In this document: positions 1 through 64,000 of the stretch, piece after piece
Layout: each line of letters begins with the position of its first letter
Numbering within the stretch: the first letter of the stretch is position 1
DNA from: a virus
Virus record (IMG/VR): IMGVR_UViG_3300012352_000355
Coordinates: 47,406-111,405 of that record
Direction: 5' to 3' (one strand)
Length of the DNA: 64,000 bases
The notes under the pieces: generated by a model
Seen by the model: only the letters and a program-made list of their open reading frames with translations
Told to the model about the DNA's origin: nothing
Databases searched by the model: none
Made by a program: the position numbers and the translations under genes

Positions 1-171
1 CGCCCTAACATGTACTACCAGTACATTGCAGGTTCAGTAGGATTTGGTGCTCAACAGACATCAATCGCTAACAAAGATCCTTACAGTACCTACATCATGA
101 AGGACTTCTGTGGTATCTTCTTGGAAGATCCTACCAAGACTGTAATCATTAAAGAATTCCCTCGCATCTAA
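1..171 (+). CDS. Major capsid protein, C-terminal fragment (gene starts before the window)
   Basis: Frame 1 is open from base 1 (RPNMYYQYIAGS...DFCGIFLEDPTKTVIIKEFPRI*) to TAA at 169-171. The GIxxxDPT ending, the strong hairpin after it and the downstream gene order fit a crAss-like MCP. Confidence 0.7.
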   Translation, partial: RPNMYYQYIAGSVGFGAQQTSIANKDPYSTYIMKDFCGIFLEDPTKTVIIKEFPRI

Positions 172-186
172 TTGCGAATCTATGAC

Positions 187-210
187 GGAGGGGGTTTAAT
201 ATCCCCCTCC
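187..210 (+). terminator. GC-rich hairpin after the capsid gene (terminator or mRNA-stabilising stem)
   Basis: GGAGGGGG-TTTAATAT-CCCCCTCC perfect 8-bp stem; the U-tract is weak. Confidence 0.6.
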
Positions 211-250
211 TAATTAGATAAAGTTAGAACTAAACCAAAAACCAAACCAA

Positions 251-1189
251 ATGAGTAAACAAATAGCACAGGGAGTGCGTATTATTCGTCCCTTCAAACG
301 TCAACCATCTAGCATGCGCACCTTAGAGGGTTCATTGTACCAGAATGGATACAACTTCATTCCAGGAACAGTAAGAAAATTTTTCCCACGAGTTGATTCA
401 CGTGGAGTAATTCGGACAGGATTAGACGAGAACTCTCCAAAGTTCCGTGGAATCTTCGACCTAAAAGTTAGAGAGCAAGAGATTCAAAGAGTTACCCAAC
501 TTAGAGAATACTACGAGTCTATCCTAGACGAGTCCTTGTTGCCTAACAGTACGTTCTATGACGAAATCAAAGAAAATGGCTATACTCTAGAAGATGGTGA
601 CAACCTCTTCAATATGGAGAATCCAAGAGACGCAATCAACTTCTATTGGTTAATGGAAACTGATATGGTTGCTGCTTCTATGGATGATATAGAAAGTGGT
701 AAGGTCGATACATCAATTGTAAAATTCTACGTTTACAATGGTGATGTTGAAACCAAGACAACCTTTGAGCGTAAGAAGAAGATCAACAGCGCTATTGCAT
801 CTCTTGATAAGATGACTGCAAGCAAGCGTAAGAAGGTTCAGAAACTTATCGGCTTAGGTTTGCCTATGGATGCTACAGAAGAAGAAGTTTACAATGCAGT
901 AGATGAATTCCTCCGTACACCTGCCTCTGCTCTAGATAGAGACCCTATCGAACAGTTTAACAGAATCATGGCTTACAGTGATGATTTGTTAGATGTTAAG
1001 TCTCTAGTTAGAGATCTAGTAGATAAAAACATAGTTAGAATTAAAGGTTCTATTGTATACGAAGGTGAGCATGTGTGGTCTAAGTCAATTGAAGAGTTTG
1101 AACTTTTCTTGGCAGATCCTAAGAACACTGAAGAGTACACAGCCTTTAAAGAAAAACTAAAGAACAAAGCACGAATTGACGCTCTATAA
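251..1189 (+). CDS. Conserved crAss-like protein following the MCP gene
   Basis: 312-aa ORF in the position of the conserved post-MCP gene of crAss-like capsid modules; A/C-rich leader. Confidence 0.6.
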   Translation: MSKQIAQGVRIIRPFKRQPSSMRTLEGSLYQNGYNFIPGTVRKFFPRVDSRGVIRTGLDENSPKFRGIFDLKVREQEIQRVTQLREYYESILDESLLPNSTFYDEIKENGYTLEDGDNLFNMENPRDAINFYWLMETDMVAASMDDIESGKVDTSIVKFYVYNGDVETKTTFERKKKINSAIASLDKMTASKRKKVQKLIGLGLPMDATEEEVYNAVDEFLRTPASALDRDPIEQFNRIMAYSDDLLDVKSLVRDLVDKNIVRIKGSIVYEGEHVWSKSIEEFELFLADPKNTEEYTAFKEKLKNKARIDAL

Positions 1190-1206
1190 TAAACTAAATA
1201 ACTGAT

Positions 1207-1923
1207 ATGATCCCTGTTGAGGAACTCATCTATGAGTTTAAACTAACTTTAAATAAAATCAATCGCCAGGATAACATTGATATCCCGATTGAAGATATTA
1301 TAGTTTACCTCAACAAGGCTCAGATTAGCTGGGTTAAAACAAAGATTAACCCTAACAATGTTTACAAAGTAGGGTACGATTCGATAAGGAAACGGGTTGA
1401 TGATCTTCAGGTTCTGAAGGAAAGCAATGTTCCCTTAAAGCCAATAAAAACAAACGATCTCTTTCATGTCGGATATGATTGTCCTTTGAAAGATGCAGCA
1501 AACTATATGTTCTATATTTCGTCTTATGCTATGGCTAAAAACGGCACTTGTGTTGAGCCAATAACAGTAGACTTAATTAGACATGGGGAACTTACGACTA
1601 AGTATCTAGATGCAAATTACAACCCTTCGTTTGAGTGGAGAACAACTATAGCCACACTGGGGAACGATAATTTGACTATATATACTGATAGTAAGTTTCA
1701 GATTCAAAAAGTGTTTATGACGTACTTACGTTATCCCCTCAATATAGATGTAGAGGGCTACGTTAAGTTTGACGGAACAACATCTAAGAATCAAAACTCA
1801 GAACTTCCTGAGTATGCTAAGTCAGACCTAGTCGATTTAGCTGTGAAGTTCGCTGCTCAATCTACAGATAATCAAGCTCAGGCAGTGTTTGCCGAAGATC
1901 GTTTAAACAAAAATACTGAATAA
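1207..1923 (+). CDS. Head-tail ring/adaptor protein
   Basis: 238 aa with YLNKAQ, YLRYP and ELPE motifs typical of crAss-like ring proteins; synteny. Confidence 0.65.
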   Translation: MIPVEELIYEFKLTLNKINRQDNIDIPIEDIIVYLNKAQISWVKTKINPNNVYKVGYDSIRKRVDDLQVLKESNVPLKPIKTNDLFHVGYDCPLKDAANYMFYISSYAMAKNGTCVEPITVDLIRHGELTTKYLDANYNPSFEWRTTIATLGNDNLTIYTDSKFQIQKVFMTYLRYPLNIDVEGYVKFDGTTSKNQNSELPEYAKSDLVDLAVKFAAQSTDNQAQAVFAEDRLNKNTE

Positions 1924-1934
1924 TATATAAAACT

Positions 1935-2999
1935 ATGAATCACAAGATCACACAAATCTTTGTACCTAACGCAGTATCTGCTGCTACTAGTACTTTTGCA
2001 ATGGCTGAAAAGTCTGTTGCTGCTTTTAATGCAGACTTGACTTCCAACTTGGGAGCAACTCCTGCTGTTCCTGCATCTTTCCAATTGGTTTTCGGAACAG
2101 GTACCAACAACAAATATGGTACTTTCAAAACTGGTGTTATCAAGCAAAGCAACATTTTGTCTGTAACTAAGACAAATGCTGACTTGACTGTAACTCAGCA
2201 AGTTTCTTACATTGGTTGGGATGAAGCTTCTGCTGCTACTCCTGTTTTCAAATGTGACGAAGAGTATGTTGTTACTTTGAAAATTGACGAGTACTGGAGC
2301 AAAGGCATCTATCAACCAATGATCCAAGAGTCAGTAGTAGTTAAAACTGCTTGCTGCTCTGATTGTGGTGGTGACTGCGATGCTTTGTCTGCATCTACTT
2401 ACATGACTGCTATCGTAACCAAGATCAACGCTTCTCCTTTGTTGAGCAAGTATGTAGTTGCTTCTTTGGTATCTAGCGGCTCTAACTACGGTGTTAAATT
2501 GGTAGGTAAGGCTTTGGATGAATTCGGAAACTCTTGTGTTCCTGATGCAGTTCCTTACGTATTCAACTTGGTACGTTTCAAGGCTCACGTACATGCTGGT
2601 CCTTACAACACTCAAGATTTCGATATCGAAGATTCTTGCGCTGCTTGGACTATCACTTACACTACTCCTGTTAAATACCCAGTAGGTGCTAAAGCAGCTA
2701 TGGCTGAAATGGAGCGTAACTACTTCACTAACAACTTGCCTGCTGTTGCTGAAGCTCGCTACTACTGGAACCCTATCTACAACGAGGATGCTAACAAGTT
2801 CATGTATGTTCCTACTTACACTGCCGCTACAGGTTTTGAAATGTATGAAATTACTTTCTTGGAAGATTCTCCTGTAGGTTTCGAGAAGAAGACTCAAAAC
2901 ACTCACTCAGTTATTTTGTTGAGTGAAGAAGGTGGAGCAAACGAAGCTGCCATCCGTGCTTTGATCAATGCTTTGACTGGTCAGTCTTTCGTAGACTAA
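1935..2999 (+). CDS. Abundant structural protein, probably the auxiliary capsid/decoration protein
   Basis: 354 aa, strongly biased codon usage (GCT/ACT/TTG) like the MCP fragment, CCxxCxxxC motif, followed by a terminator; synteny. Confidence 0.55.
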   Translation: MNHKITQIFVPNAVSAATSTFAMAEKSVAAFNADLTSNLGATPAVPASFQLVFGTGTNNKYGTFKTGVIKQSNILSVTKTNADLTVTQQVSYIGWDEASAATPVFKCDEEYVVTLKIDEYWSKGIYQPMIQESVVVKTACCSDCGGDCDALSASTYMTAIVTKINASPLLSKYVVASLVSSGSNYGVKLVGKALDEFGNSCVPDAVPYVFNLVRFKAHVHAGPYNTQDFDIEDSCAAWTITYTTPVKYPVGAKAAMAEMERNYFTNNLPAVAEARYYWNPIYNEDANKFMYVPTYTAATGFEMYEITFLEDSPVGFEKKTQNTHSVILLSEEGGANEAAIRALINALTGQSFVD

Positions 3000-3011
3000 T
3001 CTAAAGAATAT

Positions 3012-3039
3012 GTGGGGGATTGAGTTCCCCCACTTTTTC
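3012..3039 (+). terminator. Intrinsic terminator
   Basis: GTGGGGGA-TTGAGT-TCCCCCAC followed by TTTTT. Confidence 0.8.
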
Positions 3040-3061
3040 TAACCTATTAATTTAAATCGAA

Positions 3062-3358
3062 ATGAAAGATATCACTCTAAAACCTGGAACATTCAGTGAA
3101 CCCTTGGAAAATGCTTCTGGCAAAGGTCCTGGGAAATCACTTGTAAAATTTATCCTGAAGGTTTTGTCTAGTAGCTCTACTTGCTGCGACAAAACTTTTG
3201 CTTACGGAACAGTTAACAATTCTACCGTTACTCTTTTGTCTTACACCACTGCAGAATTGGCTGCATTGACTACTAAGCCAGAAGGTACCTTGGCATACGA
3301 TACTACTTTGAACAAAGTACACGTATACAATGGTTCTACTTGGGTAGCTCTCCACTAA
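3062..3358 (+). CDS. Small structural (head/tail fibre-type) protein
   Basis: 98 aa ending in EGTLAYDTTLNKVHVYNGSTW, a G-x-x-x-YDT...YNG-x-x-W motif of phage fibre knob modules. Confidence 0.55.
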   Translation: MKDITLKPGTFSEPLENASGKGPGKSLVKFILKVLSSSSTCCDKTFAYGTVNNSTVTLLSYTTAELAALTTKPEGTLAYDTTLNKVHVYNGSTWVALH

Positions 3359-3367
3359 TCACTAAAT

Positions 3368-3397
3368 AAAAGGGGGAGGTAATACTCCCCTCTTTTT
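3368..3397 (+). terminator. Intrinsic terminator
   Basis: GGGGAG-GTAATA-CTCCCC flanked by A and T tracts. Confidence 0.75.
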
Positions 3398-3404
3398 AAA
3401 AACT

Positions 3405-3911
3405 ATGAACGTACAACTCAACTTAGAAGCACTTAAAGCAAAGGATTGTTCTTACTTGTCAATCCTTGATACATCAGTATATCCATTAGCTCCTGATACA
3501 GCAGAGATCTCTATCTCAGTACCAGGGTATGATAATCCATTTACCTTTGATTACACTATCGGTGAGATCAATGTATTTAACTCTTACAACTTTGGATTTA
3601 CTACTTCGTCTACTACTGGCTTTACTGCTCTACCTGATGGCGTTTATACATTAACTATTACTACTTGTCCTGATACAGGAGTCAACACTCGTTATCACTT
3701 GAGGACTTGTAAAATTGATTGTCGTCTAGGCGTACAGTGGGCTAAGTATGTAGACTGCTGTGAAGATGAGAAGACACTTTATTACTTAGACAAAATTGAG
3801 TTTTTGTTGAAGGGAGCTGAGGCACATGCTGACCTTTGCAACCCTGCAAAAGCTACTGAATTATATAAGAAAGCCGATGACCTACTCAAACGAATTGAGC
3901 TTGACTGTTAA
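3405..3911 (+). CDS. Cys-rich structural protein (tail hub-like)
   Basis: 168 aa with the LPDGVYTLT motif common in crAss-like tail hub proteins; ends ELDC. Confidence 0.5.
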   Translation: MNVQLNLEALKAKDCSYLSILDTSVYPLAPDTAEISISVPGYDNPFTFDYTIGEINVFNSYNFGFTTSSTTGFTALPDGVYTLTITTCPDTGVNTRYHLRTCKIDCRLGVQWAKYVDCCEDEKTLYYLDKIEFLLKGAEAHADLCNPAKATELYKKADDLLKRIELDC

Positions 3912-4065
3912 GAAAAAACTTGCTAATGCTGCCTACAAAGAACTACAGCATATCAAGTACTTAACAAAACCCTATTACAAAAAGTCTAGAGCATTAGCAC
4001 GCTTCCTTAAGTATGCTGATTGTCTAGATTGCGACACACAAGCAACCTTGAAAATTAAACTTTAA
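3877..4065 (+). CDS. Small hypothetical protein with a C-terminal CxxC
   Basis: ATG at 3877 gives 62 aa filling the gap between 3911 and 4070; the track start at 3826 would overlap more deeply. Confidence 0.5.
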   Translation: MTYSNELSLTVKKKLANAAYKELQHIKYLTKPYYKKSRALARFLKYADCLDCDTQATLKIKL

Positions 4066-4069
4066 AACA

Positions 4070-4594
4070 ATGACTAACTGCTGCCCCAATAACAACTGCG
4101 TAGAAATCGTTCCTTCTGGGTGCGTAAAGTATACAGGTACTCCTACTACAGGAGGTCTGATTGATTCCTTTAATTCTTGTGACCCTTATCTGAATGACTT
4201 GCTTAAGTTGTTGGATGATAATGTTACTACACTTGATGCACGAGTAGGTTTAGATAAAACTACTTTTGATGCAGCTAATACTGCTTGTGGTACTACTCCA
4301 GTTATCTCAATGACAGGAGTAACAGTTAAGGATGATAAGTACTACTCTGCTGATGTAGTTATTAAGTTGGTAGGAGTTATTTGTGAATTGCGTTCTCGTC
4401 TCAACTACCTTACTACAGAAGACATTAACTCTAATCTAGGTAATCTCCACTGGGAAGACTTGCCTTTGAGTCCTTCTTTTAAAGCTTGGTTGACAGATAA
4501 ATGTCTTGGAGATGATCCATGTGGTACAGGTGCTCCTACTACATTGGGTGGATTATTGAGAGCTATCATTACTAAACTTTGTACTTGCTGCTAA
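4070..4594 (+). CDS. Cys-rich tail fibre-associated protein
   Basis: 174 aa with 12 Cys; N-terminal CxxxxxxxCVKYTG resembles the next gene. Confidence 0.55.
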   Translation: MTNCCPNNNCVEIVPSGCVKYTGTPTTGGLIDSFNSCDPYLNDLLKLLDDNVTTLDARVGLDKTTFDAANTACGTTPVISMTGVTVKDDKYYSADVVIKLVGVICELRSRLNYLTTEDINSNLGNLHWEDLPLSPSFKAWLTDKCLGDDPCGTGAPTTLGGLLRAIITKLCTCC

Positions 4595-4596
4595 TT

Positions 4597-6273
4597 ATGT
4601 CTACTTGTCTTGATTGTTTCGGAACATATACAAACACTCCCTGCGATTCAGTAGGGTGTTTGTCAACTAACTACGGTAAGTGTATCACTTACTCTGGTTT
4701 GCCCTTAGCCTGTGGAACAGGTGCTATTTCAACTGTTAGCAAAGCAGGTTTAGCTTTAAGTCCTACTGTAATAACTGAGTACACCGTTTCTCCTACAGGA
4801 GGATCAGGTTCATCTGCCTCTGTAAAAGTTACACGTACTCCTGGTTCTAACGCTTACACAGTAACTCTTCTTAACGGAGGTTCAGGTTATACAGTAGGTA
4901 ACTTCCTCACTGTATTGGGAACTTCTTTGGGTGGAGCGACTCCTGCAAATGATTTGACATTGCAAGTAACAACTCTTGCAGCTATTATCAATACTGGAGC
5001 TAACTTAGACGTTGTAGTATCAAATCTACACCAACGTATCTGTAACCTTACAGCATCAGGTTTAGATTACTCTGCATACTCATACAGTTGTTTGAGAGTA
5101 GGTGGAGCATTGACAGGTATTGGTACACCCATTACAAGTGCTCAACAATTTGTAGAATCTACTGCAAGTGCTTTGTGTTCTTTGAATACTCGTACTCTTG
5201 CTTTAGAGACTCCTACCTTTACAGTTCCTGGTTGTATCTCTTTGACTTCTGGGGTATCTACTCTTAGTCAGATCTTGACTGCATACGGATCTAAAATCTG
5301 TACTATCAATACAAGTGTTGATATGACTGGGATTTTGGGTAATCCTTGTATTGCTTTTGCATTCTCTACTAAGCCTACTTCTACTGTAGTTTCTGATTAC
5401 TTTAACTGGGTAACTAGTAACATGTGCTCAATGTACCAAGATCTTTCAAGTGACTTGGTTACTACAGGCGCAACTGTAGCTAGTTTGAAAACTTACGTAG
5501 CAGGTGTAGGATCTATTCCTGCATCTATTAATACTTCTTGTATCCCTGGTGGTTCTAGCACAAGTACTTTGAGTGCAGCAGCTATCTTGTTTACTAGTCA
5601 GATCTGTGCTATCAACACGGCATTGGCTTCTATTCCAGCTACTAACTACGCTTTGACTTGGGCTACTAACTTTGGTTCTACTGCTTACTATGGTTATACT
5701 TTTAACTATACTAACACAAGCACTACTCTTCAAACACAATTGGATCGTGTAGTAGCTACTTTGGGTAGAATGAAGCTTAAGTTGAATCCTGCTCACTTTA
5801 CTGCTACCAGTGATTCAGATGGTCTTAACATCTCTCTAGTTAGTACAGGTGGTGGCGCTACCCCAAGTTTTGTAAACTTGACAGCTGGCACTCTTACTAA
5901 CGCTGTAGTAGTCTCTTCTGCAAGATTCCCTATTGGTAGTTTGCCTAAACTTCAGAAGTATGGTAACGTTGTTACTATCATTGGAAGTTTGGCTGTAAAT
6001 GCTACTGGTTCATTTACTTGGACTCACGGACAATCTTTAACTATTGCAAACATTCCTGCAGGTTATGCACCTCTCTATACTCAAGTGTTCGATGTATTGA
6101 TTCTTAAGTATGCTACAACTTCTGGTACTCCATCTACGGCTGTATACCATGGTGCATGCTATTTGAACGGTACTGATCTTGTTGTAGAGTTGAATAACCC
6201 AGCAGCTTCAGTGACATTATCTGGTACAGAATCCCTCGAAATTTTTGTCGGAGGAAGATCGTACGCAGTTTAA
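4597..6273 (+). CDS. Tail fibre/spike protein with Cys-bounded helical repeats and a C-terminal beta domain
   Basis: ATG at 4597 just after the previous stop. Thr/Ser/Gly-rich, GGSGYTVG motif, and C-terminal KYGNVVTI...IPAGYAP typical of fibre tips. Confidence 0.65.
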   Translation: MSTCLDCFGTYTNTPCDSVGCLSTNYGKCITYSGLPLACGTGAISTVSKAGLALSPTVITEYTVSPTGGSGSSASVKVTRTPGSNAYTVTLLNGGSGYTVGNFLTVLGTSLGGATPANDLTLQVTTLAAIINTGANLDVVVSNLHQRICNLTASGLDYSAYSYSCLRVGGALTGIGTPITSAQQFVESTASALCSLNTRTLALETPTFTVPGCISLTSGVSTLSQILTAYGSKICTINTSVDMTGILGNPCIAFAFSTKPTSTVVSDYFNWVTSNMCSMYQDLSSDLVTTGATVASLKTYVAGVGSIPASINTSCIPGGSSTSTLSAAAILFTSQICAINTALASIPATNYALTWATNFGSTAYYGYTFNYTNTSTTLQTQLDRVVATLGRMKLKLNPAHFTATSDSDGLNISLVSTGGGATPSFVNLTAGTLTNAVVVSSARFPIGSLPKLQKYGNVVTIIGSLAVNATGSFTWTHGQSLTIANIPAGYAPLYTQVFDVLILKYATTSGTPSTAVYHGACYLNGTDLVVELNNPAASVTLSGTESLEIFVGGRSYAV

Positions 6274-6282
6274 TATAAACCT

Positions 6283-6352
6283 TGACAGGGTTTTTTTGGT
6301 TGGTTTTCCTGTCATCTTGCTAGTAGGAGCCTGCGAAAGTGGGCTCTTCTAG
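6283..6352 (+). other. Tandem RNA hairpins (structured 3' UTR, terminator or possible small RNA)
   Basis: TGACAGG(6283-89)/CCTGTCA(6308-14) stem with a U/G-only loop; second stem AGGAGCCTGC-GAAA-GTGGGCTCTT has a GNRA loop and three G-U pairs. Confidence 0.6.
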
Positions 6353-6366
6353 TTCTTAAATAACAC

Positions 6367-6397
6367 TTGACTTAACTTTAAAATTAAATTATATTTG
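6367..6397 (+). promoter_or_regulatory. Bacteroidota-type sigma70 promoter (-33/-7)
   Basis: TTG(6367-69)-N20-TATATTTG(6390-97), intergenic. Confidence 0.75.
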
Positions 6398-6433
6398 TAT
6401 TAGACCTTAAATTGACCCAAACTATATTCTGAC

Positions 6434-7075
6434 ATGTACACGAATTCGGATTTAATTGCCAGAGTCAAAAGCGCTAACAAGTTTGTTAGTGATGATGACA
6501 TGATTAGTGATCGTTATATATACGGGTTACTTAAGACTAAAGCTTCTACATTATTGAGAAGAGAGATCAACCTAAGAAGGTTGCTTACTTCAGATAATGT
6601 TTACCAAGCTTATGAATGCGTACACTTAATCGAAGCTCCTGGTTCAGAGTGTGATTTGAAATGCCCTATACGTAGAACTAAAAACAAACTACCTAAAATT
6701 GATGAGGGCTTGTATTCTTACTTTATCCAGGGTGTGTTCAACACTTCTAACTCGGAGGAACTTTTTCCTACTACTATTAGAGATTTTATTAATCATAGTT
6801 CTTTACGTTTTAAGACCCCTAAAAAATACTATACTATCCGCAATGGATACCTTTATGTTTTAGACCCTGATGTAGAGTGTGTGAATATGTATGCTTACTT
6901 TACAGAGTCTATTGAAGACTTAGACGGTAGTCAGTGCATGAGCATGTACGATAAACAGTTTAAGTTTCCTGGATACTTAACTGATACATTAATCGAGATG
7001 TGCAATCAGTCGCTTATCAACTATCATAAGTTACCTTATGAGACAGAGGATAACAACAGAGACGAACCCAACTAA
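6434..7075 (+). CDS. Tail ring-type structural protein
   Basis: 213 aa with ISDRYI, RTKNKLP and YLYV patterns as in crAss-like ring proteins; synteny. Confidence 0.55.
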   Translation: MYTNSDLIARVKSANKFVSDDDMISDRYIYGLLKTKASTLLRREINLRRLLTSDNVYQAYECVHLIEAPGSECDLKCPIRRTKNKLPKIDEGLYSYFIQGVFNTSNSEELFPTTIRDFINHSSLRFKTPKKYYTIRNGYLYVLDPDVECVNMYAYFTESIEDLDGSQCMSMYDKQFKFPGYLTDTLIEMCNQSLINYHKLPYETEDNNRDEPN

Positions 7076-7077
7076 TT

Positions 7078-7581
7078 ATGTCGAAAGACTTTATAAAACC
7101 AAACAAACAAACCTACGTTAGACTTAAAGAAAGAGACACTAGTTCTGATACTAATTATCTCAGTCTTAAAGCCTATCATCTGTTCTTAAAAGAAACTAAA
7201 CGTAAAGACATTACCTATAAGCAGTTTTGTGGTGTTCCTAAAAAGATCCACTTAAAACTTGTGGAGAGGTTGTTACGAGGAAGATACTCTCTGAGGTTCC
7301 CAAACTTCGGATCAATTAAAATTGTAAAAACTGAAAATGCACTTAAAGAAGGTAAACATACAATTATTAATTGGAAATACTATAAAGAAACAGGTATCAA
7401 AGTGCCTTATAGAAACTCACATACCGATGGTGCCATCTATAAGTTTCACTTGTATCCATATTCTAAACGAGTAGCACAATTTGGTTTCTATGACTTACGA
7501 ATGTCTAACAGACATAAGAAAGCCTTAGCAGACGCAATTAATAATAACAAGATAAACATTTCACCACCTCCCCAATACTAA
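7078..7581 (+). CDS. IHF/HU-like DNA-binding protein
   Basis: Basic 167 aa with LRFPNFGSIKI and INW motifs; sits before the tail tube gene as in crAss-like phages. Confidence 0.65.
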   Translation: MSKDFIKPNKQTYVRLKERDTSSDTNYLSLKAYHLFLKETKRKDITYKQFCGVPKKIHLKLVERLLRGRYSLRFPNFGSIKIVKTENALKEGKHTIINWKYYKETGIKVPYRNSHTDGAIYKFHLYPYSKRVAQFGFYDLRMSNRHKKALADAINNNKINISPPPQY

Positions 7582-7585
7582 AAAA

Positions 7586-8428
7586 ATGAAATACGATAAC
7601 ACTAACTTTATTTCTTCTGAACCTCTAGTTGCTGAAGTTAAGCAGGAGCTTAAGTCGTACTTTGAAGCTGGTGCTATCAGTGAGGTTTTGATTCCCACCA
7701 TTATAGATCAGGCACTCCGTAAACTTAGAGTTATGGTACTTAAGCCTGAAGAAGTTGTACTTACATTCTCTGGATATAAATCTGAATTACCTTGTGACTT
7801 TGCTTTACTTGATCATGCTTTGTTGTATGAAGCAGATGTAGAGTGGTATGCAGGAGTTAATTCTATGAGAGGGTACTGGTGGCAAAACCTCGAATGCACA
7901 GGAGGTTGTGATGGAGGAGATTGCGTTAAGCAAGAAAACTACTACGAGACTATCAGCGTACCTACTCCTGGATTTAAACTTACAATGAAGCACCCTAAGA
8001 TGCTTCGTGTTTACCATGGCTCTAAAGCCTTGTGTACAGAAGGGTGTGAGAACTTAAGTGTTTCCTCTCCTGATGTTTTACAAATTTTCCCGAATAAAAG
8101 CATTACTGCTACGTTTGAAACAGGCTGTGTTTACCTTAGATATTACTCACGTCCAATGGACGATGATAACTTACCTATGGTGCCAGAAATTCTTGAGGTT
8201 GAAGAGTATGTCAAGTCTTATCTTAAGTTTAAATTTTTTGAGCAGCTTTGGCATTCAGTAGTTGATGAGAGTCAGCGTCAGGTAGAAGCTAAGTTTCAGT
8301 ACTACAGACAAGATCAATTGAATAAACTACAAGCTGCTAATGGATTCTTGTTGACTTACACTAAGCAACAGATGGCAGATAACGTAGCTAGAACCAGAAC
8401 TCGCTTTAATAAGTTCTACATCTCCTAA
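7586..8428 (+). CDS. Tail tubular/ring protein
   Basis: 280 aa with ELPCDF and FETGCVYLRYYSRPMDDDNLPMVP motifs; directly upstream of the muzzle gene. Confidence 0.7.
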   Translation: MKYDNTNFISSEPLVAEVKQELKSYFEAGAISEVLIPTIIDQALRKLRVMVLKPEEVVLTFSGYKSELPCDFALLDHALLYEADVEWYAGVNSMRGYWWQNLECTGGCDGGDCVKQENYYETISVPTPGFKLTMKHPKMLRVYHGSKALCTEGCENLSVSSPDVLQIFPNKSITATFETGCVYLRYYSRPMDDDNLPMVPEILEVEEYVKSYLKFKFFEQLWHSVVDESQRQVEAKFQYYRQDQLNKLQAANGFLLTYTKQQMADNVARTRTRFNKFYIS

Positions 8429-8433
8429 TTTTA

Positions 8434-11400
8434 ATGCAAAACAAAATCAATCAGAACACGGCAGGTTTAAACCTTGATTCGGTTAATTACCAGATCAAGG
8501 AAAACATGATTACGTATGCCTTGAATGCAAACGTGCAGTCTCATGATGGTAACTCAACCACATATACTAACGAGCCTTCAAACCAAATCTGTTATGATTT
8601 TAGTTTAACTTATCCTGGATTTAAAATACTTAATGTTTTAAGTATTACAGAACAGTCTAAGTTAGTTGTTTTCTTAGCTCACCCTGATGGCAGATCTCTT
8701 ATTGGAGAGTTAACTAATCTAAATAAAGATTGTACTACACTAACAGAAACAGAAACAGATTGTGGTTGTATCTCTGGAACAGTAGTAACTAACGTAGTGA
8801 ATAGTGCAACAGGTTGCTGCACTTTTACCCCATTGATTGTAGATAACTGTTGTGATTGTACAGATTGCTACACATACTCTGCTCAATCAATAAACAATAC
8901 TCCTTACTCTATAACCTACGTAAACTGTAACGGAGTAGAAGTAACAGATACTTTTCCTTCAGGTATAGGAACATTCACTGCTAGAAAGAACAAATATATT
9001 CTTCCTTCAGATGTTGAGATACTTGATAGCAATCTAGAGTCTCAAGGACAGTGTGTTCCTAAAACTTCTGACTGCTGTCTAAAATTGTCTACGGATTTTC
9101 CTGTGTACGCTGAGTACAGAATTGATAACTGTGAAACAAAGGTCTACTTTATTGCAAGAAATATACAACCTCGTTACTTCTCTTTAGAAGAACCTTTGGG
9201 TCGTGATCAATGTGGAGATGCCCTTGACTGTCTTACAGACGCTTGTGAGCGCTTAAAACTATTCCCTGACTTCTGTCAAGCAGATATCTATCCAACAGCA
9301 ATTGACTCAGGTGGAAGACTTAAGGGAGGTGTATACTCTTTCTCAGTGGCTTATGCAGATGAGAATGGAAAAGAACTTACAGATTACGTAGACTTCAGTA
9401 ATCCTATTGCAATCTTTGAGAGAGCTATTACTGAACAAACAGAGTACGAAACCTCTAAGTCTATCAGAGTATCAATAGACCACAGTACTACAATCTTTGA
9501 TTACTTTAATCTAGTTGTAGCAGAAAATATAAATGAAGTAACTACATACCAACTGGTAGGTACTTACAGAGTAAATCAATCTACCTATAGAGACTCTTTA
9601 GTTTATACTGGAGACTATTCTTCTACTTTCTCTTCTATTGTTCCTCTCATTCGCAGTCCTCACTACGAGACAGCAGAGATTATTGAGAAACAGAATGACA
9701 TCTTGATGTTAGCTGATTTGGTAGAGACTCCTAAGTATAACTTTCAATTACTTGCTAATAAGATTAAACTTCGCTGGGAAACTGTAAAGATGCCAGTTGA
9801 TAATAAGTTTGATTACTCTAATCCAGAAATCGCTTACTTCTTTAGAACTTATCAGAGGGATGAAGTTTATCCTTTTGGTATTAAGTTTAAACTAAAGAAC
9901 GGTAAGTATACAGATGTATTTCATATTCCAGGTAGAGAAGTATTTCCAAACTCAGATGAGAGATCACTTATCTATCATGATAGTAACCCAGATGCATTTG
10001 GTACAGTTAACGATTGTATAGTTACAGACAGAGAAGAGAAATGGAAAGTATACAACACAGCTACAACTGGTATTACTCCTCCTAACAATACTCCTTCTTT
10101 ACAAGAAGCTCAATACTCTTGTAAGATTACAGTAGAAACTGGTGGAGAATTTGCTTACTGGGAATCTACTGAAACTTATCCTTGTTATGAAGAAGTATGG
10201 GGAGCCTTAGCAGGTCAACCTATTCGTCACCACAAGTTTCCAGAAAATGCTAAGTCACATATCCACGCAGATGGGGATGACTTTATCTATCCTATCGGAG
10301 TACGTCTCTGGAGTGAAAGTTTGTTTGCATCTATCCTAGATACAGAAACAGTTTACGATCCTTTGAATACTTACGGTAATCATCAGATACCTGTTAAAGA
10401 GTTGATCTGTGGTTATGAGTTAGTAAGAGGTAATCGTGTAAACAATAAGTCAGTAGTAGCTAAAGGACTTGTTTATGATGTAGGATCTTTCAAAGATGTT
10501 AAGTCAGGTAAAGAATTCTACTACCCTAACTATCCTTACAACTCTTTGGAGGATGACGCTTACATCAAATCTACTCCAGACTGGTATAACAAAGCTGATA
10601 GAGGTATTGATGATCCTGACTATGGAATGGCTTTGCATAAGGGATTCAATGTTATTGGTTCTCGTTACACATTTCACTCACCTGATACACACTTCCAGTA
10701 TCCTAAGATTGGTACAGAACTTAAACTAGAAACTGTAGAGTATGGTAAAGTACAGGGTAAGTTTATTCCTGTATTAGATCATCCACAGTATAAGTTTTTG
10801 ACAACTGCAGACTATGCGGTTACTGCAGTATTAGCAGATGCTTTATCTTTAGCTTTTGAATCAGAACTTACAACTACTCCTACTCCAGGAGCTGCAACTA
10901 GGTGGAAAGCAGATGCCCTAGCTATACTTACAAATAACCAGATATTTATAGATCTACTTGAAAAGTTAATTCCTAACACAAACTTTGCTTATCAGTTTAA
11001 TTCAGTAGGAGAATACAAAAGATTCCTTCCTATTACAACTATAGGCAATAGAAGAAGATTCTTAGATATTGGTCTATACGCTAATGACAAGATTGTAGAA
11101 CTGAACGATGACAAACCTCTTCACAACAGACTAAGAGAAACTTCAGTTTATCTCAAGACTAGTGGATCATTCTCTACAGAGTATGCTAGTATTGTAGATA
11201 ATAGTCGTTACACAATAGGACAAAAGAACCTTCAAGATAATCCAGAACAAATTGTTGAGAGTGACACAAGGGCATACTACGCTTCTATTAAAAGAAACTT
11301 CCCTAATCAGTATGGACAGATTGAAAATATTAAATACGTTTCTACTGGTTACTCCTGTTCTGTCTACACAGATATTACTGGTACTTTGCAAATTAAGACT

Positions 11401-13485
11401 AAGTACTATCCTGCATTTGGTGGAGACACATTCATTAACAAGTTTGCACTTAAGCGTAAGCATTCTTTCTTTACTCGTAACCTTGCTAATCTTCCTGCTA
11501 AAGTAGACAATGTTCCTTTTGATTATTGGTTGTATCCTAACTTAGGTTATCCTACGTACTACATTGGAGAGTCTCCTGCTACTATTGATAATGCAGCTTA
11601 CACAGCATTACTTGCAGGACTATCTGCAGGGATTGCAGCAGCATTATTAGCATCCGCTGCAGGAGCTCCTTCTGGGGTTGCACTAAACTCTGCAATTTCT
11701 GGATCACTAGCTGCAGCTTACTCCTTGTTTGTTAAAAAGAATAACCTAGATGCAGATCCTAACTCTTTCTTCTACCAAAAAGGTTTCTTCTATACAGCTT
11801 CTTACGGTATTCCTGTATTCTATGTAGAGTCTGATATCAACGTAGACCTACGCCATGGAAGAAATGACTTAGAAGAGAATTTCTATCCTAACGTAGGAGA
11901 TGGTATTCCAGATGAGTGGTTGCATGAAGTTAATGTACCTATTAAGTTTGACAACTTCTATAGTTACAATGCTACTTATTCTGCACAGAACTTAAGTCCT
12001 AATCTTCCCTACAGATTAAAGTATCCTTCACTAGAGTGTTTGTCTATCCATAACAACAGAGTAATTTACTCAGATCCTGCAAACTCTTCTAACTATCTCT
12101 CTGATGCTTGGAGAGTATTCCGTCCAGGAAACTTCTATGACTTTCCTAAGCAAGGTGGTCGCTTAATTGATCTGAATGCGGGAGAAAACGAAAGAGTGTA
12201 TGCTAGATTTGAGAATACAACTAAAGTATACAACTCTCGTATCACCTTAAGTACTACTTCTCCTTATCAATTAGAAATAGGTAATGCAGAGATGTTCAAA
12301 CAAAAACCTGTAGATCTTGCTAAAACAGATCTGGGTTACATAGGAACTCAACACAAAGCTTACGTTAAGTGTGAGTATGGAACATTCTGGGTAGACGCTA
12401 AACGTGGTCACATCTATCAGATCACAGGAGACGGCTTCAACGAAATTAAAACAGAAAATAACTTTAACTGGTTTAAGCAAAATCTTCCTTTCCAAATCCT
12501 AAAAGATATTCCAAATGCAGACATAGACAATCCACCGATTGGCTTAGGCATTGTTATGGGATGGGATGAAAGATACGAGAGGGTATTTATTACTAAGTTA
12601 GACTACAGAGTTAAACCTGAATTTAGAGCAGGCAATCCTTCAGTAGTTAAATACATTACAGATACTTCTGATACTAACTATAGAAGATATGTACTAGAGA
12701 GTGGAAGTACTCAAGTAGAGATTACTTTTGGTGATCCTGCATTTTTTGAGAATAAGTCTTGGACAGTTGCTTACTCACCCAAACTTAAAAACTTTATTTC
12801 TTTCTACTCATTCCTTCCAAACTTCTTTGTTCCTATGTTGGGTAACTTCCAGACAGTTATCAATACTTCTGCAGGAGCATCTACTTGGAACCATAATCTT
12901 TCTATCTTTACTTACCAGACTTACTACAACAAACTTTATCCTTACATCATAGAGTATAACGTAAACTCATTCCCTCAAGTATCTACTGTTAACTCTGTTA
13001 CTTTGATGCAAGACATCCAAGAGTATTATTCTGACTACGAGTACTACTCTTTGTCTACTGCAAATAAAAAGAACTTAGCAAACTTTACTAAGGCTATTAT
13101 CTATAACAAAGAACAGTCATCTGGTATCATTAAGTTGATTCCTGAAGAGTTTGGTAACACAAGACAAAAGATTACCTATCCTAGAATGACTACAACGGGC
13201 ATAGAAGCGCTTATCTCTCGCAGAGAACACTTGTATACCTTTAACGGATTTTGGAACGTTGCAGCGCAAGGAAATGGGCAACCACTTTGGTCTACTCAAT
13301 GGAGTGACTTGATTACTCAGTATCCAATAGATAAGATACCGAACACTAAGAGTGTGAGACCTGTATCTGTATCTTACCAGAAGTCTAAGATTAAATCAGA
13401 CTTTGCTAAAGTAAGATTGATTCAAGATCAGTACTCTAGATTTAAGTTTATTAATACAATCCAAATAACTCAAACCAACCCATAA
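8434..13485 (+). CDS. Tail stabilisation/muzzle protein
   Basis: 1683 aa with G-LN-D start, YQRDEVYPFGI, YWESTETYP, IRHHKFP, GGDTFI and SFYSFLP motifs. Confidence 0.8.
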   Translation: MQNKINQNTAGLNLDSVNYQIKENMITYALNANVQSHDGNSTTYTNEPSNQICYDFSLTYPGFKILNVLSITEQSKLVVFLAHPDGRSLIGELTNLNKDCTTLTETETDCGCISGTVVTNVVNSATGCCTFTPLIVDNCCDCTDCYTYSAQSINNTPYSITYVNCNGVEVTDTFPSGIGTFTARKNKYILPSDVEILDSNLESQGQCVPKTSDCCLKLSTDFPVYAEYRIDNCETKVYFIARNIQPRYFSLEEPLGRDQCGDALDCLTDACERLKLFPDFCQADIYPTAIDSGGRLKGGVYSFSVAYADENGKELTDYVDFSNPIAIFERAITEQTEYETSKSIRVSIDHSTTIFDYFNLVVAENINEVTTYQLVGTYRVNQSTYRDSLVYTGDYSSTFSSIVPLIRSPHYETAEIIEKQNDILMLADLVETPKYNFQLLANKIKLRWETVKMPVDNKFDYSNPEIAYFFRTYQRDEVYPFGIKFKLKNGKYTDVFHIPGREVFPNSDERSLIYHDSNPDAFGTVNDCIVTDREEKWKVYNTATTGITPPNNTPSLQEAQYSCKITVETGGEFAYWESTETYPCYEEVWGALAGQPIRHHKFPENAKSHIHADGDDFIYPIGVRLWSESLFASILDTETVYDPLNTYGNHQIPVKELICGYELVRGNRVNNKSVVAKGLVYDVGSFKDVKSGKEFYYPNYPYNSLEDDAYIKSTPDWYNKADRGIDDPDYGMALHKGFNVIGSRYTFHSPDTHFQYPKIGTELKLETVEYGKVQGKFIPVLDHPQYKFLTTADYAVTAVLADALSLAFESELTTTPTPGAATRWKADALAILTNNQIFIDLLEKLIPNTNFAYQFNSVGEYKRFLPITTIGNRRRFLDIGLYANDKIVELNDDKPLHNRLRETSVYLKTSGSFSTEYASIVDNSRYTIGQKNLQDNPEQIVESDTRAYYASIKRNFPNQYGQIENIKYVSTGYSCSVYTDITGTLQIKTKYYPAFGGDTFINKFALKRKHSFFTRNLANLPAKVDNVPFDYWLYPNLGYPTYYIGESPATIDNAAYTALLAGLSAGIAAALLASAAGAPSGVALNSAISGSLAAAYSLFVKKNNLDADPNSFFYQKGFFYTASYGIPVFYVESDINVDLRHGRNDLEENFYPNVGDGIPDEWLHEVNVPIKFDNFYSYNATYSAQNLSPNLPYRLKYPSLECLSIHNNRVIYSDPANSSNYLSDAWRVFRPGNFYDFPKQGGRLIDLNAGENERVYARFENTTKVYNSRITLSTTSPYQLEIGNAEMFKQKPVDLAKTDLGYIGTQHKAYVKCEYGTFWVDAKRGHIYQITGDGFNEIKTENNFNWFKQNLPFQILKDIPNADIDNPPIGLGIVMGWDERYERVFITKLDYRVKPEFRAGNPSVVKYITDTSDTNYRRYVLESGSTQVEITFGDPAFFENKSWTVAYSPKLKNFISFYSFLPNFFVPMLGNFQTVINTSAGASTWNHNLSIFTYQTYYNKLYPYIIEYNVNSFPQVSTVNSVTLMQDIQEYYSDYEYYSLSTANKKNLANFTKAIIYNKEQSSGIIKLIPEEFGNTRQKITYPRMTTTGIEALISRREHLYTFNGFWNVAAQGNGQPLWSTQWSDLITQYPIDKIPNTKSVRPVSVSYQKSKIKSDFAKVRLIQDQYSRFKFINTIQITQTNP

Positions 13486-13489
13486 TACC

Positions 13490-13870
13490 ATGAAAGAAAA
13501 AGAACTTTTCACTACAGTCAAACCCGAGATAGTAATTGGACAGTTGTTCCAATCTCGTGACATCATCCACATCGCACACTTGCAGACAACTTCTTTTAGT
13601 GAGCACAAAGCACTAGATGGCTACTACACTGAGATTATTGACCTAATTGATGATATCATAGAGTCTTACTTCGGTACAATAGGTAAAAGACTTAACTTTA
13701 AGATTCCTGCATCTGAGTACATGAATGCAAGAACTCACTTGATCTACATGAAAGACTACATGATGAAGCATCGTGGAGTATTCGGTATGGAGAACACTCA
13801 CTTACAAAACTCAATTGATGAGGTAATTAGTTTGATCACTAGTACCTTATATCAACTTACTCTAACTTAA
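13490..13870 (+). CDS. Ferritin/Dps-like four-helix protein (DUF5856-type)
   Basis: HIAHLQTTSFSEHKALDGYY...DDIIESYFG...YQLTL pattern. Confidence 0.7.
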   Translation: MKEKELFTTVKPEIVIGQLFQSRDIIHIAHLQTTSFSEHKALDGYYTEIIDLIDDIIESYFGTIGKRLNFKIPASEYMNARTHLIYMKDYMMKHRGVFGMENTHLQNSIDEVISLITSTLYQLTLT

Positions 13871-13885
13871 ACTAAATAAAACTAT

Positions 13886-14818
13886 ATGAATCGCTTAAAG
13901 AATTCTTACTCAACTTGCATGAGTTGCGGTGGTAAGAAAATGAAATCAGGAGGTAAATGGATTCAGTCTGCTATTAAGAAGCCAGGCTCTTTCACAGCAC
14001 AAGCTAAAAAAGCTGGAATGTCTGTACCTGCTTTCCGTGATAAAGTACTAAGTAATAAAGGCGCTTACTCTTCTACTACAGTAAAGAGAGCTAACTTGGC
14101 TAAGACTCTTTCTAAGATGCGTAAGGGGGAAGATGGTATGATTACACGTAAGGGAGTAAAAGATGTAATAAAATATTCTTCACTTGTAGAACCTAGAGGT
14201 ATTACTAGCGAATCTTCTATGGGCATGCCTGCTACCCCTACTCCTATTGAAAGTCCTGCAAACTGGTACAACGAGTCTACTTGGGATACTGCACAAACAG
14301 AAAATGCTGCTCGTTCTGCAGTTAATAGTCCAGCAGCATCTGCCAAAGGTCCTCTTGCTAAAGGTGGTTCTGAGAAAGTAAGAGCTTATCAAGAAATGCT
14401 TCGTAGCAAAGGTTATGATATTGCAGCTGATGGTGCTTGGGGTCCCAAGACACAAGAGGCTTATGAGACTTATATTAAATCTAAAACTGCAGCTGTTACT
14501 AATCCTCCAGCAAATAAGACTACTAGTACTTCTTCTTCACAGACTTGGAACTACACTCCAGAGCAATGGGATAAGTCTATGGCAGAGAATAAAGCAAGAC
14601 CAGCTGTTAATAGTGTAATGGCTACAGCAGACAACATGAAAAAGACCCCTATTACAACCAAAGAAGTTCTTAAGACTCCAGAGCCTATTCAGGTTACTCA
14701 AGCTGTGAATAATGTGAGCAAACTCAAAAAGGCTAAGAGTAAAGTAAGTTCTGCAGAAGCACTCATACGTAGAAAAATTGCTAAAATGAATTCTGGCAAG
14801 TCTATATACGGAGATTAA
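13886..14818 (+). CDS. Basic modular protein with a peptidoglycan-binding-like domain
   Basis: N-terminal basic module KWIQSAIKKPG...KRANLAKTL; internal VRAYQEMLRSKGY...ADGAWGPKT fits PG_binding_1. Confidence 0.6.
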   Translation: MNRLKNSYSTCMSCGGKKMKSGGKWIQSAIKKPGSFTAQAKKAGMSVPAFRDKVLSNKGAYSSTTVKRANLAKTLSKMRKGEDGMITRKGVKDVIKYSSLVEPRGITSESSMGMPATPTPIESPANWYNESTWDTAQTENAARSAVNSPAASAKGPLAKGGSEKVRAYQEMLRSKGYDIAADGAWGPKTQEAYETYIKSKTAAVTNPPANKTTSTSSSQTWNYTPEQWDKSMAENKARPAVNSVMATADNMKKTPITTKEVLKTPEPIQVTQAVNNVSKLKKAKSKVSSAEALIRRKIAKMNSGKSIYGD

Positions 14819-14820
14819 TT

Positions 14821-15504
14821 ATGTTTGTTCCAGGAGTAAATGGTTCTGTAATTCCTAGTGCACCCTCAGGTTCAAGACTTAAGGGTGCATATAGGAATTC
14901 TAAAAAGCGTAAGATGCCTAATGGTGGAATAGAAGTTGCCTTAGATGCAGCTTCTTTTATCCCACCACCAGTAGGTACAGTAGCTTCACTTCTTGGTGCA
15001 GGTTTAAATGCTTATCAAGGGGATTATACGGGAATGAGTTTAGATTTAGCTAGTGCTGCTAGTGGTGGGGCATCTAAGTGGTTTGGTGCAGCTGCAGATG
15101 CTGCAAAGATGGCTAACTCTGGAAAACTTGCTTCAAATATGGCATCTAAAGCTAAAACATTTCAAACTCTTTCTAATCCTGTAATATCTAAAAGTGCATC
15201 TGCGGGAAGAGATTACTTAGGCACAGTAGGGTCTTCTTCATATAATAATACTATGAGAGTTCCTCAAAGAGATAATGCTCAAGTACAATTTAGACCTAAT
15301 CCTAACTTACGTAGAATGGAAGAAGGCGGAGAAGTAGAGGATGACGATAAGGAAATGGTTAATGGAGTAGCAAGTATCTTACGCAGAGTAAAAGATAAGA
15401 AGAACAGATTACAACTAGCTAATCAACTCGCTAAACAGTTTAACAGAGAAAAGGTAAAATATGATTTACCTTCATTCCTAGCTAAATCTAAAGTAAAAAA
15501 ATGA
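14821..15504 (+). CDS. Modular protein with a hydrophobic Gly/Ala-rich segment
   Basis: 227 aa; MPNGG and MEEGG motifs bracket LDAASFIPPPVGTVASLLGAGLNAYQGDY. Confidence 0.6.
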   Translation: MFVPGVNGSVIPSAPSGSRLKGAYRNSKKRKMPNGGIEVALDAASFIPPPVGTVASLLGAGLNAYQGDYTGMSLDLASAASGGASKWFGAAADAAKMANSGKLASNMASKAKTFQTLSNPVISKSASAGRDYLGTVGSSSYNNTMRVPQRDNAQVQFRPNPNLRRMEEGGEVEDDDKEMVNGVASILRRVKDKKNRLQLANQLAKQFNREKVKYDLPSFLAKSKVKK

Positions 15505-16073
15505 AACAGATGATAAAACGTAAAGACGGATCTTACTCACAAAGAGGATTGTGGGATAACATCCGTGCTAAAAGAGGTTCTGGAAAGAAACCTACTCCAG
15601 AGATGCTTAAGCAAGAACGTAAGATTAAACGTAACATGGCTGAAGGCGGTAAAATGCCTACCAGTGTTGCTAAGGCTAGATTTGTAGCAGCTAACAAAGG
15701 AAATGTATCTGAGGCTAGACAAGACGCTTCTAAATACGGATACAAGTTTATGGTTGGTGGTAGACTTAAAGCAGCTTATATGGCTAAGGGTGGAACTATT
15801 GCTAAGACAACTAAAGGCCCAGGTGCTAACTATCGTCCTACCAAGCAAGGTGCTGGTATGACTAAGAAGGGAGTTATGGCTTATCGTAGAGCTAACCCAG
15901 GTTCTAAGTTAAGCACTGCTGTTACAGGTAAGGTAAAGCCAGGTAGCAAAGCAGCTGGTCGTAGAAAGTCCTACTGTGCTCGTTCATTAGGTCAATTGCG
16001 TAGATCCTCACAAGCTACACAGAATGATCCTAATAGCAGAATCAGACAAGCACGTAGGCGTTGGAAGTGTTAA
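15501..16073 (+). CDS. Highly basic modular protein (C-terminal DUF6321-like module)
   Basis: K/R-rich; GLWDNIRAKR module and GMTKKGV..YRRANPGSKL...RRKSYCARS...DPNSR...RRWKC module; ATGA overlap with the previous gene. Confidence 0.65.
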   Translation: MKQMIKRKDGSYSQRGLWDNIRAKRGSGKKPTPEMLKQERKIKRNMAEGGKMPTSVAKARFVAANKGNVSEARQDASKYGYKFMVGGRLKAAYMAKGGTIAKTTKGPGANYRPTKQGAGMTKKGVMAYRRANPGSKLSTAVTGKVKPGSKAAGRRKSYCARSLGQLRRSSQATQNDPNSRIRQARRRWKC

Positions 16074-16094
16074 ACTAAAACTAAAACTAAATAT

Positions 16095-16253
16095 ATGGCA
16101 ACTAAAGCATCTAAAACTAAATCAACCTCTACAGCTTCTAAGTTCAAAGTTAAACCTAAGATCAGAAGAAAGGGAGTTGTAGCAAAGACTAAAGCTTCAA
16201 AGTTAAAGTCTAGCAAAAATTATCTTAAAAAAAGCAGAGGACAAGGGAGTTAA
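16095..16253 (+). CDS. 52-aa histone/protamine-like basic peptide (absent from the ORF track)
   Basis: MATKASKTKSTSTASKFKVKPKIRRKGVVAKTKASKLKSSKNYLKKSRGQGS*; AAACTAAA leader, ends in a terminator, no acidic residues. Confidence 0.75.
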   Translation: MATKASKTKSTSTASKFKVKPKIRRKGVVAKTKASKLKSSKNYLKKSRGQGS

Positions 16254-16272
16254 TTCTCCCTTGCTTTTTTTT
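16242..16272 (+). terminator. Intrinsic terminator
   Basis: CAAGGGAG-TTAATT-CTCCCTTG followed by C and T8. Confidence 0.85.
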
Positions 16273-16290
16273 ATTAATCTTGTATATTTG
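16261..16290 (+). promoter_or_regulatory. Bacteroidota-type promoter for the cargo genes
   Basis: TTG(16261-63)-N19-TATATTTG(16283-90). Confidence 0.75.
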
Positions 16291-16353
16291 TATAACTAGC
16301 TTATTCTCAAGCAGTTATTAACTTTCTATGTTAATAACATAAATAATTAAAAC

Positions 16354-18825
16354 ATGTTAAGATACTCACTGTATAAGAAATTTGTAAACGGGGGTGGAGT
16401 AGATCCTGAGGTTGAAAAAATCCAACCAAAAGGAATTACTGCTCCTATACCTACTATGGAAGAGTACCTGTCTAACAATCAGGAATTTAGCAATACAAGT
16501 TCTTATCAAGATGCCTTTCAAATTCCTAACTTATCTCTAACAGGATTTAAGACCTCAGACTCTCCTGAAGGTACGGTAACTGATAAGCAAAAATCATATA
16601 AGCCAGGTACATTTAAAGATGAAGGTAGCTTGCCTACTTTTACTTCTATACTATCTCCGCTTAATCCTTTTGACGTAAATCAAAAAACTCCTGAAGTAGA
16701 ACAAGGTCCTTTGTCTGAAGAAGAAGCTACGATGAGAGGTATCCAAACTTCTCCTATTACTTCCACTCCAAAAGAGCAACCTAGTTTCTGGCAACAGAAT
16801 AGTTCTGCATTAGCAACTTTAGGTTTATTGGGAGTTGACTCAGGGTTTGGATATAATGAAGATCTAAAGAATCAGCAAAAATTAAACGAGTCAATACAAC
16901 AAAGAAAATCTAAGCCTGAGTACTCCTACAATTATATGTATGGTCCCACAACAGGTGGAGGTACAGAATTTCAACCTACAATAAAAGCAGAAATGGGTGC
17001 AAAAATAAACAAACGTTATGCTAGTGAAGGCATGAACGATGTAGAAATTGAAGGTGGAGAATTTATCCAACTTCCTAATCTAGATACTGAAATGGCTGAA
17101 GGGCCTTCTCACGAGAATGGAGGTATTCCTACAAACTTGCCTAATGAGACTCGTGTCTATTCTAACAATTTAAAGCCAGAAGGATCTAAGAAAACTTTTG
17201 CACAGATCGCTAAAAACTACGATATCACTTCATATAAGAAAACTTTAGATAATCCCTTTGCTAAACAAGTAGATAAGGATACTGCAAGTATAATGATGAA
17301 GAGAAACCAGAAAATTCTGGATGATTTGTTTGAAGATCAACAGATGATGAATGGTAACTCTAATGGAGAACTAGAAGCAAAGAGAGGAGCTAGTATTAAC
17401 AACCCAGGATTTAAAGCTCTTCCAGGTTACGTACAAGCTAAGATTACTGCTAACATGGCAGAGGGAGCTAAATATAAAATTCCACAGGGAGTAACAGTTA
17501 AGCAAGCAGGTGATCCTTCGATTCAGGTAGGTGATTACGTTATGGGCGCTAATAATAAAGTCCAGAAAGTCACTGCTGCAAACAAGAAGACTACTTTAGG
17601 AGAATACAATAAAGGCTATGATGATTTGTCTTCTACGTTAAGTAGACCTGAATTTGACAAAGTTAAGGAGGCTATGTACACTAAGTACAAAGAAAAGAAT
17701 CCTAGTACTACTGTATCCAAAGATCAGTTTATTAAAAACTTCATGGATGCTCAGAAGCAGATCTATACTATTAGGGAAGCTGCTAAAAATAATCCAAACC
17801 TTGATATTAAGACTGAAGACTTAGACAGAACTGCTGGTGGTATGAAGAATAAGGTTTATAATCAAATTGCAAAGCAATTAGGTTTTAATCCTTTGACTGA
17901 AGATCAAACAAAAATGTTTCAACAGTCTTACTTGGATCTTGCAGATCTCCAGAATAATCCTGAATTTAAAGAAACTCTGTCTGACTTTGATCTGACTCCT
18001 ACAGGAATGACAGATGACGTATATCTAGGAAAACCAATTTCAAAAGCAGATGCAATCTTCGGTAACACTACTATAGGACAAGCAGTAAGAGCAAAAAGTA
18101 GAAGTGACGCTCAGGACTATACTTACGAAGATGTTCCCCTAGAGACAAAAGACATTGAGTTTAATCAACCAGGAACTGCACCAAGGGGAACTTATACTCC
18201 TGGAAAGTTTCCTTTGTATCAAGCTATTCCTGAAGCAATGGGACTTGCTCAATCACAACAAATTTATCCTTATGCTATTCCTGAAATAGATGCCCCTTAT
18301 CTTCGTCCTCAAACTTTGAATATTCAAAGTGAGTTACAAAACATAGATAACATGGGTACAGCAGCTATCCGATCTGGTGCAGATCCTTTAGATGTTTATA
18401 TTGCAGGAATTGATGCTAAACAAAAAGCTTTTCAAACTAAACAAAACTATGATGCAGAAGGTAGGTCTAGAGCAGATATAGCAAATGCACAGGCTTCCTT
18501 TAGTGCAGATCAGTTCAATGCTCAAGCATTTGATCGTGTATACAATAACCTAGTAGGTCAAGCAAGAGATGCTCAGTCTGCAGAAAAACAAGCATCTATT
18601 GCAAACATGATAACTAAGAAAGGTTTGTTTGATCAGAGTGAATCTAGAAAAGCTGCATTTATTAATAACCTTGTTCCTTCATTTAACACTACCTCAAAGG
18701 GTCAGATGGATGTGGCAGAAGAACAGTTGCCATTTTATTTTAATGCTTTCAACAACTATGTAGATGCTGAAGACACTAAAAAGAAAACAGCTAAAAAAGG
18801 AATGTATAAAAAACCTAAATATTAA
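16354..18825 (+). CDS. Virion cargo/core protein
   Basis: 823 aa, no Cys seen; VEIEGGE...GPSHENGG motif of crAss-like internal proteins; position before the large cargo genes. Confidence 0.6.
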   Translation: MLRYSLYKKFVNGGGVDPEVEKIQPKGITAPIPTMEEYLSNNQEFSNTSSYQDAFQIPNLSLTGFKTSDSPEGTVTDKQKSYKPGTFKDEGSLPTFTSILSPLNPFDVNQKTPEVEQGPLSEEEATMRGIQTSPITSTPKEQPSFWQQNSSALATLGLLGVDSGFGYNEDLKNQQKLNESIQQRKSKPEYSYNYMYGPTTGGGTEFQPTIKAEMGAKINKRYASEGMNDVEIEGGEFIQLPNLDTEMAEGPSHENGGIPTNLPNETRVYSNNLKPEGSKKTFAQIAKNYDITSYKKTLDNPFAKQVDKDTASIMMKRNQKILDDLFEDQQMMNGNSNGELEAKRGASINNPGFKALPGYVQAKITANMAEGAKYKIPQGVTVKQAGDPSIQVGDYVMGANNKVQKVTAANKKTTLGEYNKGYDDLSSTLSRPEFDKVKEAMYTKYKEKNPSTTVSKDQFIKNFMDAQKQIYTIREAAKNNPNLDIKTEDLDRTAGGMKNKVYNQIAKQLGFNPLTEDQTKMFQQSYLDLADLQNNPEFKETLSDFDLTPTGMTDDVYLGKPISKADAIFGNTTIGQAVRAKSRSDAQDYTYEDVPLETKDIEFNQPGTAPRGTYTPGKFPLYQAIPEAMGLAQSQQIYPYAIPEIDAPYLRPQTLNIQSELQNIDNMGTAAIRSGADPLDVYIAGIDAKQKAFQTKQNYDAEGRSRADIANAQASFSADQFNAQAFDRVYNNLVGQARDAQSAEKQASIANMITKKGLFDQSESRKAAFINNLVPSFNTTSKGQMDVAEEQLPFYFNAFNNYVDAEDTKKKTAKKGMYKKPKY

Positions 18826-18828
18826 ACC

Positions 18829-20541
18829 ATGCCAATTTCAGCACAACATACCAAATTCGTTTATCCAGACTACATTGATCCTTTACCAGCAGATGACTTA
18901 ATCAAGTTAGCTGTTAAGAAGCAGGAGATGTTTGACGAGGGTAGATCTAAAGTACAACAAAGCATTGACGCTTATGGTAAGATTAGAAACTCTTTGGTTA
19001 GAGACGTAGACAAAGAGTACTTTGACAAAAACATGAATAACATGGTCAAAGCAATTAACCAAAATGCAGGACTAGACTTTTCTATTAAAGGAAATGTAGA
19101 TGCAGTACTTAATATAGGAAGACCCCTAGAGAATGATGCCACTCTTCTTACAGCAGTAGACTCTGCAAAAACTTATAATAGTATGATGGAAGAGTATAGA
19201 AAATTGGACACTAAGTACAAGAGTCCAGTTAACGACTACTTCTTTTTTCAGGATATAGCTAAGTGGAAAAACAACGGAGATGTTAATAGTAAACTTAACT
19301 ACCAAGCCTACAAACCTTATCAAGAGGGCACAGGTAAAAAGTATGGAGAAGTTCTTACTAAGATTAAACCTAATATTGAAACTCGTTTTGAGTTTACACC
19401 AGATGGAAGACGTATACAAAAAACTGTGATAAGTAGTGTGGATCAAGGTCGTATTAGAGACGCTTACATGTCCTCGTTAACACCTGCAGAACTTGAACAG
19501 TTGCAGATGGATGCTACCTACAAGTATATGAATTCTAACCAAGATGCAGCTAAGCAACAGTATCTAGGTCACATAAATGAAACACTACAACTTAGTCAAG
19601 CACAGATCGAAGACTTAGAAGGAAAGAAAGCAATTGCTAAACAAAAAAATATTCCTTCTGATGATCCAAGAATGTTAGATATTGATAGAAGTCTTTCTAA
19701 GGCTTACATGCAAAGAGACGTTCTAAGTCAAAGAGCATCAAGAGGTTTAGGTGAAGTCCCAGACAATGAAGTTATCAACTTTATGCAGGACCAAACTATC
19801 TTTGATGCAAGTAATGCTTACGCTTACCAGCAAGTAGAGAAAGATCTAGATGTAGATCAGTATGCTCTTAAAGCCTATGAGTCTAACTTGAGGGTCCAAG
19901 AAGAGGTAACTCTTGATAGACTAGGACTAAGTACTAAAGCAAAAGAAGGTAAGGTTCCTTTGCCTCCTGGAAGCTTTGAGGTAGATGGTTCTTTTATGGG
20001 TGATACTGAAAGCGTAACAGGAGAAGGAAAGACTATGACCCTTAAGAATGATCTTTTGGCTGGAGTAGGAACTAATGATACTCAGAAGCAAGCACAGCTT
20101 ATGGTAGCCCTTAAGAAGTTATTGTCTAGAGGAGTAGATCAGTCAGGTAAAGACATTCCTATTACTGTCAAAGACGCATTGCTTAGGTCAGTACTAAGTG
20201 GTACCTGGAATGAACAAGATGCTAAAGTAATTAAAGCTACTTTTGGAGACAACGCTAAGTACGAAAAGACCCTTAAAAACTTGAAGAGTATTGCTACTAG
20301 TCTATATGATATACAAGACAGAAATGGTAATATTGTAGACATAAGTCAGTTGAATGCAAGAGACGCTAACATGGGATCAGGTTATACCTTAGTACCTAAA
20401 GAAGCTTCAAAAGCAGAAGAATACTTTGTTACTGATGCTGGTGGGTTTGGATTTAAATACGAGTTAGGCGAGTTAGAAAATCTAGACGCAATGACTTTAT
20501 TTAACCTACAAGATATCAGAAGAATTAAACCGCCCAAATAA
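18829..20541 (+). CDS. Virion cargo protein
   Basis: 570 aa, helical, no Cys seen; N-terminal YIDPLP...KQEMFD pattern; synteny. Confidence 0.55.
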   Translation: MPISAQHTKFVYPDYIDPLPADDLIKLAVKKQEMFDEGRSKVQQSIDAYGKIRNSLVRDVDKEYFDKNMNNMVKAINQNAGLDFSIKGNVDAVLNIGRPLENDATLLTAVDSAKTYNSMMEEYRKLDTKYKSPVNDYFFFQDIAKWKNNGDVNSKLNYQAYKPYQEGTGKKYGEVLTKIKPNIETRFEFTPDGRRIQKTVISSVDQGRIRDAYMSSLTPAELEQLQMDATYKYMNSNQDAAKQQYLGHINETLQLSQAQIEDLEGKKAIAKQKNIPSDDPRMLDIDRSLSKAYMQRDVLSQRASRGLGEVPDNEVINFMQDQTIFDASNAYAYQQVEKDLDVDQYALKAYESNLRVQEEVTLDRLGLSTKAKEGKVPLPPGSFEVDGSFMGDTESVTGEGKTMTLKNDLLAGVGTNDTQKQAQLMVALKKLLSRGVDQSGKDIPITVKDALLRSVLSGTWNEQDAKVIKATFGDNAKYEKTLKNLKSIATSLYDIQDRNGNIVDISQLNARDANMGSGYTLVPKEASKAEEYFVTDAGGFGFKYELGELENLDAMTLFNLQDIRRIKPPK

Positions 20542-20549
20542 AAACAAAA

Positions 20550-23500
20550 ATGCCTAATAAATACCAAGCAAACTTAGGTCCCCTTTCAAAGTCCCTAGCA
20601 GGTGCTGCACCTGGGGATATGAGAGAAAGATTTAATACTCTTATTCCTTTAGATGTTCAGAACTCCTTTCAACAGAAAGCTGAGTTAGCTGTCTTAGAAC
20701 AAGACAGACTAGATCAACAAAAAGGACTACAAGAACAAAGAAATCTAAAGCTAAATTCTCTTAAGAGTTTATATAGGCAAGCTATGCCTAATCCTCAGTT
20801 TGCTGATAGAGCTGCGTCTTCTGTTTTTGATAGAATAGAAAATGCTAGTTCTAAACAAGAACTAAACGATATCTACTCTGAGATTGAAAGCATAAGAGAA
20901 AAGGCTCAGGACAATTCTTTTTTGTTTGATGGTTTAGAGACTGTTGTAGGTTTAGCTCAAGGTCTGTCTTCTTTTGGGGAAAGTTTCTTTAGGGGTAAAG
21001 AATCTTTAATAGACCAAAAGAAAAAAACCCTTACCCAAGCTAATGCAGACTTAACGGATATTTCTGGATCAATTATTCCTCAAGATCTATTTAGTCAAGG
21101 TATTGCAGCTATTAAAGAAGCAGAGTTTACTAACTACGGTAAACAAACTATAAATCAATTCGGAAGTCCTAAAGGTCTATATGATGCTTTGAGTAAAGCA
21201 AGGATGGGCACTAAGGCTGCTTATAATAACTTCGATGACTTTGTTAAGCCAAGACTTGAGGATGCTTTTGCTACTAAAGGACATTACTTATACAGAGAAG
21301 GAGAAGAAGCACCTCAGTTTCAACAAGAAGCGAGAACAGCTTTTGCTAATCCTACTAAAGATCAAACAGCTGCAAACTTTAAACATGATCTAGAAAAAGA
21401 ATCTCTATCCTCGGTTAAGTCTGCTATTATGGGAGACTTACAGAAAGAACTGTTGAAACCTAGAGATGCTGTAGATTACAATCCAGACAATATCAAGTAT
21501 CTTAGAAACTCTTTATCTATTGTAGATCAAAGATTAAACTCTCTTGATCAAGTTTATAAAGTAGACAAGTACGCTTCTGATGCAGAAAAGACTTTATTTG
21601 GCGAAGGTAGTTCTGCAAGAAGAAGTGTTATAAAAGCTTTTGGGGATACTCTTCCAGGTAAACTTATACAGGATAAATTATTTAATGCTAGTGACTTCTC
21701 ACAAGCTGTATTTAGTGAGGCATTTTACAAGCCTGATATAATTACTTACGATAAGGACAATAGACCTGTTATGTCTAATCAGTTTATGTATACTAAAGCC
21801 GATGGCTCTAGAGCATTTAACTGGGGATCTATTCCTGAGGCAGGTGGAGCTATGGTAGCTCAGATGATTCCAATTATTGCAGGAGGTGCTTTAGTTGAGG
21901 GAGTAGTTAGTGGAGTAGCTGCAGCAGAGTTAGGAGCTATCTCTAGTGGTGCTGCTGGCATCTCTCGTGCATATGATGCTTTAAATAAAGTATCTGCTTT
22001 AGGTAATGAACTTAAATTAGCAGACAGAGCTGCAACCTTTGCTTCGGTAGCAGCTAATACTATTCCTCATTTTGTAGAACAAGAAAAAAGATGGGGAGGA
22101 GACTATGTAAAGAGAGGTCTTGCAGGAGGTATAGTAGAGGCAACAGCTGAAGCAATTGGATTCCCTGATGTTGGGGCTCTTAAAATGCGTCCTGTAACTA
22201 CTACGTTAGCTTCTTCTGCTATGAGAGCAGCTAAGTTAGAACTTAACTTTGGACAACGCTTAGGCTCTTACTTGAATAACACTTATCAGTTTGCTAAGCT
22301 AGGAGCTAAACAGAATGCCGTAGAAGCATTAGAAGAAGAAATTTCTTTGTTAGGTAATGCAATTGTACAGAATGGCATTATGCCAGAAGAGTATGCACTT
22401 AGGGACAAAGAACAAGTAACAGCTAAAAGTCTTACTGATACCTTGGTTGAGTCTTTTGCAGCAGGACTTATTTATAGCTTTGGTACTGTAGGTGCAGGAG
22501 GATATGCTTACACTAGACCTGAAAACTTACAAAGACAATCTAATTGGGAAGCAGCAAATAATCCAGAATTGTTTATTGCTAAACTACAAGACCTAAAAGA
22601 TAAAGGTAAAATATCTGATCAAGACTTTGTACAAGGAATAGCTAAGGTTCGTACTCTAGAGGGAACTATGAAGTCATTAGTAGGTTTTGATAATATTAGA
22701 GATTTAAAAACTCTTAACCTAGACAAGGACGAGCAGTTTGCTTTGTTTACAAACGTACTAAGACGTAATGAACTTCTAGAAATAGATCTTGATTCAATGT
22801 CTGATACAGAGAAGGAAGCATTTGCTAACTACAAAGCTGGCAATATACTTGCAGAGGAGTCAAGAAAGAGACAGAGACTTATCAGAAAACAGTTAGCTGA
22901 ATTTGATCGTAACCCTGAACCTACAAAGGAAGAACAGAAAGAACGAGAAAGACTTACCGAACTCTACGCTAAACTAAAGAGAGGAGATATCCAATATATA
23001 AATAAAGGAAGTATCTCAGAAGAAGATAAAAAGTATTTCTACGAAGCTGGTTTGTTGACAGATACTGATCTCCAAGTTTCACAGGAAGACATAGACAAAG
23101 AAATTGACTCTATTAACAAGTCAATCCTTAAGACACAAAAGAGAATTGATCGCTATGCTAATCTAACTAATTCCGAAAAGAACGAAATTATTAGAAAGGT
23201 ATACGATGAGAAGATTGAAGCTGTACTTAAAGTAGACAGTGCTGCTGACCTAGTGGAGTCTAGAATTAATCTTCAAAAAGATTTAGACTATCTTAGATTA
23301 AAAGGAGAGGAAGAAGTTCCTGGCCAAGTAGAACATAAAGAAAGACTACTTGATGCTTATGGAAAACAAATGAACGATCTTGTTAACGAGAGAGATGAGT
23401 TTGGTCAGAATAAAGTAGAACAAAAAGTAAGTAACTTTGATGCTAACACCCTAGAGCAAGCAGGCGATCTCTTTGGTATACAGGAAGCTTATGAGTATGC

Positions 23501-26500
23501 TAAAGCAAACAAAGATCATATAAACTCAGACCTCTACACTACAGTAACTGAGAATCTTGCTGACAGTAACAAGAGAGCACAAGAAGCCATCGCTATAGCA
23601 GAACCTGAAGTACGTACTCAAGTACTTACAAACTTCTTAGACAAGGCAGTAGCTTTTAAGACTAATTACGCATATAACGTTGATCTAGTAAACAAAATAT
23701 TTCCATTAGTAGAATATACCCAAGAGGAGTTAGATCAGGCAAGAGAAGCGCTTATACAGAGAAGGGCTCAAAAGAAATCTCAACAGATACTAGATACACA
23801 AGTAGTAGAAGGAGGAGAGACAGAGAAAGAAGAACAAGCGGAATTTAGTAATATTGCTAATCAAGTTGCAAGTACTCCTGAAGTAGTGAGTGAGTCAGGA
23901 GAGTCTAATAGAGACGAGATGTATCTTGCTGGTTATAATCGTATGATTGACAGAGCAAAGGCTAGTCCTCTAGGATTTGCTAAGGCATTTGAGTTAGCAG
24001 TTAAGAACAGGTTGTCTTCAGTGTTTACTCAAAATACTAAAGACTACAATACTTTAATTAATGCATTAGATGATCTCTTAGATAAAAAGATTACTCCAGA
24101 AGAATTTAGAAATATTTACTTAAATGTTTGGAGAGAGAACAAAGGAAACGAGAATAAACAAAATGCAGTTATATTCCTTAAGTTTATTGCAGATAGGTAT
24201 TTCCTTAACGACATGCCTGCAGATAGAGTAAGTAGTAGAACTACTCCCACTGCACCTATCACTCCAACTCCTGCTCCAGTTACTCCTAGTCCTGCTAAAA
24301 CAACAACTAGTAAAAATGCCCCTACTCCTAAGCAAGGAACCAAGGTAGATAAACTAAACAACGAAGTAACTCAACAAGTACAAGCAAGACTTACCCAACT
24401 AGAATCCTTGGCTTCTCCATTAAGAACAGTTGCAGTAGAATACAATGCAGCTAATCAGAAGTCAACAGATCCTGCTACACTACGTAATGTAGCTTTAATA
24501 GAATACATAGCTACTACTCCAGGTGTAAGAATGAGAGTAATGAATAGAAAGTTGTTTCTCCTTAATCATATTGTAGAAAACAACGAAACTATTAACACAG
24601 AAGCAGAAGCTTTAGTTGAGTTTAACAAGATTGCTGATCATATCTCAGAAAACAATATGTCTTTAGATACTTGGAATAGTTTATCTGATGAAGATCTAGA
24701 CTTGTTATTAGCTCCATTAGATCTCATTCTAGGTAAAAATTTCTTTGACAAAGGCAACTTAAGATTCTTCTTTACTTCTGTAGATGCAAAGTTTAAAGGA
24801 GGTAAAGTATATCCAGTAGGTACAGGTTTGTTTGTCGATCCTCAAGTTATTATCACAGCAGTAGACGAAGATGGAAATACTATATTGAAAGATGGATTGC
24901 CACTCGAATTAAACTTTCCTAGGATAGAAGCACAGGGTTTTAGAATTAGCGAAAGAGTAGAAAATGATTACGAAGAGTTAGGAGGAGATAAAGAAAACCT
25001 AAGAAGTAAAAACCAAGCTAACTACGAAAGGATGTTGGCTATGACTAAGCTAATTAAAGCTGCAAACTCTTTTGCTGATACTTTACCTAGTCTAGACTTC
25101 GATCACAGTGTATCTTCTGGTGTAATGCTTGAAGCTCCTATAACTAGCTACAAGGTTGGTAATGAGGTAGAGGTAGATAATGTACAGAAAGCAGGTATCG
25201 CAGAATTTAAAATTGCAGAGGATCCTAGGGAACCTATATTTGGTAAAAACTATTCTTTCCGTAAAGGTCGTGTTTATTTTAATAACAACGGTAATCCTAC
25301 CTTGTTAACAAACAACAAGATAGATCCACAAGAAGCAGATGCTCTTGCTGACTTGTATTTCTCGGAGGAGAATCCATACTTCAGTAGTCCTAAAGAGGCA
25401 GAAGAATATTTGTTTAACTTGATTAACCAAGTAAATAAGAAAGATCGTTTACACTTCTTTGTGAATGAGGAGTATCCTGGTCCAGGTCAGTTCCCTGTAA
25501 TCATTGTAAAATCTACAGGTACTGCTACAGGCTTTAAAAATGAAGTGCTAACAAAAGAAGAATTTGCTAAGGAATTAAAGAATCATTACTACAAAGCAAG
25601 TTTAGCTCTAATGAGAAGTGGAGAACCTATTATGAGATTTAAACCCTCTGGCATGGTTACTCAGTCTTATTCACAGTATATAAAAGACACTCATAACTTC
25701 CCAATTCAAGACGGTCAAGTAGCTATGCCAGTAAACAAGGTAATCTACTTAGCTCCAGAATCTTTAGAAAAGCAGTTTCCTGAAATTACAGGAACAGCTC
25801 CTAAAGCTCCTGAGGTACCAAAAACTCCTACGCCTTCACCTACTGCGCCTAAACCTAGTATGGTAGTAGCAGGAGTACAGAATAAAGTTAAGAACCTTTC
25901 TATACTTCCCTTTGATAGAGCATTATCTGCGGCACAGAAAAGTCCAGGTGCTGACTACTTAGTTGATCCTATGCAAAAAGTAGGAGAAGAGTTCTATAAC
26001 ATAGCACTAAACACTGTTCTAGCTGATCCTACTAAACTTACTGATATCTACTATTTTAAGTTGGTAAGAGAACCAGGAGTACCAGCTGTTAGTATTGAGA
26101 GAAGGAAATATGATCCTGAAGATGCTGATGCTGTTTACGCTTCACACTTTTTAGGCAGAGTCAACGTAGAAGGTAGAGAAAAACCTGTTACAGTTATTCT
26201 TGTTGATCCTAATGTTCCTTTTGGAAAGACTTATGGTACCCCAAGAATAATGGCTACTATAGATCTTGCCAATCCTCAGGAAGCTGTTATTCAAACCTAT
26301 CAGCAGTTTACTAATCCTGCACCTGTACCTACTCCAGCACCTGTTACTCCTGCTCCTACTAAACGTTCTATGAGTGCTTTAAATGCTATGCGTGTAGGTG
26401 AAGTTGAGAAAGTAGAACAAGCAAGCGATTCTCCCTTCAGTGATGCTTTGTTAGACGAAGATGAGTTGAGAGCACAAGCAAAAGAATCTAAAGAGGCTTG

Positions 26501-26528
26501 TAAAGGAGACTTAGACGATTTAGCTTAA
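20550..26528 (+). CDS. Large ejected cargo protein with hydrophobic (channel-forming?) segments
   Basis: 1992 aa with Gly/Ala-rich hydrophobic stretches, an EALEEE motif, coiled coils and three Pro/Thr linkers; directly upstream of the vRNAP gene. Confidence 0.65.
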   Translation: MPNKYQANLGPLSKSLAGAAPGDMRERFNTLIPLDVQNSFQQKAELAVLEQDRLDQQKGLQEQRNLKLNSLKSLYRQAMPNPQFADRAASSVFDRIENASSKQELNDIYSEIESIREKAQDNSFLFDGLETVVGLAQGLSSFGESFFRGKESLIDQKKKTLTQANADLTDISGSIIPQDLFSQGIAAIKEAEFTNYGKQTINQFGSPKGLYDALSKARMGTKAAYNNFDDFVKPRLEDAFATKGHYLYREGEEAPQFQQEARTAFANPTKDQTAANFKHDLEKESLSSVKSAIMGDLQKELLKPRDAVDYNPDNIKYLRNSLSIVDQRLNSLDQVYKVDKYASDAEKTLFGEGSSARRSVIKAFGDTLPGKLIQDKLFNASDFSQAVFSEAFYKPDIITYDKDNRPVMSNQFMYTKADGSRAFNWGSIPEAGGAMVAQMIPIIAGGALVEGVVSGVAAAELGAISSGAAGISRAYDALNKVSALGNELKLADRAATFASVAANTIPHFVEQEKRWGGDYVKRGLAGGIVEATAEAIGFPDVGALKMRPVTTTLASSAMRAAKLELNFGQRLGSYLNNTYQFAKLGAKQNAVEALEEEISLLGNAIVQNGIMPEEYALRDKEQVTAKSLTDTLVESFAAGLIYSFGTVGAGGYAYTRPENLQRQSNWEAANNPELFIAKLQDLKDKGKISDQDFVQGIAKVRTLEGTMKSLVGFDNIRDLKTLNLDKDEQFALFTNVLRRNELLEIDLDSMSDTEKEAFANYKAGNILAEESRKRQRLIRKQLAEFDRNPEPTKEEQKERERLTELYAKLKRGDIQYINKGSISEEDKKYFYEAGLLTDTDLQVSQEDIDKEIDSINKSILKTQKRIDRYANLTNSEKNEIIRKVYDEKIEAVLKVDSAADLVESRINLQKDLDYLRLKGEEEVPGQVEHKERLLDAYGKQMNDLVNERDEFGQNKVEQKVSNFDANTLEQAGDLFGIQEAYEYAKANKDHINSDLYTTVTENLADSNKRAQEAIAIAEPEVRTQVLTNFLDKAVAFKTNYAYNVDLVNKIFPLVEYTQEELDQAREALIQRRAQKKSQQILDTQVVEGGETEKEEQAEFSNIANQVASTPEVVSESGESNRDEMYLAGYNRMIDRAKASPLGFAKAFELAVKNRLSSVFTQNTKDYNTLINALDDLLDKKITPEEFRNIYLNVWRENKGNENKQNAVIFLKFIADRYFLNDMPADRVSSRTTPTAPITPTPAPVTPSPAKTTTSKNAPTPKQGTKVDKLNNEVTQQVQARLTQLESLASPLRTVAVEYNAANQKSTDPATLRNVALIEYIATTPGVRMRVMNRKLFLLNHIVENNETINTEAEALVEFNKIADHISENNMSLDTWNSLSDEDLDLLLAPLDLILGKNFFDKGNLRFFFTSVDAKFKGGKVYPVGTGLFVDPQVIITAVDEDGNTILKDGLPLELNFPRIEAQGFRISERVENDYEELGGDKENLRSKNQANYERMLAMTKLIKAANSFADTLPSLDFDHSVSSGVMLEAPITSYKVGNEVEVDNVQKAGIAEFKIAEDPREPIFGKNYSFRKGRVYFNNNGNPTLLTNNKIDPQEADALADLYFSEENPYFSSPKEAEEYLFNLINQVNKKDRLHFFVNEEYPGPGQFPVIIVKSTGTATGFKNEVLTKEEFAKELKNHYYKASLALMRSGEPIMRFKPSGMVTQSYSQYIKDTHNFPIQDGQVAMPVNKVIYLAPESLEKQFPEITGTAPKAPEVPKTPTPSPTAPKPSMVVAGVQNKVKNLSILPFDRALSAAQKSPGADYLVDPMQKVGEEFYNIALNTVLADPTKLTDIYYFKLVREPGVPAVSIERRKYDPEDADAVYASHFLGRVNVEGREKPVTVILVDPNVPFGKTYGTPRIMATIDLANPQEAVIQTYQQFTNPAPVPTPAPVTPAPTKRSMSALNAMRVGEVEKVEQASDSPFSDALLDEDELRAQAKESKEACKGDLDDLA

Positions 26529-26533
26529 CATAA

Positions 26534-26566
26534 TTGAAGCATACTTTCAATAACGTATTATATTTG
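26534..26566 (+). promoter_or_regulatory. Bacteroidota-type promoter upstream of the vRNAP gene
   Basis: TTG(26534-36)-N22-TATATTTG(26559-66). Confidence 0.65.
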
Positions 26567-26613
26567 TAATACACCCAGTAAACATTAATCTATAGTATTA
26601 ACTAACATAAGAA

Positions 26614-29600
26614 ATGATTTGTCCAAATTTAAGTGATAATAAAGTACGTGCGGAGTTCACAAACCTTACTAATCTTGTAGGAGAAGACTTCGCTTACTTT
26701 GTATGGAATAGGAATGGTGGCTATCCTCTAGACAAGAAGGTAGTTACAGTAAAGGGGAAAGAAACAGTAATTGATAATCCTTTATACAATCATTTCTTAG
26801 GCTCTTACAATAACGTAAAGCAAGCAACTCTTGCTACTAGTATTTATTACAGTAAGAAGTTACAGAAGAGTAATCCTGGATTTGATAATCTTCCTATACA
26901 AGAACAGGCAAACATTATCCATGACTTTGTACAAGAGAATGAAACTTTAGAAAAAGCTTCTGAAAGAGTAATGAGATTCATTGCTCAAGGATTTAAAGCA
27001 GAACGTGTATTAGATGAATCTATTAGAAGAGTAGCCTTTGACGAAGCACGTAAGATAGCTAACGGAAGACAATTACTTGACTCTTATGTTTGGTTTAAGA
27101 CTTCGCCTCTTTCTTTGTTTGTAGATTTTGCAAACATGCAGAACAAGGAGGAAAGTTCTTTTGCTACTTGGACTAAGTCAGCAATTACTTTATACAAAGG
27201 ATCTGATTACTCAGACCTTTATCACGAAGGTTGGCACGAATTTACACAGCGATTCATGACTAAGGAACAAAGAATTGCTTTGTACCAGTCAGTTAAATCA
27301 AGACCATCTACTGCTCTTATTAATGGTGTTCAAGTTCCTTACTATGCTTTGACTAGTCGTCAAATAGAAGAAGTACTTGCAGAAGAGTTTAGGTCTTTTT
27401 CTTTGAATAAGTCTAATCCTGAAGTAGTTGTTCCTAGAATAGAAGCTCCTGTAAGAAACTTGTTTCAAAAGATCTGGGATTTCTTAACAAGTATATTTAA
27501 TGCTTCACCTCAAGAGATTGCTTCTAGACCTGCAGAAGAAGTACAAGACGGTATAACTGCTTTGTTTGAAAAACTCTACGCAGGTAAAATATATGAGTAC
27601 ACGCCTAGTGTCACTAACATTAGTGAGAAAGTATTAAATAGAAACAAATCTTTTCAGATTAACTATGTAGCTAAAGACGGAAGAACAATTCCATTTGAGT
27701 ATAATGCTTTAGAAGCTGCAGAGATCTTTAGTGCTATTGACTTCTTCCTAAGTAAGGCAATGGATGACTTTAAGACAAGTGATGGTACTAAGATTAAGTT
27801 AGAAATGTCTTTCTTGTTGAACAAAGATCTTAAGCAAGTATACTTGCCTCAACTATATGAAAGTGCTAGAAACTCTATGTTGCAGTATATCAGTGCATTA
27901 GAGGAAGAAGCAACTACTGCTGACGAGGCTACTGCAGAAGTACTTAAGCTACGTGTTAAAAACTTAAAAGGATTAGTAGTAAGAACTGCAGCAAACGATG
28001 GTTGGGCTACTGTAGTAGAGAATCATCAGAGAGCATCTAAGGGTGGAGTATTTTACTTAGAAGAGAATAAGAAGTCTTACGATGTAGACAACCGAATAGA
28101 TGATCAAGATGAATCAGAGTTAAGGAGGGACAGTAGAAGTTTTGCTAACGCAGAAGACGTAGACCCTATGTCTCTAGCTTCTCCTGAGATTCTCCAGTTA
28201 ATTAAGATTCTTCCTGGAACATACTATAACTCTTTAGGAGAAATGGTTACTGCTACAGGTCCTTCATTTGGATTACCTCAGTCAGGTGATTTCTTAAGAA
28301 ATAAAAACTTAGTCTTAAGTAAAGTAAGTGGGTCAATTTCTTACGAAGAGGCTATACAAAGATTAGAGAATACATTAGATATTGCTCCTCAGTTAAGACA
28401 ATTAATTGATAGACTTCCCCCTACTGATACTTCTTTAAGTCTTTCTCAGCTCGCACTTAAATCTCAGTTTATGCAGTTTGCTGCAATGCCTACGGTATAT
28501 CCTTACGAGATCAAATCTTTGGTGCAAAATGAATTGTCTGCTGTAACTAAGAAGAAAGAAAAACGTCTGGAAACAAAAGCATTCTTAAACAATACTCTTT
28601 CTCAAGACAAACTAATAGAGTTCTTTGATCAAGACTTTGTAAGTAATAGACTACGTAAGTATAGATTAATAGATCCTAAAGAAATAGATCTAGCAGTTTA
28701 TGATAGGGCTAGTGTACTATCCGACTATAGAGCTTACACAGAGAATGGATTCACTTCTGATCAAGTTGCTTTTGAATTCTTAAATGATGCCTTTGGTATC
28801 AACTTAATTGCAGACAAGAATCCTAACTTATTGTTTAATAAGCGTGGAGAATTACAGTTAGGAGTTAATCCTATCTTTACTACTACAAACCTAAGAAACC
28901 TTGTCAAGATAGCTAACAATGCTTTGTTTAAGCTGAAGCTTCTTAGCCTTATAGATTCTTCTGGGGAAAATCTTAACACCCCTACCATCTCTTATAATCC
29001 ACTACTTGCTCTTTCTTCTGATATATCTAAACAGTTGAAAGAACAGATTAAAGAACTTAAGTCGGGAGAGAAGAACAAAGTAATTAAAGAGTACTTTGAA
29101 AAACATTTTAAGGCAGCTACTCTCGACAATGAAAGAACTTCTGCTTTTTCTACTATAGAAAAACTTTATAATATCTCTAACTCTGCTTCTTACTTAAACC
29201 CAGAAGGAAACTTAGAGTACGCAGTAAGAGAGTGGAATCACTTGTTAGACTCAGCATCTAAGATTAATAATGTAAAAAACATCTACGAACTAGAAGGACA
29301 CTTAAACCCAGAGTCTAATAACTTCCTTGAGTATAGTTTAGTTATGAATGCTATGTTCCGTAAAGACGATGGAACTAGAAGGACTACTAACTCAGGTGAA
29401 GGAGTATACTTAGAGGTTTTAAACATGTCAGGTTTTACTATTGGTAAAACTAGAGGAGATAAAACAACTAACTTATCTGGTGACGGAAAACTCTTACAAG
29501 ACTTCCTTTCCTTTATTCAAGACGCTACCATAGAAAACATGAGGGTAGGAGCAAAGTCTAGTTCTTTTGCTACACGTTTGTCTGGAAACAGAGGAGAAAG

Positions 29601-32600
29601 GGAATATTTTAAATATGATCAGTATCAGTTCAAGAATCAAGCTGTAGTATCTTCTGACTTTATCAGACAGATGCAGAACTACTTGAACTTTGAGGCTATG
29701 CGTATGTTTGACGACAGAGCTAAATCTACGAGAAAAGAAAAAGCTGGATCTGAGTTTATCATACTAGACACTATACTTCCACAAGACATTAAAGATAAAG
29801 TAAAGGAAGCAGTTAATGAGGCTCCTAACAAAGAGGCTCTTAAGTTGACTCTTAGGGGTATGTTTGGTTTGAGTGCTAATAGTCTCTATGGTCCATTTAA
29901 AGATGCTGTTACAGCATACTTTAAGAGTTCTGCTGATGTATTGAAAGTTTCTTTTAATGAAATCTTAAGTAAGGGAGAGTCTAAGAATCTTGCAAAAGAA
30001 TTTTATCGTATCCACAAAAAGCAAGATGGGACTGCCTATACACCAGAAGAGATAGATTCTGTTCTTCTTTACTTTACTACTAATTATTTTGCTCACCAAG
30101 TAGAAGTAATGCACTTGTTAATCGGTGATCCTTCTAATTATAAGATTAAAAATAATGAATGGAGAGAAGCATTCAAACGTCTTGGTCCTGCAATTTCTCC
30201 AGGTAAACAACCTAGATTAGACCTACAAGACACTAACTCTTGGAATACAGATCCATCTCTTAGTAGAGGACTTGAAGAAGTACAAAGAGGAAAAGGAAAA
30301 GGTAGACCCTATGATACTAATTTAAACTACGTACAGTATGAGGATATCAAAACCTTTGAGTATTTAGATGAAGTTGCTAAGTCTTCTATCAAAGAAAGTA
30401 TTAGACAAAACTATTTAGATGCTTTGATAGCAGCTAAGGGTCCTTTGAGTCCAGAGGAACTTGCAAGAGAGTCTGCTCAAATAGATTCAAATACTGATGC
30501 AGTACTAGTACAAGACGAAGAAGCGAATGCTCAGGCTTACGCAGGCTTAGACTTTATAAGATACTACTTAAATTCTATTGGAGAATGGCTTCCAGAACTA
30601 GAAGAAGCTTATAAACATGAGGTAAAGGTATTACAGGCAATTAAAAACTATAGACAATCTAACTCTACTGAAGATCTTGCTAAAGTAAAAGAGTTGGTTA
30701 GACAGAGTAATCTTGGAATACTGACTTCACTTAAACTAGGATACTATGGATCACCTACAGACTACAACAAGTACAATGTACTAGGTAAGTATTCTGTGTT
30801 CCCATTAAGTCCTTCTATGGTATTTGATACAGACTTAGAGAATCTTATGTTTGACTACCTAGACAAAGGAGTAGACATGTCTACTTTCTCTAGTGGTAAT
30901 AAGATGTCTCTTCCTGTAAACGAAATGGCTTTTTATAATTCTGTTGAGTTGAATGGTAAAAAGATTCCAGTACCTAATGCAAATGGAGCTTTAGAAGTAA
31001 CTAAGGTAGATCCTAATCTTATTGTAAGACTTCCAATAGACGGTCTCCGTAGACAACAGTATATTGCTCCTAAATTTAAGGGAGAAGCAACTTTGTCTAC
31101 TCAGATGGTTAAGTTAATTTTCTCTAACTTTTTTGTATCAGGTAAGATTAACCCTAAGTATGCACACATTCAAGATAAGATAGAAGCTTTACAAGAGGCG
31201 TTTATTAATAACATTAAAACTATTGTAGAGGTAGAGAAAGCAAAAATCTATTCTAAGATTGGAGCAACTGTTAACGCAGAAGGAAAATTAACTAGCATTA
31301 ACACAAAAGACTTTACTAACTGGTTACATAGAGAGTTTGATAAGAAGGAAGTACCTAGTTCTGTCTATGACTTTATTAGACCTTCTAATAACAATCAGTT
31401 TGTATTTTCATTGGATGCAGGAGTACAAAGATCTCTCATAGACCAAATCATCTCTAGTGCTTTGTCTAAGCGTGTATTGAAACCTAAGATGTTTGGTGAG
31501 GCTTATATTCAATTGGCTTCTTCAGGATTTAACAAACTAGGTACTCGTAAACAAAAGCCTACTGTTGATGAGATCAAGACTATATCAAAAGAATTCAATG
31601 TAAGCGGTTTAAGAGACTATCGCATTGAGGATGGTGTAACTCAACCTGCTGATGTTTTGATTCCATTTAACGCAAAGAAACATGCTCCCTTGCTTAATTT
31701 AGTTTGGAACGGAGAAGTTATCGGAACACTAGATAGACTTAATGACGCACTAGATGATCCTCAGTGGGTTAAGACACACTCAGCTAAGATAACTCTTGTA
31801 GGTGTACGTATTCCTGTACAAGGATTAAACTCTATGGAGTACTTTAGAGTACGTAGATTCTTAGCAACTGTAGGTGGTCCTGTAATGGTTGTACCTCCTT
31901 CAATCGTAACTAAGTCTGGATCTGACTTTGACATAGATAAATTGTTTATGTACGAGCCTGAACTTGATGAGAATGGAGAGTTAATAGTTAACGCTGAACT
32001 AGCAAGTGCAGAATACAGAGCTAAGATTATTGAAAACATCCTAGACAAAAACACTTACTTAAAAGGTAAGGCACTTTTTCTAGATAACTTGTTTGATTCA
32101 GAAAGCTTTAGGGAAGCAGGCTTAGTATCTAAAGAGATTGATTCTATTAAGAAAATGATCTCTGATCTAAAGGGTATTAAGACTTCTGGAGAAGAAGACG
32201 ACATAGCTTACTTTAAAGAGAACATAGGTCCTTTGAACATGAAGTTAGGTATTGCTATTGAAAGATTTAAAACTTTACGTAACCAAGATCCTAATGTTGT
32301 TCAGTTTCTAGAAAACTTAGCACAGTACAAAGAAGTTCTTTCTGAGATGGAAAACATTTCAGAGAAACTGATAAAGGGTTCAGCTTCTAACAATATGATC
32401 TCGGTAATATCTGGTGTATTGTCTGAAGCTTCTATTTACTCAGAGTTTACAAAACCCAACGTTAATAAGATTCTTCCTGAGATTGCTAGAGAGTATCAAG
32501 CACTGAAGGGCAGAGATAGTAAGATTGACTCTAGTGCAATGTTCTTGATTGAGACTTCAATAAGAATCTTTACAGAAAACAACTTGGGTAAGAAGTCTTT

Positions 32601-34989
32601 AGGTGTAGATGCAAAGACAAACGCTTTACATAAATTGTTCCAACAAGTAGGTTTAAGATTTGCTTCTAATCCACAGAATATAGACATTAATTCTTTCTAC
32701 CTACTTAAGTCAAACAAGAATCCTGACACAGGTGAGATTGAGTTGGGGGGTCTTTACGATGCTGATGGAGTTAACTTAATCTCTGATGTAATCAACGAGT
32801 TTATTAATGGTCACGTAGATATCGAGAAGGAAGACTGGATTAACTTCTTTAACGCTGATAGAGAACGTACTCCTTTAATTCTTCAAATGGTACTTAACGG
32901 TACTCCTGTAAAGGACGCTATCTTACTAGTAAACCAACCTATCATTCAACACTATATTAGATCTAGTAAGATTACTAAAGTAGGAAAAGCATTGGGTCAA
33001 AAGTCAGCAAGCTTATTTAAAGACTATATTACCCCTGCAATGAATTACTTAGACATTACTCCAGTAACTGTAGATGGTATAGTAGACGAGGCTGCTACTG
33101 TAGAAAAAGTACTTAGCATGCCTTCTATCAATAAGGCATTGTCTGCAGAAAACTTTAACAAAGAAAACTTTGCTCCTAATCCTTACGTAAGACGATTTGC
33201 TTATGATAAAATTAAAGCAAATAGAAATACTCCTGAAGGTCAATCTGCACTAGAAGCTCAGTTAGCATTTGCTGCTCAGTATTATGTTGTTAAAGAACAG
33301 AATAAAGTCTTGTTAGAGTTAACTAGTAATATTGACTTTAACACTTCTTCATACCGTATCAACACAGAGTTTTATGCAACTACTCAAAACATTAAAGTAG
33401 CTGCTCCTAACTTTGCAGCTGAAGGGTTTAACAGAATACTAGAATCAAGTGTAGTAGCTCCTTTTAATATTCTTGAGGACACTGAAAAGCTTATTGACCA
33501 GGTTTGGGACTTCTTCTCTATAGAGGAGATTAAAGAACACCTATACAACGTTAAACAATCTTACGGTAAATACTGGGGTAGAGATGAATCTGTTACCAAT
33601 TACAATCAGTTGGTTAACTCTTTTATGTTGTCTTTTATTCAGAACATTCCAAGCCTTAAGTCTTTTCAAGATAACTATGGTATTAGTTCTGGCTTATTTG
33701 ATTTAAAATCTGCTAATAACTTAAGAACTAGATTCGATAAACTGTTTTCAAGTACAGAAGACAAGACTCTTAAGAGATTTGCCGAGAACAACTTAATCTT
33801 AAACAACTTTAGTCCTATAAGTATACCTGATAGTAATTATTTCTATCCTGGTATGATTACAAATGAAAAGGACGTAGATACAGTTAATGCTGCTCAAAAA
33901 GCTTTCTCTGATGGTTTGAATCATCCTAACCCAGAAGTATCTAAGTTCTTTAGGGACTTAGCTAATGGTGTACTTGTATCTCAAGGTTTTAATATTAAGT
34001 ATCGCTCAATCCAAAACTTTATTCCTTTAGAGGCAAAGAGCGACTTAATGATAGAGTTGTCTATTGCTCTTAAGAAAATTAAGATAGGCTTAAGTAAGCC
34101 AGTAGAAGAGATGACAGAAAAAGACAGTGAGGACGCTATGGCATTTATGAGTTTGCTTGAAAGTACTACCTCTATGCATGCTAATCTTTATTGGCCTTCT
34201 AAGGATAACGATTTCATTCCTACTGCTTATATGAAAGCCTTTCCTAACTTTAAAGAAGAGGAAGCAAAGGCTGTTACTACTGAGAAGAAAAACTCAAGAG
34301 TAACAAACCAAGATGACTTGGACGAAGCAAAACTTTATGCTCAGCAGTTTGACAATGATATTCCTTCTATGGATGAACTAGACGAAGAACAATTAATAAC
34401 TAGGAGACTAATAGCTAAAGGCAAAACTGTTCCTGCTAAAACTCCTGCAACTTCTGTATCTACTAATGTTAATCCTGCAAGTAATAAGATAAACATCTAT
34501 GCAGGAGGTAAAGGAGAGAATGCTGAGTTAAGTAATTTTGCAGTAAGGCCTTTTTCTGAAACTTGGGATCTTTCACCACTAGGTATGGACTCGGAAACGT
34601 TAACTTTTAATACGGTAGAGGGAGCATTCCAGGCTACTAAGATTTTGTATAGTACCGATCTAAAAAATTATGATTTGTTACCACAGTTTCAAAAATTATC
34701 TGGAGCACAAGCAAAAGCATTAGGTCAAAAAATTAAAGGATTGGATACAGAAGCATGGGATTCAAACTCTTCTGTAGTAATGAAAGATTTAATTAAAAAG
34801 TCTTTTGAACAAAATCCAGATGCTCTTGCTAAACTTATTGCCACAGGTAATGCCACCCTTACTCACACACAAGCTAAACGTAAGTGGGCTAAAGAATTTC
34901 CTAGAATCCTGATGGAAGTAAGGGCTGAGTTAAGAGACAATAACCTAGAAGGATTTGATTTTGAAGTAACTAAGTGTATCGTAGATTGA
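26614..34989 (+). CDS. Virion-packaged double-psi-barrel RNA polymerase with N-terminal zincin and C-terminal NADAR domain
   Basis: Catalytic GSDFDIDK (DFDID starts at 31924) preceded by RIPVQG; HEGWH...EEVLAE zincin motif at 27223; C-terminal LSNF...TVEGAFQATK...AKALG...WD...VMK...FEQNP...LIATG...LMEVR. Confidence 0.88.
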   Translation: MICPNLSDNKVRAEFTNLTNLVGEDFAYFVWNRNGGYPLDKKVVTVKGKETVIDNPLYNHFLGSYNNVKQATLATSIYYSKKLQKSNPGFDNLPIQEQANIIHDFVQENETLEKASERVMRFIAQGFKAERVLDESIRRVAFDEARKIANGRQLLDSYVWFKTSPLSLFVDFANMQNKEESSFATWTKSAITLYKGSDYSDLYHEGWHEFTQRFMTKEQRIALYQSVKSRPSTALINGVQVPYYALTSRQIEEVLAEEFRSFSLNKSNPEVVVPRIEAPVRNLFQKIWDFLTSIFNASPQEIASRPAEEVQDGITALFEKLYAGKIYEYTPSVTNISEKVLNRNKSFQINYVAKDGRTIPFEYNALEAAEIFSAIDFFLSKAMDDFKTSDGTKIKLEMSFLLNKDLKQVYLPQLYESARNSMLQYISALEEEATTADEATAEVLKLRVKNLKGLVVRTAANDGWATVVENHQRASKGGVFYLEENKKSYDVDNRIDDQDESELRRDSRSFANAEDVDPMSLASPEILQLIKILPGTYYNSLGEMVTATGPSFGLPQSGDFLRNKNLVLSKVSGSISYEEAIQRLENTLDIAPQLRQLIDRLPPTDTSLSLSQLALKSQFMQFAAMPTVYPYEIKSLVQNELSAVTKKKEKRLETKAFLNNTLSQDKLIEFFDQDFVSNRLRKYRLIDPKEIDLAVYDRASVLSDYRAYTENGFTSDQVAFEFLNDAFGINLIADKNPNLLFNKRGELQLGVNPIFTTTNLRNLVKIANNALFKLKLLSLIDSSGENLNTPTISYNPLLALSSDISKQLKEQIKELKSGEKNKVIKEYFEKHFKAATLDNERTSAFSTIEKLYNISNSASYLNPEGNLEYAVREWNHLLDSASKINNVKNIYELEGHLNPESNNFLEYSLVMNAMFRKDDGTRRTTNSGEGVYLEVLNMSGFTIGKTRGDKTTNLSGDGKLLQDFLSFIQDATIENMRVGAKSSSFATRLSGNRGEREYFKYDQYQFKNQAVVSSDFIRQMQNYLNFEAMRMFDDRAKSTRKEKAGSEFIILDTILPQDIKDKVKEAVNEAPNKEALKLTLRGMFGLSANSLYGPFKDAVTAYFKSSADVLKVSFNEILSKGESKNLAKEFYRIHKKQDGTAYTPEEIDSVLLYFTTNYFAHQVEVMHLLIGDPSNYKIKNNEWREAFKRLGPAISPGKQPRLDLQDTNSWNTDPSLSRGLEEVQRGKGKGRPYDTNLNYVQYEDIKTFEYLDEVAKSSIKESIRQNYLDALIAAKGPLSPEELARESAQIDSNTDAVLVQDEEANAQAYAGLDFIRYYLNSIGEWLPELEEAYKHEVKVLQAIKNYRQSNSTEDLAKVKELVRQSNLGILTSLKLGYYGSPTDYNKYNVLGKYSVFPLSPSMVFDTDLENLMFDYLDKGVDMSTFSSGNKMSLPVNEMAFYNSVELNGKKIPVPNANGALEVTKVDPNLIVRLPIDGLRRQQYIAPKFKGEATLSTQMVKLIFSNFFVSGKINPKYAHIQDKIEALQEAFINNIKTIVEVEKAKIYSKIGATVNAEGKLTSINTKDFTNWLHREFDKKEVPSSVYDFIRPSNNNQFVFSLDAGVQRSLIDQIISSALSKRVLKPKMFGEAYIQLASSGFNKLGTRKQKPTVDEIKTISKEFNVSGLRDYRIEDGVTQPADVLIPFNAKKHAPLLNLVWNGEVIGTLDRLNDALDDPQWVKTHSAKITLVGVRIPVQGLNSMEYFRVRRFLATVGGPVMVVPPSIVTKSGSDFDIDKLFMYEPELDENGELIVNAELASAEYRAKIIENILDKNTYLKGKALFLDNLFDSESFREAGLVSKEIDSIKKMISDLKGIKTSGEEDDIAYFKENIGPLNMKLGIAIERFKTLRNQDPNVVQFLENLAQYKEVLSEMENISEKLIKGSASNNMISVISGVLSEASIYSEFTKPNVNKILPEIAREYQALKGRDSKIDSSAMFLIETSIRIFTENNLGKKSLGVDAKTNALHKLFQQVGLRFASNPQNIDINSFYLLKSNKNPDTGEIELGGLYDADGVNLISDVINEFINGHVDIEKEDWINFFNADRERTPLILQMVLNGTPVKDAILLVNQPIIQHYIRSSKITKVGKALGQKSASLFKDYITPAMNYLDITPVTVDGIVDEAATVEKVLSMPSINKALSAENFNKENFAPNPYVRRFAYDKIKANRNTPEGQSALEAQLAFAAQYYVVKEQNKVLLELTSNIDFNTSSYRINTEFYATTQNIKVAAPNFAAEGFNRILESSVVAPFNILEDTEKLIDQVWDFFSIEEIKEHLYNVKQSYGKYWGRDESVTNYNQLVNSFMLSFIQNIPSLKSFQDNYGISSGLFDLKSANNLRTRFDKLFSSTEDKTLKRFAENNLILNNFSPISIPDSNYFYPGMITNEKDVDTVNAAQKAFSDGLNHPNPEVSKFFRDLANGVLVSQGFNIKYRSIQNFIPLEAKSDLMIELSIALKKIKIGLSKPVEEMTEKDSEDAMAFMSLLESTTSMHANLYWPSKDNDFIPTAYMKAFPNFKEEEAKAVTTEKKNSRVTNQDDLDEAKLYAQQFDNDIPSMDELDEEQLITRRLIAKGKTVPAKTPATSVSTNVNPASNKINIYAGGKGENAELSNFAVRPFSETWDLSPLGMDSETLTFNTVEGAFQATKILYSTDLKNYDLLPQFQKLSGAQAKALGQKIKGLDTEAWDSNSSVVMKDLIKKSFEQNPDALAKLIATGNATLTHTQAKRKWAKEFPRILMEVRAELRDNNLEGFDFEVTKCIVD

Positions 34990-34998
34990 TAATACACT

Positions 34999-35006
34999 TA
35001 TATTTG
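34999..35006 (+). promoter_or_regulatory. -7 promoter element
   Basis: TATATTTG in a short intergenic gap; no well-spaced TTG upstream. Confidence 0.55.
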
Positions 35007-35036
35007 TATTAGTTAAAATAAAAAAAGTAAACAAAG

Positions 35037-38000
35037 ATGCCAAACGGTTGTGTAATAAAATATCCTAATCCCGTAACTGGGATGAATCAAACTTCAGTAC
35101 TTGCCTACACTCTTTCTCAAATGGGGTACAGCACTGAAGAATCGATAAACTTAGTCAAAAGAGGCAGTACCTATTCTAAGAAGAATGGGTACAATGCCTG
35201 GCCTAAGCCTATTAACAGACCTGAAGCACGCTTTGGTAACTTTATAGAAATAGACTCAGACAATCTTGTAGCTAATTTAGGACTAGACTCTGTACTTAAA
35301 CCTTCACAGGTTAGTTATATGAGAGCTGCTCAAGATTTGTTTGAAGATGTACAGGTAAGGGTGGATGCTCCTATTAACTTAAAACTGTTAATGGAATTAG
35401 GAAACTATGTTAAGAAAGGAGGAGAAGCTTCTCTTAAGATAGAAGTAGTTAATCCTGAAGCACCATTAATACAAAGGATGTATAAAGTATATCCTGTTCC
35501 TGCTACTCCACTTAACCGTGAGTATTTATTTAGTTTCATTGAGACAGAAATATTTAGCAAGAACGTATCTATTGGAAAAGAAACAAGACTTGATTTCTTA
35601 AAGCCTTATATAGATTTCTCAGAGCCTGATATCTATGATACAATGGCTAAAATGCTAAACGATTCTCAGACACCTGCATACGAAAAGTATTTGATTAAGA
35701 AACTACTTCCTATGATGGACTTAGTTCCGAGTATTACTTTTGACTTCTTTACAGGCTCAGACATTCTTCAGGTAGAAAAAATTCCTGCAGGACAATACAA
35801 TAGAGAGTTTAATAATATAAAATTAAACGTATTTGGACTTAAGAATGGGGATATGTCTAGTGCTAGGAGACTTATTCTACACGAAGTACTTCACTCTGTA
35901 CTTTCTTCTGCTATTGACAATCCTATTAGCGAGGTAGACAAGAAACTAGTCAATTCTTTAAAGCCAGTATTAGCTTATTACAGGCAGAAATATTCTAGCG
36001 AAAAGTTTACAAATGAGTATTACGGTTTACAAGATTTACATGAGTTCGTATCTGAGTTCTTTACTAATCCTGAGTTTAGAGACTTACTAGAGTCTAACGA
36101 TAGTAACTGGTTCTTAAAGACAATTGATGCTATCTGGAAATTCTTTACAGGCAAACTTCTATTAAACAAGAACGTAAATACTGTAGAGAACATAGAACAA
36201 ATTCTAGAAGATATCTTTAACGATATTATATACTCTCAAGAAATCAATACGTCTCTTACCTATACTAATACTTCGAAGTTTGAATCTCCTCTAAGCTTCA
36301 ATCAAATGCTTGAGATAGATAAGTTTACTGAGAACAACTCTGAACTTTTATCTGAATTCTCGGCTAACCTAGATAGATTACTAGCAGAAGATAACTTGCT
36401 TAACTGGTCTAAGATTATAGATCAAGCAGAGTTCTTAGGAGTAAACGTAAATAGTGTACTAAGAACAAAAGATACTTTCGTAGAGATATCTCCTGCTGAA
36501 GCAAAAGAATCATTTAAATCTATGGTTACATTCTTCCACGAGACTGCTAAGTATCTAAGAAGTATACGTAACTCTCTTGATAAGTTAGCTGCAGATCCTA
36601 ACATAACAGCTGACCAAGTATTCAGACAGGCTTATCATGCTAAGGAACTAGGAGAACAATACATAAACTTTGTAGAGAAGTACAGAGAAGTAATGGGTAA
36701 CATAGGTATAGATACTATCCTAGGAATCCAACTTCTTAATATAAAAAGTACTGCAGACTCTTTAAAGGAAGCGTACTTGAATAATGCAACTGAGGCTTTG
36801 GCTATTAAATTAGCAGATGAGTTTGCTCCACAAACTAAAGATGCTCAGAAACGTATCCAAGAAAACATTGAAAGATTTAAAGTTAGTTTGGCGAGTGCAC
36901 AAAGCCTAGGTAACGCTAAACTTATAAAGCTTACTGAAGATAGAATCAAGAACGAAGAGGCTCGCTTACAGAGTCTTGCTACAAAGTCTAATATCATTAC
37001 TGCTCTTAAGGGACAGATTAAAGACATAGGTAACTTCTCTTTATTCTTAGAGTCAGCAGGTCTCTCAGGAAACGTAATTACTGGTACAGTAGGTGGTATG
37101 ATTGCTAACCAATTTGATTCTGCTAATGTTAAAGCACAATCTATGGAGGTTAAACTTAAAAGATTAGCTGATGAGTTACAAAACCACTTGAAGAGTAAGG
37201 GTGTAGGAGTAAACACTTCTTTTGATTTTGAGAATGTTTTCGGAAGATTTCTTAAGAAAACTGAAGTAGTTGAAATGAAGAATGGTAAGATTGCTAAGAG
37301 AGACACTCTAGTCCTACTTAGTGAGATGGATGAGGTTCGCTACAACAACGACTTGATTAAACTAAAACAAGAATTAAGAGATCTCAAACAAACTAAAGTA
37401 CAAGACTCTGCCGTAAAAGATCTTATTAAAGCTAAGGAAGCACAGATAAGAAACTTTAAACAACAGTACGAAGAACAGCCTTACCAAGAAGTCTATTACC
37501 AAATCCAGAATATGTTAAGCTCAGAAGCAAGAGAAGCTAGAGACTTAATACTTCAAGAGATGGATAAGATTCAAGTAGGTAGTTTGAATGAAGAGAACTC
37601 TGAAGAACAGTTAGATAAACTAGAAGATCTCAAAGAAGATTTAGATCGTTTGGAGTCTGATTACGATAAAAACAAAAACTTAAAAGACGAAGAAGGTTTA
37701 AGAATCGCAGCTAATATAAGAGAGTGGAAGAGGAGTAGGACTGCTGCTCAACTCTACACCTACAATATCACTAAAGAAAATCAGGAACTCTTTGATAGCC
37801 AACTTATTGCTAAGAAGAACGCTTACGATAAAGCTGTATCAGACTACGAACAGTCTTTGTCTGAGAAAGCAGATCCAGAAACTCTAGATTATAAAAAACA
37901 AACTGCAGAGTATTATAGAAAACAGTTTGAACTTTGGAAAGCTAACAACTGTGTTAGGAAGATTAGTCCAGAATTCTACAAAAATAGAAAGCAAATAACT

Positions 38001-40835
38001 GATTCTATTGCTGCTATTCAGGGTAGATACCCTCTCCCTGACGGTGTACGTAAGATGGATGTGGTATGGGGAGAATTGTTTGACGTACTTAAAGGCTATA
38101 AAAATAGTGATAACTTTTATGAAGGCTCTAAGATTTCTTCTCCTAACGAAGACGGAACCCCTTCTAACATCTCTGCCATTGTAAGAAGCCTAGAAGAAGA
38201 GATTGAAGATATTAAAACAGTCTACAAGAAAGAGAACAAGATGTCTAAGGAAGATCAAGACGCTCTTACAGGGTTGTTTGCAAGCTTCTCAGATATTCAA
38301 GAGAAGGTTTATACTCCAGACTATATAAAAGAATATACAAGTCGCTTAAACGCTGTTAAAACAAGTCTTATAGCAAAAGACTCTACAAGATACCAAGATC
38401 AATCAGACGACTCACTTCTTAAACTTGATGCCGAGAAAGAACTTAGAAAGACAGAATGGTACAAACAAAACCACAAGAAAGTAAGTGTATGGGACTCAGT
38501 AAACTCTATTTGGACAAATACTGATGAGCCTTTGTACTTCTGGACTGCTACTGAACCTACTGATAAGACTTTAATTAGCGACACTTCTCCTTCTTTTAGA
38601 TGGAATACAATCGCAGTTAATCCTATCTATGTAAGACCAGAGATCAAGAATGTAAGATATAGTAAGCGTGTTCCTTTGCGTACAGATAAAACAGATTACA
38701 GAAACAAAGAGTACGACAAACTAGATACCAAAGAAAAAGAAATCTTAAAGAAAGTAACTGATATCTACTTAGAACTACAGAGTGGTACTCCTATGAATCT
38801 TAAAAAAGGATTAGAGTTACCTAGTGTAGTAATGGATGCTACTGAAAGATCTCTTAAAGGAACAAACTTGGGTACACTTAAGTCTAAGATATCTTCTACA
38901 GCACAATCTATCTGGGACAAAGCAACCTTTGAGGATGACGAAGAGGTACAAAGAGATACTGCTGGAACAGTTATGCAAAAGGTAAATAGAAAACTTTACT
39001 TAAAGTATAATAGACCTATCCCTGCAGATAAGATGAGCTTAAACATATTCAATAGCATTGCTATGTATGGAGCAGATCTTATTAGATTCAAAGAAGCTTA
39101 TGCAGTAGTTCCTTACATCTATGGTATTCAAGACGTATTAAATAAGTCTATGCCTGGAAGTAAGATTGAAAAGATGATTAGCAACTTGTTTGAACGTAAG
39201 TTACAGGGTAAGAGTCGTAAGTTTATAGTTAATAATAAAGCAGGAAGACTTGTAGAGAAAGTAGTAGATACAGCTTTAGCAGCTAACTCACCTATTACTT
39301 TGGCTTTCCGACTTCCTTCAAGTGTAAAGAACTTTATGGCAGGTTCTGCTAACGTATTTATTCAAGCAGAAATGTATGGTTTGAGTCGTAAGGAAATCTT
39401 TAAAGCTATGGGTAAGAACTCTGTGCACATAGCAGACTTGTTTCAGTCAGAAGTAGAGGATGGTAGGGACTCTGAGTACATCTCAAAGATGCGTTACTTT
39501 AACGTAATGCCTGACGATCAACTTTCAGAAACAGGTAGAAAAGTATTTATATCTAAGCTAGGCAAATACCGTAAGTACAATCCTTTTAACTTCCTTGCGT
39601 TCTTTAGAACATTTGGAGAATTTGAAATGAGAAGTGCAGTAGCCGAGGCCCTTTCTGAAAAATTTCTTATACCTCTTACAGATAAACCTAACGGAGTACC
39701 ATTGTTTGAGGCTTACGACTTTAAGGATGGAGTGCTTGTTCCTAAAGAAAGTATTATTGATAAAGAAGGTTTTGAGAAAATAGAACAATACTACAGAGGA
39801 AAACTTAACTTTATTAATGCAGCTATACAAGGTGCTTACGGATCTTTAGATAGAGGAGAGTATTCAAGATATACATTAGGTCGTATTATTGGTAACATGA
39901 AAGGGTGGGTTGCTTACCAAGGTATGAGAAGATTTAAAACGAGTAGAAGTATTAATCCTAGATCAGGAGAAGAATTCCAAGGATTCTACACTACTGCTAT
40001 ACAGGCAATTAAACTTCTTTATCAAACAAACTTCTCTCTTCCTGCAACTAAAAACCTAATGACTCCTCAAGAGAGAGCAGAGGTAGAAGGTGCAGCCATA
40101 GATATGTTAGTACTGGCTGTGATTATGGGAGTATCCGCTATTCTTAATAGTATAAGATACGATGATGAGGACGAAGAGGATATGTATATTGTATATTTCT
40201 TTCTTTACAACTTGTTGTTGATTGAAGATGAATTAAACAGTTTGAACCCTGTATTTAGTCCTTTGTCTATCTATCATTCTAGATTTGAGAATAATGTAGA
40301 TGGACAGAATTTTGCTCAATACTACTTGAACAGAAACGTTCTTCTTCCTTTTGCAGGAGCTACAGATGCACTTAAGTTAACTATGGAAATGGTTAATCCA
40401 TTTGATGATGTAAGTCCTTTTGATGAGTACGTACCTCGTAGTAAGAGTGGTAAAATTTCCAACCCAAAGAGATACCCACCAGATCCCACACTTAAAGGAG
40501 ATACAGAAATTTCAGCAAGAATACAAAAACTATTTGGATTGAATGCTTCTATCAACTTCTTTTTAAATCCTGAATACCTATTTAGAAAGTATGAGAAATA
40601 TAATCCTAAGTGGTACGTAAGTAGTCTGGATGCAGATTTAAAATCAGAAAAAAGATCTATCAATTCTATAGACAAACAAATTAAATCTATAGAAAGACAA
40701 TATGACTACATAGATGATCCTGATACTAGACAGAGTCTTATGAATAAAGTAAGCGACTTAGAGAGGCAGAAAGAAGAATCAGGAGAAAGACAATCTAGTT
40801 TAACAGAAATATATTCAGAGACTGGGAGGAGGTAA
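35037..40835 (+). CDS. Large cargo protein with a zincin-like metallopeptidase motif and C-terminal hydrophobic helices
   Basis: 1932 aa; LILHEVLH (35880) followed by EFVSEFFTNPEF; long coiled coils; C-terminal MLVLAVIMGVSAIL and YIVYFFLYNLLL. Confidence 0.7.
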   Translation: MPNGCVIKYPNPVTGMNQTSVLAYTLSQMGYSTEESINLVKRGSTYSKKNGYNAWPKPINRPEARFGNFIEIDSDNLVANLGLDSVLKPSQVSYMRAAQDLFEDVQVRVDAPINLKLLMELGNYVKKGGEASLKIEVVNPEAPLIQRMYKVYPVPATPLNREYLFSFIETEIFSKNVSIGKETRLDFLKPYIDFSEPDIYDTMAKMLNDSQTPAYEKYLIKKLLPMMDLVPSITFDFFTGSDILQVEKIPAGQYNREFNNIKLNVFGLKNGDMSSARRLILHEVLHSVLSSAIDNPISEVDKKLVNSLKPVLAYYRQKYSSEKFTNEYYGLQDLHEFVSEFFTNPEFRDLLESNDSNWFLKTIDAIWKFFTGKLLLNKNVNTVENIEQILEDIFNDIIYSQEINTSLTYTNTSKFESPLSFNQMLEIDKFTENNSELLSEFSANLDRLLAEDNLLNWSKIIDQAEFLGVNVNSVLRTKDTFVEISPAEAKESFKSMVTFFHETAKYLRSIRNSLDKLAADPNITADQVFRQAYHAKELGEQYINFVEKYREVMGNIGIDTILGIQLLNIKSTADSLKEAYLNNATEALAIKLADEFAPQTKDAQKRIQENIERFKVSLASAQSLGNAKLIKLTEDRIKNEEARLQSLATKSNIITALKGQIKDIGNFSLFLESAGLSGNVITGTVGGMIANQFDSANVKAQSMEVKLKRLADELQNHLKSKGVGVNTSFDFENVFGRFLKKTEVVEMKNGKIAKRDTLVLLSEMDEVRYNNDLIKLKQELRDLKQTKVQDSAVKDLIKAKEAQIRNFKQQYEEQPYQEVYYQIQNMLSSEAREARDLILQEMDKIQVGSLNEENSEEQLDKLEDLKEDLDRLESDYDKNKNLKDEEGLRIAANIREWKRSRTAAQLYTYNITKENQELFDSQLIAKKNAYDKAVSDYEQSLSEKADPETLDYKKQTAEYYRKQFELWKANNCVRKISPEFYKNRKQITDSIAAIQGRYPLPDGVRKMDVVWGELFDVLKGYKNSDNFYEGSKISSPNEDGTPSNISAIVRSLEEEIEDIKTVYKKENKMSKEDQDALTGLFASFSDIQEKVYTPDYIKEYTSRLNAVKTSLIAKDSTRYQDQSDDSLLKLDAEKELRKTEWYKQNHKKVSVWDSVNSIWTNTDEPLYFWTATEPTDKTLISDTSPSFRWNTIAVNPIYVRPEIKNVRYSKRVPLRTDKTDYRNKEYDKLDTKEKEILKKVTDIYLELQSGTPMNLKKGLELPSVVMDATERSLKGTNLGTLKSKISSTAQSIWDKATFEDDEEVQRDTAGTVMQKVNRKLYLKYNRPIPADKMSLNIFNSIAMYGADLIRFKEAYAVVPYIYGIQDVLNKSMPGSKIEKMISNLFERKLQGKSRKFIVNNKAGRLVEKVVDTALAANSPITLAFRLPSSVKNFMAGSANVFIQAEMYGLSRKEIFKAMGKNSVHIADLFQSEVEDGRDSEYISKMRYFNVMPDDQLSETGRKVFISKLGKYRKYNPFNFLAFFRTFGEFEMRSAVAEALSEKFLIPLTDKPNGVPLFEAYDFKDGVLVPKESIIDKEGFEKIEQYYRGKLNFINAAIQGAYGSLDRGEYSRYTLGRIIGNMKGWVAYQGMRRFKTSRSINPRSGEEFQGFYTTAIQAIKLLYQTNFSLPATKNLMTPQERAEVEGAAIDMLVLAVIMGVSAILNSIRYDDEDEEDMYIVYFFLYNLLLIEDELNSLNPVFSPLSIYHSRFENNVDGQNFAQYYLNRNVLLPFAGATDALKLTMEMVNPFDDVSPFDEYVPRSKSGKISNPKRYPPDPTLKGDTEISARIQKLFGLNASINFFLNPEYLFRKYEKYNPKWYVSSLDADLKSEKRSINSIDKQIKSIERQYDYIDDPDTRQSLMNKVSDLERQKEESGERQSSLTEIYSETGRR

Positions 40836-40848
40836 TCTTCCCAATCTC

Positions 40849-40878
40849 TTGACTTTATTTTAAATAAAAGTATTTTTG
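40849..40878 (+). promoter_or_regulatory. Bacteroidota-type promoter for the lysis region
   Basis: TTG(40849-51)-N19-TATTTTTG(40871-78). Confidence 0.7.
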
Positions 40879-40884
40879 TGTAAA

Positions 40885-40903
40885 CGGACTTAGGTCGGAC
40901 TTA
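40885..40903 (+). repeat. Direct repeat CGGACTTA x2 with an 11-bp period
   Basis: CGGACTTA at 40885-92 and 40896-903, just downstream of the promoter. Confidence 0.6.
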
Positions 40904-40927
40904 AAGTCGTAAAAGATAATATATATT

Positions 40928-41266
40928 ATGGAAACTCATGACATTCTCAGAGAGCAATCAAAGAAACTTCGTCACATCGAAGGGCAACTTTGTTGCATCA
41001 ATGCTAGCGTAACTGCCGAGGCAGGTATGAACGGTAGCAAAGTTATCTCAGGTACTTCTCCTGTTACAGGTAGCTTTCAGTACTTTGTAGTAAACGCATC
41101 TGCTGTAGTTACAGCAATCTTAGATCAAGATGGTAATAGTCTTATGACTACACTAGGTTTGTCTGGGATTACTTTAGCTCCAACAATGAAAGTTAGCGTA
41201 GCTAAAGGTACAACTATCTCTTCTATTACACTTTCTTCAGGTTCTTTAATCGCTTACAACGCTTAA
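40928..41266 (+). CDS. Small beta-rich protein, probably structural
   Basis: 112 aa, Ser/Thr/Gly-rich, ends ITLSSGSLIAYNA. Confidence 0.55.
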   Translation: METHDILREQSKKLRHIEGQLCCINASVTAEAGMNGSKVISGTSPVTGSFQYFVVNASAVVTAILDQDGNSLMTTLGLSGITLAPTMKVSVAKGTTISSITLSSGSLIAYNA

Positions 41267-41694
41267 TGAAAACCCTTCTAATAGCTTTCACTACAATATG
41301 TGCCTTCTTAGGCACATATTTTTTAAAGTTGACTGCAGATAACTTCGAGCAGTTCTTGGCTATAGTGTCTGTTGTTAGCTTAGATGGTTTCTTTGGTGTG
41401 TGGGCTGGAACAAAGAAAGAAGGTTTTCAAACTCGTAAGGCACTAAAAGTTATTAAAACTTTGGTTGGTTGGGTAGTAATACTATCTGTTGTTCTCTTAG
41501 TAGAGAAAGGATTTGATGGTACATTTTGGCTAAGTGAGACTGTTTGTGCTCCTTTTATTATCTTCCAATTGATTAGTGCACTTAAGAATGCACACACAGT
41601 AGGAGTAATAGATAACAGTGTACTATCTCAAGTCTTAGAAAAGATAGACAGACATAAATTCAACCACGATATAGATGAAAAACCTCTCGATTAA
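41266..41694 (+). CDS. Holin (phage holin 4-like)
   Basis: Several TM helices; D-x-x-x-G-V-W-A and QLISALKNA motifs; charged C-terminus. Confidence 0.7.
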   Translation: MKTLLIAFTTICAFLGTYFLKLTADNFEQFLAIVSVVSLDGFFGVWAGTKKEGFQTRKALKVIKTLVGWVVILSVVLLVEKGFDGTFWLSETVCAPFIIFQLISALKNAHTVGVIDNSVLSQVLEKIDRHKFNHDIDEKPLD

Positions 41695-41992
41695 ACTTAA
41701 CTTTATCTTCTTCTTTGTTATTGTATACTTGCTTTACAGGTACGAGTATGTACAAGAGCAAGACACTAACCAAGTAATATCTTTTATAGATTCTATAGAT
41801 AAAGCCAACGATACTTACTTTGAAAAGATAGACTCTCTGGAGCATATCAAACACGAAGAGTATCACAACTATGAAAAAATCACCTTAAAGTATGACACAA
41901 TTCAGATTGCTATTGACACTATGCCTGACATTGACGGCACAAAGTATCTACTCACAATCTCTAGACAGCTTACCGCTAAAGGAGTTGAATAA
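41675..41992 (+). CDS. Membrane-anchored coiled-coil protein (i-spanin-like)
   Basis: N-terminal TM FIFFFVIVYLLY followed by a helical region; overlaps the holin and the next gene. Confidence 0.5.
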   Translation: MKNLSIKLNFIFFFVIVYLLYRYEYVQEQDTNQVISFIDSIDKANDTYFEKIDSLEHIKHEEYHNYEKITLKYDTIQIAIDTMPDIDGTKYLLTISRQLTAKGVE

Positions 41993-42251
41993 TGAGTTCC
42001 TAAAAGGAATTCAAGCACGTGAAAGAGTAGTTAGTTTAAAGAAGATTGTCAAAGCAGACAGTCTTCAACTACATTATTACAAAGATTCTATAGTTCCCAA
42101 CTACCAAAAGGCTTTAGATACAGCCAAGGTAGAGATAGTTCGCTTAGATACTAAAGTTAGATCTCAAGCAGAAACTATAAAAACATTGAAGAATGTTTTG
42201 AAAGGTGGATTAATTGCTATAGCTTTGTTAACCATAGGGTTAATACTTTAA
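41892..42251 (+). CDS. Signal-peptide protein with coiled coil and C-terminal TM (spanin-like)
   Basis: N-terminal signal MTQFRLLLTLCLTLTAQSIYSQ; C-terminal GLIAIALLTIGLIL; 101-nt overlap with the previous gene. Confidence 0.5.
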   Translation: MTQFRLLLTLCLTLTAQSIYSQSLDSLPLKELNNEFLKGIQARERVVSLKKIVKADSLQLHYYKDSIVPNYQKALDTAKVEIVRLDTKVRSQAETIKTLKNVLKGGLIAIALLTIGLIL

Positions 42252-42262
42252 CCACCAAGCCT

Positions 42263-43597
42263 ATGATGCCAATTTCTAAACAGATTGTTCAGTACTACAT
42301 GGACAATCCAAATACGAATGAGACAGCTATTGAAGTTGCTCTTCGTTTTAATTATCATCCTGAAGAACGTAATCAGTTAAGGGGTAAGCGAGTTCGTGAT
42401 TTAAAAAGATCAGCTATGGCTAAACTCCTAAAAGGCGATCCTCTTTACATGCCAAACCCACAATCTGAGATTAATTCTAATACAACTCTAGGAACATATG
42501 ATGAGAATCTAGAAAAAGGTACCTTAGAAGTATCTAAACTAGTCTCTAAACAACCTAGATCTGCAGAAGAGATAATTAGAATCCACAAAATAGATACTAC
42601 TAAGTGGAAATTAGTTCAGTATTGGAGTAAAGAAAAGAGTGCAGGCTGGCTAGTGTCAGCCTTATTTGCTCATATAAAGCCTGAGGATACTTTTAATGAT
42701 GATATAGAAGGCATTCTAAGAGAAGTCTTCCTTGAATCTAACATCGCAGTGCACCCAATGCCTAAAAAAGCCCTTGTAAGTACTAGTAGAGGCTTATTTG
42801 TATACATGAGTGACAAACATGTAGGTGCACTTACACATCCTACTGCTCTTTTTGGTAACGAATACAATGAAAATGTCTTCGAAGAGAGAATGAATAAGAC
42901 TTTAGAGGAGATAGAGAAGCAAGTTAGGATACACGGAAGATTACAAGACTTGTTTATCTGTGACTTGGGTGATTCTTTAGATGGTTGGAATGGCTACACT
43001 ACTAGAGGTGGTCACCAGTTACCTCAGAACATGGATAGTAAGGAAGCTTTTATGACTTATCTTTACACTCATAAGAGATTCTTTGATACTTTGGTAGAAA
43101 GAAACTTAGCAAATAACATTCACGCAATAATGCAAACTAACGATAACCATGCAGGTTCGTTCGGTTACATTACTAATCAAGCATTAAACTTATACTTAAA
43201 TACAGCTTATCCATTTATCAAAGTAACGATAATGGAGAAGTTCTTAGAACATTTTGACTATGGCAAACACACGTTTATCTTCACTCATGGAAAAGATTCT
43301 GAAGATCTTAAGCATGGTCTTCCCCTTTTCTTAACAGAGAAAGCAGAAAACTTCCTCAATAAGTATATAAATCACCACAATTTAGGAGAGAATAAAAATA
43401 TCTCGATAGTAAAAGGAGACCTACATACAGAGAGTATGCAACAAGCATACAAGTTTAGATACCGTAATGTATTGTCTATGTATGGTTCTTCTAAGTGGAT
43501 TATGAACAACTTTGGCCCTGGATACCCAGGAGTTTCCTTTGATTTAGTAGAAAAAGATACGGATTTGATTTATTCGTTTTATATTCGCTTTAAATAA
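42263..43597 (+). CDS. Calcineurin-like metallophosphoesterase/nuclease
   Basis: SDKHVG, DLGDSLDG, NDNH, THG and GDLH motifs. Confidence 0.8.
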   Translation: MMPISKQIVQYYMDNPNTNETAIEVALRFNYHPEERNQLRGKRVRDLKRSAMAKLLKGDPLYMPNPQSEINSNTTLGTYDENLEKGTLEVSKLVSKQPRSAEEIIRIHKIDTTKWKLVQYWSKEKSAGWLVSALFAHIKPEDTFNDDIEGILREVFLESNIAVHPMPKKALVSTSRGLFVYMSDKHVGALTHPTALFGNEYNENVFEERMNKTLEEIEKQVRIHGRLQDLFICDLGDSLDGWNGYTTRGGHQLPQNMDSKEAFMTYLYTHKRFFDTLVERNLANNIHAIMQTNDNHAGSFGYITNQALNLYLNTAYPFIKVTIMEKFLEHFDYGKHTFIFTHGKDSEDLKHGLPLFLTEKAENFLNKYINHHNLGENKNISIVKGDLHTESMQQAYKFRYRNVLSMYGSSKWIMNNFGPGYPGVSFDLVEKDTDLIYSFYIRFK

Positions 43598-43605
43598 AAA
43601 GAATC

Positions 43606-43836
43606 ATGATTACCCTAGCAGATATAGACAAATTAATAAATCAATTCTATCTAGACTCGGAGAAGGATGGTCAAGCAATGAGGCCTAATGCAATCCTACT
43701 TACCGAAGAGCAGTTTGAAGACTTGCTTATAGAGATGGGAGTAGAAGACGAAGATGATGTCACAATAGAAAGCATATACGGCTTAGACGTCATTATAGCA
43801 AATGGTTTAGAGTATCCAAGACTAATAAGACTGTAA
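43606..43836 (+). CDS. Small acidic hypothetical protein
   Basis: 76-aa ORF with an A-rich leader, followed directly by the terminator. Confidence 0.65.
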   Translation: MITLADIDKLINQFYLDSEKDGQAMRPNAILLTEEQFEDLLIEMGVEDEDDVTIESIYGLDVIIANGLEYPRLIRL

Positions 43837-43838
43837 AT

Positions 43839-43868
43839 AAAAAGGGGCCCTATTAAGAGCCCCTTTTT
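43839..43868. terminator. Bidirectional terminator at the convergence of the late and replication blocks
   Basis: AAAAA-GGGGCCC-TATTAA-GAGCCCC-TTTTT between convergent genes. Confidence 0.85.
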
Positions 43869-43917
43869 GGTTGGTTGGTAAAATAACTAAAAACTAAAAC
43901 TAAATAAACTAAAACTA

Positions 43918-44241
43918 TTAGATCGCTTGTGGTCCACCTGTTAAGCTAAAGAAAGCAAGAATCTCTTCCTTTACCTTCAACTCAACTACGATAGGCTCAC
44001 TTGTGATTTCAAATTTAGTGATTTTTACTGGAACTTTTTGCTTAGTTACAGGATCAATCTTGTATTGATAGTCTACAGGGTTAAGTTTGTCTGCTGCTCC
44101 CTCAAGAACAATAGCCAATCCATTCTCTGTAGGATAGGTCATCAACACTTTGTTAAGGTCAAAAGAGAAACCCTTCTTAATAACGAGTTCCATCTCTTCA
44201 CCACTCTCGATTTTTTCTTTTTCGGTATAGTAGAATAACAT
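43918..44241 (-). CDS. Hypothetical protein
   Basis: 107-aa ORF, last gene of the - strand block. Confidence 0.65.
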   Translation of the reverse strand: MLFYYTEKEKIESGEEMELVIKKGFSFDLNKVLMTYPTENGLAIVLEGAADKLNPVDYQYKIDPVTKQKVPVKITKFEITSEPIVVELKVKEEILAFFSLTGGPQAI

Positions 44242-44252
44242 AGTCGTATATA

Positions 44253-44534
44253 TTACCAGATGATAGCGATGTCGCTAGATCTTACCATGATTTTTTCATT
44301 GCCTTCTACTTCTACTAGTTCTGCAGATTGCAATGACATTAACTGTACGTAGACTTTGTCTCCAACGTTGATACCTTGAACTTCTTCTCCAACGGCAAAT
44401 ACTTCTAGGTTCTTCAACTTCTTCAACTCTTCAAACTCCATTGCCTCTTCCATTTCTGGACTCAACTTAATAAGTCTTTCTTCTTTTACAGGACGATTGA
44501 GTAATACCCTGTGTCCTTTTACTTTGATGCTCAT
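44253..44534 (-). CDS. groES: GroES/Cpn10-like co-chaperonin
   Basis: IKVKGHRVLL...EVFAVG...INVGDKV...MVRSSDI matches the GroES pattern. Confidence 0.75.
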   Translation of the reverse strand: MSIKVKGHRVLLNRPVKEERLIKLSPEMEEAMEFEELKKLKNLEVFAVGEEVQGINVGDKVYVQLMSLQSAELVEVEGNEKIMVRSSDIAIIW

Positions 44535-44541
44535 ATCTTTT

Positions 44542-44982
44542 TTAATTTAGTTCTGCTTTAATTACATCTAGACCTGCAGCAATCAAAAGCTCTAAGCCTG
44601 ATCTGTCTCTATAGTCTTCGATGTATACAAATGTAGTGATTCCACTTTGAATTACCAACTTAGCACAATGCACACAGCATGCATGAGTACAGTACATAGT
44701 GGCTCCCTCTGTACTGATAGGACTCTTGCATGCTTTAGTGATTGCATTAGACTCTGCGTGTAATACGTATTCAAAGGTTACATTGTTGGCTTCACAAACA
44801 TTAGGGAATCCAGAAGGTGTACCATTATAACCAAAGGAGATGATGTTACCATTCTTAACAATTAAGGCTCCTACTTGGAGTCTTTCACAATAGGACTCTT
44901 GAGAAATTCTTTTAGTTAAATCTAAGTAAAGCAATGCTTTATCTCCTACTGTTGTGTTGTAAATGATTGGTATCTTATGCAT
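44542..44982 (-). CDS. dCMP deaminase
   Basis: VGALIVK, GYNGTPSG, HAESNAI and CCVHC zinc motifs. Confidence 0.9.
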   Translation of the reverse strand: MHKIPIIYNTTVGDKALLYLDLTKRISQESYCERLQVGALIVKNGNIISFGYNGTPSGFPNVCEANNVTFEYVLHAESNAITKACKSPISTEGATMYCTHACCVHCAKLVIQSGITTFVYIEDYRDRSGLELLIAAGLDVIKAELN

Positions 44983-44983
44983 A

Positions 44984-45418
44984 CTATGGTTTTAAACTTT
45001 CTTCAAATCTATAAATTTCTTTTGTAATATCCACTACTACTCCATTAAAGTTTATGTCTTTATGTAGTAGAAGCTTATAATCCTCAGATAATTCATCGAA
45101 TCTATTCTGTTTAAACATCTCTAGATCTTTGTGATAGATCTTGTTAGGCTTGAATACATACATTATTCTCTCGTCTACTTCATAGTAGTCAAAGAAAGAA
45201 TCAAAGCTAGTAATCTTTTCTTCGAAGGCTTTGAAAGCACTGCTCTCTACAGGTTCAAACAAAAAGAACAAGCAGTTAGAATGCTTAGACTTAAAACCGT
45301 AGTCGTCTAGATAAACATTAATCAAACCAAAGTTGTATAGCAGTCTAGCAGCTTGAGCCCCTGAAGTAAATATCAGGGGACTCATAAACTTAGTAGTGTT
45401 GTTAGTGTTCTCGTTCAC
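44984..45418 (-). CDS. Conserved hypothetical protein downstream of the nuclease
   Basis: ORF ends TAG at 44984; probable GTG start at 45418, since the track start at 45559 overlaps the nuclease gene. Confidence 0.55.
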   Translation of the reverse strand: MNENTNNTTKFMSPLIFTSGAQAARLLYNFGLINVYLDDYGFKSKHSNCLFFLFEPVESSAFKAFEEKITSFDSFFDYYEVDERIMYVFKPNKIYHKDLEMFKQNRFDELSEDYKLLLHKDINFNGVVVDITKEIYRFEESLKP

Positions 45419-45428
45419 CTTGGTAAAA

Positions 45429-46397
45429 TTAGATAACTCTGATTCCATCATTTTCGTAATCTTCTTTGGTGTATGCCCACAAATCATTCTCAGAGTGCCA
45501 CATAAGTCTCTCAATGGCTTGGTGGAAACCCTCATAGGTCTTGCCTTGGAATACTCCACCCATCTTACCTATAGCCATGGCTTCATCTGACAGCTCATAG
45601 ATTAAAGGACTACCTGGGAACTTTTGGCTTTCCACGATGAATCTAAAGTTACTAACTGTTAGATTCTCTCCGTAGATACTGAGGTCTGTTTGCTTTAAAG
45701 CTTCTGTGTAGAATGCTCCTTGAAAATCATAACGATATTTCATAAGAGTATCTGTCCAGAAGTTTAAGGAAGTAGTAGTAGTCTTTAAGTCGATAGGGTA
45801 GAGAATGTTGTTTACTACATCAACAACTACCAAATCCAATAAACCCTTACACTTCACCCCTAAGTATTCAAAGCTTAAAGCCTGTTGGGTAAATACTTTG
45901 TATTGTGAGTTACCTTTTACAAACTTAGAAGTGAAGACATGTGACTTAAGTCCTTCTGCGATATTAATGATTAGGGCTTCTTGAGCAAAGGAAATTACCT
46001 TCTTGCCTTCTGCTGCAATCAAATCTTCGTAATAAGTTTTACCTTCTGTTTCAAATCTTTCTCTTACCTTGGCGATAGTATCTCGCTTAAACTTTGCTGC
46101 TTCATATGCAATAGATTCAGCCATAGTATCATTTCGGTTAGCATAAAGATTCCATACAAAATCTCCCATCTGTCCTGTAGGTCTTTCTACGCTACTGATG
46201 TGGAACTCTGATCTGAATACTTCTTCTCCTTGAGTTAAAATTAAATCAACTCCGTCACCTATTAGAGTTACTTCTGCTGGCTCATCTGTATCGGAGCTAG
46301 GGTCGTAGTTATAATATAGGTTTGGGTGTTGTAATAGCTTTTTAAGTCTGCTTTGACTCTGTGCTGTACTGTCTAAGTATCCTTGATCTAAAATCAT
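45429..46397 (-). CDS. PD-(D/E)XK exonuclease (RecE/DUF3799-like)
   Basis: SQSRLK, KGLLDLVVVD, IDLKTT and YDFQGAFY motifs. Confidence 0.8.
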   Translation of the reverse strand: MILDQGYLDSTAQSQSRLKKLLQHPNLYYNYDPSSDTDEPAEVTLIGDGVDLILTQGEEVFRSEFHISSVERPTGQMGDFVWNLYANRNDTMAESIAYEAAKFKRDTIAKVRERFETEGKTYYEDLIAAEGKKVISFAQEALIINIAEGLKSHVFTSKFVKGNSQYKVFTQQALSFEYLGVKCKGLLDLVVVDVVNNILYPIDLKTTTTSLNFWTDTLMKYRYDFQGAFYTEALKQTDLSIYGENLTVSNFRFIVESQKFPGSPLIYELSDEAMAIGKMGGVFQGKTYEGFHQAIERLMWHSENDLWAYTKEDYENDGIRVI

Positions 46398-46567
46398 TTG
46401 TCTATTGTTAAAGTTAAATTAAACCACAAAAACCCTAAGTGAAGACTGAACTTTTGTCTAGAGTGTGTTCTACTAAGGGTTAGTGTAGGGATTATGTAGA
46501 AAAACCAATAAGGATAATCTCGTTGTCCTTGTTTTCCTCTAAAGAAGTTACTGAACTTTACCTTCAT
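46394..46567 (-). CDS. 57-aa aromatic-rich hypothetical protein (absent from the ORF track)
   Basis: MKVKFSNFFRGKQGQRDYPYWFFYIIPTLTLSRTHSRQKFSLHLGFLWFNLTLTIDK*; fills the gap and has an ATGA overlap with the nuclease start. Confidence 0.65.
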   Translation of the reverse strand: MKVKFSNFFRGKQGQRDYPYWFFYIIPTLTLSRTHSRQKFSLHLGFLWFNLTLTIDK

Positions 46568-46907
46568 CTGTTAAGTCATTAAATTCAGGCTTCTCTCTGA
46601 GGATGTAAGCAATAAACATAGCGTTACATTGTATGTGTCCTATGTGGTGAATCAAAGACTCTTTATCGTGAGACTCACCTGACAACAAACTGAATGTATG
46701 TCTAAGCATGCTTTCAACTACTTCGCTTACTGGCATTCCTTTCTTCCAATTATTTGGTGCATACTTTTTTGCTCCAAACTCTAAGACTTCCACCATTGGC
46801 TCTAGAGACTTAAAATCTACTAGAGACCAATGTGCTTTGCCTTTGTTAAAACGAAGTGCTTGTTTGCCTTCGTTATAATCTTCCATAGCGGGGAAATCAT
46901 CCGTCAT
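46548..46907 (-). CDS. dATP/dGTP diphosphohydrolase-type protein (DUF5664 family)
   Basis: RFNKGK..WSL, VLEFGAKKY..NNWKKG, RH and DKES.IHH.GH..CN motifs. Confidence 0.8.
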   Translation of the reverse strand: MTDDFPAMEDYNEGKQALRFNKGKAHWSLVDFKSLEPMVEVLEFGAKKYAPNNWKKGMPVSEVVESMLRHTFSLLSGESHDKESLIHHIGHIQCNAMFIAYILREKPEFNDLTDEGKVQ

Positions 46908-46909
46908 AA

Positions 46910-47182
46910 TTAACGCATTAAAGCTCCTGTAGTAGTTTTAGGAGTATGATCTAACTTAACTGTTAGGATAACTCTTCCAAACTTCATAGGAACAACTTCT
47001 GTGACTAATCCGAGAGTTCCATTACAATTAACTATAGAGCCTATAGAGATTGTAATTTCTCCTTTGTCTCCTTTTTCGTCTTTGTAAGTAACTGAATTTT
47101 CACCATAGTAGTGGCTAATTCCAGGAAAGCCCACGGCTTCCACTTTGTCTGTTTCTGTTCTTGGTTCTATAATGTATAACAT
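46910..47182 (-). CDS. Hypothetical protein
   Basis: 90-aa ORF tightly packed in the operon. Confidence 0.6.
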   Translation of the reverse strand: MLYIIEPRTETDKVEAVGFPGISHYYGENSVTYKDEKGDKGEITISIGSIVNCNGTLGLVTEVVPMKFGRVILTVKLDHTPKTTTGALMR

Positions 47183-47187
47183 AGTTC

Positions 47188-47625
47188 TTAGGTTAGTTCT
47201 GGTACTTCCACTCCCAGTATTTCTCTTGCAAAGGTAATAACATCTTGGATAAACTTATGAACTTCTTCCTTCTTTCCCTTAGAAAGTGAGAGAGGAGTTT
47301 TGATGAATTGACCTTGAAACATAATCTCTTCGTAGAAGTACTTGTCCTTAAGGAAAGTCACTACGTCTTCTTTGGTATATACTTCCCCTGTGAGAGACTC
47401 AAATCCTCCTCGGATGATAGGTACTAGGGTACTATAAAAATAAGCCAACTGAGGGTTTGTTTTCTTTGAGTCAATTCGTGTGATACAAATCTCTACATCT
47501 ACTTTTGGATCTTGTTTCATAAGTTCTCTAAAATAAGTCTGCATTAGTTCTCTGTCTCCCTTAAGATGGACAGTGCCATCTATGTTGAGAGACAGAGATG
47601 CAGGAATGTAAACTCTATTTATCAT
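47188..47625 (-). CDS. NinB/Orf-like recombination protein
   Basis: KTNPQLAYFY...LKDKY...SLSKGKKEEVHKFIQDV...LGVEVP pattern. Confidence 0.55.
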   Translation of the reverse strand: MINRVYIPASLSLNIDGTVHLKGDRELMQTYFRELMKQDPKVDVEICITRIDSKKTNPQLAYFYSTLVPIIRGGFESLTGEVYTKEDVVTFLKDKYFYEEIMFQGQFIKTPLSLSKGKKEEVHKFIQDVITFAREILGVEVPELT

Positions 47626-47875
47626 TTGTTCTTTTTTCTATTTCTTCTAATAATAAGAATGCCAACTCTTCGTCTTCGTCAATCTGATTAGAGACATTTC
47701 TTTTCTCTAGATAACCATCTAAAAGCTTTATAAAGTAAGCGTTCTTTGCTTTTGCTTCGTTGATTGCTTTCTTTAAATCAGGATTGACGAACTCACGAAT
47801 GAATTGGTATTGTGTGTTTACAGCTCTAGCTAGGAGATATGTTCTCCTAACTTCTTTAATCTCTTCTTCTTTCAT
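47615..47875 (-). CDS. Hypothetical protein
   Basis: ATG at 47875 overlaps the polymerase stop (TGATG); 86 aa. Confidence 0.6.
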   Translation of the reverse strand: MKEEEIKEVRRTYLLARAVNTQYQFIREFVNPDLKKAINEAKAKNAYFIKLLDGYLEKRNVSNQIDEDEELAFLLLEEIEKRTNDK

Positions 47876-49845
47876 CACTTCTTCCAATACGGAGCGATAC
47901 AGGGATCTGCTTTTAGTTTTACTCGTTTGCAAAACTTAGCACCTGAATCTACCATTGATTTTTCTAATTGTTTTGCTGTTTCTTCTGCTATTTCTAGAGG
48001 AGTTTCTACCAATATTTCGTCATGTATTATATTGACTATCAATACTTTGAACAATAAATTATTAGGTATTAAATACTTATTCCAGAAATACACACAAGCT
48101 AATTTAGTAATTTCCGCAGACTCACCTTGGATAGGATAATTTAATGACATCCTTTCAATGTCACCTCTTTTTCTAAAGAACCTACTGACCTTCTCCTTCA
48201 TTTGCCTAGCAGTAGGAGTGTCAGCATTCTTTATAGATTTGTATCTATCCCAGAAGTCTTTTGTTAATTCACTTTTAATCTGTGCAAACTCTTCGTAATA
48301 ATCTACGTAAGATCTTTTACCTGTTACGGGAGAGATTAACACATAACCATTCTCTATTCCGAACTTCTTAGTTTCATCAAAGTAGGCTTTAAGTCCAGGG
48401 AAAGCTGCAAAGTATGCATCATAGATCTTTTGACCTTGTTCTACATTTAATCCTAGTTGGTCTGCTATACCAATACCACTACCACCGTAGTTAATAGCAA
48501 AGCCAGCAACCTTAGCTGATTGTCGCTTATCCTTGTGCTTTTTCTTGATGTCATCTAAGTCCATACCATCTAACTCAGGATACATCTTACTCGCTATGAA
48601 TGAGTGCATATCACCTAAGTCATTATCGTAGAACTCAAGTAGATTTTTATCCAAGCATTTGTTTACTAGTACAATCTGTTCTTGTCCTGTATAGTCACAA
48701 CCTACTAGAGTATTTCCTTCTGCTGCTACAAAGCAACTACGAGTTCCTTGATCTGATGGAATGTTTTGAAAGTTAAAGTTCTTTATGGTACCTGATTTAC
48801 CACCACTAGATAAGCGTCCTGTGTTCATCAACTGCTTAAACTGTGTGTGGATTCTTCCGCTTACTGGATTGATTTGTTCTATCCAGTTGTAACCATAAGT
48901 TCCTATGTCTTTCTGTGCTTCTTTAAATGAGAGATAGGTTTTAATAATTGGATGCTTGTCTACAAACTTAATTAAGTGGTTTGCTTCTATAGTTTGTTTC
49001 TTGACTCCTTTCTCAACTACGGTTGTATTTACACCTATAGCCTCAAAGAATTCTACAACCTGTGAGGGTGAGTTCCAATTCACGTTAATCTTGTTACCCG
49101 TAGAGAACATGTCTAACTGAGTGTCTATAAATTTAGACATTCTGTTCTCTAGGATAAACTTGTTAAGTAATTCTACTGCCTCATCAGCCTGTACTTGTAC
49201 TTTTTCAATCTTCTTGGTCCATTGTTCTACGTCTAGCTTCATCCCACAGTATTCGATATATGCTAGCACTAGAACAAAGCGATTGTCCAATTCAATGGAC
49301 ACATCTGTACCTTCTGTAAATTGATTAAAGTTTTGCTTACTCTTGATCTCGTGGAGATATTTTACGTCATAGGCAGAATACTTAACAAACCCTTCGGTTA
49401 GTCTACCTGTAATGTTTGCTCGTTCTTCTTTGCTAAGTGTTATTCCGCAATGGCGATCTACACAAGCAGCTAAAGAACATCTATGACTTTCTATACCCAA
49501 ACGGGATGTTTTCTCACCTAAAAATGTATCGTATACCTTAGTGGGTACAATTCTCTGATGGTACAAGAATCGTAAGTCAAACTTAAAGTTATGACCTATC
49601 AGTTCCTTAGTTTCTAATAAATTCTTATACTCTTGGATGTCTATTGTAGATAGATCTACAACATACTGTACGTCTCTATCTCCTAACTGCAAGGTATAAA
49701 ACTTGCAAGTATATGGATCAAAACCACTAGTCTCTGTGTCGACACCAATAGAGTCTAACTTATTTAAGTAATCTAGAGAATCTTGTACGGAACAGAGGGT
49801 TACATCAGGTAGGGAGATATCTTGTTTTGTTACTAGATAAATCAT
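47875..49845 (-). CDS. polA: Family A DNA polymerase with 3'-5' exonuclease
   Basis: Exonuclease motifs DTETSG, GHNFKFD and YSAYD; TGRLSS, QNIP, motif A DYTGQE, motif B RQSAKVAGFAINYG, NYPIQG and motif C IHDE. Confidence 0.95.
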   Translation of the reverse strand: MIYLVTKQDISLPDVTLCSVQDSLDYLNKLDSIGVDTETSGFDPYTCKFYTLQLGDRDVQYVVDLSTIDIQEYKNLLETKELIGHNFKFDLRFLYHQRIVPTKVYDTFLGEKTSRLGIESHRCSLAACVDRHCGITLSKEERANITGRLTEGFVKYSAYDVKYLHEIKSKQNFNQFTEGTDVSIELDNRFVLVLAYIEYCGMKLDVEQWTKKIEKVQVQADEAVELLNKFILENRMSKFIDTQLDMFSTGNKINVNWNSPSQVVEFFEAIGVNTTVVEKGVKKQTIEANHLIKFVDKHPIIKTYLSFKEAQKDIGTYGYNWIEQINPVSGRIHTQFKQLMNTGRLSSGGKSGTIKNFNFQNIPSDQGTRSCFVAAEGNTLVGCDYTGQEQIVLVNKCLDKNLLEFYDNDLGDMHSFIASKMYPELDGMDLDDIKKKHKDKRQSAKVAGFAINYGGSGIGIADQLGLNVEQGQKIYDAYFAAFPGLKAYFDETKKFGIENGYVLISPVTGKRSYVDYYEEFAQIKSELTKDFWDRYKSIKNADTPTARQMKEKVSRFFRKRGDIERMSLNYPIQGESAEITKLACVYFWNKYLIPNNLLFKVLIVNIIHDEILVETPLEIAEETAKQLEKSMVDSGAKFCKRVKLKADPCIAPYWKK

Positions 49846-50486
49846 TTTAATAATGGTCCTACTATTTTGTTATAATCGTGTAATGCTTCACGGAGCTTCT
49901 GATACTTCTCTTCTTGTGTGTAGTTGCCTTGTTCAATATCTGTAAGACAGGTTCTGTACACATCGTAGATAAGTTTTCTATCATGGTTGCTTAGCTTAAG
50001 AACCTTGTTAGAGAGCTGCAACATATCTTCCGTAGTGTCTTCTCCCCATATCCTATTTAAAGACTTACCTAAGTTCCACACGTGGTGAGGAGTATATAAG
50101 TTACATTTAGGACAAGCAGGTAAAAGATTAGTCAAGTGGTATCGTGTAGATACTTTGGTTCTTCCTACGAAGTGTGCACATTGAAGTCCTTTGGGGTCAA
50201 GTGTAATCTCACAAGCATGACATTTGTTAATGTGTGCTCCTCTTACTAGCCAGGAAGTTATTTGGTCTAACCTACTTTGAGTGATGGTTTCCTGCTTGAT
50301 CTTTCTCTTGATCTCCTTGCGGACTTTTTGCTTAGCCTTTTTATCTTTTACTACACATGTAGCACACAATCTTTTAGTCTTGTTTGCTATTGCTTTAATC
50401 TTACCACACTCAGAACAAGGTTTCTGCAAATCTCTTTCTTCTGGTAGTCCCTTTACGGGTATTTTCTTAGGTGTTCTCTTTAACAT
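49842..50486 (-). CDS. NinG/Rap-like HNH nuclease with zinc motifs
   Basis: CHAC...QCAHFVGR...TRYHLTNL..ACPKCN, plus N-terminal CSEC/CATC. Confidence 0.75.
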   Translation of the reverse strand: MLKRTPKKIPVKGLPEERDLQKPCSECGKIKAIANKTKRLCATCVVKDKKAKQKVRKEIKRKIKQETITQSRLDQITSWLVRGAHINKCHACEITLDPKGLQCAHFVGRTKVSTRYHLTNLLPACPKCNLYTPHHVWNLGKSLNRIWGEDTTEDMLQLSNKVLKLSNHDRKLIYDVYRTCLTDIEQGNYTQEEKYQKLREALHDYNKIVGPLLK

Positions 50487-50492
50487 ATTCTA

Positions 50493-50500
50493 CAAATATA
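50493..50500 (-). promoter_or_regulatory. -7 promoter element close to the NinG-like start codon
   Basis: Reverse strand reads TATATTTG-TAGAAT-ATG, directly after a terminator. Confidence 0.55.
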
Positions 50501-50513
50501 ACTGAGAACACAC

Positions 50514-50541
50514 AAAAAGAAAAGGGGATCTAGTGACCCCC
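50514..50541 (-). terminator. Intrinsic terminator
   Basis: Minus strand GGGGGTC-ACTA-GATCCCC-TTTTCTTTTT. Confidence 0.75.
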
Positions 50542-50565
50542 TAATCTTTTGGCATGCAACAGGTA

Positions 50566-51414
50566 TTACAAAGATAACTCAGGTGTGTACAAAGGTGTAT
50601 AGGTTTCAGAAATTAATTCTAAACCTTTGTTGTTAATGCCGTAAGCACTACCATGAATCAAAGACTCACGCTTAGCTTCTACACTCTTGTGTGCCATCAT
50701 GTAGTTAGTAAAGCGAGTAGTTGCATTAAACAAAGCATAAGCAGTATTACCATGTGTCTCATACTCGGTAGTGATAGCTCGTTTAAAGTCATTTACTCTG
50801 TTCTTACCTCTAGAGTTAGCTACATCTCCACCGATAATGTTTAAGATAAATTCATCTGAAACAGTTTCAGGAACATTAATCTTACTCAACTCTACTAGTT
50901 TCTCGATGAATTGCTCTTCTTGAGTCAAAGAACTTTGAAGTTGAGAGATAATGATAGCCAATCGTCCGTGTGAATTCTTAGTGTGTCTTACACGTTGAGA
51001 GTCTCTTAGTGCCATATAAAAAGTATTAGAACATACAACAGTTACGTTAGTGGCACCAAAGCCTATAGGAGAACTTCCGTCATGAGAAGTCAAAGCAGTT
51101 AAGTATCTTTTGTTGTAAGATCCTCCGATTTTTACATCTTGTAGGGGAAACTGGTAGTAGACTTTCTGTCCTTCTCCAAGCATACCACCTCTTTCACCTG
51201 ATATATTTACTCGAGCTGCTGCTTCAAGTAACATATCTAGGATTTCTTCATTCTGTGTAGGAACATACTTGGCTCCTACAATACCTAAACATCTGTTGTT
51301 ATCTGTTCTAAAGACTCCAAATGCTGGTGTGGGTTCTCCATCAGGACCAAACAAGGCTTTCTTTTCTACTACCCAATTTGTTCTTGATGAGTTTAATAAA
51401 TCTAGTTTATTCAT
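50566..51414 (-). CDS. DUF932-family protein
   Basis: NWVVEK...RTD...LGIVG..Y.PTQN, SHDGS, VVCSNT, HT.N and TAYALFNA.T motifs. Confidence 0.85.
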   Translation of the reverse strand: MNKLDLLNSSRTNWVVEKKALFGPDGEPTPAFGVFRTDNNRCLGIVGAKYVPTQNEEILDMLLEAAARVNISGERGGMLGEGQKVYYQFPLQDVKIGGSYNKRYLTALTSHDGSSPIGFGATNVTVVCSNTFYMALRDSQRVRHTKNSHGRLAIIISQLQSSLTQEEQFIEKLVELSKINVPETVSDEFILNIIGGDVANSRGKNRVNDFKRAITTEYETHGNTAYALFNATTRFTNYMMAHKSVEAKRESLIHGSAYGINNKGLELISETYTPLYTPELSL

Positions 51415-51608
51415 AGTGCTGGTCGTTTAAATGTTTCGATAAATTTTGTTAGTTCTTGTAGTTCTTTGGTTCTTCCTTGGACTTCACAGTAATCGTACTC
51501 ACTGCTCTGTTCCATTTCTCTTATTTCTTTGACTCTACTAGTGATAAATTCTACTAGTTGTCCTTTTAGTTCTAAGTGCCCTAAAGCCTCATAATCTTGC
51601 CAATTCAT
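51411..51608 (-). CDS. Hypothetical protein
   Basis: 65 aa; ATGA overlap with the DUF932 gene. Confidence 0.6.
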   Translation of the reverse strand: MNWQDYEALGHLELKGQLVEFITSRVKEIREMEQSSEYDYCEVQGRTKELQELTKFIETFKRPAL

Positions 51609-51614
51609 TTGTTT

Positions 51615-52316
51615 TTATTTTAAGTTTTCTAGCCATACAATATCATCTGGATTGCTGGCCATAAGGATTTGGTTAATTCTTGTAAAGTGATCGCACTCCC
51701 ATTCTCCTCCTTTGTATAGTGCGGAGGCAGGGTGAGATGCTGTTAATACGTGGTGAAATTTGTCATCAACTAAGTGAGCAAACTTTAAAGCGTCTTTACC
51801 CCAGAAACAAAAGATTAAACCTGTAGTACTACTACTTAAGGTTTTAAGTACTTCTTCGGTAAATTGTTTCCAAGGCTCCAAGTGAGAACCTGACTTACCT
51901 TCTTCAATAGTCAAAGCTGCATTTAGCATAAGAACTCCTTGCTTAGCCCATGATTCTATGTTCATATCTATGGGGAAGGATAGTTCGTCTGGATAAATGT
52001 CTTGCTTAATTCTATTATACATAATCCTAAGAGAAGGAGGTATGTAATCTCGGTTTCTAGGTGCGAAAGAAAGTCCACATGCTACTGGTTCACCCTTATG
52101 TTTGTTTGGATAAGGGTCCATACCTAGTATAACTACACGGACTTTCTGAAATGGAGTTAAATTAAAAGCCCTGAAGACTTCATCTCTTTTAGGAAAGATC
52201 TGTTTACTTGCTCTTTCCTTTGCGATGAAACCCCCAAGGCTTCTAAAATACGGACTCTCTATTGTTTCTCTTAAATGTTGATACCAATCGTCTGGTATAT
52301 CAATTAGTTTTTTCAT
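51615..52316 (-). CDS. ung: Uracil-DNA glycosylase (family 1)
   Basis: VVILGMDPY, GLSF, PPSL, WAKQGVLMLN, WG and SHP motifs. Confidence 0.92.
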   Translation of the reverse strand: MKKLIDIPDDWYQHLRETIESPYFRSLGGFIAKERASKQIFPKRDEVFRAFNLTPFQKVRVVILGMDPYPNKHKGEPVACGLSFAPRNRDYIPPSLRIMYNRIKQDIYPDELSFPIDMNIESWAKQGVLMLNAALTIEEGKSGSHLEPWKQFTEEVLKTLSSSTTGLIFCFWGKDALKFAHLVDDKFHHVLTASHPASALYKGGEWECDHFTRINQILMASNPDDIVWLENLK

Positions 52317-52947
52317 TATTAATCTGCTCTAAAAACACTCCATTAACTAAGGTTCTTGACTTCTTACCCCAACCTGTTCTGTTTTCTACTAGAATGATGT
52401 TAGGATTTAAAGTAGTGTTAAGGAGTCCTGGGTATTCTTTCTCAATCTCGTTAAGAACTTTTACATACTGAGCCTTATAAGAGCTGATAGTGTCGTAAAA
52501 GTCTTTGTGTTTCTTGATAGAATGAATGATACTTGAGTGATCTTTAGATAAGAGGAATCCTATCTTAGACAATGTGTAATAGAACTGAAGTCTAAACACA
52601 GCTGCAAACTGAAATCTTGCGTCTACTAATTCTCTTCCTCTACGTAGTCGTACAAAGTCTTCTATATCCACTTTGTGTACTCTACATATAATAGACATAA
52701 TAGATTGCTCTAACTCGTTAAACCTTTTAACGTTTACTTTGGTTTCTTGCGATCTTTGAAATGTAGCCAATCTCTTTGCTGCTGCTTCCTCTGGAGTTAC
52801 AATCGTTACATTCTTTACGTAATACTTAGAATATTTACTCTTGTTTCTCGTTCTGTTCCAAACACCTTCTTGTACTAAGGATTCCACTTTTAAGTCCTTA
52901 AACGCTAACGCTAAGGCTTCTTTTACAATATCGTGAACTGTTGGCAT
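52300..52947 (-). CDS. Protein with a DnaA C-terminal (domain IV)-like HTH
   Basis: RGRELVDARFQ...TLSKIG..LSKDHSSIIHSIKK matches the DnaA_C signature. Confidence 0.75.
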   Translation of the reverse strand: MPTVHDIVKEALALAFKDLKVESLVQEGVWNRTRNKSKYSKYYVKNVTIVTPEEAAAKRLATFQRSQETKVNVKRFNELEQSIMSIICRVHKVDIEDFVRLRRGRELVDARFQFAAVFRLQFYYTLSKIGFLLSKDHSSIIHSIKKHKDFYDTISSYKAQYVKVLNEIEKEYPGLLNTTLNPNIILVENRTGWGKKSRTLVNGVFLEQINNEKTN

Positions 52948-53912
52948 ATTTCTATTAATTTTTCTTTTCCGTGTACTTTATAAATGTCGCTTATGTCTTT
53001 ACCTAAGCTTGCATGATGATACAATACTGGTATATCGTACATCTCTGATATCTTTTGTGCTCCTTCTATTCCTGCTCTATCTGCATCAAACCAAACATAT
53101 ATGGAATCAAACCTAGCCCTAAGAAGCTCATAAGCATTCTCTGAGATAGGAGTTGTTTCACTTCTAACAGCTACTGCATTAACTCCAATAGAATGTAGGG
53201 TCATTACGTCTTTAGTTCCTTTGGTAATAATCAAGATACTTCCCTTATGTGGTAGCTGCGTGTAACCCTCAAGCATACCTCCAAAGAAGTTAGTTCTAAA
53301 TTTTACTCTCTTATCTGCATAGGGACGATATAGTTTAAACTTATCTTTCTCTTTATACCGATAACAAGGATCAAAGTCGTTATTAATGTACCATATATTC
53401 TCTGCTATCCAAGCCTTCTCTACTCTTCGTACATCATAGAATTTAAGAATCTTCTCTGTTACTCCGAACTGAGACCAGTATTCTAAATCTTTCTGATTAA
53501 ACTTAGTTAGTTTTACTTTAATGGATGCAGGTTTTACTTCTGCTGGTTTAACTGTTTTAAGACTATCTATTTCTATTTTAAGTCCAAGCCTGTCTTCTAG
53601 GCTAAAGTTCTTAAGCTGGAAATCTGACTCAATTTTATAGAGGATATCAGGATACTCATACCCTGTTCTCATTTGAGCTATGTCTATGCAGTTATAGTGG
53701 ATTTTTTCTGTAGCGTAGTCAATAAAGTAAAGGTTACCTCCTTGACTCCACTTAAAGAAACAGGTAGCATGCTTATCAGATCTGAAAGGATTCTTGTATT
53801 TCTTTCTCAAGTCTATCTTTTCTCCGAAGTAAAAAGACATCAAGGTCTCTTGTCCTACAAGCTTATACAGTGTCTGTACGTTAGGTCTGATTTCAATACT
53901 TGTTAAATCCAT
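52923..53912 (-). CDS. DNA primase (TOPRIM)
   Basis: NPFRSDKHATC, IITKGTKDVM and FDADRAG...KDISD motifs, as in crAss-like primases. Confidence 0.85.
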   Translation of the reverse strand: MDLTSIEIRPNVQTLYKLVGQETLMSFYFGEKIDLRKKYKNPFRSDKHATCFFKWSQGGNLYFIDYATEKIHYNCIDIAQMRTGYEYPDILYKIESDFQLKNFSLEDRLGLKIEIDSLKTVKPAEVKPASIKVKLTKFNQKDLEYWSQFGVTEKILKFYDVRRVEKAWIAENIWYINNDFDPCYRYKEKDKFKLYRPYADKRVKFRTNFFGGMLEGYTQLPHKGSILIITKGTKDVMTLHSIGVNAVAVRSETTPISENAYELLRARFDSIYVWFDADRAGIEGAQKISEMYDIPVLYHHASLGKDISDIYKVHGKEKLIEICQQFTIL

Positions 53913-53932
53913 AAATAGGTTAGTCAGTTAAT

Positions 53933-53965
53933 AAAAAAGGGGCTACAAATGTAACCCCCTTTTTT
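53933..53965 (-). terminator. Intrinsic terminator containing a -7 promoter element
   Basis: Minus strand GGGGTTACA-TT-TGTAGCCCC-TTTTTT; TACATTTG at 53946-53 lies inside the stem. Confidence 0.75.
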
Positions 53966-53993
53966 AAAAATAGAATAGAATAATTTAAAAGAA

Positions 53994-54836
53994 TTAGAAT
54001 ATGCTGTCTACGTCTTCGCTAATAGGTGCAGTTGCTACATCACTACTATCCCAACTCATAGCAGGTTCATTAGAGAAGGGACTCTCTACTTCGTTGCTTT
54101 CAGGAGCATCGTTTTCAGTGTATTCTTTGAAGGTAAAGCTTCCGTAGAAACTCTTAAAGCCATACTCACCAGTGATTTGCTTAGATACATATTCAGTAAT
54201 TTTACCGCCTACGTTAACAAATACTTTAGTGCATACATCTTGGTACTTACCATCCTTAATACCCAACAATACTTTGATACCCATGTTAGCTTTGTTAAAG
54301 TGAGCAAAGAAGTCTACCAACTCGTTACCCTTACCTTTAGCAATAGAAGTCCAAGAGTCAAGTACAAATGGCTTCTCTTTAGGAGAGATGTTACCATAAG
54401 CCTTAAGCAAAGAGTAAACTGACTCTTCACCACCTTTAGCTTCACGTGCACTTCTCAAGTCCATTCTGCGAGAAGGATCCAAAGCAGATTGTGCATCGCT
54501 TAAGTCAGCTAAGTTAAGAGCCCAAGAGGTTCTTGTATAGTTGTCAATGAATTGTTTCTTACCTGCTTGTGAGGTACGAGTATCATTGTTAACCCACAAA
54601 GAGAACTTACCACGCAAATCTGTTTTGAAGTCTGGATGGTTTACATACCAGAAATCTAGGCGCATTCCGTTATCTCCTTCGTAGTTAGGTTCTTTAACTT
54701 TATCTTCTTCAATTCCCAAAAGGGCAGCAAGTGCTTTACTAGTTGGGTTTACAGCAACGATTTGGATAGGTGCAAATCCTGTGTACATTTTCTTGCCTGA
54801 TGAAGGCTCTCTGGTTTCTAATTCTTCGAATTTCAT
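53994..54836 (-). CDS. Probable single-stranded DNA-binding protein
   Basis: YTG...IVAVNPT N-terminus; acidic tail ending DVDSIF; follows the AAA ATPase gene. Confidence 0.6.
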   Translation of the reverse strand: MKFEELETREPSSGKKMYTGFAPIQIVAVNPTSKALAALLGIEEDKVKEPNYEGDNGMRLDFWYVNHPDFKTDLRGKFSLWVNNDTRTSQAGKKQFIDNYTRTSWALNLADLSDAQSALDPSRRMDLRSAREAKGGEESVYSLLKAYGNISPKEKPFVLDSWTSIAKGKGNELVDFFAHFNKANMGIKVLLGIKDGKYQDVCTKVFVNVGGKITEYVSKQITGEYGFKSFYGSFTFKEYTENDAPESNEVESPFSNEPAMSWDSSDVATAPISEDVDSIF

Positions 54837-54856
54837 AATTTTTTGTCTTTAATTTT

Positions 54857-55552
54857 TTATTTGGTTTTTGTTGGTACTTCTTCTGCGTAATAAGTGTCAA
54901 TAGATTGACATACAAGGTTTAGGTCATTTGGAATCAATGTGTCAGCAAACATATCCATAGGGCTCTTCGCAGGATAGTTCTTGAAACGGTTGGTTACAAA
55001 ATGATAGGTTGCTTTCTCGTCTTTATCTTCACCTACGTGAGTATAAAGAGCGATAGTAAACAATCCCTCTAATACAATTTGGTTGTCCAATGCTTTACCG
55101 ATAGTCTTAATTTTCTGACCTACGATATGTCCATCATCCTCGATTGCTTCTGAGTGAGTGATGTAGAATACTTTAAGGTCATTACGAAGTTTACGAGCTG
55201 TAGTAAGCATGTTGGTTACATCCTTAGCTAAGTTTACAAATTTACCGAAACCTACTTCGTTGGCTTTCTTCATCATAAGGAAAGACATAGAGTAGATAGC
55301 ATCATCCATAATTACATTCTTGATGTGTGGTGCTTTCTCGCTGATTTGTTGTAACAAAGCTGTGATTTGAGCGATCTCATCTACTTCCATGTAGTTCTTT
55401 GACTCAGTGTTGTAGAGTTTCTCTGCTCCTTTGAAAGGCAATTCTTTCCGTGCTACGTTAATAATAAAGGTTTCTTTGGGATCGAGGGTTCTGATAGAGG
55501 TAGATTTACCTGTACCTGAAGGTCCTACAATTGCGATTAGTTTGCTTGACAT
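54857..55552 (-). CDS. AAA-family ATPase (Sak4/AAA_24-like)
   Basis: Walker A GPSGTGKS, VIMDD, KTIGK and AKSP motifs. Confidence 0.85.
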   Translation of the reverse strand: MSSKLIAIVGPSGTGKSTSIRTLDPKETFIINVARKELPFKGAEKLYNTESKNYMEVDEIAQITALLQQISEKAPHIKNVIMDDAIYSMSFLMMKKANEVGFGKFVNLAKDVTNMLTTARKLRNDLKVFYITHSEAIEDDGHIVGQKIKTIGKALDNQIVLEGLFTIALYTHVGEDKDEKATYHFVTNRFKNYPAKSPMDMFADTLIPNDLNLVCQSIDTYYAEEVPTKTK

Positions 55553-55556
55553 ATAT

Positions 55557-55886
55557 TTATTTTAATTTGGTTTCTTCAATTTCGTCTATTTGGTCTATGA
55601 TATCGTCTTCTGTGTTCCAGCCAAAGTTGCCTACAAAGTGCACAGCAGCAGTGAAACAGTTTTCAATACTTCTTTCAGGGTCAGTTAATAACTCTTCTCT
55701 CATATCTTCATTGTTGTAAAGTTCTGAGGAAAGCCACATCAAGAAGTTGTCTTCTTGTTCTATGGTCCATGTGTGTTTCTCATACCATCCATCTTCTTTG
55801 AAGTCGATAGTAGTATAGTCTACGTCAATAACGTCACACATGTGCTTGATTATTCTAATTAAATACGGGTTCTGTTGTTCATCCAT
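55557..55886 (-). CDS. Hypothetical acidic protein
   Basis: 109-aa ORF in the operon. Confidence 0.65.
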   Translation of the reverse strand: MDEQQNPYLIRIIKHMCDVIDVDYTTIDFKEDGWYEKHTWTIEQEDNFLMWLSSELYNNEDMREELLTDPERSIENCFTAAVHFVGNFGWNTEDDIIDQIDEIEETKLK

Positions 55887-55889
55887 TCT

Positions 55890-57002
55890 TTACATTTTTA
55901 AAAATCGTTCGTAATGATTGCTTACTGGGTTATTCATTTCCTGTGGTCTAGGTAACTCTTGGAACTCTCCGTTAGCTCCATTAAAGTAAAGTCCTATGCT
56001 TGAGTTTTCTAAGCCATAATAACGGTCTTTAAGGAATTTAAGGGAGCGATACTTGTTACCTAGTAGACTTACATCATATCCATTATGGGTAGCGATGTTG
56101 TATCTAGCAGGACTGAATAGACCAATGACAATCTCGTAGTCTTGGTGTACACCTTTGTTGATGTGGAGTTCCTCCATTGATGGTTCTAGTTTCTCTTCCA
56201 TCAATTGACCTTTGTAGGTGTAAGTCTGTTTTTCTGATGCAGGTGTCTGCTGATGTACGATTACGTTGATCATCTTGTAACGTTTAGAGAAAACCTCTAA
56301 TACGTAATCCTTAACCATAAAGTCAAAGGTTTGATAAGATGACAACTTAATCTTGGTGTCAGGAGCAATCTCATTAGATAAGAGACTGATGTGGTCTAAA
56401 ATAAAAAATACCCAGGTATCATCTGACTTATACTTGTAGCCTGTGATTAACTTTTTACCGTCTTCGAGTTCTTTGTATGTGTGCTCTCCGATTTCAGGGT
56501 TATCAAAATAAGCCCTAATATATTTAGACATTCCTGTAGGGTTTCTAATGTAATCAATTACTTCTACGATCTCTTGTAGGTTATAGATGAATCTTTCAGC
56601 ATCTTTAACCTTAGCCATAAGATCATTAGTCATAGTGTAATTACCAATAGACTTTAGTTGTTGTACGCTAATAGTTATCCTGTGCTTCTCATACATGTAG
56701 ATTGAGATAAAGGATAACCAGAAATCTGTAGCACTTTCTTCTAAGGCAAAGTAGAAGATTTTAGGTTGTATAGAACTCTTGTTTAAGCGTACTTGCTTGT
56801 AGATGTTTAAGATAGTCATGTACTTAGCAAACTTTGACTTACCTACACCTGATGCAGCTGTTAAACAAGTAATAGAACCTTTAGTAAATCCTCCGTAATG
56901 TTCCCCTAGTCTAGGAAATGGAGGAGGGATAGAAGTTAATCCCCCCTCTTCCTTCACTAGTTTATTACGTTCAATCTGCCCAATTAGTTGTTGAAACTCC
57001 AT
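55890..57002 (-). CDS. DnaB-like (SF4) replicative helicase
   Basis: Walker A AASGVGKS, YFALEE, ILDHISLL, HQQ and LKDR.YG motifs. Confidence 0.8.
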   Translation of the reverse strand: MEFQQLIGQIERNKLVKEEGGLTSIPPPFPRLGEHYGGFTKGSITCLTAASGVGKSKFAKYMTILNIYKQVRLNKSSIQPKIFYFALEESATDFWLSFISIYMYEKHRITISVQQLKSIGNYTMTNDLMAKVKDAERFIYNLQEIVEVIDYIRNPTGMSKYIRAYFDNPEIGEHTYKELEDGKKLITGYKYKSDDTWVFFILDHISLLSNEIAPDTKIKLSSYQTFDFMVKDYVLEVFSKRYKMINVIVHQQTPASEKQTYTYKGQLMEEKLEPSMEELHINKGVHQDYEIVIGLFSPARYNIATHNGYDVSLLGNKYRSLKFLKDRYYGLENSSIGLYFNGANGEFQELPRPQEMNNPVSNHYERFLKM

Positions 57003-57004
57003 AT

Positions 57005-57571
57005 TTACAAGATTTGATGACTATTGTAGGCTGGACCTGTGCCATTCTTTAACTCCTCACACCATTTGGCTAAGTCGCTTTGGTCTACGCCATCTATCTT
57101 TTTGTAAATAAAGTAACCACACTCTCTAATGAATCTAATGTTTCCTTGAGACTTGAGTGTACTTATATAGAGATCTGTTGCTTGTGATATCTCTTCAAGA
57201 GTATAGTCATACTCACTGATAAATCTAATTAAGCGTTTTACTACGCTAGACTTGTCTGTGGTTTTACCTGATACTCCTAGATTCTTAGCACTAAACTTAC
57301 CTACAAACTCAGCTAACCAGTTAGCAGAGATAACAATCTCCTTCTTTGTAGAGGGTTTGTTGACATGTTTGTTAGCAAGTGATTCAATTACAGAAGGCTT
57401 GGGAGCAATCAACTCTCCAATAGACTTAGAAAAGTCTAAATCTTCTAGTGCTTTAGGTGTCCAACTATAAGTAGTTCCGTTATGTAGAAGTTTCTCTTCG
57501 TAAATCCATTTGTCTATCATCTTCTCCTTCTGTAGCAGTGCCCAGAGGACTTCGTAAAACGTTTTCTTCAT
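57005..57571 (-). CDS. Putative replisome organiser/helicase loader
   Basis: 188 aa upstream of the helicase; EEI..AT..YI...YFIYK pattern. Confidence 0.45.
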   Translation of the reverse strand: MKKTFYEVLWALLQKEKMIDKWIYEEKLLHNGTTYSWTPKALEDLDFSKSIGELIAPKPSVIESLANKHVNKPSTKKEIVISANWLAEFVGKFSAKNLGVSGKTTDKSSVVKRLIRFISEYDYTLEEISQATDLYISTLKSQGNIRFIRECGYFIYKKIDGVDQSDLAKWCEELKNGTGPAYNSHQIL

Positions 57572-57758
57572 CTGTTGGTTTTATTAAAGTAAAGTTTACA
57601 CCCTTAAAGATTTCCTGAGAATTAATCTTTATTGGGTCTACAAAGATAGGCAAATCCTCCTCTTTTTGCAAGAGAATTTGGTCTTCTATCCACATTTTTT
57701 TCATGAAAAGAAAGTCTGGATGTGACTCCAGACTCTCTCCATAGTGTTCTATTTGCAT
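57480..57758 (-). CDS. Hypothetical protein
   Basis: 92 aa starting 3 nt after the peptidase stop; 3' end overlaps the next gene. Confidence 0.5.
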   Translation of the reverse strand: MQIEHYGESLESHPDFLFMKKMWIEDQILLQKEEDLPIFVDPIKINSQEIFKGVNFTLIKPTDEENVLRSPLGTATEGEDDRQMDLRRETST

Positions 57759-57761
57759 AGA

Positions 57762-59192
57762 TTAAAGTTTGACAATTTCCTCGAAAGGAACTTCTCCAGC
57801 TTTGCAGTCTTTCATCATCGTCTCAATGAAATCTTGCTCGTCTTCAGGTACGTTAAAGATGCTTTCGCACTCATAACAATAACTGTTAAGTAACAAATCA
57901 TTTGTAATGTGAATATTCTCACCTAGACAGTTAGGACAACAACCTTCCATCATCATTTCATCGAGGTCTGCTTGCTTGTAGAGAACTTTAGACTTATTGC
58001 TGAATGATTCTAGTCCTTCTCTTAGTCTTGGGTCTTGATACTGAGGATAACATTCTGCCATCCATTCGCTGTAGATTTCATACTCTTCTTCTGCTGCGGC
58101 TTCTTCTGCTTTATCTTTATCGTAAGCAACATCTCCAAAAGGATCTAACATGTCCAAGGAATCTTCTGGTCTAGACCAGTACTTTGGACTTTTAGTAGAA
58201 GCCAATTCGCTTTTTGGAGGCATCCACTCTCCTTTCTCTATGTCATAGTACCAATCTGCATCATCATCGTCATCCCAGATATTAATCTGTCTAGCACCTG
58301 TTCCTAAGTAAGTAGTACTGGATTTAGTCTTACTACCTCCATATGGAATTTCAGAACGAAGATTAGGTACAGGGAAGATAAGAGGAATGTTTCTCTCAGC
58401 TAGCATTGTAAGCATTTCATAAGCAAAACTAAAAGCATTGGTAAGAAGTGCTACACTTGCTACCTCGCTATCTCCATGCTCGTTGAAATAGCCACAAGAA
58501 AGATTGTGAGAAGATACTTTAAGACCTCGCTTACGAAGACCACCTACGTCAGTAGCTGTGCCTGAGTTAAGAGAATAGCCATACTTATCCATCAAATCAC
58601 CAATCAAGTCATAATGCTCAGGGTTGAAAGTCTGAACACCGTTAGTATACTTAATGAAGTCATTTGTATAGGATCTGCGATCTAGCTGAGTAACAACCAA
58701 AGAGTTATCAAAGAAAGACATATCGCAAGCATAAGTACCTACCAATCCTCTCTCCTCACCATAAGGCAAGAATACCTTACAATGTGGCATCATCTTAAGC
58801 ATTTGGATAGCAAAGCATACACCTACAGAGTCATCGAGACCTAAGCCACACTGTTCGCCTCTTGCATTGTCAAAGCCAAAAATCCACTCATCTGTTTTGA
58901 AGATTCGCATGCCAGCATGATAGTCTTGAGCTGTGTCATAGTGAGCTACGATAGTAGGATAGAATTCTGCTGCTCCTTTTGTGCAATAGATATTGCCTCC
59001 CTTCTCATATACAGTAACTCCTTCGATCTTAGAGATAAGCTCTATAAGCCAATCTTTTTTAAGTGATTCGAGTTCTGGTTGATAAGTAGGACTTTGTTGA
59101 TACATAATATCAAATAGTAGATCAAAATCTACTGGGAAATCACCCTTAATGGTGTGGTCTATTGATTCTAGTTTACTTGTTGTGTAGTTCAT
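57762..59192 (-). CDS. M20/M28-clan zinc peptidase-like protein with an acidic tail and C-terminal zinc ribbon
   Basis: AHYDT, GLDD, EERG, DRR and NLSCGY..EH motifs; C-terminal CPNC...CYEC. Confidence 0.8.
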   Translation of the reverse strand: MNYTTSKLESIDHTIKGDFPVDFDLLFDIMYQQSPTYQPELESLKKDWLIELISKIEGVTVYEKGGNIYCTKGAAEFYPTIVAHYDTAQDYHAGMRIFKTDEWIFGFDNARGEQCGLGLDDSVGVCFAIQMLKMMPHCKVFLPYGEERGLVGTYACDMSFFDNSLVVTQLDRRSYTNDFIKYTNGVQTFNPEHYDLIGDLMDKYGYSLNSGTATDVGGLRKRGLKVSSHNLSCGYFNEHGDSEVASVALLTNAFSFAYEMLTMLAERNIPLIFPVPNLRSEIPYGGSKTKSSTTYLGTGARQINIWDDDDDADWYYDIEKGEWMPPKSELASTKSPKYWSRPEDSLDMLDPFGDVAYDKDKAEEAAAEEEYEIYSEWMAECYPQYQDPRLREGLESFSNKSKVLYKQADLDEMMMEGCCPNCLGENIHITNDLLLNSYCYECESIFNVPEDEQDFIETMMKDCKAGEVPFEEIVKL

Positions 59193-59197
59193 TGTTT

Positions 59198-61264
59198 TTA
59201 AATTAAATGTTGATCAGGACTCTCAGTAGTTTCTGCAGTCTCTGTGTTTTCTGTAGGTTGAGTATTCTCATTAACTTCAGTAATTTGATTAATCTGAGCT
59301 GACTCTCCTAGTGATCTTGCAATATCTCCGAGAGTAATAGGGGTGCTAAGGTACCCAGAAAACTGACTTGGGTGATAGACAATAGAAGAACCAGATGAAG
59401 AAAAACTAGAAAGAGAGTTAGAGACAGAAGAAGAACTAGTTAATATATAAGGAGTCTCTGTATCTCTTGTAAAAGTAAAATCTTGTGTAGTTTCTGTAAC
59501 AACCTCTATTGAAGTGTCTGCTTCAGGTTTGTTCTCATCATCTGGATGATAGAAACATCCATCAATCTCTTCATAAGTATGCTCATTATGGATAAAGTAA
59601 CCAAAATCATTTTCATACTCTCTAAGATAATCATCGTTTACATATGCATAGTCTCCATTAAACAATTCTACAGCTCTATCTCTTAGTACAGGGTCACTGT
59701 TGTAGTCTTGTACAAAATCATCTCGATCTGTAAAATTAGCATCCATTACTTCTGAATAGACAGAACAGTCGCCACAACATCTTTCGTCTCTATATCTTCC
59801 TGCGTCTATGCAGTAAGAATCATCATATTCTATTTCTGCATCACAAACAACACAAGCTATAGTATCAGGGAGACCTGAGTGGTTATAGAAACTACCTCCA
59901 GTACACCTAAGAGTATAGTGATGACCTTCTCCATAGTTACTTAAGATTTGATCATCAGGATGATAACAGTAAAGAGTATCTACATAAGGAAACTGATTAA
60001 TTCCAGTTAAATCTATCTTAATAGAATATCGTTCTGATGTTTGCCAGATTTTCTTGTAGTTAGCGGATTCTAGAGCAGTTTTAAGTAAGTTCTCAGTTTC
60101 GGTCTTAGTAGAATAGATTCTATCGTAAGCCCACTGGTTACCTAGATTCCACAGAATAGCTCTAGCTGCTACTTTATTGGCTCTCATGAGTACTCCTATC
60201 TTAACCTTAGAAGGATCTCTAGTATACATCTCAAAGTATGATTGACATCTGTCATAACGCATACAAGAGCTACCTAAAGTATTACTGTGAGCGTGATAGT
60301 TGTCTTCGTCATAAGCCCACTTAATTTGTTGTCCTTCCATAATTCTAAAATCATATAGAGGATTAGAGATTGTGATAAGAGAGGCATAAGATTCTGAGAA
60401 CGTAGTGATATCCCTATCAGAATATTTATCTTTAAAAATCCTACGAATAAGTTTACCTACAGAAGTATGATAACGCTTCTTATAGTTCCATACCTCAGGT
60501 AATACTACTTCAGTATTTTCAAACTCTACACCTATTATATGAGGATAAGTAGTAGTTATAGTAAGACCTGCTTGGTCAATAGAGAAGCCATTAATACCAT
60601 ACACTACACTGTGTCTAATAAGAAGAGGTTCCGAGTCTTGTTCTAATCTAGGTATATTGTAAGAGTAAGAAACTTCCTCATCCACTCCATTAGTGTGACT
60701 TGTATAACGATTAGCAGTAAAAGAACCTTTCTTTTCATAGAATTCTTTGATAGGATAAACTAAGTTATTTAAGTGACGAGCAGTAAGAGTAAGTCTTTTA
60801 GTATAAATAGCCTCTGAGTCTCCATATAATCTTGTTTTACCTATGTGTAATATTAACACAGTACCAGGTCTAATCATTTGCATTCTTGTTTCTTCGCCTT
60901 CTAATCTATTTTTACGATCTTCGTCTAGATAAGAAAGTTTGCTGTAGTCTGCTTGTGATAAACCAAGATAATTACAATACTTAGAATCTTCTGGAACTCT
61001 TTTAAGAGATAATAAGTCATCAACCATGTCCTTTACAATTTGGGGGACATCAGTAGACTTAAGTTTAAGTAAGCGTCTTTTTAGATCTTTGTGCATTACA
61101 AACTTGTCTGTTAAGACTTTACGTGCACGTTTCACTTTAGGAGCATTGATAGCAGAGACTTCAATAGTTCTTTCTGCTTTTTCTAAAAACTCCATAGAGA
61201 ATGGATCGTCAAAGATCTGAAGTTGTTGGCCTGCAAGTAGGCCTTCTAATTCTTCTGGTGGCAT
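59198..61264 (-). CDS. Large conserved phage protein (SCMR...ARAILW...DRIY domain)
   Basis: 688 aa; LGSSCMRY, ARAILW, YDRIY, FPYVDT, then CVVC/CCGDC and a Ser/Thr/Glu-rich tail. Confidence 0.65.
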   Translation of the reverse strand: MPPEELEGLLAGQQLQIFDDPFSMEFLEKAERTIEVSAINAPKVKRARKVLTDKFVMHKDLKRRLLKLKSTDVPQIVKDMVDDLLSLKRVPEDSKYCNYLGLSQADYSKLSYLDEDRKNRLEGEETRMQMIRPGTVLILHIGKTRLYGDSEAIYTKRLTLTARHLNNLVYPIKEFYEKKGSFTANRYTSHTNGVDEEVSYSYNIPRLEQDSEPLLIRHSVVYGINGFSIDQAGLTITTTYPHIIGVEFENTEVVLPEVWNYKKRYHTSVGKLIRRIFKDKYSDRDITTFSESYASLITISNPLYDFRIMEGQQIKWAYDEDNYHAHSNTLGSSCMRYDRCQSYFEMYTRDPSKVKIGVLMRANKVAARAILWNLGNQWAYDRIYSTKTETENLLKTALESANYKKIWQTSERYSIKIDLTGINQFPYVDTLYCYHPDDQILSNYGEGHHYTLRCTGGSFYNHSGLPDTIACVVCDAEIEYDDSYCIDAGRYRDERCCGDCSVYSEVMDANFTDRDDFVQDYNSDPVLRDRAVELFNGDYAYVNDDYLREYENDFGYFIHNEHTYEEIDGCFYHPDDENKPEADTSIEVVTETTQDFTFTRDTETPYILTSSSSVSNSLSSFSSSGSSIVYHPSQFSGYLSTPITLGDIARSLGESAQINQITEVNENTQPTENTETAETTESPDQHLI

Positions 61265-61299
61265 ATTATTTTAGGTTAGTTGGTTTAGGTTTTTAAATG

Positions 61300-61324
61300 A
61301 AAAAAGCACCCCTAGAGGTGCTTT
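61300..61324 (-). terminator. Intrinsic terminator
   Basis: Minus strand AAAGCACCT-CTA-GGGGTGCTTT-TTT. Confidence 0.75.
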
Positions 61325-61345
61325 ATTAATTAAGTTTAGTTAAAG

Positions 61346-61549
61346 TTAAATTTGTTCTGGTGTTTGTTCGCTGTCTCTTGTGTAACGATGTGCTAGTAAT
61401 AGGTTTTTTTCTTCTAGTGCTTTCTTAAAAGCTTTGTCTCGTTCTCTTTCTGAGTAGAATTTGTAGTCTTCATTCTTCTTCATTGTCTTTACAATCAGGT
61501 GATATTCTATCACCGTACCATTCTCGCTTAATGTATAGTTAGAACTCAT
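61346..61549 (-). CDS. Hypothetical protein
   Basis: 67 aa; ATGA overlap with the upstream small ORF. Confidence 0.6.
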   Translation of the reverse strand: MSSNYTLSENGTVIEYHLIVKTMKKNEDYKFYSERERDKAFKKALEEKNLLLAHRYTRDSEQTPEQI

Positions 61550-61698
61550 TCTGCAAAGATAGCTATTATATTAGCTACCATTCCTACTATTATGGATAAG
61601 AGTGATACAAAAAGAATACTGTATACAAAGAACTCATTGGTAGTCATACACCTAGTGTTCTTTATTTTTTTACCTATTTCCTTACAAGCTTCTTTCAT
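61546..61698 (-). CDS. 50-aa single-TM membrane protein (absent from the ORF track)
   Basis: MKEACKEIGKKIKNTRCMTTNEFFVYSILFVSLLSIIVGMVANIIAIFAE*; overlaps both neighbours. Confidence 0.6.
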   Translation of the reverse strand: MKEACKEIGKKIKNTRCMTTNEFFVYSILFVSLLSIIVGMVANIIAIFAE

Positions 61699-61909
61699 TT
61701 TTGTTTATTTCCTTCTTAACGTCTTTCCAAAACAATATAGCATTCTGCATAGAACGGTCTTTAACGTAGTTGTCCATATCTGTGTATTCTGCTATAATCT
61801 TGTCAATTGTGTAATTCGCAATCTGTCTGTAAGCGTAACCGTTCATTTGGAACCCTAATCCCATTAGGATTTCTTGTTCCATAGCCTCTGCTTGTTGTTT
61901 GGGAGTCAT
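61682..61909 (-). CDS. Hypothetical protein
   Basis: Likely start MTPKQQAE at 61909; FWKDVKKEI ending common in small Bacteroidota-phage proteins. Confidence 0.6.
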   Translation of the reverse strand: MTPKQQAEAMEQEILMGLGFQMNGYAYRQIANYTIDKIIAEYTDMDNYVKDRSMQNAILFWKDVKKEINKNERSL

Positions 61910-61922
61910 AAGGTGAACAAAG

Positions 61923-62324
61923 TTAAAGTTTTTCTGCTTGTTCGTCAAATCTATATTTCAATTCTTCCTTAAAAATTTCTCTGTAAAAGTCAGAGATTTG
62001 ATGTTGTGTCTTTAGGATAGCTTCAATATGATCTGAGTCTAAGTCTTTGATTGGCTTGTAAACTAAAGGTTGTCTGCCGTCTCTACCTCTGGTTCCCCAG
62101 TGTACAGCTGATCTCCTTGTAATGTGAGAGCCATCGTCATAAACGCTTAACTCTTCGTAAGTACCTATGTTTCTTCTTAAATAGTCTGTACCTCCGTCTA
62201 CCATAAGGACCTCTTTAGTTAGTCTGTCCCTATATTCAACGTAGTCATGTCTATTGTAGGAAGTTAAGATACTACCATCTGGTGTTTGAATCCTGTTTAA
62301 TAGAATTCTAGATTCTGTTGTCAT
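61923..62324 (-). CDS. Conserved phage hypothetical protein
   Basis: TPDG...S..RHDY...VDGG.DYLRR and WGTRG motifs. Confidence 0.65.
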   Translation of the reverse strand: MTTESRILLNRIQTPDGSILTSYNRHDYVEYRDRLTKEVLMVDGGTDYLRRNIGTYEELSVYDDGSHITRRSAVHWGTRGRDGRQPLVYKPIKDLDSDHIEAILKTQHQISDFYREIFKEELKYRFDEQAEKL

Positions 62325-62772
62325 CGTAGTCTTTGTTTAAAATGTAAGCGGGTTTTAGCTCTGTAACAATGTTTCCGTTCTCTAATACAGTCTCATGCAA
62401 GCATTCAAATTTATCTATTTTAAAGCCTTCTGCTTGAAAGAAGTTAAGAGATTGTATGTTCTGTGCTTTAACCCTTGTAAATGCCTTTATAGGGCCCTTA
62501 TTTTCGCTATAAGCATCATGTAAAGCTATACTAAGTATTGCATGACCATAACGCTTACCTTGAAACTCTTCAGATACCCGTATAAAAGTGATTCTATACT
62601 GGCTATCTTTTTTCTTTTTAATTAAAAGTACTGCTACTATCTCTGTTCCTTCGTGTAGAGCATGTACTTTTAGTGTAGGATCCATAAATGATTTTTCTGT
62701 GAAGGTTACTCCAAAGTGACTAGAGATAAACTCAAAGTACTCAGGTTTCTTTTCACATACATGGGTTATCAT
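62308..62772 (-). CDS. GNAT-family acetyltransferase
   Basis: Acetyl-CoA motif A VSEEFQGKRYG and N..S..FF...GF. Confidence 0.8.
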   Translation of the reverse strand: MITHVCEKKPEYFEFISSHFGVTFTEKSFMDPTLKVHALHEGTEIVAVLLIKKKKDSQYRITFIRVSEEFQGKRYGHAILSIALHDAYSENKGPIKAFTRVKAQNIQSLNFFQAEGFKIDKFECLHETVLENGNIVTELKPAYILNKDYDDNRI

Positions 62773-62954
62773 ACGTAGATTATTTTTAGTTTTTCTTTTG
62801 CTTTGGCTCTCTTATAAAGAGAACTGAAAGCATAGTGATTCATACCCATCTTAATACCTGCTCTACCATAACTTAATTTAAGTTCATCTCTAAGTATGAG
62901 TGCAGCGTATTGTTTGGGTGTGAATCCTTTTAGATCTAGTTTTAGTTCGTCCAT
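62769..62954 (-). CDS. Small HTH protein (sigma region 4-like)
   Basis: FTPKQ..ALILR...LSY..AG..MG pattern. Confidence 0.5.
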   Translation of the reverse strand: MDELKLDLKGFTPKQYAALILRDELKLSYGRAGIKMGMNHYAFSSLYKRAKAKEKLKIIYV

Positions 62955-62955
62955 A

Positions 62956-63468
62956 TTATACTAGTTTTAGTAACTTTTTATACTTAGATCTAGGTAATTT
63001 AAGTCCAGCTACAGCTCCATCATAGCAAATGTTTTCTGCTCTACATGCTTCTGCTACACTTTTATAGTAAGTACCTGTCTTTAGACTTACTACGTGTATG
63101 TGCCAACTAGAAGCCTTGATTGCATTTAAGTGCATGATGTTCTCTACTCTGGTACCCCACTTAAGATTGGTGTAGTGATTGTTAAGCTTATCTCCGTCTA
63201 AGTGTATTACACACTCACCTTCAGGTCCATCTAAGAAGAGTTTGGCTACCAAAGTTTGCCTAAACACTCGTTTCTTAACAGCACCTACAGATAAGATAAC
63301 TCCTGTAAGTCCATCACGATTAATAAAGCCTTTTAAGATCTTTTCTTTCTTAACTCTAGCTTCTAGTCTACCGAATCTAGGTTGACTGTAAGATCTTTCT
63401 AAGCTTTTAACCTCTCCGTATTCATTGACATGATAATACTTTTCAAATCCTGGAATAGGCTTCCACAT
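62956..63468 (-). CDS. NUMOD4-HNH homing endonuclease-like protein
   Basis: WKPIPGFE.YY.VN.YG.VKS (NUMOD4) and IHLDGDKLNNH..NL.W. Confidence 0.8.
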   Translation of the reverse strand: MWKPIPGFEKYYHVNEYGEVKSLERSYSQPRFGRLEARVKKEKILKGFINRDGLTGVILSVGAVKKRVFRQTLVAKLFLDGPEGECVIHLDGDKLNNHYTNLKWGTRVENIMHLNAIKASSWHIHVVSLKTGTYYKSVAEACRAENICYDGAVAGLKLPRSKYKKLLKLV

Positions 63469-63470
63469 AA

Positions 63471-64000
63471 TTAATTGCTTAAAGGTGCTTTGATTGCTGG
63501 ATGAGATTGGTAATTAACTAACTCAAAATCAGTATTGTCTAAATGTGAGTACAAAGACTGATCTTCTGATAGTGACTTATAGAAACTATCTTCTTTCAAA
63601 TGGTTTAATGTAGGTAAGTCAAATCCCTCTCTTTCAATCTGCTCTTTAGCCTGCTCGATGTGATTCAAATACAAATGAGTATCGCCTAAGTTACCGATTA
63701 GTTCATCAGGTAACATATTTACCTCTTTAGCAAGGATAATTAAGAGAAGAGCATAGGAGGCGATATTAAAGGGAAGGCCAAGGAAAGTATCTACTGAACG
63801 CTGATTCCACATTAAAGAAATAGCTCTACTTGGGATATTAAACTTCTCAAAGTCACTTAAGGTAAGTTGTGCTTTACCACTAAAGTGTTTGTCCATGTAC
63901 GTCTCCTTCTCTTCGTAAGTCAACTCTCTTGTGTAGACTTGGAAGCCATAATGACAAGGAGGAAGAACCATTTGGTCTAATTCTCCAACATTCCAAGCAT
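63471..64000 (-). CDS. thyA: Thymidylate synthase (5' part outside the window)
   Basis: AWNVGELDQMVLPPCH, QRSVD..LGLPFNIASY and GDTHLYLNH; the frame stays open to the window edge. Confidence 0.95.
   Translation of the reverse strand, partial: AWNVGELDQMVLPPCHYGFQVYTRELTYEEKETYMDKHFSGKAQLTLSDFEKFNIPSRAISLMWNQRSVDTFLGLPFNIASYALLLIILAKEVNMLPDELIGNLGDTHLYLNHIEQAKEQIEREGFDLPTLNHLKEDSFYKSLSEDQSLYSHLDNTDFELVNYQSHPAIKAPLSN

Follow-up and report, generated by a model that had tools for sequence, protein, structure and literature searches.

A short junction motif, with the consensus [K/R/N/Y]-hydrophobic(M>F>Y>L)-x-x-G-G-x-hydrophobic, recurs in four adjacent genes of an uncultured marine crAss-like phage. 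These genes lie in the window, the whole stretch of 64,000 nucleotides of viral DNA analysed here. The motif is real, conserved in related viruses and placed at the borders between protein modules. Judged from sequence, the proteins that carry it are best explained as beads on a string, in which the conserved junction links small modules that are autonomous and move independently of each other. The junction could serve either for cutting or as a docking hinge. No description of this motif was found in the literature on DUF6321, Crassvirales polyproteins and ejection-protein processing.

Organization of the locus

The genes that carry the motif directly follow a muzzle homolog and precede the RNA-polymerase-associated giant proteins, and this gene order matches that of crAss001. 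The features of the region, numbered from the first letter of the window, are as follows.

8434..13485, + strand: muzzle-like tail protein, 1683 aa (phrog_37948, E = 1e-119)
13490..13870, + strand: DUF5856 protein, 126 aa (Pfam, E = 4e-21)
13886..14818, + strand: gene 1, 310 aa; leader MNRLKNSYSTC-MSCGG-KK-MKSGG, KWIQSAIKKPG module (aa 24-80), variable tail
13919..13933 and 13940..13954, + strand: motif copies MSCGG and MKSGG, gene 1
14821..15504, + strand: gene 2, 227 aa; N-leader (aa 1-36) ending in KMPNGG, middle payload, C-module (aa 171-227)
14914..14928, + strand: motif copy MPNGG, present in every gene 2 relative in the loci
15316..15330, + strand: motif copy MEEGG, before the gene 2 C-module
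15501..16073, + strand: gene 3, 190 aa; LWDNIR module, NMAEGG, KMPTSVAKARF module, KFMVGG, RLKAAY, YMAKGG, DUF6321
15636..15650, + strand: motif copy MAEGG, gene 3
15747..15761, 15762..15779 and 15780..15794, + strand: FMVGG, RLKAAY and MAKGG, immediately before DUF6321
16095..16253, + strand: 52-aa protein, 29% lysine, without a motif copy
16354..18825, + strand: 823-aa protein in the C1 position (synteny with crAss001 gp45)
16381..16395, + strand: motif copy FVNGG, near the N-terminus of the 823-aa C1-like protein
17455..17469, + strand: degenerate motif copy MAEGA, 823-aa protein (NMADGG or NMKDGG in relatives)

The muzzle-like gene, a marker of the crAss-like virion module, gave tblastn matches to structural proteins of Cellulophaga phages phi4:1 and phi17:2 and of the gut phage csAssE-Sib. 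The DUF5856 gene, just upstream of the motif genes, is found in all related loci, and the 52-aa lysine-rich protein is kept in those relatives whose locus extends that far.

The alignment of phrog_20603 to gene 1 begins at residue 24, directly after GG, and the tail of this protein contains a peptidoglycan-binding-like stretch (a weak PG_binding match, slightly below the Pfam cut-offs). Relatives of gene 1 range from 80 to 357 aa and have the first 80 aa in common. In gene 2 the N-leader and the C-module that follows RMEEGG are constant and the middle payload is variable; its relatives (208 to 737 aa) share both ends and differ in their middles, with every extra module bounded by the motif, and homology breakpoints group at aa 25-42 and 151-174. 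The C-module is preceded by xxGG in most of its 107 matches, which belong to diverse proteins. The module of gene 3 that the original prediction had called DUF6321-like scores above the gathering cut-off of that family (PF19846, aa 118-188, E = 1e-9, 38.9 bits against 28.5); the protein atlas assigns gene 3 to DUF6321 clusters and adds nothing further. In the gene 3 alignment (A1) modules are exchanged or deleted between motif copies. The 823-aa protein shows an N-terminal MLRYSLYKK-FVNGG, followed by AEMGA, EAKRGA, the INNPGF mini-module, NMAEGA and a C-terminal TAKKGMYKK, and these sites are kept in relatives.

The three small genes are located between the muzzle gene and the cargo protein C1. 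By their position, the genes at 13886-16073 and the 823-aa C1-like gene probably encode virion cargo that is packaged and ejected. The 823-aa protein resembles crAss001 C1 (gp45) in gene position, in its basic and largely unstructured character and in its conserved lysine-rich N- and C-terminal ends; the blastp match between the two (E = 0.028 over 84 residues) is not significant. The KKPG module is shared with C1 of the gut relative cr128_1, where it is preceded by YSKGG, and in cr127_1 it forms the beginning of gp46. In contrast, the three small genes are absent from crAss001 and phi14:2, in which the motif is not clearly enriched either.

Enrichment of the junction motif

Every motif copy listed in the original prediction was verified at its coordinate (MSCGG at 13919, MKSGG at 13940, MPNGG at 14914, MEEGG at 15316, MAEGG at 15636, FMVGG at 15747, MAKGG at 15780, FVNGG at 16381 and MAEGA at 17455). 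The comparison with the rest of the proteome that it had proposed was run against the whole 111,405-bp phage genome (108 ORFs, about 35,000 aa) and revealed a strong enrichment: the three small genes at 13886-16073 (727 aa) contain 6 copies of M..GG and the remaining ~34,000 aa contain 2 (Fisher p = 2e-9), and [MF]..GG occurs 8 times in the four genes versus 7 in the rest of the genome (p = 7e-8). In 20,000 within-gene shuffles (mean of 0.23 for M..GG and 0.59 for [MF]..GG) the observed count was never reached. These Fisher and shuffle statistics rule out a chance origin. The looser pattern [MFA]xxG[GAM] is less specific, yet also enriched (16 in the four genes versus 44 in the rest of the genome, p = 5e-9). 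In the three small genes, 7 of the 9 GG dipeptides have M or F as the third residue ahead of their first Gly.

The hydrophobic position is occupied by M in only 45% of 780 contexts and otherwise by F, Y, L or W, which rules out internal translation starts. Pro directly after GG is depleted (17 of these contexts, which are not independent, against 41 expected). In an extended form of the pattern GG is flanked by two hydrophobic residues and then by Pro, and some copies stand in tandem, 1-8 residues apart. The Gly codons vary from site to site, so that the repeat lies at the protein and not at the DNA level; a DNA-level repeat or recombination joint is ruled out by this variation together with that of the x positions, and a Shine-Dalgarno-like GGAGG by its presence at one site only.

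Conservation of the motif and module borders

The motif sites are kept in 31 related viral contigs. Among 20 aligned homologs of gene 2, residues M32, P33 and G35 of MPNGG are invariant and N34 and G36 are found in at least 90%. Degenerate copies of the window correspond to canonical GG in relatives (NMAEGA to NMADGG or NMKDGG, AEMGA to VEMGG), and KGEDGM, EAK[NR]GA and TAKKGM recur there. Specific residues of the motif are kept over a wide divergence, with variable flanks.

Homology breakpoints concentrate at the motif and, between its copies, modules have been exchanged, gained or lost, which bears out the placement of the copies at module borders in the original prediction. The modules of the window occur as free-standing genes in other phages, and four of them have free-standing versions that begin directly after the GG position; pelagiphage DUF6321 proteins begin with M(A)IRKTTKG, the counterpart of GG-TIAKTTKG in the window. 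The start of gene 2, MFVPGVNGS, has its counterpart in about 20 other proteins, where MQMGG-MSIPGVNG lies internally or close to the end. Gene borders shift relative to the modules, through the fusion or splitting of genes at the motif, as expected if ORF borders do not set the final products. In several cases the last residue of the preceding module is the hydrophobic residue of the motif.

In other environmental crAss-like lineages the cargo polyproteins reach 957-1510 aa with 10-15 motif copies, and these motif-rich polyproteins contain small HExxH...DP[TS]E modules. In phages without the muzzle gene the same modules mostly occur one by one, as small proteins that lack the motif, and in cyanophages multi-module homologs occur without it, indicating that the modules can work while fused. 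A tblastn search of cultured phages with gene 2 and the polyprotein P0225 gave nothing useful and no cultured relative with these genes; a search of IMG/VR for the locus of polyprotein P0271 found nothing. Modules of the relatives include peptidoglycan enzymes, outer-membrane-barrel-like segments and alanine/glycine-rich segments, and these point to a role in ejection. Unrelated short modules in strings, a conserved motif at their borders and a crAss-like cargo block are thus retained from the original prediction; its small basic peptides inside the head were too narrow a description of modules that in relatives comprise peptidoglycan enzymes and barrel-like segments.

Possible function of the junctions

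We tentatively favor the junctions as processing sites cut by a co-packaged candidate zincin, a reading that falls somewhat short of an even chance. The zincin-like domain of a 1932-aa cargo protein, packaged together with the strings, would cut behind GG or immediately ahead of the hydrophobic residue, and the modules would be freed either while the head matures or once they have been ejected into the host.

35685..36875, + strand: zincin-like domain, aa 217-613 of the 1932-aa cargo protein (tblastn match to phi14:2 g065), with HEVLH at 35880-35894

Processing is suggested by the enrichment and conservation of the motif, by the modules whose free-standing counterparts begin just after GG, by the floating gene borders, and by the retention of specific residues between variable flanks with Pro depleted after GG. 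It is also consistent with the AF2 models, in which the motif sites fall in low-confidence stretches (pLDDT < 50 across gene 3 aa 46-119). The H-E-x-x-H of the cargo zincin is invariant (H282, E283 and H286 in 10 homologs, down to 39% identity), and the small HExxH modules embedded in motif-rich polyproteins of other lineages argue in the same direction. In the literature g065 is described as a zincin-like protease domain, for which activation of the virion RNA polymerase or digestion of peptidoglycan is proposed as a possible task; a separate statement holds that fused polyproteins are "likely cleaved". The zincin domain matched no Pfam family at E < 0.1 save for one chance match, the N-terminal parts of both giant proteins gave nothing significant against PDB sequences, and a complex prediction of the domain (aa 200-640, with Zn) with gene 3 aa 30-125 scored 0.00, which has no bearing either way.

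Several observations stand against processing. No member of the known maturation or GG-specific protease families was detected in the genome: there was no match to the HK97-type and ClpP families (PF04586, PF00574), to the C39 peptidase (PF03412) or, in a six-frame search, to the clan CE cysteine proteases PF00770 and PF02902 (adenain, Ulp1), and PHROGs revealed no prohead protease in the terminase-portal-377 aa-capsid block. Zincins are not known as enzymes that cut after Gly-Gly. In the cultured Cellulophaga phage phi14:2 the zincin is present but the motif is not enriched, so that a strict link between zincin and motif is ruled out and any link is loose. Tandem copies 1-8 residues apart make poor sense as cut sites, the fused cyanophage homologs do without the motif, and the hydrophobic residue sometimes ends the preceding module. 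Cargo processing is not reported in the crAss001 structure paper, which also counts against it.

An uncut packaging or docking signal fits the evidence about as well as processing. The motif would then be a hinge or docking element in cargo that stays intact, acting as a flexible turn or binding to repeated sites on the capsid, portal or tail barrel, with a single chain kept at one station after another and leaving as an unfolded thread at ejection; we consider this possible, at a likelihood clearly below even. In the crAss001 structure, aa 214-245 of C1 lie in the tail barrel, which aa 1-245 are proposed to fill, and aa 425-552 of the same protein lie on the portal; its authors propose that C1 partially unfolds during extrusion. 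The F..GG at positions 260 and 559 of this protein adjoin the barrel and portal parts, but this coincidence is anecdotal, since 4 of the 20 GG in gp45 have a hydrophobic residue at the motif position, about as expected by chance. Tandem copies with tiny spacers would suit multivalent binding or a longer spacer, the hydrophobic residues around GG, followed by Pro, resemble a turn-forming linear motif, and the AF2 models, in which most of genes 2 and 3 is unstructured, and the failure to find a suitable protease family favor this reading as well. On the other hand, ordinary linkers do not keep such a specific hydrophobic residue plus GG across divergence, the partner is only putative, and the modules work free-standing elsewhere.

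It is unlikely that the motif belongs to an N-terminal capsid-targeting signal in the style of T4 internal proteins, loading the procapsid with or without later removal. The signal would be the RLKxAY...hydrophobic-xxGG leader of genes 1-3, with a similar LRxxL[FY]..F..GG in C1. This leader is found near the N-terminus or before the last module in four consecutive genes, and that of gene 2 is constant ahead of a variable payload; however, the majority of motif copies are internal and lack RLKxAY, the leader of gene 3 is at aa 88-98, and the same mini-module lies at the C-terminal end of proteins in other lineages. Rampant module shuffling could have left the motif as an evolutionary scar, a functionless linker copied along with modules and kept by descent, but this is very improbable, because x positions and codons vary while the hydrophobic residue and GG persist, which indicates selection, the motif flanks unrelated modules and is absent from the same modules in cyanophage fusions or as separate genes, and homologous recombination would need longer stretches of shared DNA.

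Comparison with known systems

Adenain cuts adenovirus precursor and core proteins after the second Gly of (M/I/L)-X-G-G-X. The likeness lies in a hydrophobic residue at a fixed distance before Gly-Gly and in basic proteins packaged with DNA. Here, in contrast, this residue stands one position further away (hydrophobic-x-x-G-G), at P5 instead of P4 if the cut follows GG; moreover, the clan CE protease was not found, the host is bacterial and the cleavage is putative. T4 internal proteins and phiKZ-like inner-body proteins are also packaged and ejected and carry short repeated processing or targeting signals, but the sites of gp21 (L/I-x-E) and gp175 (S/A/G-x-E) end in Glu. Unlike T4 and phiKZ, crAss-like phages have no recognized prohead protease; the T4-type family PF03420, to which gp21 belongs, had no match in the genome in a search whose own control also matched nothing.

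The SLT, lysozyme and YkuD cell-wall enzyme domains in polyproteins of the relatives recall the podovirus ejection proteins (T7 gp14-16, N4, P22), T7 gp16 having a transglycosylase; this likeness lies in the enzyme domains, and those proteins are not made of many small modules with a common junction. Double-glycine leaders of the C39 system share a Gly-Gly cleavage site after a short leader, but their consensus differs, the C39 domain was not found, and the sites described here are internal and repeated.

Implications for Crassvirales

Crassvirales rank among the most abundant of known phages, and the junctions may bear on the way in which several megadaltons of their cargo protein are stored and delivered. 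A conserved junction code would split otherwise unannotatable proteins into functional units and predict their mature products, and it links DUF6321, DUF5754/Tlr6F and DUF5872, widespread viral domains of unknown function, to the injected-protein compartment. We consider it doubtful, though possible, that environmental crAss-like phages package self-processing cargo polyproteins, strings of proteins encoded separately by other phages, giant viruses and polinton-like viruses (the modules named being DUF6321, DUF5754/Tlr6F, DUF5872, the KKPG module and others), from which a virion-borne candidate zincin would release the modules at the junctions during maturation or following ejection. If true, bacteriophages would have their own counterpart to the maturation of adenovirus core proteins, with a new pair of protease and site. 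Cutting at the junctions would provide the conserved virion zincin with a substrate and a role; if they are uncut, they would be candidates for the docking or threading signal implied by the crAss001 structure.

Genomic context of the motif-bearing genes

The hydrophobic-x-x-Gly-Gly motif recurs in four genes placed within a long plus-strand run of virion genes of a 111,405-bp IMG/VR virus (estimated 94% complete), of which the window represents bases 47406–111405. The features of this region are:

8434–13485, 1683-aa muzzle-type protein, matching large structural proteins of Cellulophaga phages phi4:1 and phi17:2 and of a gut crAss-like phage
13490–13870, DUF5856 gene, 126 aa, PHROG label "starvation-inducible regulator"
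13886–14818, plus strand, gene 1, 310 aa
14821–15504, plus strand, gene 2, 227 aa
15501–16073, plus strand, gene 3, 190 aa
16095–16253, 52-aa protein, 29% lysine, without a motif copy
16354–18825, plus strand, C1-like gene, 823 aa, in the position of cargo protein C1

Upstream in the genome are the terminase, portal and major capsid genes; downstream are three giant genes (1992, 2791 and 1932 aa), the last encoding a match to the RNA-polymerase-associated protein g065 of phi14:2. This order agrees with that of crAss001 (muzzle gp44, cargo C1 gp45, C2 gp46, then polymerase-associated giants). With respect to crAss001 and phi4:1, the stretch from the muzzle gene to the 823-aa gene, which is of C1 size, holds additional genes in the window: the DUF5856 gene (126 aa), genes 1–3 (310, 227 and 190 aa) and the lysine-rich one (52 aa). 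From gene position we infer that the motif-bearing proteins are packaged and ejected.

Genes 2 and 3 overlap by ATGA (15501–15504), the stop and start codons sharing bases, which suggests translational coupling. Relatives whose locus extends that far keep the lysine-rich protein, possibly a protamine-like DNA-binding protein, as a gene of 50–59 aa between gene 3 and C1. A NADAR domain (aa 2635–2755, Pfam E = 3.5e-11) forms the end of the 2791-aa giant (26614–34989), earlier assigned as virion RNA polymerase. Genes resembling GIY-YIG homing endonucleases, recognized by eye from sequence, are inserted among the cargo genes of relatives and absent from the window:

L004:5686–6306, between genes 2 and 3
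L017:6367–7086, between the ~53-aa gene and C1

Enrichment of the motif and its position at module borders

Every motif copy listed in the original prediction was found at its coordinates, and the motif is indeed enriched with respect to the rest of the proteome: M..GG occurs six times in the 727 aa of genes 1–3 and twice in the other 34,000 aa (Fisher p = 2e-9), while eight of the [MF]..GG copies of the whole genome fall in the four genes and seven elsewhere. In 20,000 within-gene residue shuffles (mean 0.23 for M..GG and 0.59 for [MF]..GG) the observed counts were never attained, and M or F stands three residues ahead of the first Gly at 7 of the 9 GG dipeptides of genes 1–3. Since the Gly codons and both x positions vary between sites, the repeat is selected at the protein level.

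The copies had also been proposed to separate unrelated modules, and module swaps in gene 3, homology breakpoints in gene 2 and bounded insert blocks in gene 2 all place them at such borders. An alignment of 21 gene 3 homologs revealed a DUF5872-like module in place of the LWDNIR module, a variably present KMPTSVAKARF module and DUF5754 in place of DUF6321, each joint keeping its motif copy despite the swaps. In gene 2 relatives the first 36 and last 58 residues are constant and enclose a middle of 110 to >600 residues of unrelated sequence, in which every added block is flanked by a further MPNGG-type copy. A search of 1.84 billion representative proteins showed the three parts of gene 2 occurring independently in 201 proteins, and the ends of 177 local alignments cluster at residues 25–42 and 151–174, the two motif sites. 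In most of the 107 matches to the constant C-terminal module (C-module, aa 171–227), xxGG lies ~8 residues upstream, and the last residue of the preceding module is often the hydrophobic residue of the motif itself (...GTW-AEGG, ...NKTF-KEGG).

Some gene 2 payload modules of ~125 aa (L024:5001–6017; L030:3231–5192; L011:5001–6161) show alternating-residue patterns and terminate in ...G-x-R-[FY]-x-K-x-F, resembling small beta-barrels of the outer membrane that have a C-terminal Phe signal; such modules might make up a channel through the host's outer membrane.

Conservation of the sites

The gene 2 protein retrieved 31 related viral loci (40–91% identity) with the same gene order. The start of gene 1 is invariant in them (M-x-RLK-x-x-Y-x-x-C-M-x-C-G-G-KK-MKSGG). 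In gene 2 relatives KMPNGG always follows a constant 31-residue leader, and xxGG, usually with M, F or L ahead of it, nearly always precedes the C-module. Gene 3 relatives hold 1–3 copies each, and those of the C1-like gene carry R/K-F-x-x-G-G at residue 10 and NM[AK]DGG near residue 365. Two degenerate sites of the window are regular in relatives (NMAEGA becomes NMADGG and AEMGA becomes VEMGG); KGEDGM, EAK[NR]GA and TAKKGMYKK are conserved in this form. Among 122 non-identical GG contexts from these cargo genes, M, F or L is found three residues before the first Gly in 64%, mostly preceded by K, R, N or Y. A wider set of 780 contexts, related by descent and thus not independent, gave the extended pattern hydrophobic-[QKAE]-x-G-G-x-[LIVM]-P, with Pro rarer directly after GG (17 observed, 41 expected).

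AlphaFold2 models built with family alignments were of low confidence (mean pLDDT 56.6 for gene 3 and 48.6 for gene 2), reaching 80–90 only in the C-terminal half of DUF6321 of gene 3 and 60–72 (moderate) in the helical C-module of gene 2. All motif sites fall in stretches of pLDDT <50 or at their edge; given the shallow alignments, this is weak evidence that they may be linkers in largely unstructured proteins.

Free-standing counterparts and distribution

Where modules have free-standing counterparts, these begin directly after the GG position. DUF6321 proteins of pelagiphages start M(A)IRKTTKG (GG-TIAKTTKG in the window), and phrog_20603 (59 residues) aligns from gene 1 residue 24, the first after KMKSGG. 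The KWIQSAIKKPG (KKPG) module of gene 1 stands at the start of cr127_1 gp46 and after YSKGG within cr128_1 C1, and the gene 2 start MFVPGVNGS appears as MQMGG-MSIPGVNG within or close to the end of ~20 other proteins. Two neighboring genes of a pelagiphage-type contig are one fused gene in another phage. These fusions or fissions and relocated starts indicate that gene borders float relative to modules.

The 56-residue KKPG module (gene 1 aa 25–80, within 13886–14125) is very widely distributed, with 52–55% identity to small hypothetical proteins of Thermus phages P23-45, P74-26 and G20c, where the match adjoins or overlaps a gene whose annotation is metal-dependent hydrolase or exonuclease.

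The C-module alignment retrieved 80 loci. In the 20 distant loci among them that have a muzzle homolog as well, the C-module belongs to the protein immediately after the muzzle gene, a polyprotein of up to 1510 aa with 3–15 motif copies combining DUF5872, DUF5754/Tlr6F, the KKPG module and an NPGF mini-module with a SET domain, zinc ribbons, outer-membrane-barrel-like segments and small HExxH modules. Other motif polyproteins, found by protein search, resemble podovirus ejection proteins in holding cell-wall domains (SLT, lysozyme or YkuD). Where the locus has no muzzle homolog, the C-module forms a small protein of its own with 0–1 copy, often adjoining a DUF5856 gene; L190 and L191, rich in motif with no muzzle match, are the exception. 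In T4-like cyanophages several of these modules are fused, with the motif absent. Among cultured or named crAss-like phages, cr128_1 and cr127_1 have a few copies, at module borders; enrichment was not clear in crAss001 gp45 and not seen in phi14:2. This uneven occurrence indicates that the junction code belongs to some Crassvirales lineages, not all.

The 1510-aa polyprotein (L167:6797–11329) has an N-terminal SET methyltransferase domain (Pfam E = 4e-7), an HExxH...DPTE module, DUF5872 in two stretches and DUF5754. The linkage of DUF5856 and C-module genes is kept across phage types, including large muzzle-less contigs (L158–L160, L166 and L170, near 10400–10760).

Protease candidates and possible roles of the motif

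PHROG comparison of the genes between terminase, portal and capsid gave no protease match, nor did six-frame genome searches for HK97-type, ClpP, adenain, Ulp1 and C39 families; the T4 gp21 search matched nowhere, as did its control. The recognizable candidates are HExxH sites in two cargo giants. That of the 1932-aa protein falls in the region that shares homology with phi14:2 g065, and both its His residues and its Glu are invariant in 10 homologs (down to 39% identity). Drobysheva and colleagues (bioRxiv 10.1101/2020.03.07.982082) assign to g065 a zincin-like protease domain, with activation of the virion polymerase or digestion of peptidoglycan as possible roles, and regard the three giants, where fused, as "likely cleaved". 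The crAss001 structure paper does not mention cleavage. A small zincin, secreted, may also be encoded outside the window: a 156-aa protein (genome 30323–30793; L035:2323–2793) in which a lipoprotein-like signal (LILSIPC) accompanies an HESLH motif.

It is established that the junction motif is conserved, that the proteins are modular and that the modules are autonomous elsewhere. Processing and an uncut hinge or docking element fit this evidence about equally. That the junctions would be processing sites is a tentative reading, short of an even chance, favored by the counterparts beginning after GG, by gene borders that float, by conservation of specific residues, by the scarcity of Pro directly behind GG and by cargo proteins that contain conserved zincins. 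A hinge or docking element that stays uncut, possible if somewhat doubtful, would account for tandem copies a few residues apart, for the genome searches finding no suitable protease family and for phi14:2 having a zincin without the motif; in crAss001, moreover, one cargo protein has parts both in the tail barrel and on the portal. A T4-like targeting leader made of the motif and RLKxAY accounts for the N-termini of the four genes but leaves the internal copies unexplained and is improbable. A neutral scar is very improbable given the selective pattern at the sites.

A literature search found no description of the motif. It is a conserved signal at module junctions, possibly one for processing, in viral proteins whose packaging we infer from gene position, within an abundant and poorly understood order of phages.

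Follow-up and report, generated by a model that had tools for sequence, protein, structure and literature searches.

Introduction

The closest described counterpart to the locus analysed here comes from the cyanopodophage A4 (Anabaena phage A-4L), in which cryo-EM of the pre-ejectosome in the capsid revealed a disulfide between Cys1715 of gp27 and Cys5 of gp26, presented as a structural detail without a comparative rule, splits or fusions (PNAS 2025, PMC12002296). The genes of these two large ejection proteins are neighbours, and a check of their sequences confirmed that gp27 (1717 aa) and gp26 (1114 aa) each contain a single cysteine, three residues from the C-terminus in the upstream protein (C1715, position -3 when counting back from the last residue) and at residue 5 in the downstream one. 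A4 belongs to the Saffermanviridae, has one such pair only and no RNA polymerase, and is the one published precedent for the arrangement.

A second comparison is offered by the N4-like Schitoviridae (DEV gp71-73, N4 gp50-52), which also carry a giant virion RNA polymerase (vRNAP) with companion proteins, and in which cysteine is nearly eliminated from the ejection proteins, a suppression ascribed to passage through the envelope and a periplasm with disulfide-forming enzymes (PMC11445570). These proteins lack cysteine even at their termini (0.00075% in homologues of the vRNAP gp71), and the N4-like and crAss RNAP folds are unrelated (PMC13434306). In the proteins described below, by contrast, internal cysteines are suppressed but four terminal ones are retained and conserved, so that cysteine is not completely absent. 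The polyvalent proteins of phages and conjugative elements, reportedly described by Iyer et al. in 2017, are said to be multi-domain injected effectors with their domains fused on one chain; swappable domains typical of that class occur in the C-terminal part of the polymerase studied here, whereas some modules are here separate genes with cysteine-tipped ends.

Crassvirales are the most abundant human gut phages. Their cargo proteins have been reported as virion components that reach the host for phi14:2 and crAss001 only (bioRxiv 10.1101/2020.03.07.982082; PMC10172136), and the phi14:2 work provided the vRNAP structure, named the DFDxD motif of crAss vRNAPs and noted that the three cargo proteins are fused in some phages, with 0 mentions of cysteine or disulfide (bioRxiv 10.1101/2020.03.07.982082). 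The virions of crAss001 contain disulfides, discussed only for the tail and gp57, and its cargo must partly unfold on exit (PMC10172136); neither work mentions a tether between cargo proteins. How several megadaltons of protein, including an RNA polymerase, are packed and injected is a stated open question (PMC10172136; PMC13434306), which a strict sequence rule linking three proteins of the RNA-polymerase block makes directly testable in the cultured phages phi14:2 and crAss001.

A cysteine-poor cargo block with cysteines at facing termini

The window, meaning the whole 64-kb stretch of DNA that was analysed, contains five cargo genes (Table 1), the three giants of which we call U (upstream), V (the vRNAP) and D (downstream). 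Searches with tblastn matched V to the RNAP genes of crAss001, crAss002 and the cr-series phages with 22-28% identity and E values as low as 9e-18, and phmmer matched D to the 1421-aa protein of phi14:2 (E 1.3e-14), the only match of the five cargo proteins among reference crassvirus proteins; V had no phmmer match among PDB sequences. As in Crassvirales RNAP blocks, a DFDxD giant is accompanied by flanking giants, a zincin-like HExxH and two smaller cargo genes upstream, and the order 823-570-U-V-D parallels gp45-gp46-gp47 of crAss001. Judged by these sequence features, U, V and D make up the RNA-polymerase cargo block of a crAss-like phage, which probably carries them in its head and ejects them in a partly unfolded state. 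The NADAR assignment in V is well above threshold (E 3.5e-11 and 2e-13; 44.1 bits against a Pfam gathering cut-off of 35.1). A promoter-like motif, matched four times in the window where 0.23 matches are expected, stands between U and V and again between V and D; we take it to resemble the promoter consensus of the host (Bacteroidota).

Table 1. Features of the cargo block, in positions of the window.
Feature	Position	Strand	Basis or remark
823-aa protein, 0 Cys, outside the Cys-tipped chain	16354..18825	+	weak PHROG 15413 match
570-aa protein, 0 Cys	18829..20541	+	ORF and Cys count
U, 1992-aa upstream giant	20550..26528	+	single Cys C1984, 9th residue from C-terminus; no N-terminal Cys
C1984 of U, codon TGT	26499-26501		C-terminal tail ...KEACKGDLDDLA before the stop
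Promoter-like motif TTATATTTGTAATA, between U and V	26558..26571	+	Bacteroidota-type TAnnTTTG
V, 2791-aa virion-type RNA polymerase	26614..34989	+	tblastn matches to crAss RNAP genes; only Cys C3 and C2788
C3 of V	26620-26622		MICPN
HExxH (H204 E205 H208), zincin-like, N-terminal part of V	27223..27237	+	invariant in 31-vRNAP alignment
DFDxD catalytic motif of two-barrel RNAP (D1771, D1773, D1775)	31924..31938	+	invariant in 31-vRNAP alignment
NADAR domain, V residues 2635-2755, ahead of Cys-bearing C-terminal tail	34516..34878	+	Pfam PF08719
C2788 of V	34975-34977		...TKCIVD before the stop
Second copy of promoter-like motif, TTATATTTGTATTA, between V and D	34998..35011	+	motif search
D, 1932-aa downstream giant	35037..40835	+	homologous to phi14:2 1421-aa downstream virion protein; no C-terminal Cys
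C5 of D, facing V	35049-35051		MPNGC
C972 of D	37950-37952		internal

Recomputing ORFs and cysteines, we found only 5 cysteines in the five cargo ORFs (8,108 aa in total), where ~122 would be expected at the rate of the 42 other window ORFs of at least 100 aa (178 in 11,838 aa, or 1.50%). Four of the five lie 3-9 residues from the facing termini of U, V and D, with C1984 (-9) opposite C3 and C2788 (-4) opposite C5, as in the lone-cysteine layout of A4; under uniform placement, at least four of five would land so close to the four facing termini (9 residues or fewer) with a probability of 1.9e-9. The outer ends of the trio, the N-terminus of U and the C-terminus of D, have none. The preliminary description had arrived by manual count at the same five cysteines, the same four terminal placements, the bare outer ends and the low internal content, and every ORF and cysteine in it was reproduced. 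At the junction between the 570-aa protein and U, cysteine is present on neither side, which provides a natural negative control, and the counterparts of the 823-aa protein in relatives are likewise cysteine-free, including at their termini. The tail of U is kept as ACKGDLDD[IL]A in relatives at 70% identity. At the position of the fifth cysteine, C972 of D, relatives no more than 46% identical have Ala, Val or Thr; by this comparison C972 is young, lineage-specific and outside the rule.

Terminal cysteines are conserved across Crassvirales

Of 120 homologues of the vRNAP (2,500-4,900 aa, with identities from 98% to 23%), ~110 carry a single cysteine near each end (residues 3-7 and the final 1-9), and ~100 have no others. 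In an alignment of 31 vRNAPs with 17% mean column identity, C3 and C2788 are invariant columns, like the catalytic DFDxD. The residues flanking the junction cysteines show little conservation between clades. Toward its C-terminus, V bears swappable domains (NADAR, cpYpsA, DUF7831, ART-PolyVal).

The same grammar is present in cultured crassviruses. In phi14:2, the cysteine of the 1797-aa protein is its last residue, the 2180-aa vRNAP has C3 and C2179, and the 1421-aa protein has C3; in crAss001, gp47 has C-3, gp50 C5 and C-9, and gp49 C5. Between them, the two trios share with the window a homologous RNAP, zincin-like region and downstream protein. The rule also holds in DAC15, crAss002, cr1_1, cr50_1 and Flavobacterium phage Fpv1, and it is intact in crAss001 and DAC15 even though their U gene lies on the opposite strand; it is therefore a feature of the proteins and not of the DNA.

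We give a negligible probability to the reading that the pattern reflects chance, an annotation artefact or a DNA-level junction motif. Against it stand the placement statistic in the window, the invariance of both columns in so divergent an alignment, the synonymous switching of the cysteine codons (TGT/TGC) among relatives and the inversion of the U gene. The start codons of U, V and D are the first after the upstream stops, and the N-terminal 30-40 residues are kept as protein in relatives (M1, C3, P4, F15, L18, G23 and others are invariant), which rules out a start-codon artefact for the terminal positions. A read-through polyprotein was rejected together with the DNA junction motif, since the reading frame changes between U and V, promoter-like motifs separate the genes and the rule survives the inversion in crAss001 and DAC15.

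Cysteine pairs follow gene boundaries

In a survey of 93 loci with 205 junctions between adjacent low-cysteine genes, cysteine was present on both facing termini at 125 junctions, on neither at 78, and apparently on one side only at 2. Because the upstream cysteine of both apparent mismatches is present, at -19 and -22, there is no true discordance among the 205. The both-or-neither association has a Fisher P of 4e-55 when junctions are treated as independent despite their shared phylogeny. On a FastTree phylogeny of the RNAP core, at least 6 changes between fused and split genes and at least 7 changes of the split-off state are needed. The junction counts are not phylogenetically independent, ~6-7 changes per architecture state sufficing on the tree.

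This joint presence or absence bears on whether the terminal cysteines might bond elsewhere, between copies of the same protein, to portal or capsid proteins, or within V between C3 and C2788. Cysteine counts alone assign no partner, and crAss001 has several structural disulfides (PMC10172136). Homotypic or third-party bonding, however, predicts no such coupling across junctions, U and D each have a single cysteine (the lineage-specific C972 of D aside), and an obligatory intramolecular bond in V is excluded because U+V fusions keep only the C-terminal cysteine. We hold any of these other partners to be highly improbable.

Fusions and splits show the coupling directly. In 14 U+V fusions (4,269-5,157 aa), the N-terminal and junction cysteines are absent and the C-terminal cysteine facing D is kept; for the fused homologues P0085 and P0027, the N-terminal part was demonstrated to be homologous to U. 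In the V+D fusions, p-crAssphage gp44 and the Rudgehvirus RNAP, the N-terminal junction cysteine is retained and the C-terminal one is gone. Conversely, in locus L035, D is split into proteins of 583 and 1852 aa with cysteines at -3 and at residue 4; L032 has one undivided D that corresponds to both (E 4e-118 and 0) and has no cysteine at the matching site, and the unsplit D homologues of five further loci (L047, L075, L088, L062, L070) have zero internal cysteines. In L004 and L014, V ends in ...FNNC and is followed by a 328-aa ART-PolyVal protein that starts MICPN and ends ...KCRED. Pfam searches with six split-off proteins returned no family. Cysteine pairs are thus strictly coupled to gene boundaries across the order, lost in fusions and gained at splits.

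The boundary itself also moves. V residues ~580-900 of L088 and L075 find their counterpart toward the C-terminus of U in L033, L027, L030 and L046 (E 1e-16 to 1e-18), and the zincin-like region, which lies in V here, occupies the end of crAss001 gp47: a search with V residues 140-340 as profile (matched stretch 107-339) hit gp47 residues 2154-2275 (E 2.4e-8). V of the window carries both the zincin region and NADAR; compared to crAss001, the zincin region falls on the opposite side of the U/V boundary. These matches indicate that the gene boundary shifts along a homologous thread and that the cysteine pair shifts with it.

The proximity of the HExxH domain to the U/V boundary, in the window and in crAss001, could suggest another function for the cysteines as free thiols: they might act, for instance, as a cysteine switch on the zincin-like protease, signal packaging or sense redox state. 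The V/D and split-off junctions lie far from any HExxH yet obey the same rule, and one signal per protein would leave the two cysteines of the middle proteins unexplained, making this very unlikely.

The preliminary description had proposed to look for terminal cysteines conserved at facing ends in Crassvirales and lost together upon gene fusion, both of which the homologues and junctions bear out, and its proposal that facing cysteines act as pairs in gene order gains strong comparative support from the junction survey, fusion loss, split gain, the moving boundary and the inversion. The further steps in its scheme, in which disulfide bonds would set stoichiometry and ejection order and would be opened by reduction in the host, stand as proposals. 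Its remark that no such system was known gives way to the published A4 bond between the C-terminal cysteine of gp27 and Cys5 of gp26.

Several other candidates were rejected. Split inteins or trans-splicing find no support in Pfam scans of all five proteins, which contained no intein (Hint) family, and there is no room for intein halves because the cysteines lie 0-8 residues from the termini. By motif rules from general knowledge, lipobox or CaaX-type lipidation does not fit, as there is no signal peptide and the cysteine position ranges from -1 to -9. A single shared multi-cysteine metal cluster is at odds with cysteine numbers that vary (2, 4, 6, 8) with the number of gene breaks.

A proposed disulfide thread

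We favour, at somewhat better than even odds, the reading that the facing lone cysteines are head-to-tail disulfide tethers joining U, V and D into one thread; the disulfide nature of the link, its formation in the virion and the ordering of ejection are what we infer from the pattern. Internal cysteines are purged as in other ejected phage proteins, with one kept a few residues or fewer from each terminus that faces the next protein. The C-terminal tail of each protein would dock onto the N-terminal head of the following one, and the lone cysteines would form intermolecular disulfides (C1984-C3 and C2788-C5), each taking the place of the peptide bond by which fused-gene relatives connect those segments. 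This would yield a single covalent thread of ~6,700 residues from which only very short stubs project, 2-5 residues long on the N side and mostly 0-8 on the C side. Such a thread could be packed whole and ejected whole, and the reducing cytoplasm of the host would resolve it into separate proteins.

The resemblance to A4 is one of analogy and not of family membership, as BLAST of gp27 and gp26 against U, V and D detected no similarity (best E 0.06), and the disulfide was seen in particles there whereas here the proposal draws on sequences. Complex prediction for the C-terminal 250 aa of U with the N-terminal 400 aa of V gave ipSAE values of 0.01 and 0.00, which speak neither for nor against docking. 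The AlphaFold2 model of V residues 1-400 (mean pLDDT 57.7) is confident only at residues 1-120, with residues 1-8, including C3, as coil; a Foldseek search of this model against the PDB returned nothing at E <= 0.001.

Phage proteins are synthesized in the reducing cytoplasm, and searches of this 111-kb genome for thioredoxin, glutaredoxin and DsbA-like thioredoxin-fold genes came back empty, so oxidation would have to be spontaneous or host-dependent. An Erv1/ALR search of the genome gave no match, but neither did its control, so it carries no weight. The need for such oxidation counts against a tether, as do three further points: phages of strictly anaerobic gut Bacteroides, whose surroundings offer few oxidants, obey the rule just as strictly; a few lineages have extra cysteines with no obvious partner (C972 here, C1334 in crAss001 gp50 and 7 internal ones in p-crAssphage gp44); and the junction counts are phylogenetically dependent.

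Conservation in phages of gut anaerobes would suit non-covalent docking in which the two cysteines complete a bridging metal site (e.g. Zn2+ with nearby Asp, Glu or His), as such a clasp would also work under anoxia; the lack of a detected thiol-redox gene, Erv1 set aside, and the acidic tails of U (e.g. D.[LF][LF]N.[IL]GC, EDPFKC) point the same way. With one cysteine per side only, poorly conserved flanks across clades and a disulfide in the sole structurally solved analogue, A4 gp27-gp26, we nevertheless consider a metal site unlikely. A comparably low probability attaches to the cysteines being free in the virion and pairing after ejection in the oxidising periplasm, which would fix the three giants in place as a trans-envelope ejectosome. 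This timing fits the junction-coupled pattern equally well, and cysteine suppression in N4-like phages has been attributed to the periplasm and its disulfide-forming enzymes (PMC11445570), but the A4 bond is already formed inside the capsid, and the polymerase V must finish in the reducing cytoplasm.

If the disulfide tether is real, it would account for the free fusing and splitting of cargo genes, for how ejection stoichiometry and order could be fixed, and for the addition of injected effector modules (NADAR, ADP-ribosyltransferase). A bolder version, which we put forward tentatively and regard as doubtful, is that crassviruses eject a covalently continuous thread of 6,000-9,000 residues in which disulfides heal gene breaks and cysteine-bearing head and tail modules act as a plug-in coupling; any gene acquiring them, such as that of the 328-aa ART-PolyVal protein, would be loaded, injected in fixed order and released by reduction. 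A phage order equipped in this way could shuffle injected anti-defence effectors without fusing genes.

The cysteine rule can also serve as an annotation aid, marking true protein termini and flagging members of the injected set. Judged by it, the start of crAss002 gp33 is likely mis-called.

Cysteine distribution in the cargo block

The cargo block of this crAss-like phage encodes two smaller proteins (823 and 570 aa) followed by three giants, here called U (1992 aa), V (the 2791-aa vRNAP) and D (1932 aa). Together these comprise 8,108 residues, in which ~122 cysteines would be expected at the rate of the window's other ORFs (mean 1.50%). Both the ORF list and a direct count returned exactly the five cysteines mapped in the preliminary description, and, under uniform placement, at least four of the five would fall no more than 9 residues from one of the four facing termini with a probability of P = 1.9e-9. 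C972 of D sits inside a conserved NN.V[RK]KI motif. It is shared by relatives of at least ~69% identity only, the more distant homologues having Ala, Val or Thr instead, a distribution that marks it as a young substitution for these residues.

Features of the window and of related loci
Feature	Position	Detail
1683-aa ORF	8434–13485	19/26 Cys within residues 53–281 (CC and CxC clusters)
190-aa basic protein	15501–16073	C159; final residue Cys (...RRRWKC)
823-aa cargo ORF	16354–18825	no Cys
570-aa cargo ORF	18829–20541	no Cys
U	20550–26528	C1984 (26499) only
V	26614–34989	C3 (26620) and C2788 (34975) only
HExxH of V	27223–27237	H204, E205, H208
NADAR domain of V	34516–34878	Pfam
D	35037–40835	C5 (35049), C972 (37950–37952)
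TTATATTTGTAWTA	6389–6402 (+)	motif count
TTATATTTGTAWTA	26558–26571 (+)	motif count
TTATATTTGTAWTA	34998–35011 (+)	motif count
TTATATTTGTAWTA	50564–50577 (−)	motif count
crAss002 gp33	L099:13088–13190	annotated start
GIY-YIG homing endonuclease gene	L077:19234–19824	
Broken V	L007:1476–9017 and next ORF	2513 + 285 aa

Upstream of the cargo block, the cysteine-dense segment of the 1683-aa ORF, in contrast to the Cys-free cargo, suggests a disulfide-rich external tail domain. Separately, a distant relative (locus L023) has a 190-aa ORF with a last-residue cysteine at the position equivalent to that of the 190-aa basic protein.

In tblastn, V matched RNA polymerase genes from crAss001, crAss002 and numerous cr-series crassviruses of the gut, weakly but significantly; its DFDxD motif (D1771/1773/1775) and the zincin-like HExxH in its N-terminal part are invariant in an alignment of 31 homologues, and D has a phi14:2 homologue in the virion protein whose gene lies downstream of the RNAP gene. 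On the basis of these RNAP matches, the motifs and the D homology, the U-V-D block of this 111-kb IMG/VR virus record corresponds to phi14:2 g065-g067 and crAss001 gp47/gp50/gp49. Those counterparts are virion proteins, fused in some phages (bioRxiv 10.1101/2020.03.07.982082), and the crAss001 cargo proteins have to unfold partly on leaving the particle (PMC10172136).

The NADAR domain forms the C-terminal part of V, just ahead of the cysteine tail. In relatives, this slot is occupied by cpYpsA, DUF7831, ART-PolyVal, AlkB-like (PF13532) or PIF1-type helicase domains, a domain content that marks it as a hot spot of swappable injected effector modules. The four copies of TTATATTTGTAWTA in the window (0.23 expected) each stand immediately upstream of a gene start, and we take the motif to resemble a Bacteroidota-type TAnnTTTG promoter element; read in this way, V and D would each own a promoter.

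Terminal cysteines are conserved in homologues

Conservation of the terminal cysteines at facing ends, which the preliminary description had proposed to look for, was borne out across relatives. Every terminal cysteine is kept in twelve close loci, despite V lengths ranging from 2,791 to 4,093 aa. A search of 5.8 billion proteins yielded 120 V homologues, with identity down to 23%, of which ~110 have one cysteine at residue 3–7 and one among the last 1–9 residues, and ~100 have no further cysteine; homologues without the N-terminal cysteine are either truncated gene calls or carry a U-like protein fused at the N-terminus. In the 31-homologue alignment, where mean column identity is 17%, the columns of C3 and C2788 are both invariant.

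The same rule, a lone cysteine on each of two facing termini, holds in cultured phages. In phi14:2, the cysteine of U (1797 aa) is its last residue, V (2180 aa) has only C3 and C2179, and D (1421 aa) only C3; in crAss001, U (gp47) has only C2339 (position −3), V (gp50) has C5, C1334 and C2404 (−9), and D (gp49) only C5. The rule also extends to crAss002, cr1_1, cr50_1 and Flavobacterium phage Fpv1. A DNA-level junction motif as its source is ruled out, because the gp47 gene of crAss001 lies on the opposite strand and DAC15 is arranged likewise. For crAss002 gp33, the start was probably annotated 32 codons upstream of the true one, since a start reading MSC comes after a TAnnTTTG-like motif contained in the annotated 5′ extension.

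Cysteine pairs follow gene boundaries

We added eighty loci to the twelve, reading each ORF by ORF, with the adjacent low-Cys gene pair as the unit. Among 205 such junctions, which are far from phylogenetically independent, 125 have a cysteine on both facing termini and 78 on neither side, including 823/570 and 570/U; two more seem discordant, but have the homologous upstream cysteine further in, at −19 and −22. The overhang beyond the junction cysteine is 2–5 residues on the N side and 0–8 on the C side.

Cysteines were co-lost upon gene fusion, as the preliminary description had envisaged: fourteen U+V fusions have lost the U/V pair and retained the V/D pair, and in V+D fusions (p-crAssphage gp44, Rudgehvirus) the U/V pair is the only one retained. 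Comparison of related loci indicates that splits, in turn, create pairs. In L035, two proteins (583 aa with Cys at −3, 1852 aa with Cys at residue 4) jointly equal the single D of L032, which has no cysteine where the split falls; in other D homologues that are unsplit, internal cysteines are wholly absent. In L004/L014, a cassette exchange has left V ending in ...FNNC, followed by a 328-aa ART-PolyVal protein whose start, MICPN, copies the V head motif and which retains the old tail, ...KCRED. Boundaries also shift: a segment of V in L088/L075 belongs to U in L033, L027, L030 and L046, and the zincin-like HExxH region, at the start of V in the window, lies across the gene boundary in crAss001, where it is found at the C-terminus of gp47. 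An RNAP-core tree (FastTree) requires at least six changes of fused/split state and at least seven of split-off state, so the coupling of cysteines to boundaries is not one inherited event.

In L077, a Cys-tipped split-off protein is separated from D by a GIY-YIG homing endonuclease gene; a mobile gene can break gene adjacency and leave the cysteine rule unchanged. V of L007 appears broken at a point without cysteines, probably through a frameshift or assembly error and not a true split.

Head-to-tail disulfide tethers as the best reading

Since only one conserved cysteine is present in each of U and D, any bond it forms would be intermolecular. Homotypic bonding, third-party partners or one shared metal cluster are argued against by the both-or-neither pattern at each boundary, and are also disfavoured by the V/D pair outlasting loss of the U/V pair.

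The preliminary description knew of no such system. This holds for crassvirus cargo, for which full-text literature searches turned up no account of terminal cysteines, and whose ejection proteins are still structurally unresolved according to a 2026 paper (PMC13434306). It does not hold for the chemistry, for which there is a single published precedent, the gp27 Cys1715-gp26 Cys5 disulfide in the cryo-EM structure of the cyanophage A4 pre-ejectosome (PMC12002296). No other cysteines occur in these two proteins (1717 and 1114 aa), which adjacent genes of the A-4L genome encode and which have no sequence similarity to the window proteins. The other half of the rule is seen in N4-like phages: cysteine is absent from their ejection proteins, and passage through the envelope is the explanation offered by the authors (PMC11445570). 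In addition, crAss001 virions contain disulfides (PMC10172136).

Taken with the boundary coupling, these observations make it the best reading that the tail (C-terminal end) of one protein would dock on the head (N-terminal end) of the next, with a disulfide then locking them (C1984-C3, C2788-C5); the resulting thread would be the equivalent of the fused polyprotein of other lineages. The timing of oxidation and a role in ejection order can only be proposed, and release might occur by reduction. Two caveats apply to this reading: no thioredoxin, glutaredoxin or DsbA-like genes were found in the phage's own 111-kb record, and the cysteine rule is no less strict in phages of anaerobes. Conserved local motifs suggest that docking would be specific: U tails carry D.[LF][LF]N.[IL]GC and V tails K.C, and the head motif CPN...EW..L...G..A[YF], on V in the window, occurs elsewhere on D or on split-off proteins.

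Follow-up and report, generated by a model that had tools for sequence, protein, structure and literature searches.

The window analysed here, a 64,000-nt stretch of viral DNA, carries one uninterrupted ORF for a 2,791-residue polymerase (P0001), which lies among genes for giant virion proteins in a block of giant virion and transcription genes. The features of this locus are as follows.

26614..34989, + strand: P0001, the 2,791-aa crAss-type virion RNA polymerase gene with a C-terminal NADAR cassette; one ORF without stops
30001..32943, + strand: conserved two-barrel RNAP core, residues 1130-2110 (AF2 model, pLDDT 83.7; Foldseek)
31924..31938, + strand: DFDID catalytic metal-binding motif, D1771-D1775, aligned with 1361-DFDID-1365 of gp66
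34414..34485, + strand: low-complexity linker AKGKTVPAKTPATSVSTNVNPASN from the RNAP body to the cassette; low model pLDDT
34447..34938, + strand: exchangeable cassette, residues ~2612-2775, a NADAR in the window; swapped relative to P0164
34486..34944, + strand: folded NADAR domain, residues ~2625-2777 (Pfam PF08719, phrog_1017 and phrog_652, AF2, Foldseek, VIA-align)
34618..34641, + strand: VEGAFQATK with catalytic Glu2669 and Lys2676, invariant in 150/150 subfamily domains
34864..34887, + strand: HTQAKRKW, with His2751 (third catalytic position, phage type) followed by the phosphate-loop motif with A2754 and R2756
34939..34986, + strand: conserved C-terminal tail NNLEGFDFEVTKCIVD with Cys2788, kept beside differing cassettes
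35037..40835, + strand: 1,932-aa gene downstream of P0001, homologue of phi14:2 gp65, an RNAP-associated virion protein (BLASTP E 1e-16)

The polymerase and its C-terminal domain

P0001 is a crAss-type virion RNA polymerase, as indicated by the alignment of its DFDID motif, the match of its core model to 6VR4 and its gp65-like neighbour. BLASTP aligned it colinearly with phi14:2 gp66 (E 5e-8; residues 1138-2112 against 847-1655), and tblastn matched it to the 'putative RNA polymerase' of crAss001 and crAss002. The best Foldseek match of the core model was the phi14:2 virion RNAP (6vr4; E 3.5e-24, TM(query) 0.59), QDE-1 and cellular beta-prime subunits coming next, and the three Asp of DFDID were invariant in the 39 RNAP homologues aligned. 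P0001 and the gp65-like gene follow each other as g066-g065 do in phi14:2; the upstream 1,992-aa ORF had no detectable similarity to gp67. In phi14:2, gp66 is part of the virion, enters the host together with the DNA and is the polymerase for early genes (bioRxiv 10.1101/2020.03.07.982082). By homology to gp66, P0001 is most likely packaged and injected into the host as well.

The initial annotation had placed a NADAR domain at the polymerase C-terminus, at 34486-34935, and this was borne out by the Pfam score, the AF2 model and the structure matches. The interval corresponds to residues 2625-2774 of the ORF at 26614-34989 (+), and each of the strings quoted for it (LSNF, FNTVEGAFQATK, AQAKALGQKI, WD, VMKDLIKKSFEQNP, LIATGNATL, and ILMEVRAEL) was found in P0001. 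When the C-terminal piece was searched, PF08719 (gathering cut-off 35.1) covered residues 2635-2755 with 52 bits (E 1.3e-13), and it scored 44.1 bits, also above cut-off, on the whole of P0001. The match took in only positions 9-125 of the 163 in the profile, and the DxxWG segment is shortened as first described, with a short loop past the Trp. The subfamily motif QDKGKWGxEFPRLLMEVR reads QAKRKWAKEFPRILMEVR in the window copy. The AF2 model of residues 2608-2791 (pLDDT 87.2, pTM 0.81) matched only NADAR structures in Foldseek (YbiA 2b3w, 1.7e-6; PnNADAR 8bau, 1e-5). VIA-align placed it closest to PnNADAR with bound ADPr (8bau; Z 16.9, rmsd 2.8, 149 aa), followed by YbiA (2b3w; Z 14.7) and the DarT1-linked NADAR of G. 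lovleyi (Z 9.3), and the best unrelated chain after these three NADARs reached Z 2.1. Judged from the model, residues ~2625-2777 are a genuine NADAR domain with the alpha+beta fold of this family.

Catalytic residues and subfamily of the NADAR domain

Examination of the catalytic positions found the Glu and Lys present, with His at the third position. E2669 and K2676 are the equivalents of E43/K50 in PnNADAR, E36/K43 in T4 AdfN and E88/K95 in E. coli C7, the catalytic roles of these positions being taken from earlier work (PMC11543638, PMC11257639). VEGAFQATK aligned with SEHYFQAQK of YbiA and LEGFLQGCK of T4 gp30.3, and Lys2701 aligned at the position of C7 K115 and Pn K75. H2751 lies in LTHTQ directly after the last strand of the model, was invariant in 150/150 domains, and aligned with the His of T4 gp30.3. 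Phage NADARs are recognized by having His as the conserved charged residue in their last strand (PMC11125620).

The label 'DarG1-type' given initially had to be dropped. DarG1 membership predicts that the third catalytic residue (D171 in C7) is Asp, as in DarT1-linked NADARs (PMC11543638, PMC11125620), whereas the window domain has His. In fold, too, the YbiA and Phytophthora NADARs (Z 14.7-16.9) come closer to it than the DarT1-linked protein of G. lovleyi does. Two other assignments were rejected. Pfam Phage_30_3 (PF08010) scored 20.9 bits, below its cut-off of 36, so the window NADAR represents a distinct His-type subfamily and not a gp30.3 orthologue. For a YbiA-type riboflavin-intermediate N-glycosidase, NCBIfam TIGR02464 scored 41.5 bits against 73.7, and His stands in place of Glu. 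The subfamily was found in 801 giant proteins, the RNAP core being present as well in 98 of the best 120, and in only 40 short proteins, mostly fragments. We found no published description of a NADAR on crAss polymerases in the literature.

An exchangeable slot at the polymerase C-terminus

Both the low-complexity linker and the near-terminal Cys (C2788, nt 34975-34977) that the initial annotation described flank the NADAR, and its suggestion of a swappable payload slot just inside this Cys holds. The metagenomic protein P0164 is 98.2% identical to P0001 over residues 1-2623 and has the same last 16 residues, but carries in place of the NADAR 354 aa with DUF7831 and an SLOG/DprA-like segment, the left breakpoint falling directly after GKTVPAK[T/S]P. 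When the slot was catalogued in relatives, those with 68-70% identity contained cpYpsA-SLOG alone, NADAR+SLOG+DUF7831, or DUF7831 with more than 1,000 aa, and those ~46% identical in the body had it empty. Since the slot is empty or filled with unrelated domains in close relatives, the NADAR is not structurally required; its presence in only 10/120 of the closest RNAP relatives likewise makes it dispensable for polymerase function. NADAR identity did not follow body identity (64% with a 73% body versus 62% with a 27% body). Among the partner domains seen with the NADAR in relatives are an AlkB-like dioxygenase, ART-PolyVal and SLOG, in keeping with a theme of base repair and NAD/ADPr conflict.

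The tail beside these cassettes is conserved. P0164 ends in ..DFEVTKCIID next to its own cassette, and P0002, P0165, P0166, P0167, L016 and L017 end in ..EFE[IV]TKCRED or ..DFEVTKCRED. A Cys lies within the last 8 residues of 113/121 RNAP homologues. P0001 and gp66 both have a Cys at residue 3 and another beside the C-terminus, and such lone cysteines at both ends are near-universal in crAss-type polymerases of 2,000-4,800 aa, the solved gp66 included. Tentatively, and as a doubtful proposal, the polymerase C-terminus might be a dedicated, fast-exchanging array of anti-defence cassettes (NADAR, SLOG, DUF7831, AlkB-like, ART and others) bounded by the linker and the single-Cys tail. The terminal Cys pair might then link or anchor cargo proteins during packaging or ejection, and the tethered NADAR would act in cis, cleaning ADP-ribosylated bases off the single-stranded template on its way into the polymerase. 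If this were true, near-isogenic phages differing only by the cassette would have different host ranges.

Predicted role of the cassette and relation to known systems

We propose, with a probability of roughly 0.6, that the phage-type NADAR, borne in the slot of an injected crAss-like polymerase, is a predicted ADP-ribosyl-nucleobase N-glycohydrolase directed against host ADP-ribosylation. An environmental crAss-like phage would package the polymerase in its virion and inject it into the host; the slot between the flexible linker and the Cys-bearing tail would hold interchangeable effector cassettes, in the window a single phage-type (Glu/Lys/His) NADAR, covalently attached to the polymerase as the two enter the cell. 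A host ADP-ribosyltransferase would modify guanine or cytosine of the incoming DNA or first transcripts, and the tethered NADAR would remove these ADP-ribose groups, leaving early transcription unblocked. Hydrolase activity and a nucleic-acid substrate are predicted as most likely for the window NADAR, and NADARs are known to act on ADPr-guanosine in RNA and also on ADPr-cytidine (PMC11833690, PMC12945103).

The specific target named at first, DarT1, was not supported by the sampled genomes. DarT occurred in 23 of 301 sampled Bacteroidota genomes, and all 12 loci examined were DarT-macro pairs of the thymidine-modifying DarTG2 type; no DarT-NADAR pair was found at these loci. The modification made by thymidine-type DarT-macro systems is not reversed by NADARs. 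In the 111-kb phage record DarT (PF14487) gave no match, as was also the case in the control genomes. In one study the T4 NADAR did not rescue DarT1 toxicity (PMC11125620). An anti-DarT1 role specifically is therefore unsupported for the window NADAR, and the absence of DarT1-NADAR systems from the Bacteroidota that were sampled suggests that the host ADP-ribosyltransferase at issue has yet to be discovered.

That same absence, together with a fold closest to YbiA and Phytophthora NADARs and not to the DarT1-linked type, would suit a cassette acting on soluble molecules derived from NAD+ or ADP-ribose (immune signals, toxic by-products, or NAD salvage intermediates) instead of on DNA or RNA, a role that Iyer et al. 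suggested for the majority of NADAR, Macro and SLOG domains in phages (PMC9503650). The cpYpsA-type SLOG in the same slot of relatives, alone or beside the NADAR, points the same way, SLOG domains being predicted binders of nucleotides or ADPr derivatives (PMC9503650). We nevertheless regard a soluble substrate as unlikely: the phage NADARs tested (T4 AdfN, Bas32, and Bas60) were all guanine-specific DNA ADP-ribosylglycohydrolases (PMC11257639). The polymerase tether and the co-occurrence of AlkB-like base-repair domains also suit a nucleic-acid substrate better. To our knowledge, riboflavin intermediates are the only soluble ADPr substrates demonstrated for NADARs. The subfamily may also be functional while the window copy is a decaying or altered passenger, its activity lost or changed. 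At the column of residue 2754, where 145/150 domains have Asp, the window copy has the sole Ala (D2754A), and R2756 (S2756R) is likewise unique among the 150 domains; three siblings with 99.25% identity, recovered from other samples (L007, L009 and L014), keep D2754 and S2756. D2754 presumably corresponds, in a rough match, to D130 of PnNADAR, which makes a water-mediated pyrophosphate contact. Compared to a 99% sibling, the cassette had 5 non-synonymous and 2 synonymous differences and the body 16 and 107 (Fisher p=0.0012). On account of the two replacements and this excess the window copy could be weakened. However, the reading frame is unbroken, with E2669, K2676 and H2751 retained, and in T4 AdfN, which is active, the aligned residue is likewise Ala and the D..W motif is missing altogether. 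The excess, small in numbers (7 differences), is equally expected from an arms race, and we judge a loss or change of activity to be quite improbable.

It is hard to credit that the NADAR serves as the antidote to an ADP-ribosyltransferase injected by the phage itself, a toxin-antitoxin-like pair that would shield phage DNA or RNA, even though ART-PolyVal and NADAR do share one polypeptide in some giant, distant relatives (in P0008, NADAR at 386-519 and ART-PolyVal at 1054-1209). Most NADAR-bearing relatives are without an ART, and the 111-kb record, with an estimated completeness of 94%, yielded no ART-PolyVal, DarT, Macro or SLOG domain, although the ART-PolyVal, cpYpsA and DarT profiles left the control genomes unmatched too, which makes those negatives weak. 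Equally far-fetched is a non-enzymatic domain (a packaging, plug or docking module) or a YbiA-like N-glycosidase of riboflavin intermediates. Lying next to the conserved terminal tail, the domain could have a part in assembly, and the nearest NCBIfam model is indeed the riboflavin N-glycosidase, but that model fell well below its cut-off as given above, and an invariant triad of catalytic residues speaks for an enzyme.

The counter-defence repertoire of crAss-like phages, which are very abundant and hard to culture, is almost unknown. Phage NADARs were recently shown to beat DNA-ADP-ribosylating defence (AdfN versus DarTG1) as free proteins made once infection has begun; with the window NADAR built into a protein that would enter first, along with the DNA, the antidote would precede any phage gene expression. 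Polymerases that are 98% identical and differ only by the cassette amount to a natural experiment with exact cloning boundaries, and offer a direct route to the host defences that select NADAR, SLOG or DUF7831. Should the host ADP-ribosyltransferase at issue indeed have yet to be discovered, the cassettes could be bait for new defence systems.

Among known systems, phi14:2 gp66 (PDB 6VR4) resembles P0001 in its DFDID motif, two-barrel core, colinear sequence, gp65-like neighbour and terminal cysteines. It differs in its length of 2,180 aa and its ~20% identity, aligns with P0001 through the polymerase body only, and gave no NADAR match in tblastn of the phage records. T4 gp30.3/AdfN, which actively hydrolyses ADPr-guanine and overcomes DarTG1 (PMC11257639, PMC11125620), is likewise a phage NADAR with Glu/Lys/His, 27% identical to the window domain with the three residues aligned, and the window NADAR too would be expected early in infection against nucleic-acid ADP-ribosylation. 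However, AdfN is expressed early as a separate protein of ~150 aa, whereas the window NADAR is a cassette of a 2,791-aa virion polymerase that would arrive pre-made, and QDKGKWG is a motif particular to the subfamily of this NADAR. DarG1, the NADAR antitoxin of DarTG1 (PMC11543638), belongs to the same superfamily and fold and has the conserved Glu/Lys as well as the Lys at K2701, but the window NADAR has His for Asp and no DarT partner, and of the three NADAR structures compared the G. lovleyi one was its weakest match.

The polyvalent proteins of Iyer et al. 2017 (PMC5512222), a family defined by architecture and not homology so that the likeness of P0001 is a functional resemblance, are also giant virion-associated proteins with variable effector arrays, presumed to be injected; in P0001 and its relatives the cassettes vary among the 98% and 68-70% identical polymerases and are missing at ~46%. 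That study makes no mention of NADAR, SLOG or crAss-like phages. Iyer et al. 2022 (PMC9503650) placed NADAR, SLOG and ART in one conflict network and already proposed virion packaging of NADARs, leaving crAss-like phages unmentioned and calling viral NADARs typically standalone. In contrast to the systems they described, the carrier in the window is a crAss-type two-barrel RNAP, and exchange takes place at a defined C-terminal slot.

The carrier gene and its polymerase core

P0001 is encoded on a 111,405-base IMG/VR record with an estimated completeness of 94%, and is flanked on the same strand by ORFs of 1,992 aa (upstream) and 1,932 aa (downstream). The features referred to below are as follows.

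Features of P0001 and its downstream neighbour
26614-34989, + strand: uninterrupted ORF of P0001, 2,791 aa
26620-26622: Cys3 of P0001
27223-27237: HExxH motif (YHEGWHEF), residues 204-208, N-terminal part of the polymerase
31924-31938: DFDID, residues 1771-1775, equivalent by BLASTP to catalytic 1361-DFDID-1365 of phi14:2 gp66
~34447-34938: NADAR cassette, from protein comparison of P0001 with its homologue P0164
34975-34977: Cys2788 of P0001
35880-35894: HExxH motif (LILHEVLHS), residues 282-286 of the 1,932-aa ORF, aligned with ELILHEIMHD of phi14:2 gp65

Megablast with the P0001 gene as query found nothing among 50,697 phage records, placing this phage far from all deposited genomes. At the protein level, tblastn matched residues ~1128-1841, at 22-28% identity, to proteins named "putative RNA polymerase / RNAP catalytic subunit" in crAss001, crAss002, and numerous uncultured crAss phages. 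Pairwise BLASTP aligned residues 1138-2112 colinearly with residues 847-1655 of gp66 (E 5e-8), a virion RNA polymerase characterised experimentally (bioRxiv 10.1101/2020.03.07.982082), with TKSGSDFDIDKLF of P0001 opposite TKTGSDFDIDKMY of gp66. When a model of residues 1130-2110 (pLDDT 83.7) was searched with Foldseek, the solved gp66 structure 6VR4 ranked first (E 3.5e-24), and the next matches were QDE-1 and beta-prime subunits of cellular polymerases. Since phmmer with whole P0001 on the sequences in the PDB missed 6VR4, the link depended on pairwise BLAST and the fold search. In phi14:2, the downstream ORF has a homologue in gp65 (E 1e-16), named "RNA polymerase associated protein". The upstream ORF had no significant similarity to phi14:2 gp67, and synteny with phi14:2 therefore involves gp66 and gp65 only. 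The carrier was thus identified as a virion RNA polymerase of the crAss type, which, by analogy with gp66, would be packaged and injected.

The giant polymerases are nearly cysteine-free, yet one Cys is kept at each end. Among 121 RNAP-core homologues, a Cys was found within the last 8 residues in 113, within the first 8 in 104, and exactly two Cys in total were present in 95; solved gp66 likewise has two only, C3 and C2179. In NADAR-bearing giants, 115/121 had a Cys within the last 8 residues, compared with ~0.7% expected by chance. These sequence counts support conservation of the terminal cysteines. The YHE.[WF]HE motif was found in 48/118 relatives, and gp66 has no HExxH. Neither HExxH region matched Pfam; both may be zincin-like metallopeptidase sites.

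A His-type NADAR domain

The initial annotation proposed a NADAR domain at 34486-34935, which corresponds to residues 2625-2774 at the end of the one unbroken ORF, and all peptide strings it quoted were found in P0001. Pfam NADAR (PF08719, curated cut-off 35.1 bits) matched residues 2635-2755 with 52 bits (E 1.3e-13) in the isolated C-terminus and 44.1 bits in the whole protein. The AlphaFold2 model of residues 2608-2791 (33-sequence alignment; pLDDT 87.2, pTM 0.81) retrieved only NADAR structures from the PDB by Foldseek at E <0.1, namely YbiA 2b3w (1.7e-6), the ADP-ribose-bound Phytophthora NADAR 8bau (1e-5), and 8bat, a NADAR of G. lovleyi. VIA-align gave Z scores of 16.9 (rmsd 2.8 Å, 149 residues) for 8bau, 14.7 for 2b3w, and 9.3 for the G. 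lovleyi NADAR, with the next chain at 2.1. The identity of the domain was thus upheld, by the suggested Foldseek check among others, well past chance. Because the ORF is continuous and three sibling contigs from other samples have the same fusion, we rejected coincidental similarity, an erroneous ORF call, and fusion by frameshift. The C-terminus also matched phrog_1017 and phrog_652 of PHROGs, both without assigned function. PADLOC matched no DarG model and gave only a weak match (26 bits) to the candidate family PDC-M42C.

Mutagenesis has defined a catalytic Glu/Lys pair in NADARs (E. coli C7 E88/K95, PnNADAR E43/K50, T4 AdfN E36/K43) together with a third catalytic residue on the last strand. 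At this third position YbiA-type enzymes have Glu, those linked to DarT1 have Asp, and those of phages have His (PMC11543638, PMC11125620, PMC11257639). The corresponding positions in P0001 were E2669 and K2676 in VEGAFQATK and H2751 in LTHTQ. Glu, Gln, Lys, one Gly, and His were invariant across 150 subfamily domains from giant and short homologues, and all three catalytic residues lined up with T4 gp30.3 at 27% identity. This places the P0001 domain among the His-type ("phage-type") NADARs; the earlier assignment to the DarG1 type does not hold because the third residue is His, not Asp. The shortened DxxWG segment noticed earlier was confirmed, the loop after the Trp being short (subfamily consensus QDKGKWGxEFPRLLMEVR). 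A gp30.3 orthologue was rejected because Phage_30_3 (PF08010) scored 20.9 bits, below its cut-off of 36, and a riboflavin-type equivalog because TIGR02464 scored 41.5 against a cut-off of 73.7.

In this segment the window copy reads QAKRKWA. Column 2754 is Asp in 145/150 domains and the window is the sole one with Ala, while R2756 is unique among the 150. The protein of the sibling contigs (L007, L009, L014; other IMG/VR samples) differs from P0001 at 21 positions (99.25% identity); it has the same NADAR cassette, but with D2754 and S2756. D2754A need not inactivate the enzyme, since PnNADAR D130, roughly equivalent to 2754, contacts the pyrophosphate via water only (PMC11543638) and T4 AdfN, an active enzyme, itself has Ala in the column aligned with 2754. 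Between P0001 and L007, codons 1-2619 had 107 synonymous and 16 non-synonymous differences, compared with 2 and 5 in the last 172 codons (Fisher p = 0.0012). The excess of replacements in the cassette reflects either relaxed constraint or diversifying selection.

An exchangeable C-terminal slot

A search with the RNAP core gave 280 homologues. The closest, P0164 (2,981 aa, representing 16 clustered sequences), was 98.2% identical to P0001 residues 1-2623 and shared its last 16 residues (NNLEGFDFEVTKCI[V/I]D). Between these common parts, the 164 residues of the NADAR cassette are replaced in P0164 by 354 wholly different ones, which match DUF7831 and also include AGIGSR...GADKAF, a SLOG/DprA-like stretch. 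At the protein level the breakpoints lay directly after GKTVPAK(T/S)P and directly before NNLEGFDFEV; the cassette defined by this swap is nearly equal to the interval originally proposed. Cassettes of cpYpsA-type SLOG (GGQTGIDEAGAKAG) and DUF7831, singly or in train with NADAR, were found in other relatives.

Slot contents in relatives of P0001 (identity over the polymerase body, 2,600 aa for the 68-70% relatives)
68-70%; L010 (10699-11535), L011: cpYpsA-SLOG only
68-70%; P0102: NADAR only
68-70%; P0002: NADAR + ~200 aa
68-70%; L016 (10621-12372), L017 (10681-12444): NADAR + cpYpsA-SLOG + DUF7831
68-70%; L008 (10687-14304), L015, P0165, P0166: DUF7831 + >1,000 aa without Pfam match
~46%; P0169-P0173, P0175 (2,583-2,613 aa): essentially empty

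The different cassette on a 98%-identical polymerase and the varied cassettes of the 68-70% relatives bear out the suggestion that this position is a payload slot. Identity to P0001 was 64% in NADAR and 73% in the body for P0002, and 62% and 27% for P0004. On these percentages, used instead of a FastTree phylogeny whose very long branches made it a hint only, the P0001 NADAR shows no greater similarity to the NADARs of its close relatives than to those on very distant polymerases, a pattern in line with exchange of cassettes and not with vertical descent. Searching PDB sequences with the DUF7831/SLOG portion of one relative gave no match.

In the giant proteins, 28 occurrences of a TQPST-type linker (TQP[ST]) were counted where 0.3 were expected, an enrichment of ~90-fold. 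It occurred in the C-terminal regions of P0002, P0016, P0018, P0102, P0164, P0165, and P0168, and at cassette junctions, as on the flanks of the P0016 NADAR and the P0168 SLOG. Only ~25/239 giant proteins had it, P0001 not among them. It could be a recombination-favouring linker or a processing site.

This NADAR subfamily was carried by 801 proteins of 1,535-4,885 aa, and 98 of the best 120 also matched the P0001 RNAP core. NADAR usually lay in the last quarter of these giants, sometimes near the N-terminus. Only 40 short matches (101-322 aa) were found, mostly on 1-2 kb contigs and hence fragments. The 120 closest RNAP relatives included 10 with NADAR, 11 with DUF7831, 3 with cpYpsA (SLOG), 5 with AlkB-like PF13532, and 92 with no Pfam match. 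Other domains sharing a polypeptide with NADAR included RecD-like helicases, ART-PolyVal, AlkB-like 2OG-Fe(II) oxygenase, DUF1848, and zeta-toxin-like kinases. In a scan of genome contigs, NADAR was found on one 8.4 kb contig of a Dehalococcoidia MAG and one 6.1 kb contig of a Bacteroidales MAG, both probably binned phage fragments with no usable host assignment.

NADAR in deposited Crassvirales
cr126_1 gp003: 2,402 aa, annotated "DUF1768 domain-containing protein", NADAR N-terminal
cr131_1 gp48: NADAR within the gene directly upstream of the polymerase homologue
cr272_1 gp23: 6,386 aa, same theme
cr130_1: NADAR under a gene annotated as DprA-like DNA recombination-mediator protein

Substrate, target, and relation to known systems

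NADARs remove ADP-ribose from guanine in DNA (PMC11543638) and guanosine in RNA (PMC11833690), and some from cytidine (PMC12945103). DarTG1 defence was neutralised by each of three unrelated phage NADARs (PMC11257639). Polymerases of the gp66 type are delivered with the DNA and transcribe early genes, using single-stranded or denatured templates in vitro (bioRxiv 10.1101/2020.03.07.982082). A pre-made NADAR tethered to such a polymerase would erase base ADP-ribosylation, shielding the first round of transcription. A tethered eraser is the most economical reading, and AlkB-like base-repair domains alongside NADAR support a nucleic-acid substrate. A soluble ADPr derivative is still a live candidate substrate, in keeping with the co-occurrence of SLOG domains with NADAR (PMC9503650). 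That NADAR is an antidote to the phage's own ART was unsupported, as searches of the phage record gave no match to ART-PolyVal, cpYpsA, Macro, or DarT, although three of these searches (ART-PolyVal, cpYpsA, and DarT) had no match in control genomes either and are weak negatives.

For the tethered eraser, DarT1 had been named as the toxin opposed. To our knowledge, the hosts of cultured crAss-like phages are all Bacteroidota. We surveyed 301 Bacteroidota genomes, sampled evenly across the phylum, with PF14487, which is perhaps less sensitive for DarT1, and DarT was found in 23. The neighbour of DarT was a Macro-domain protein (DarTG2 type) in 12/12 genomes examined (loci L021-L032 in G014, G042, G072, G082, G083, G088, G119, G129, G131, G139, G168, and G283). 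The DarTG2 type modifies thymidine, and thymidine ADP-ribosylation is not reversed by NADARs (PMC11125620). Of five genomes with weak DarT matches, one only had NADAR, 240 kb from the nearest DarT match. Since no DarT1-NADAR pair was seen in this sample of Bacteroidota, among which the phage host may not be represented, and all 12 loci were DarT-Macro, the specific anti-DarT1 role was unsupported. Another ART, directed at guanine or cytosine, may be the target.

Earlier work proposed that virions package NADAR, Macro, and Nudix domains (PMC9503650) and put forward a polyvalent-protein strategy (PMC5512222). The latter (2017) does not mention NADAR, SLOG, or crAss, nor the former (2022) crAss-like phages; the crAss genomics paper PMC7886860 mentions none of NADAR, DUF1768, and YbiA, and we found no open-access paper combining crAss or Crassvirales with NADAR. 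Viral NADARs are described as typically standalone (PMC9503650). In gp66 (2,180 aa) no NADAR was detectable, as tblastn gave no match and the alignment to P0001 ran through the polymerase body only; the cassette of P0001 is thus an addition.
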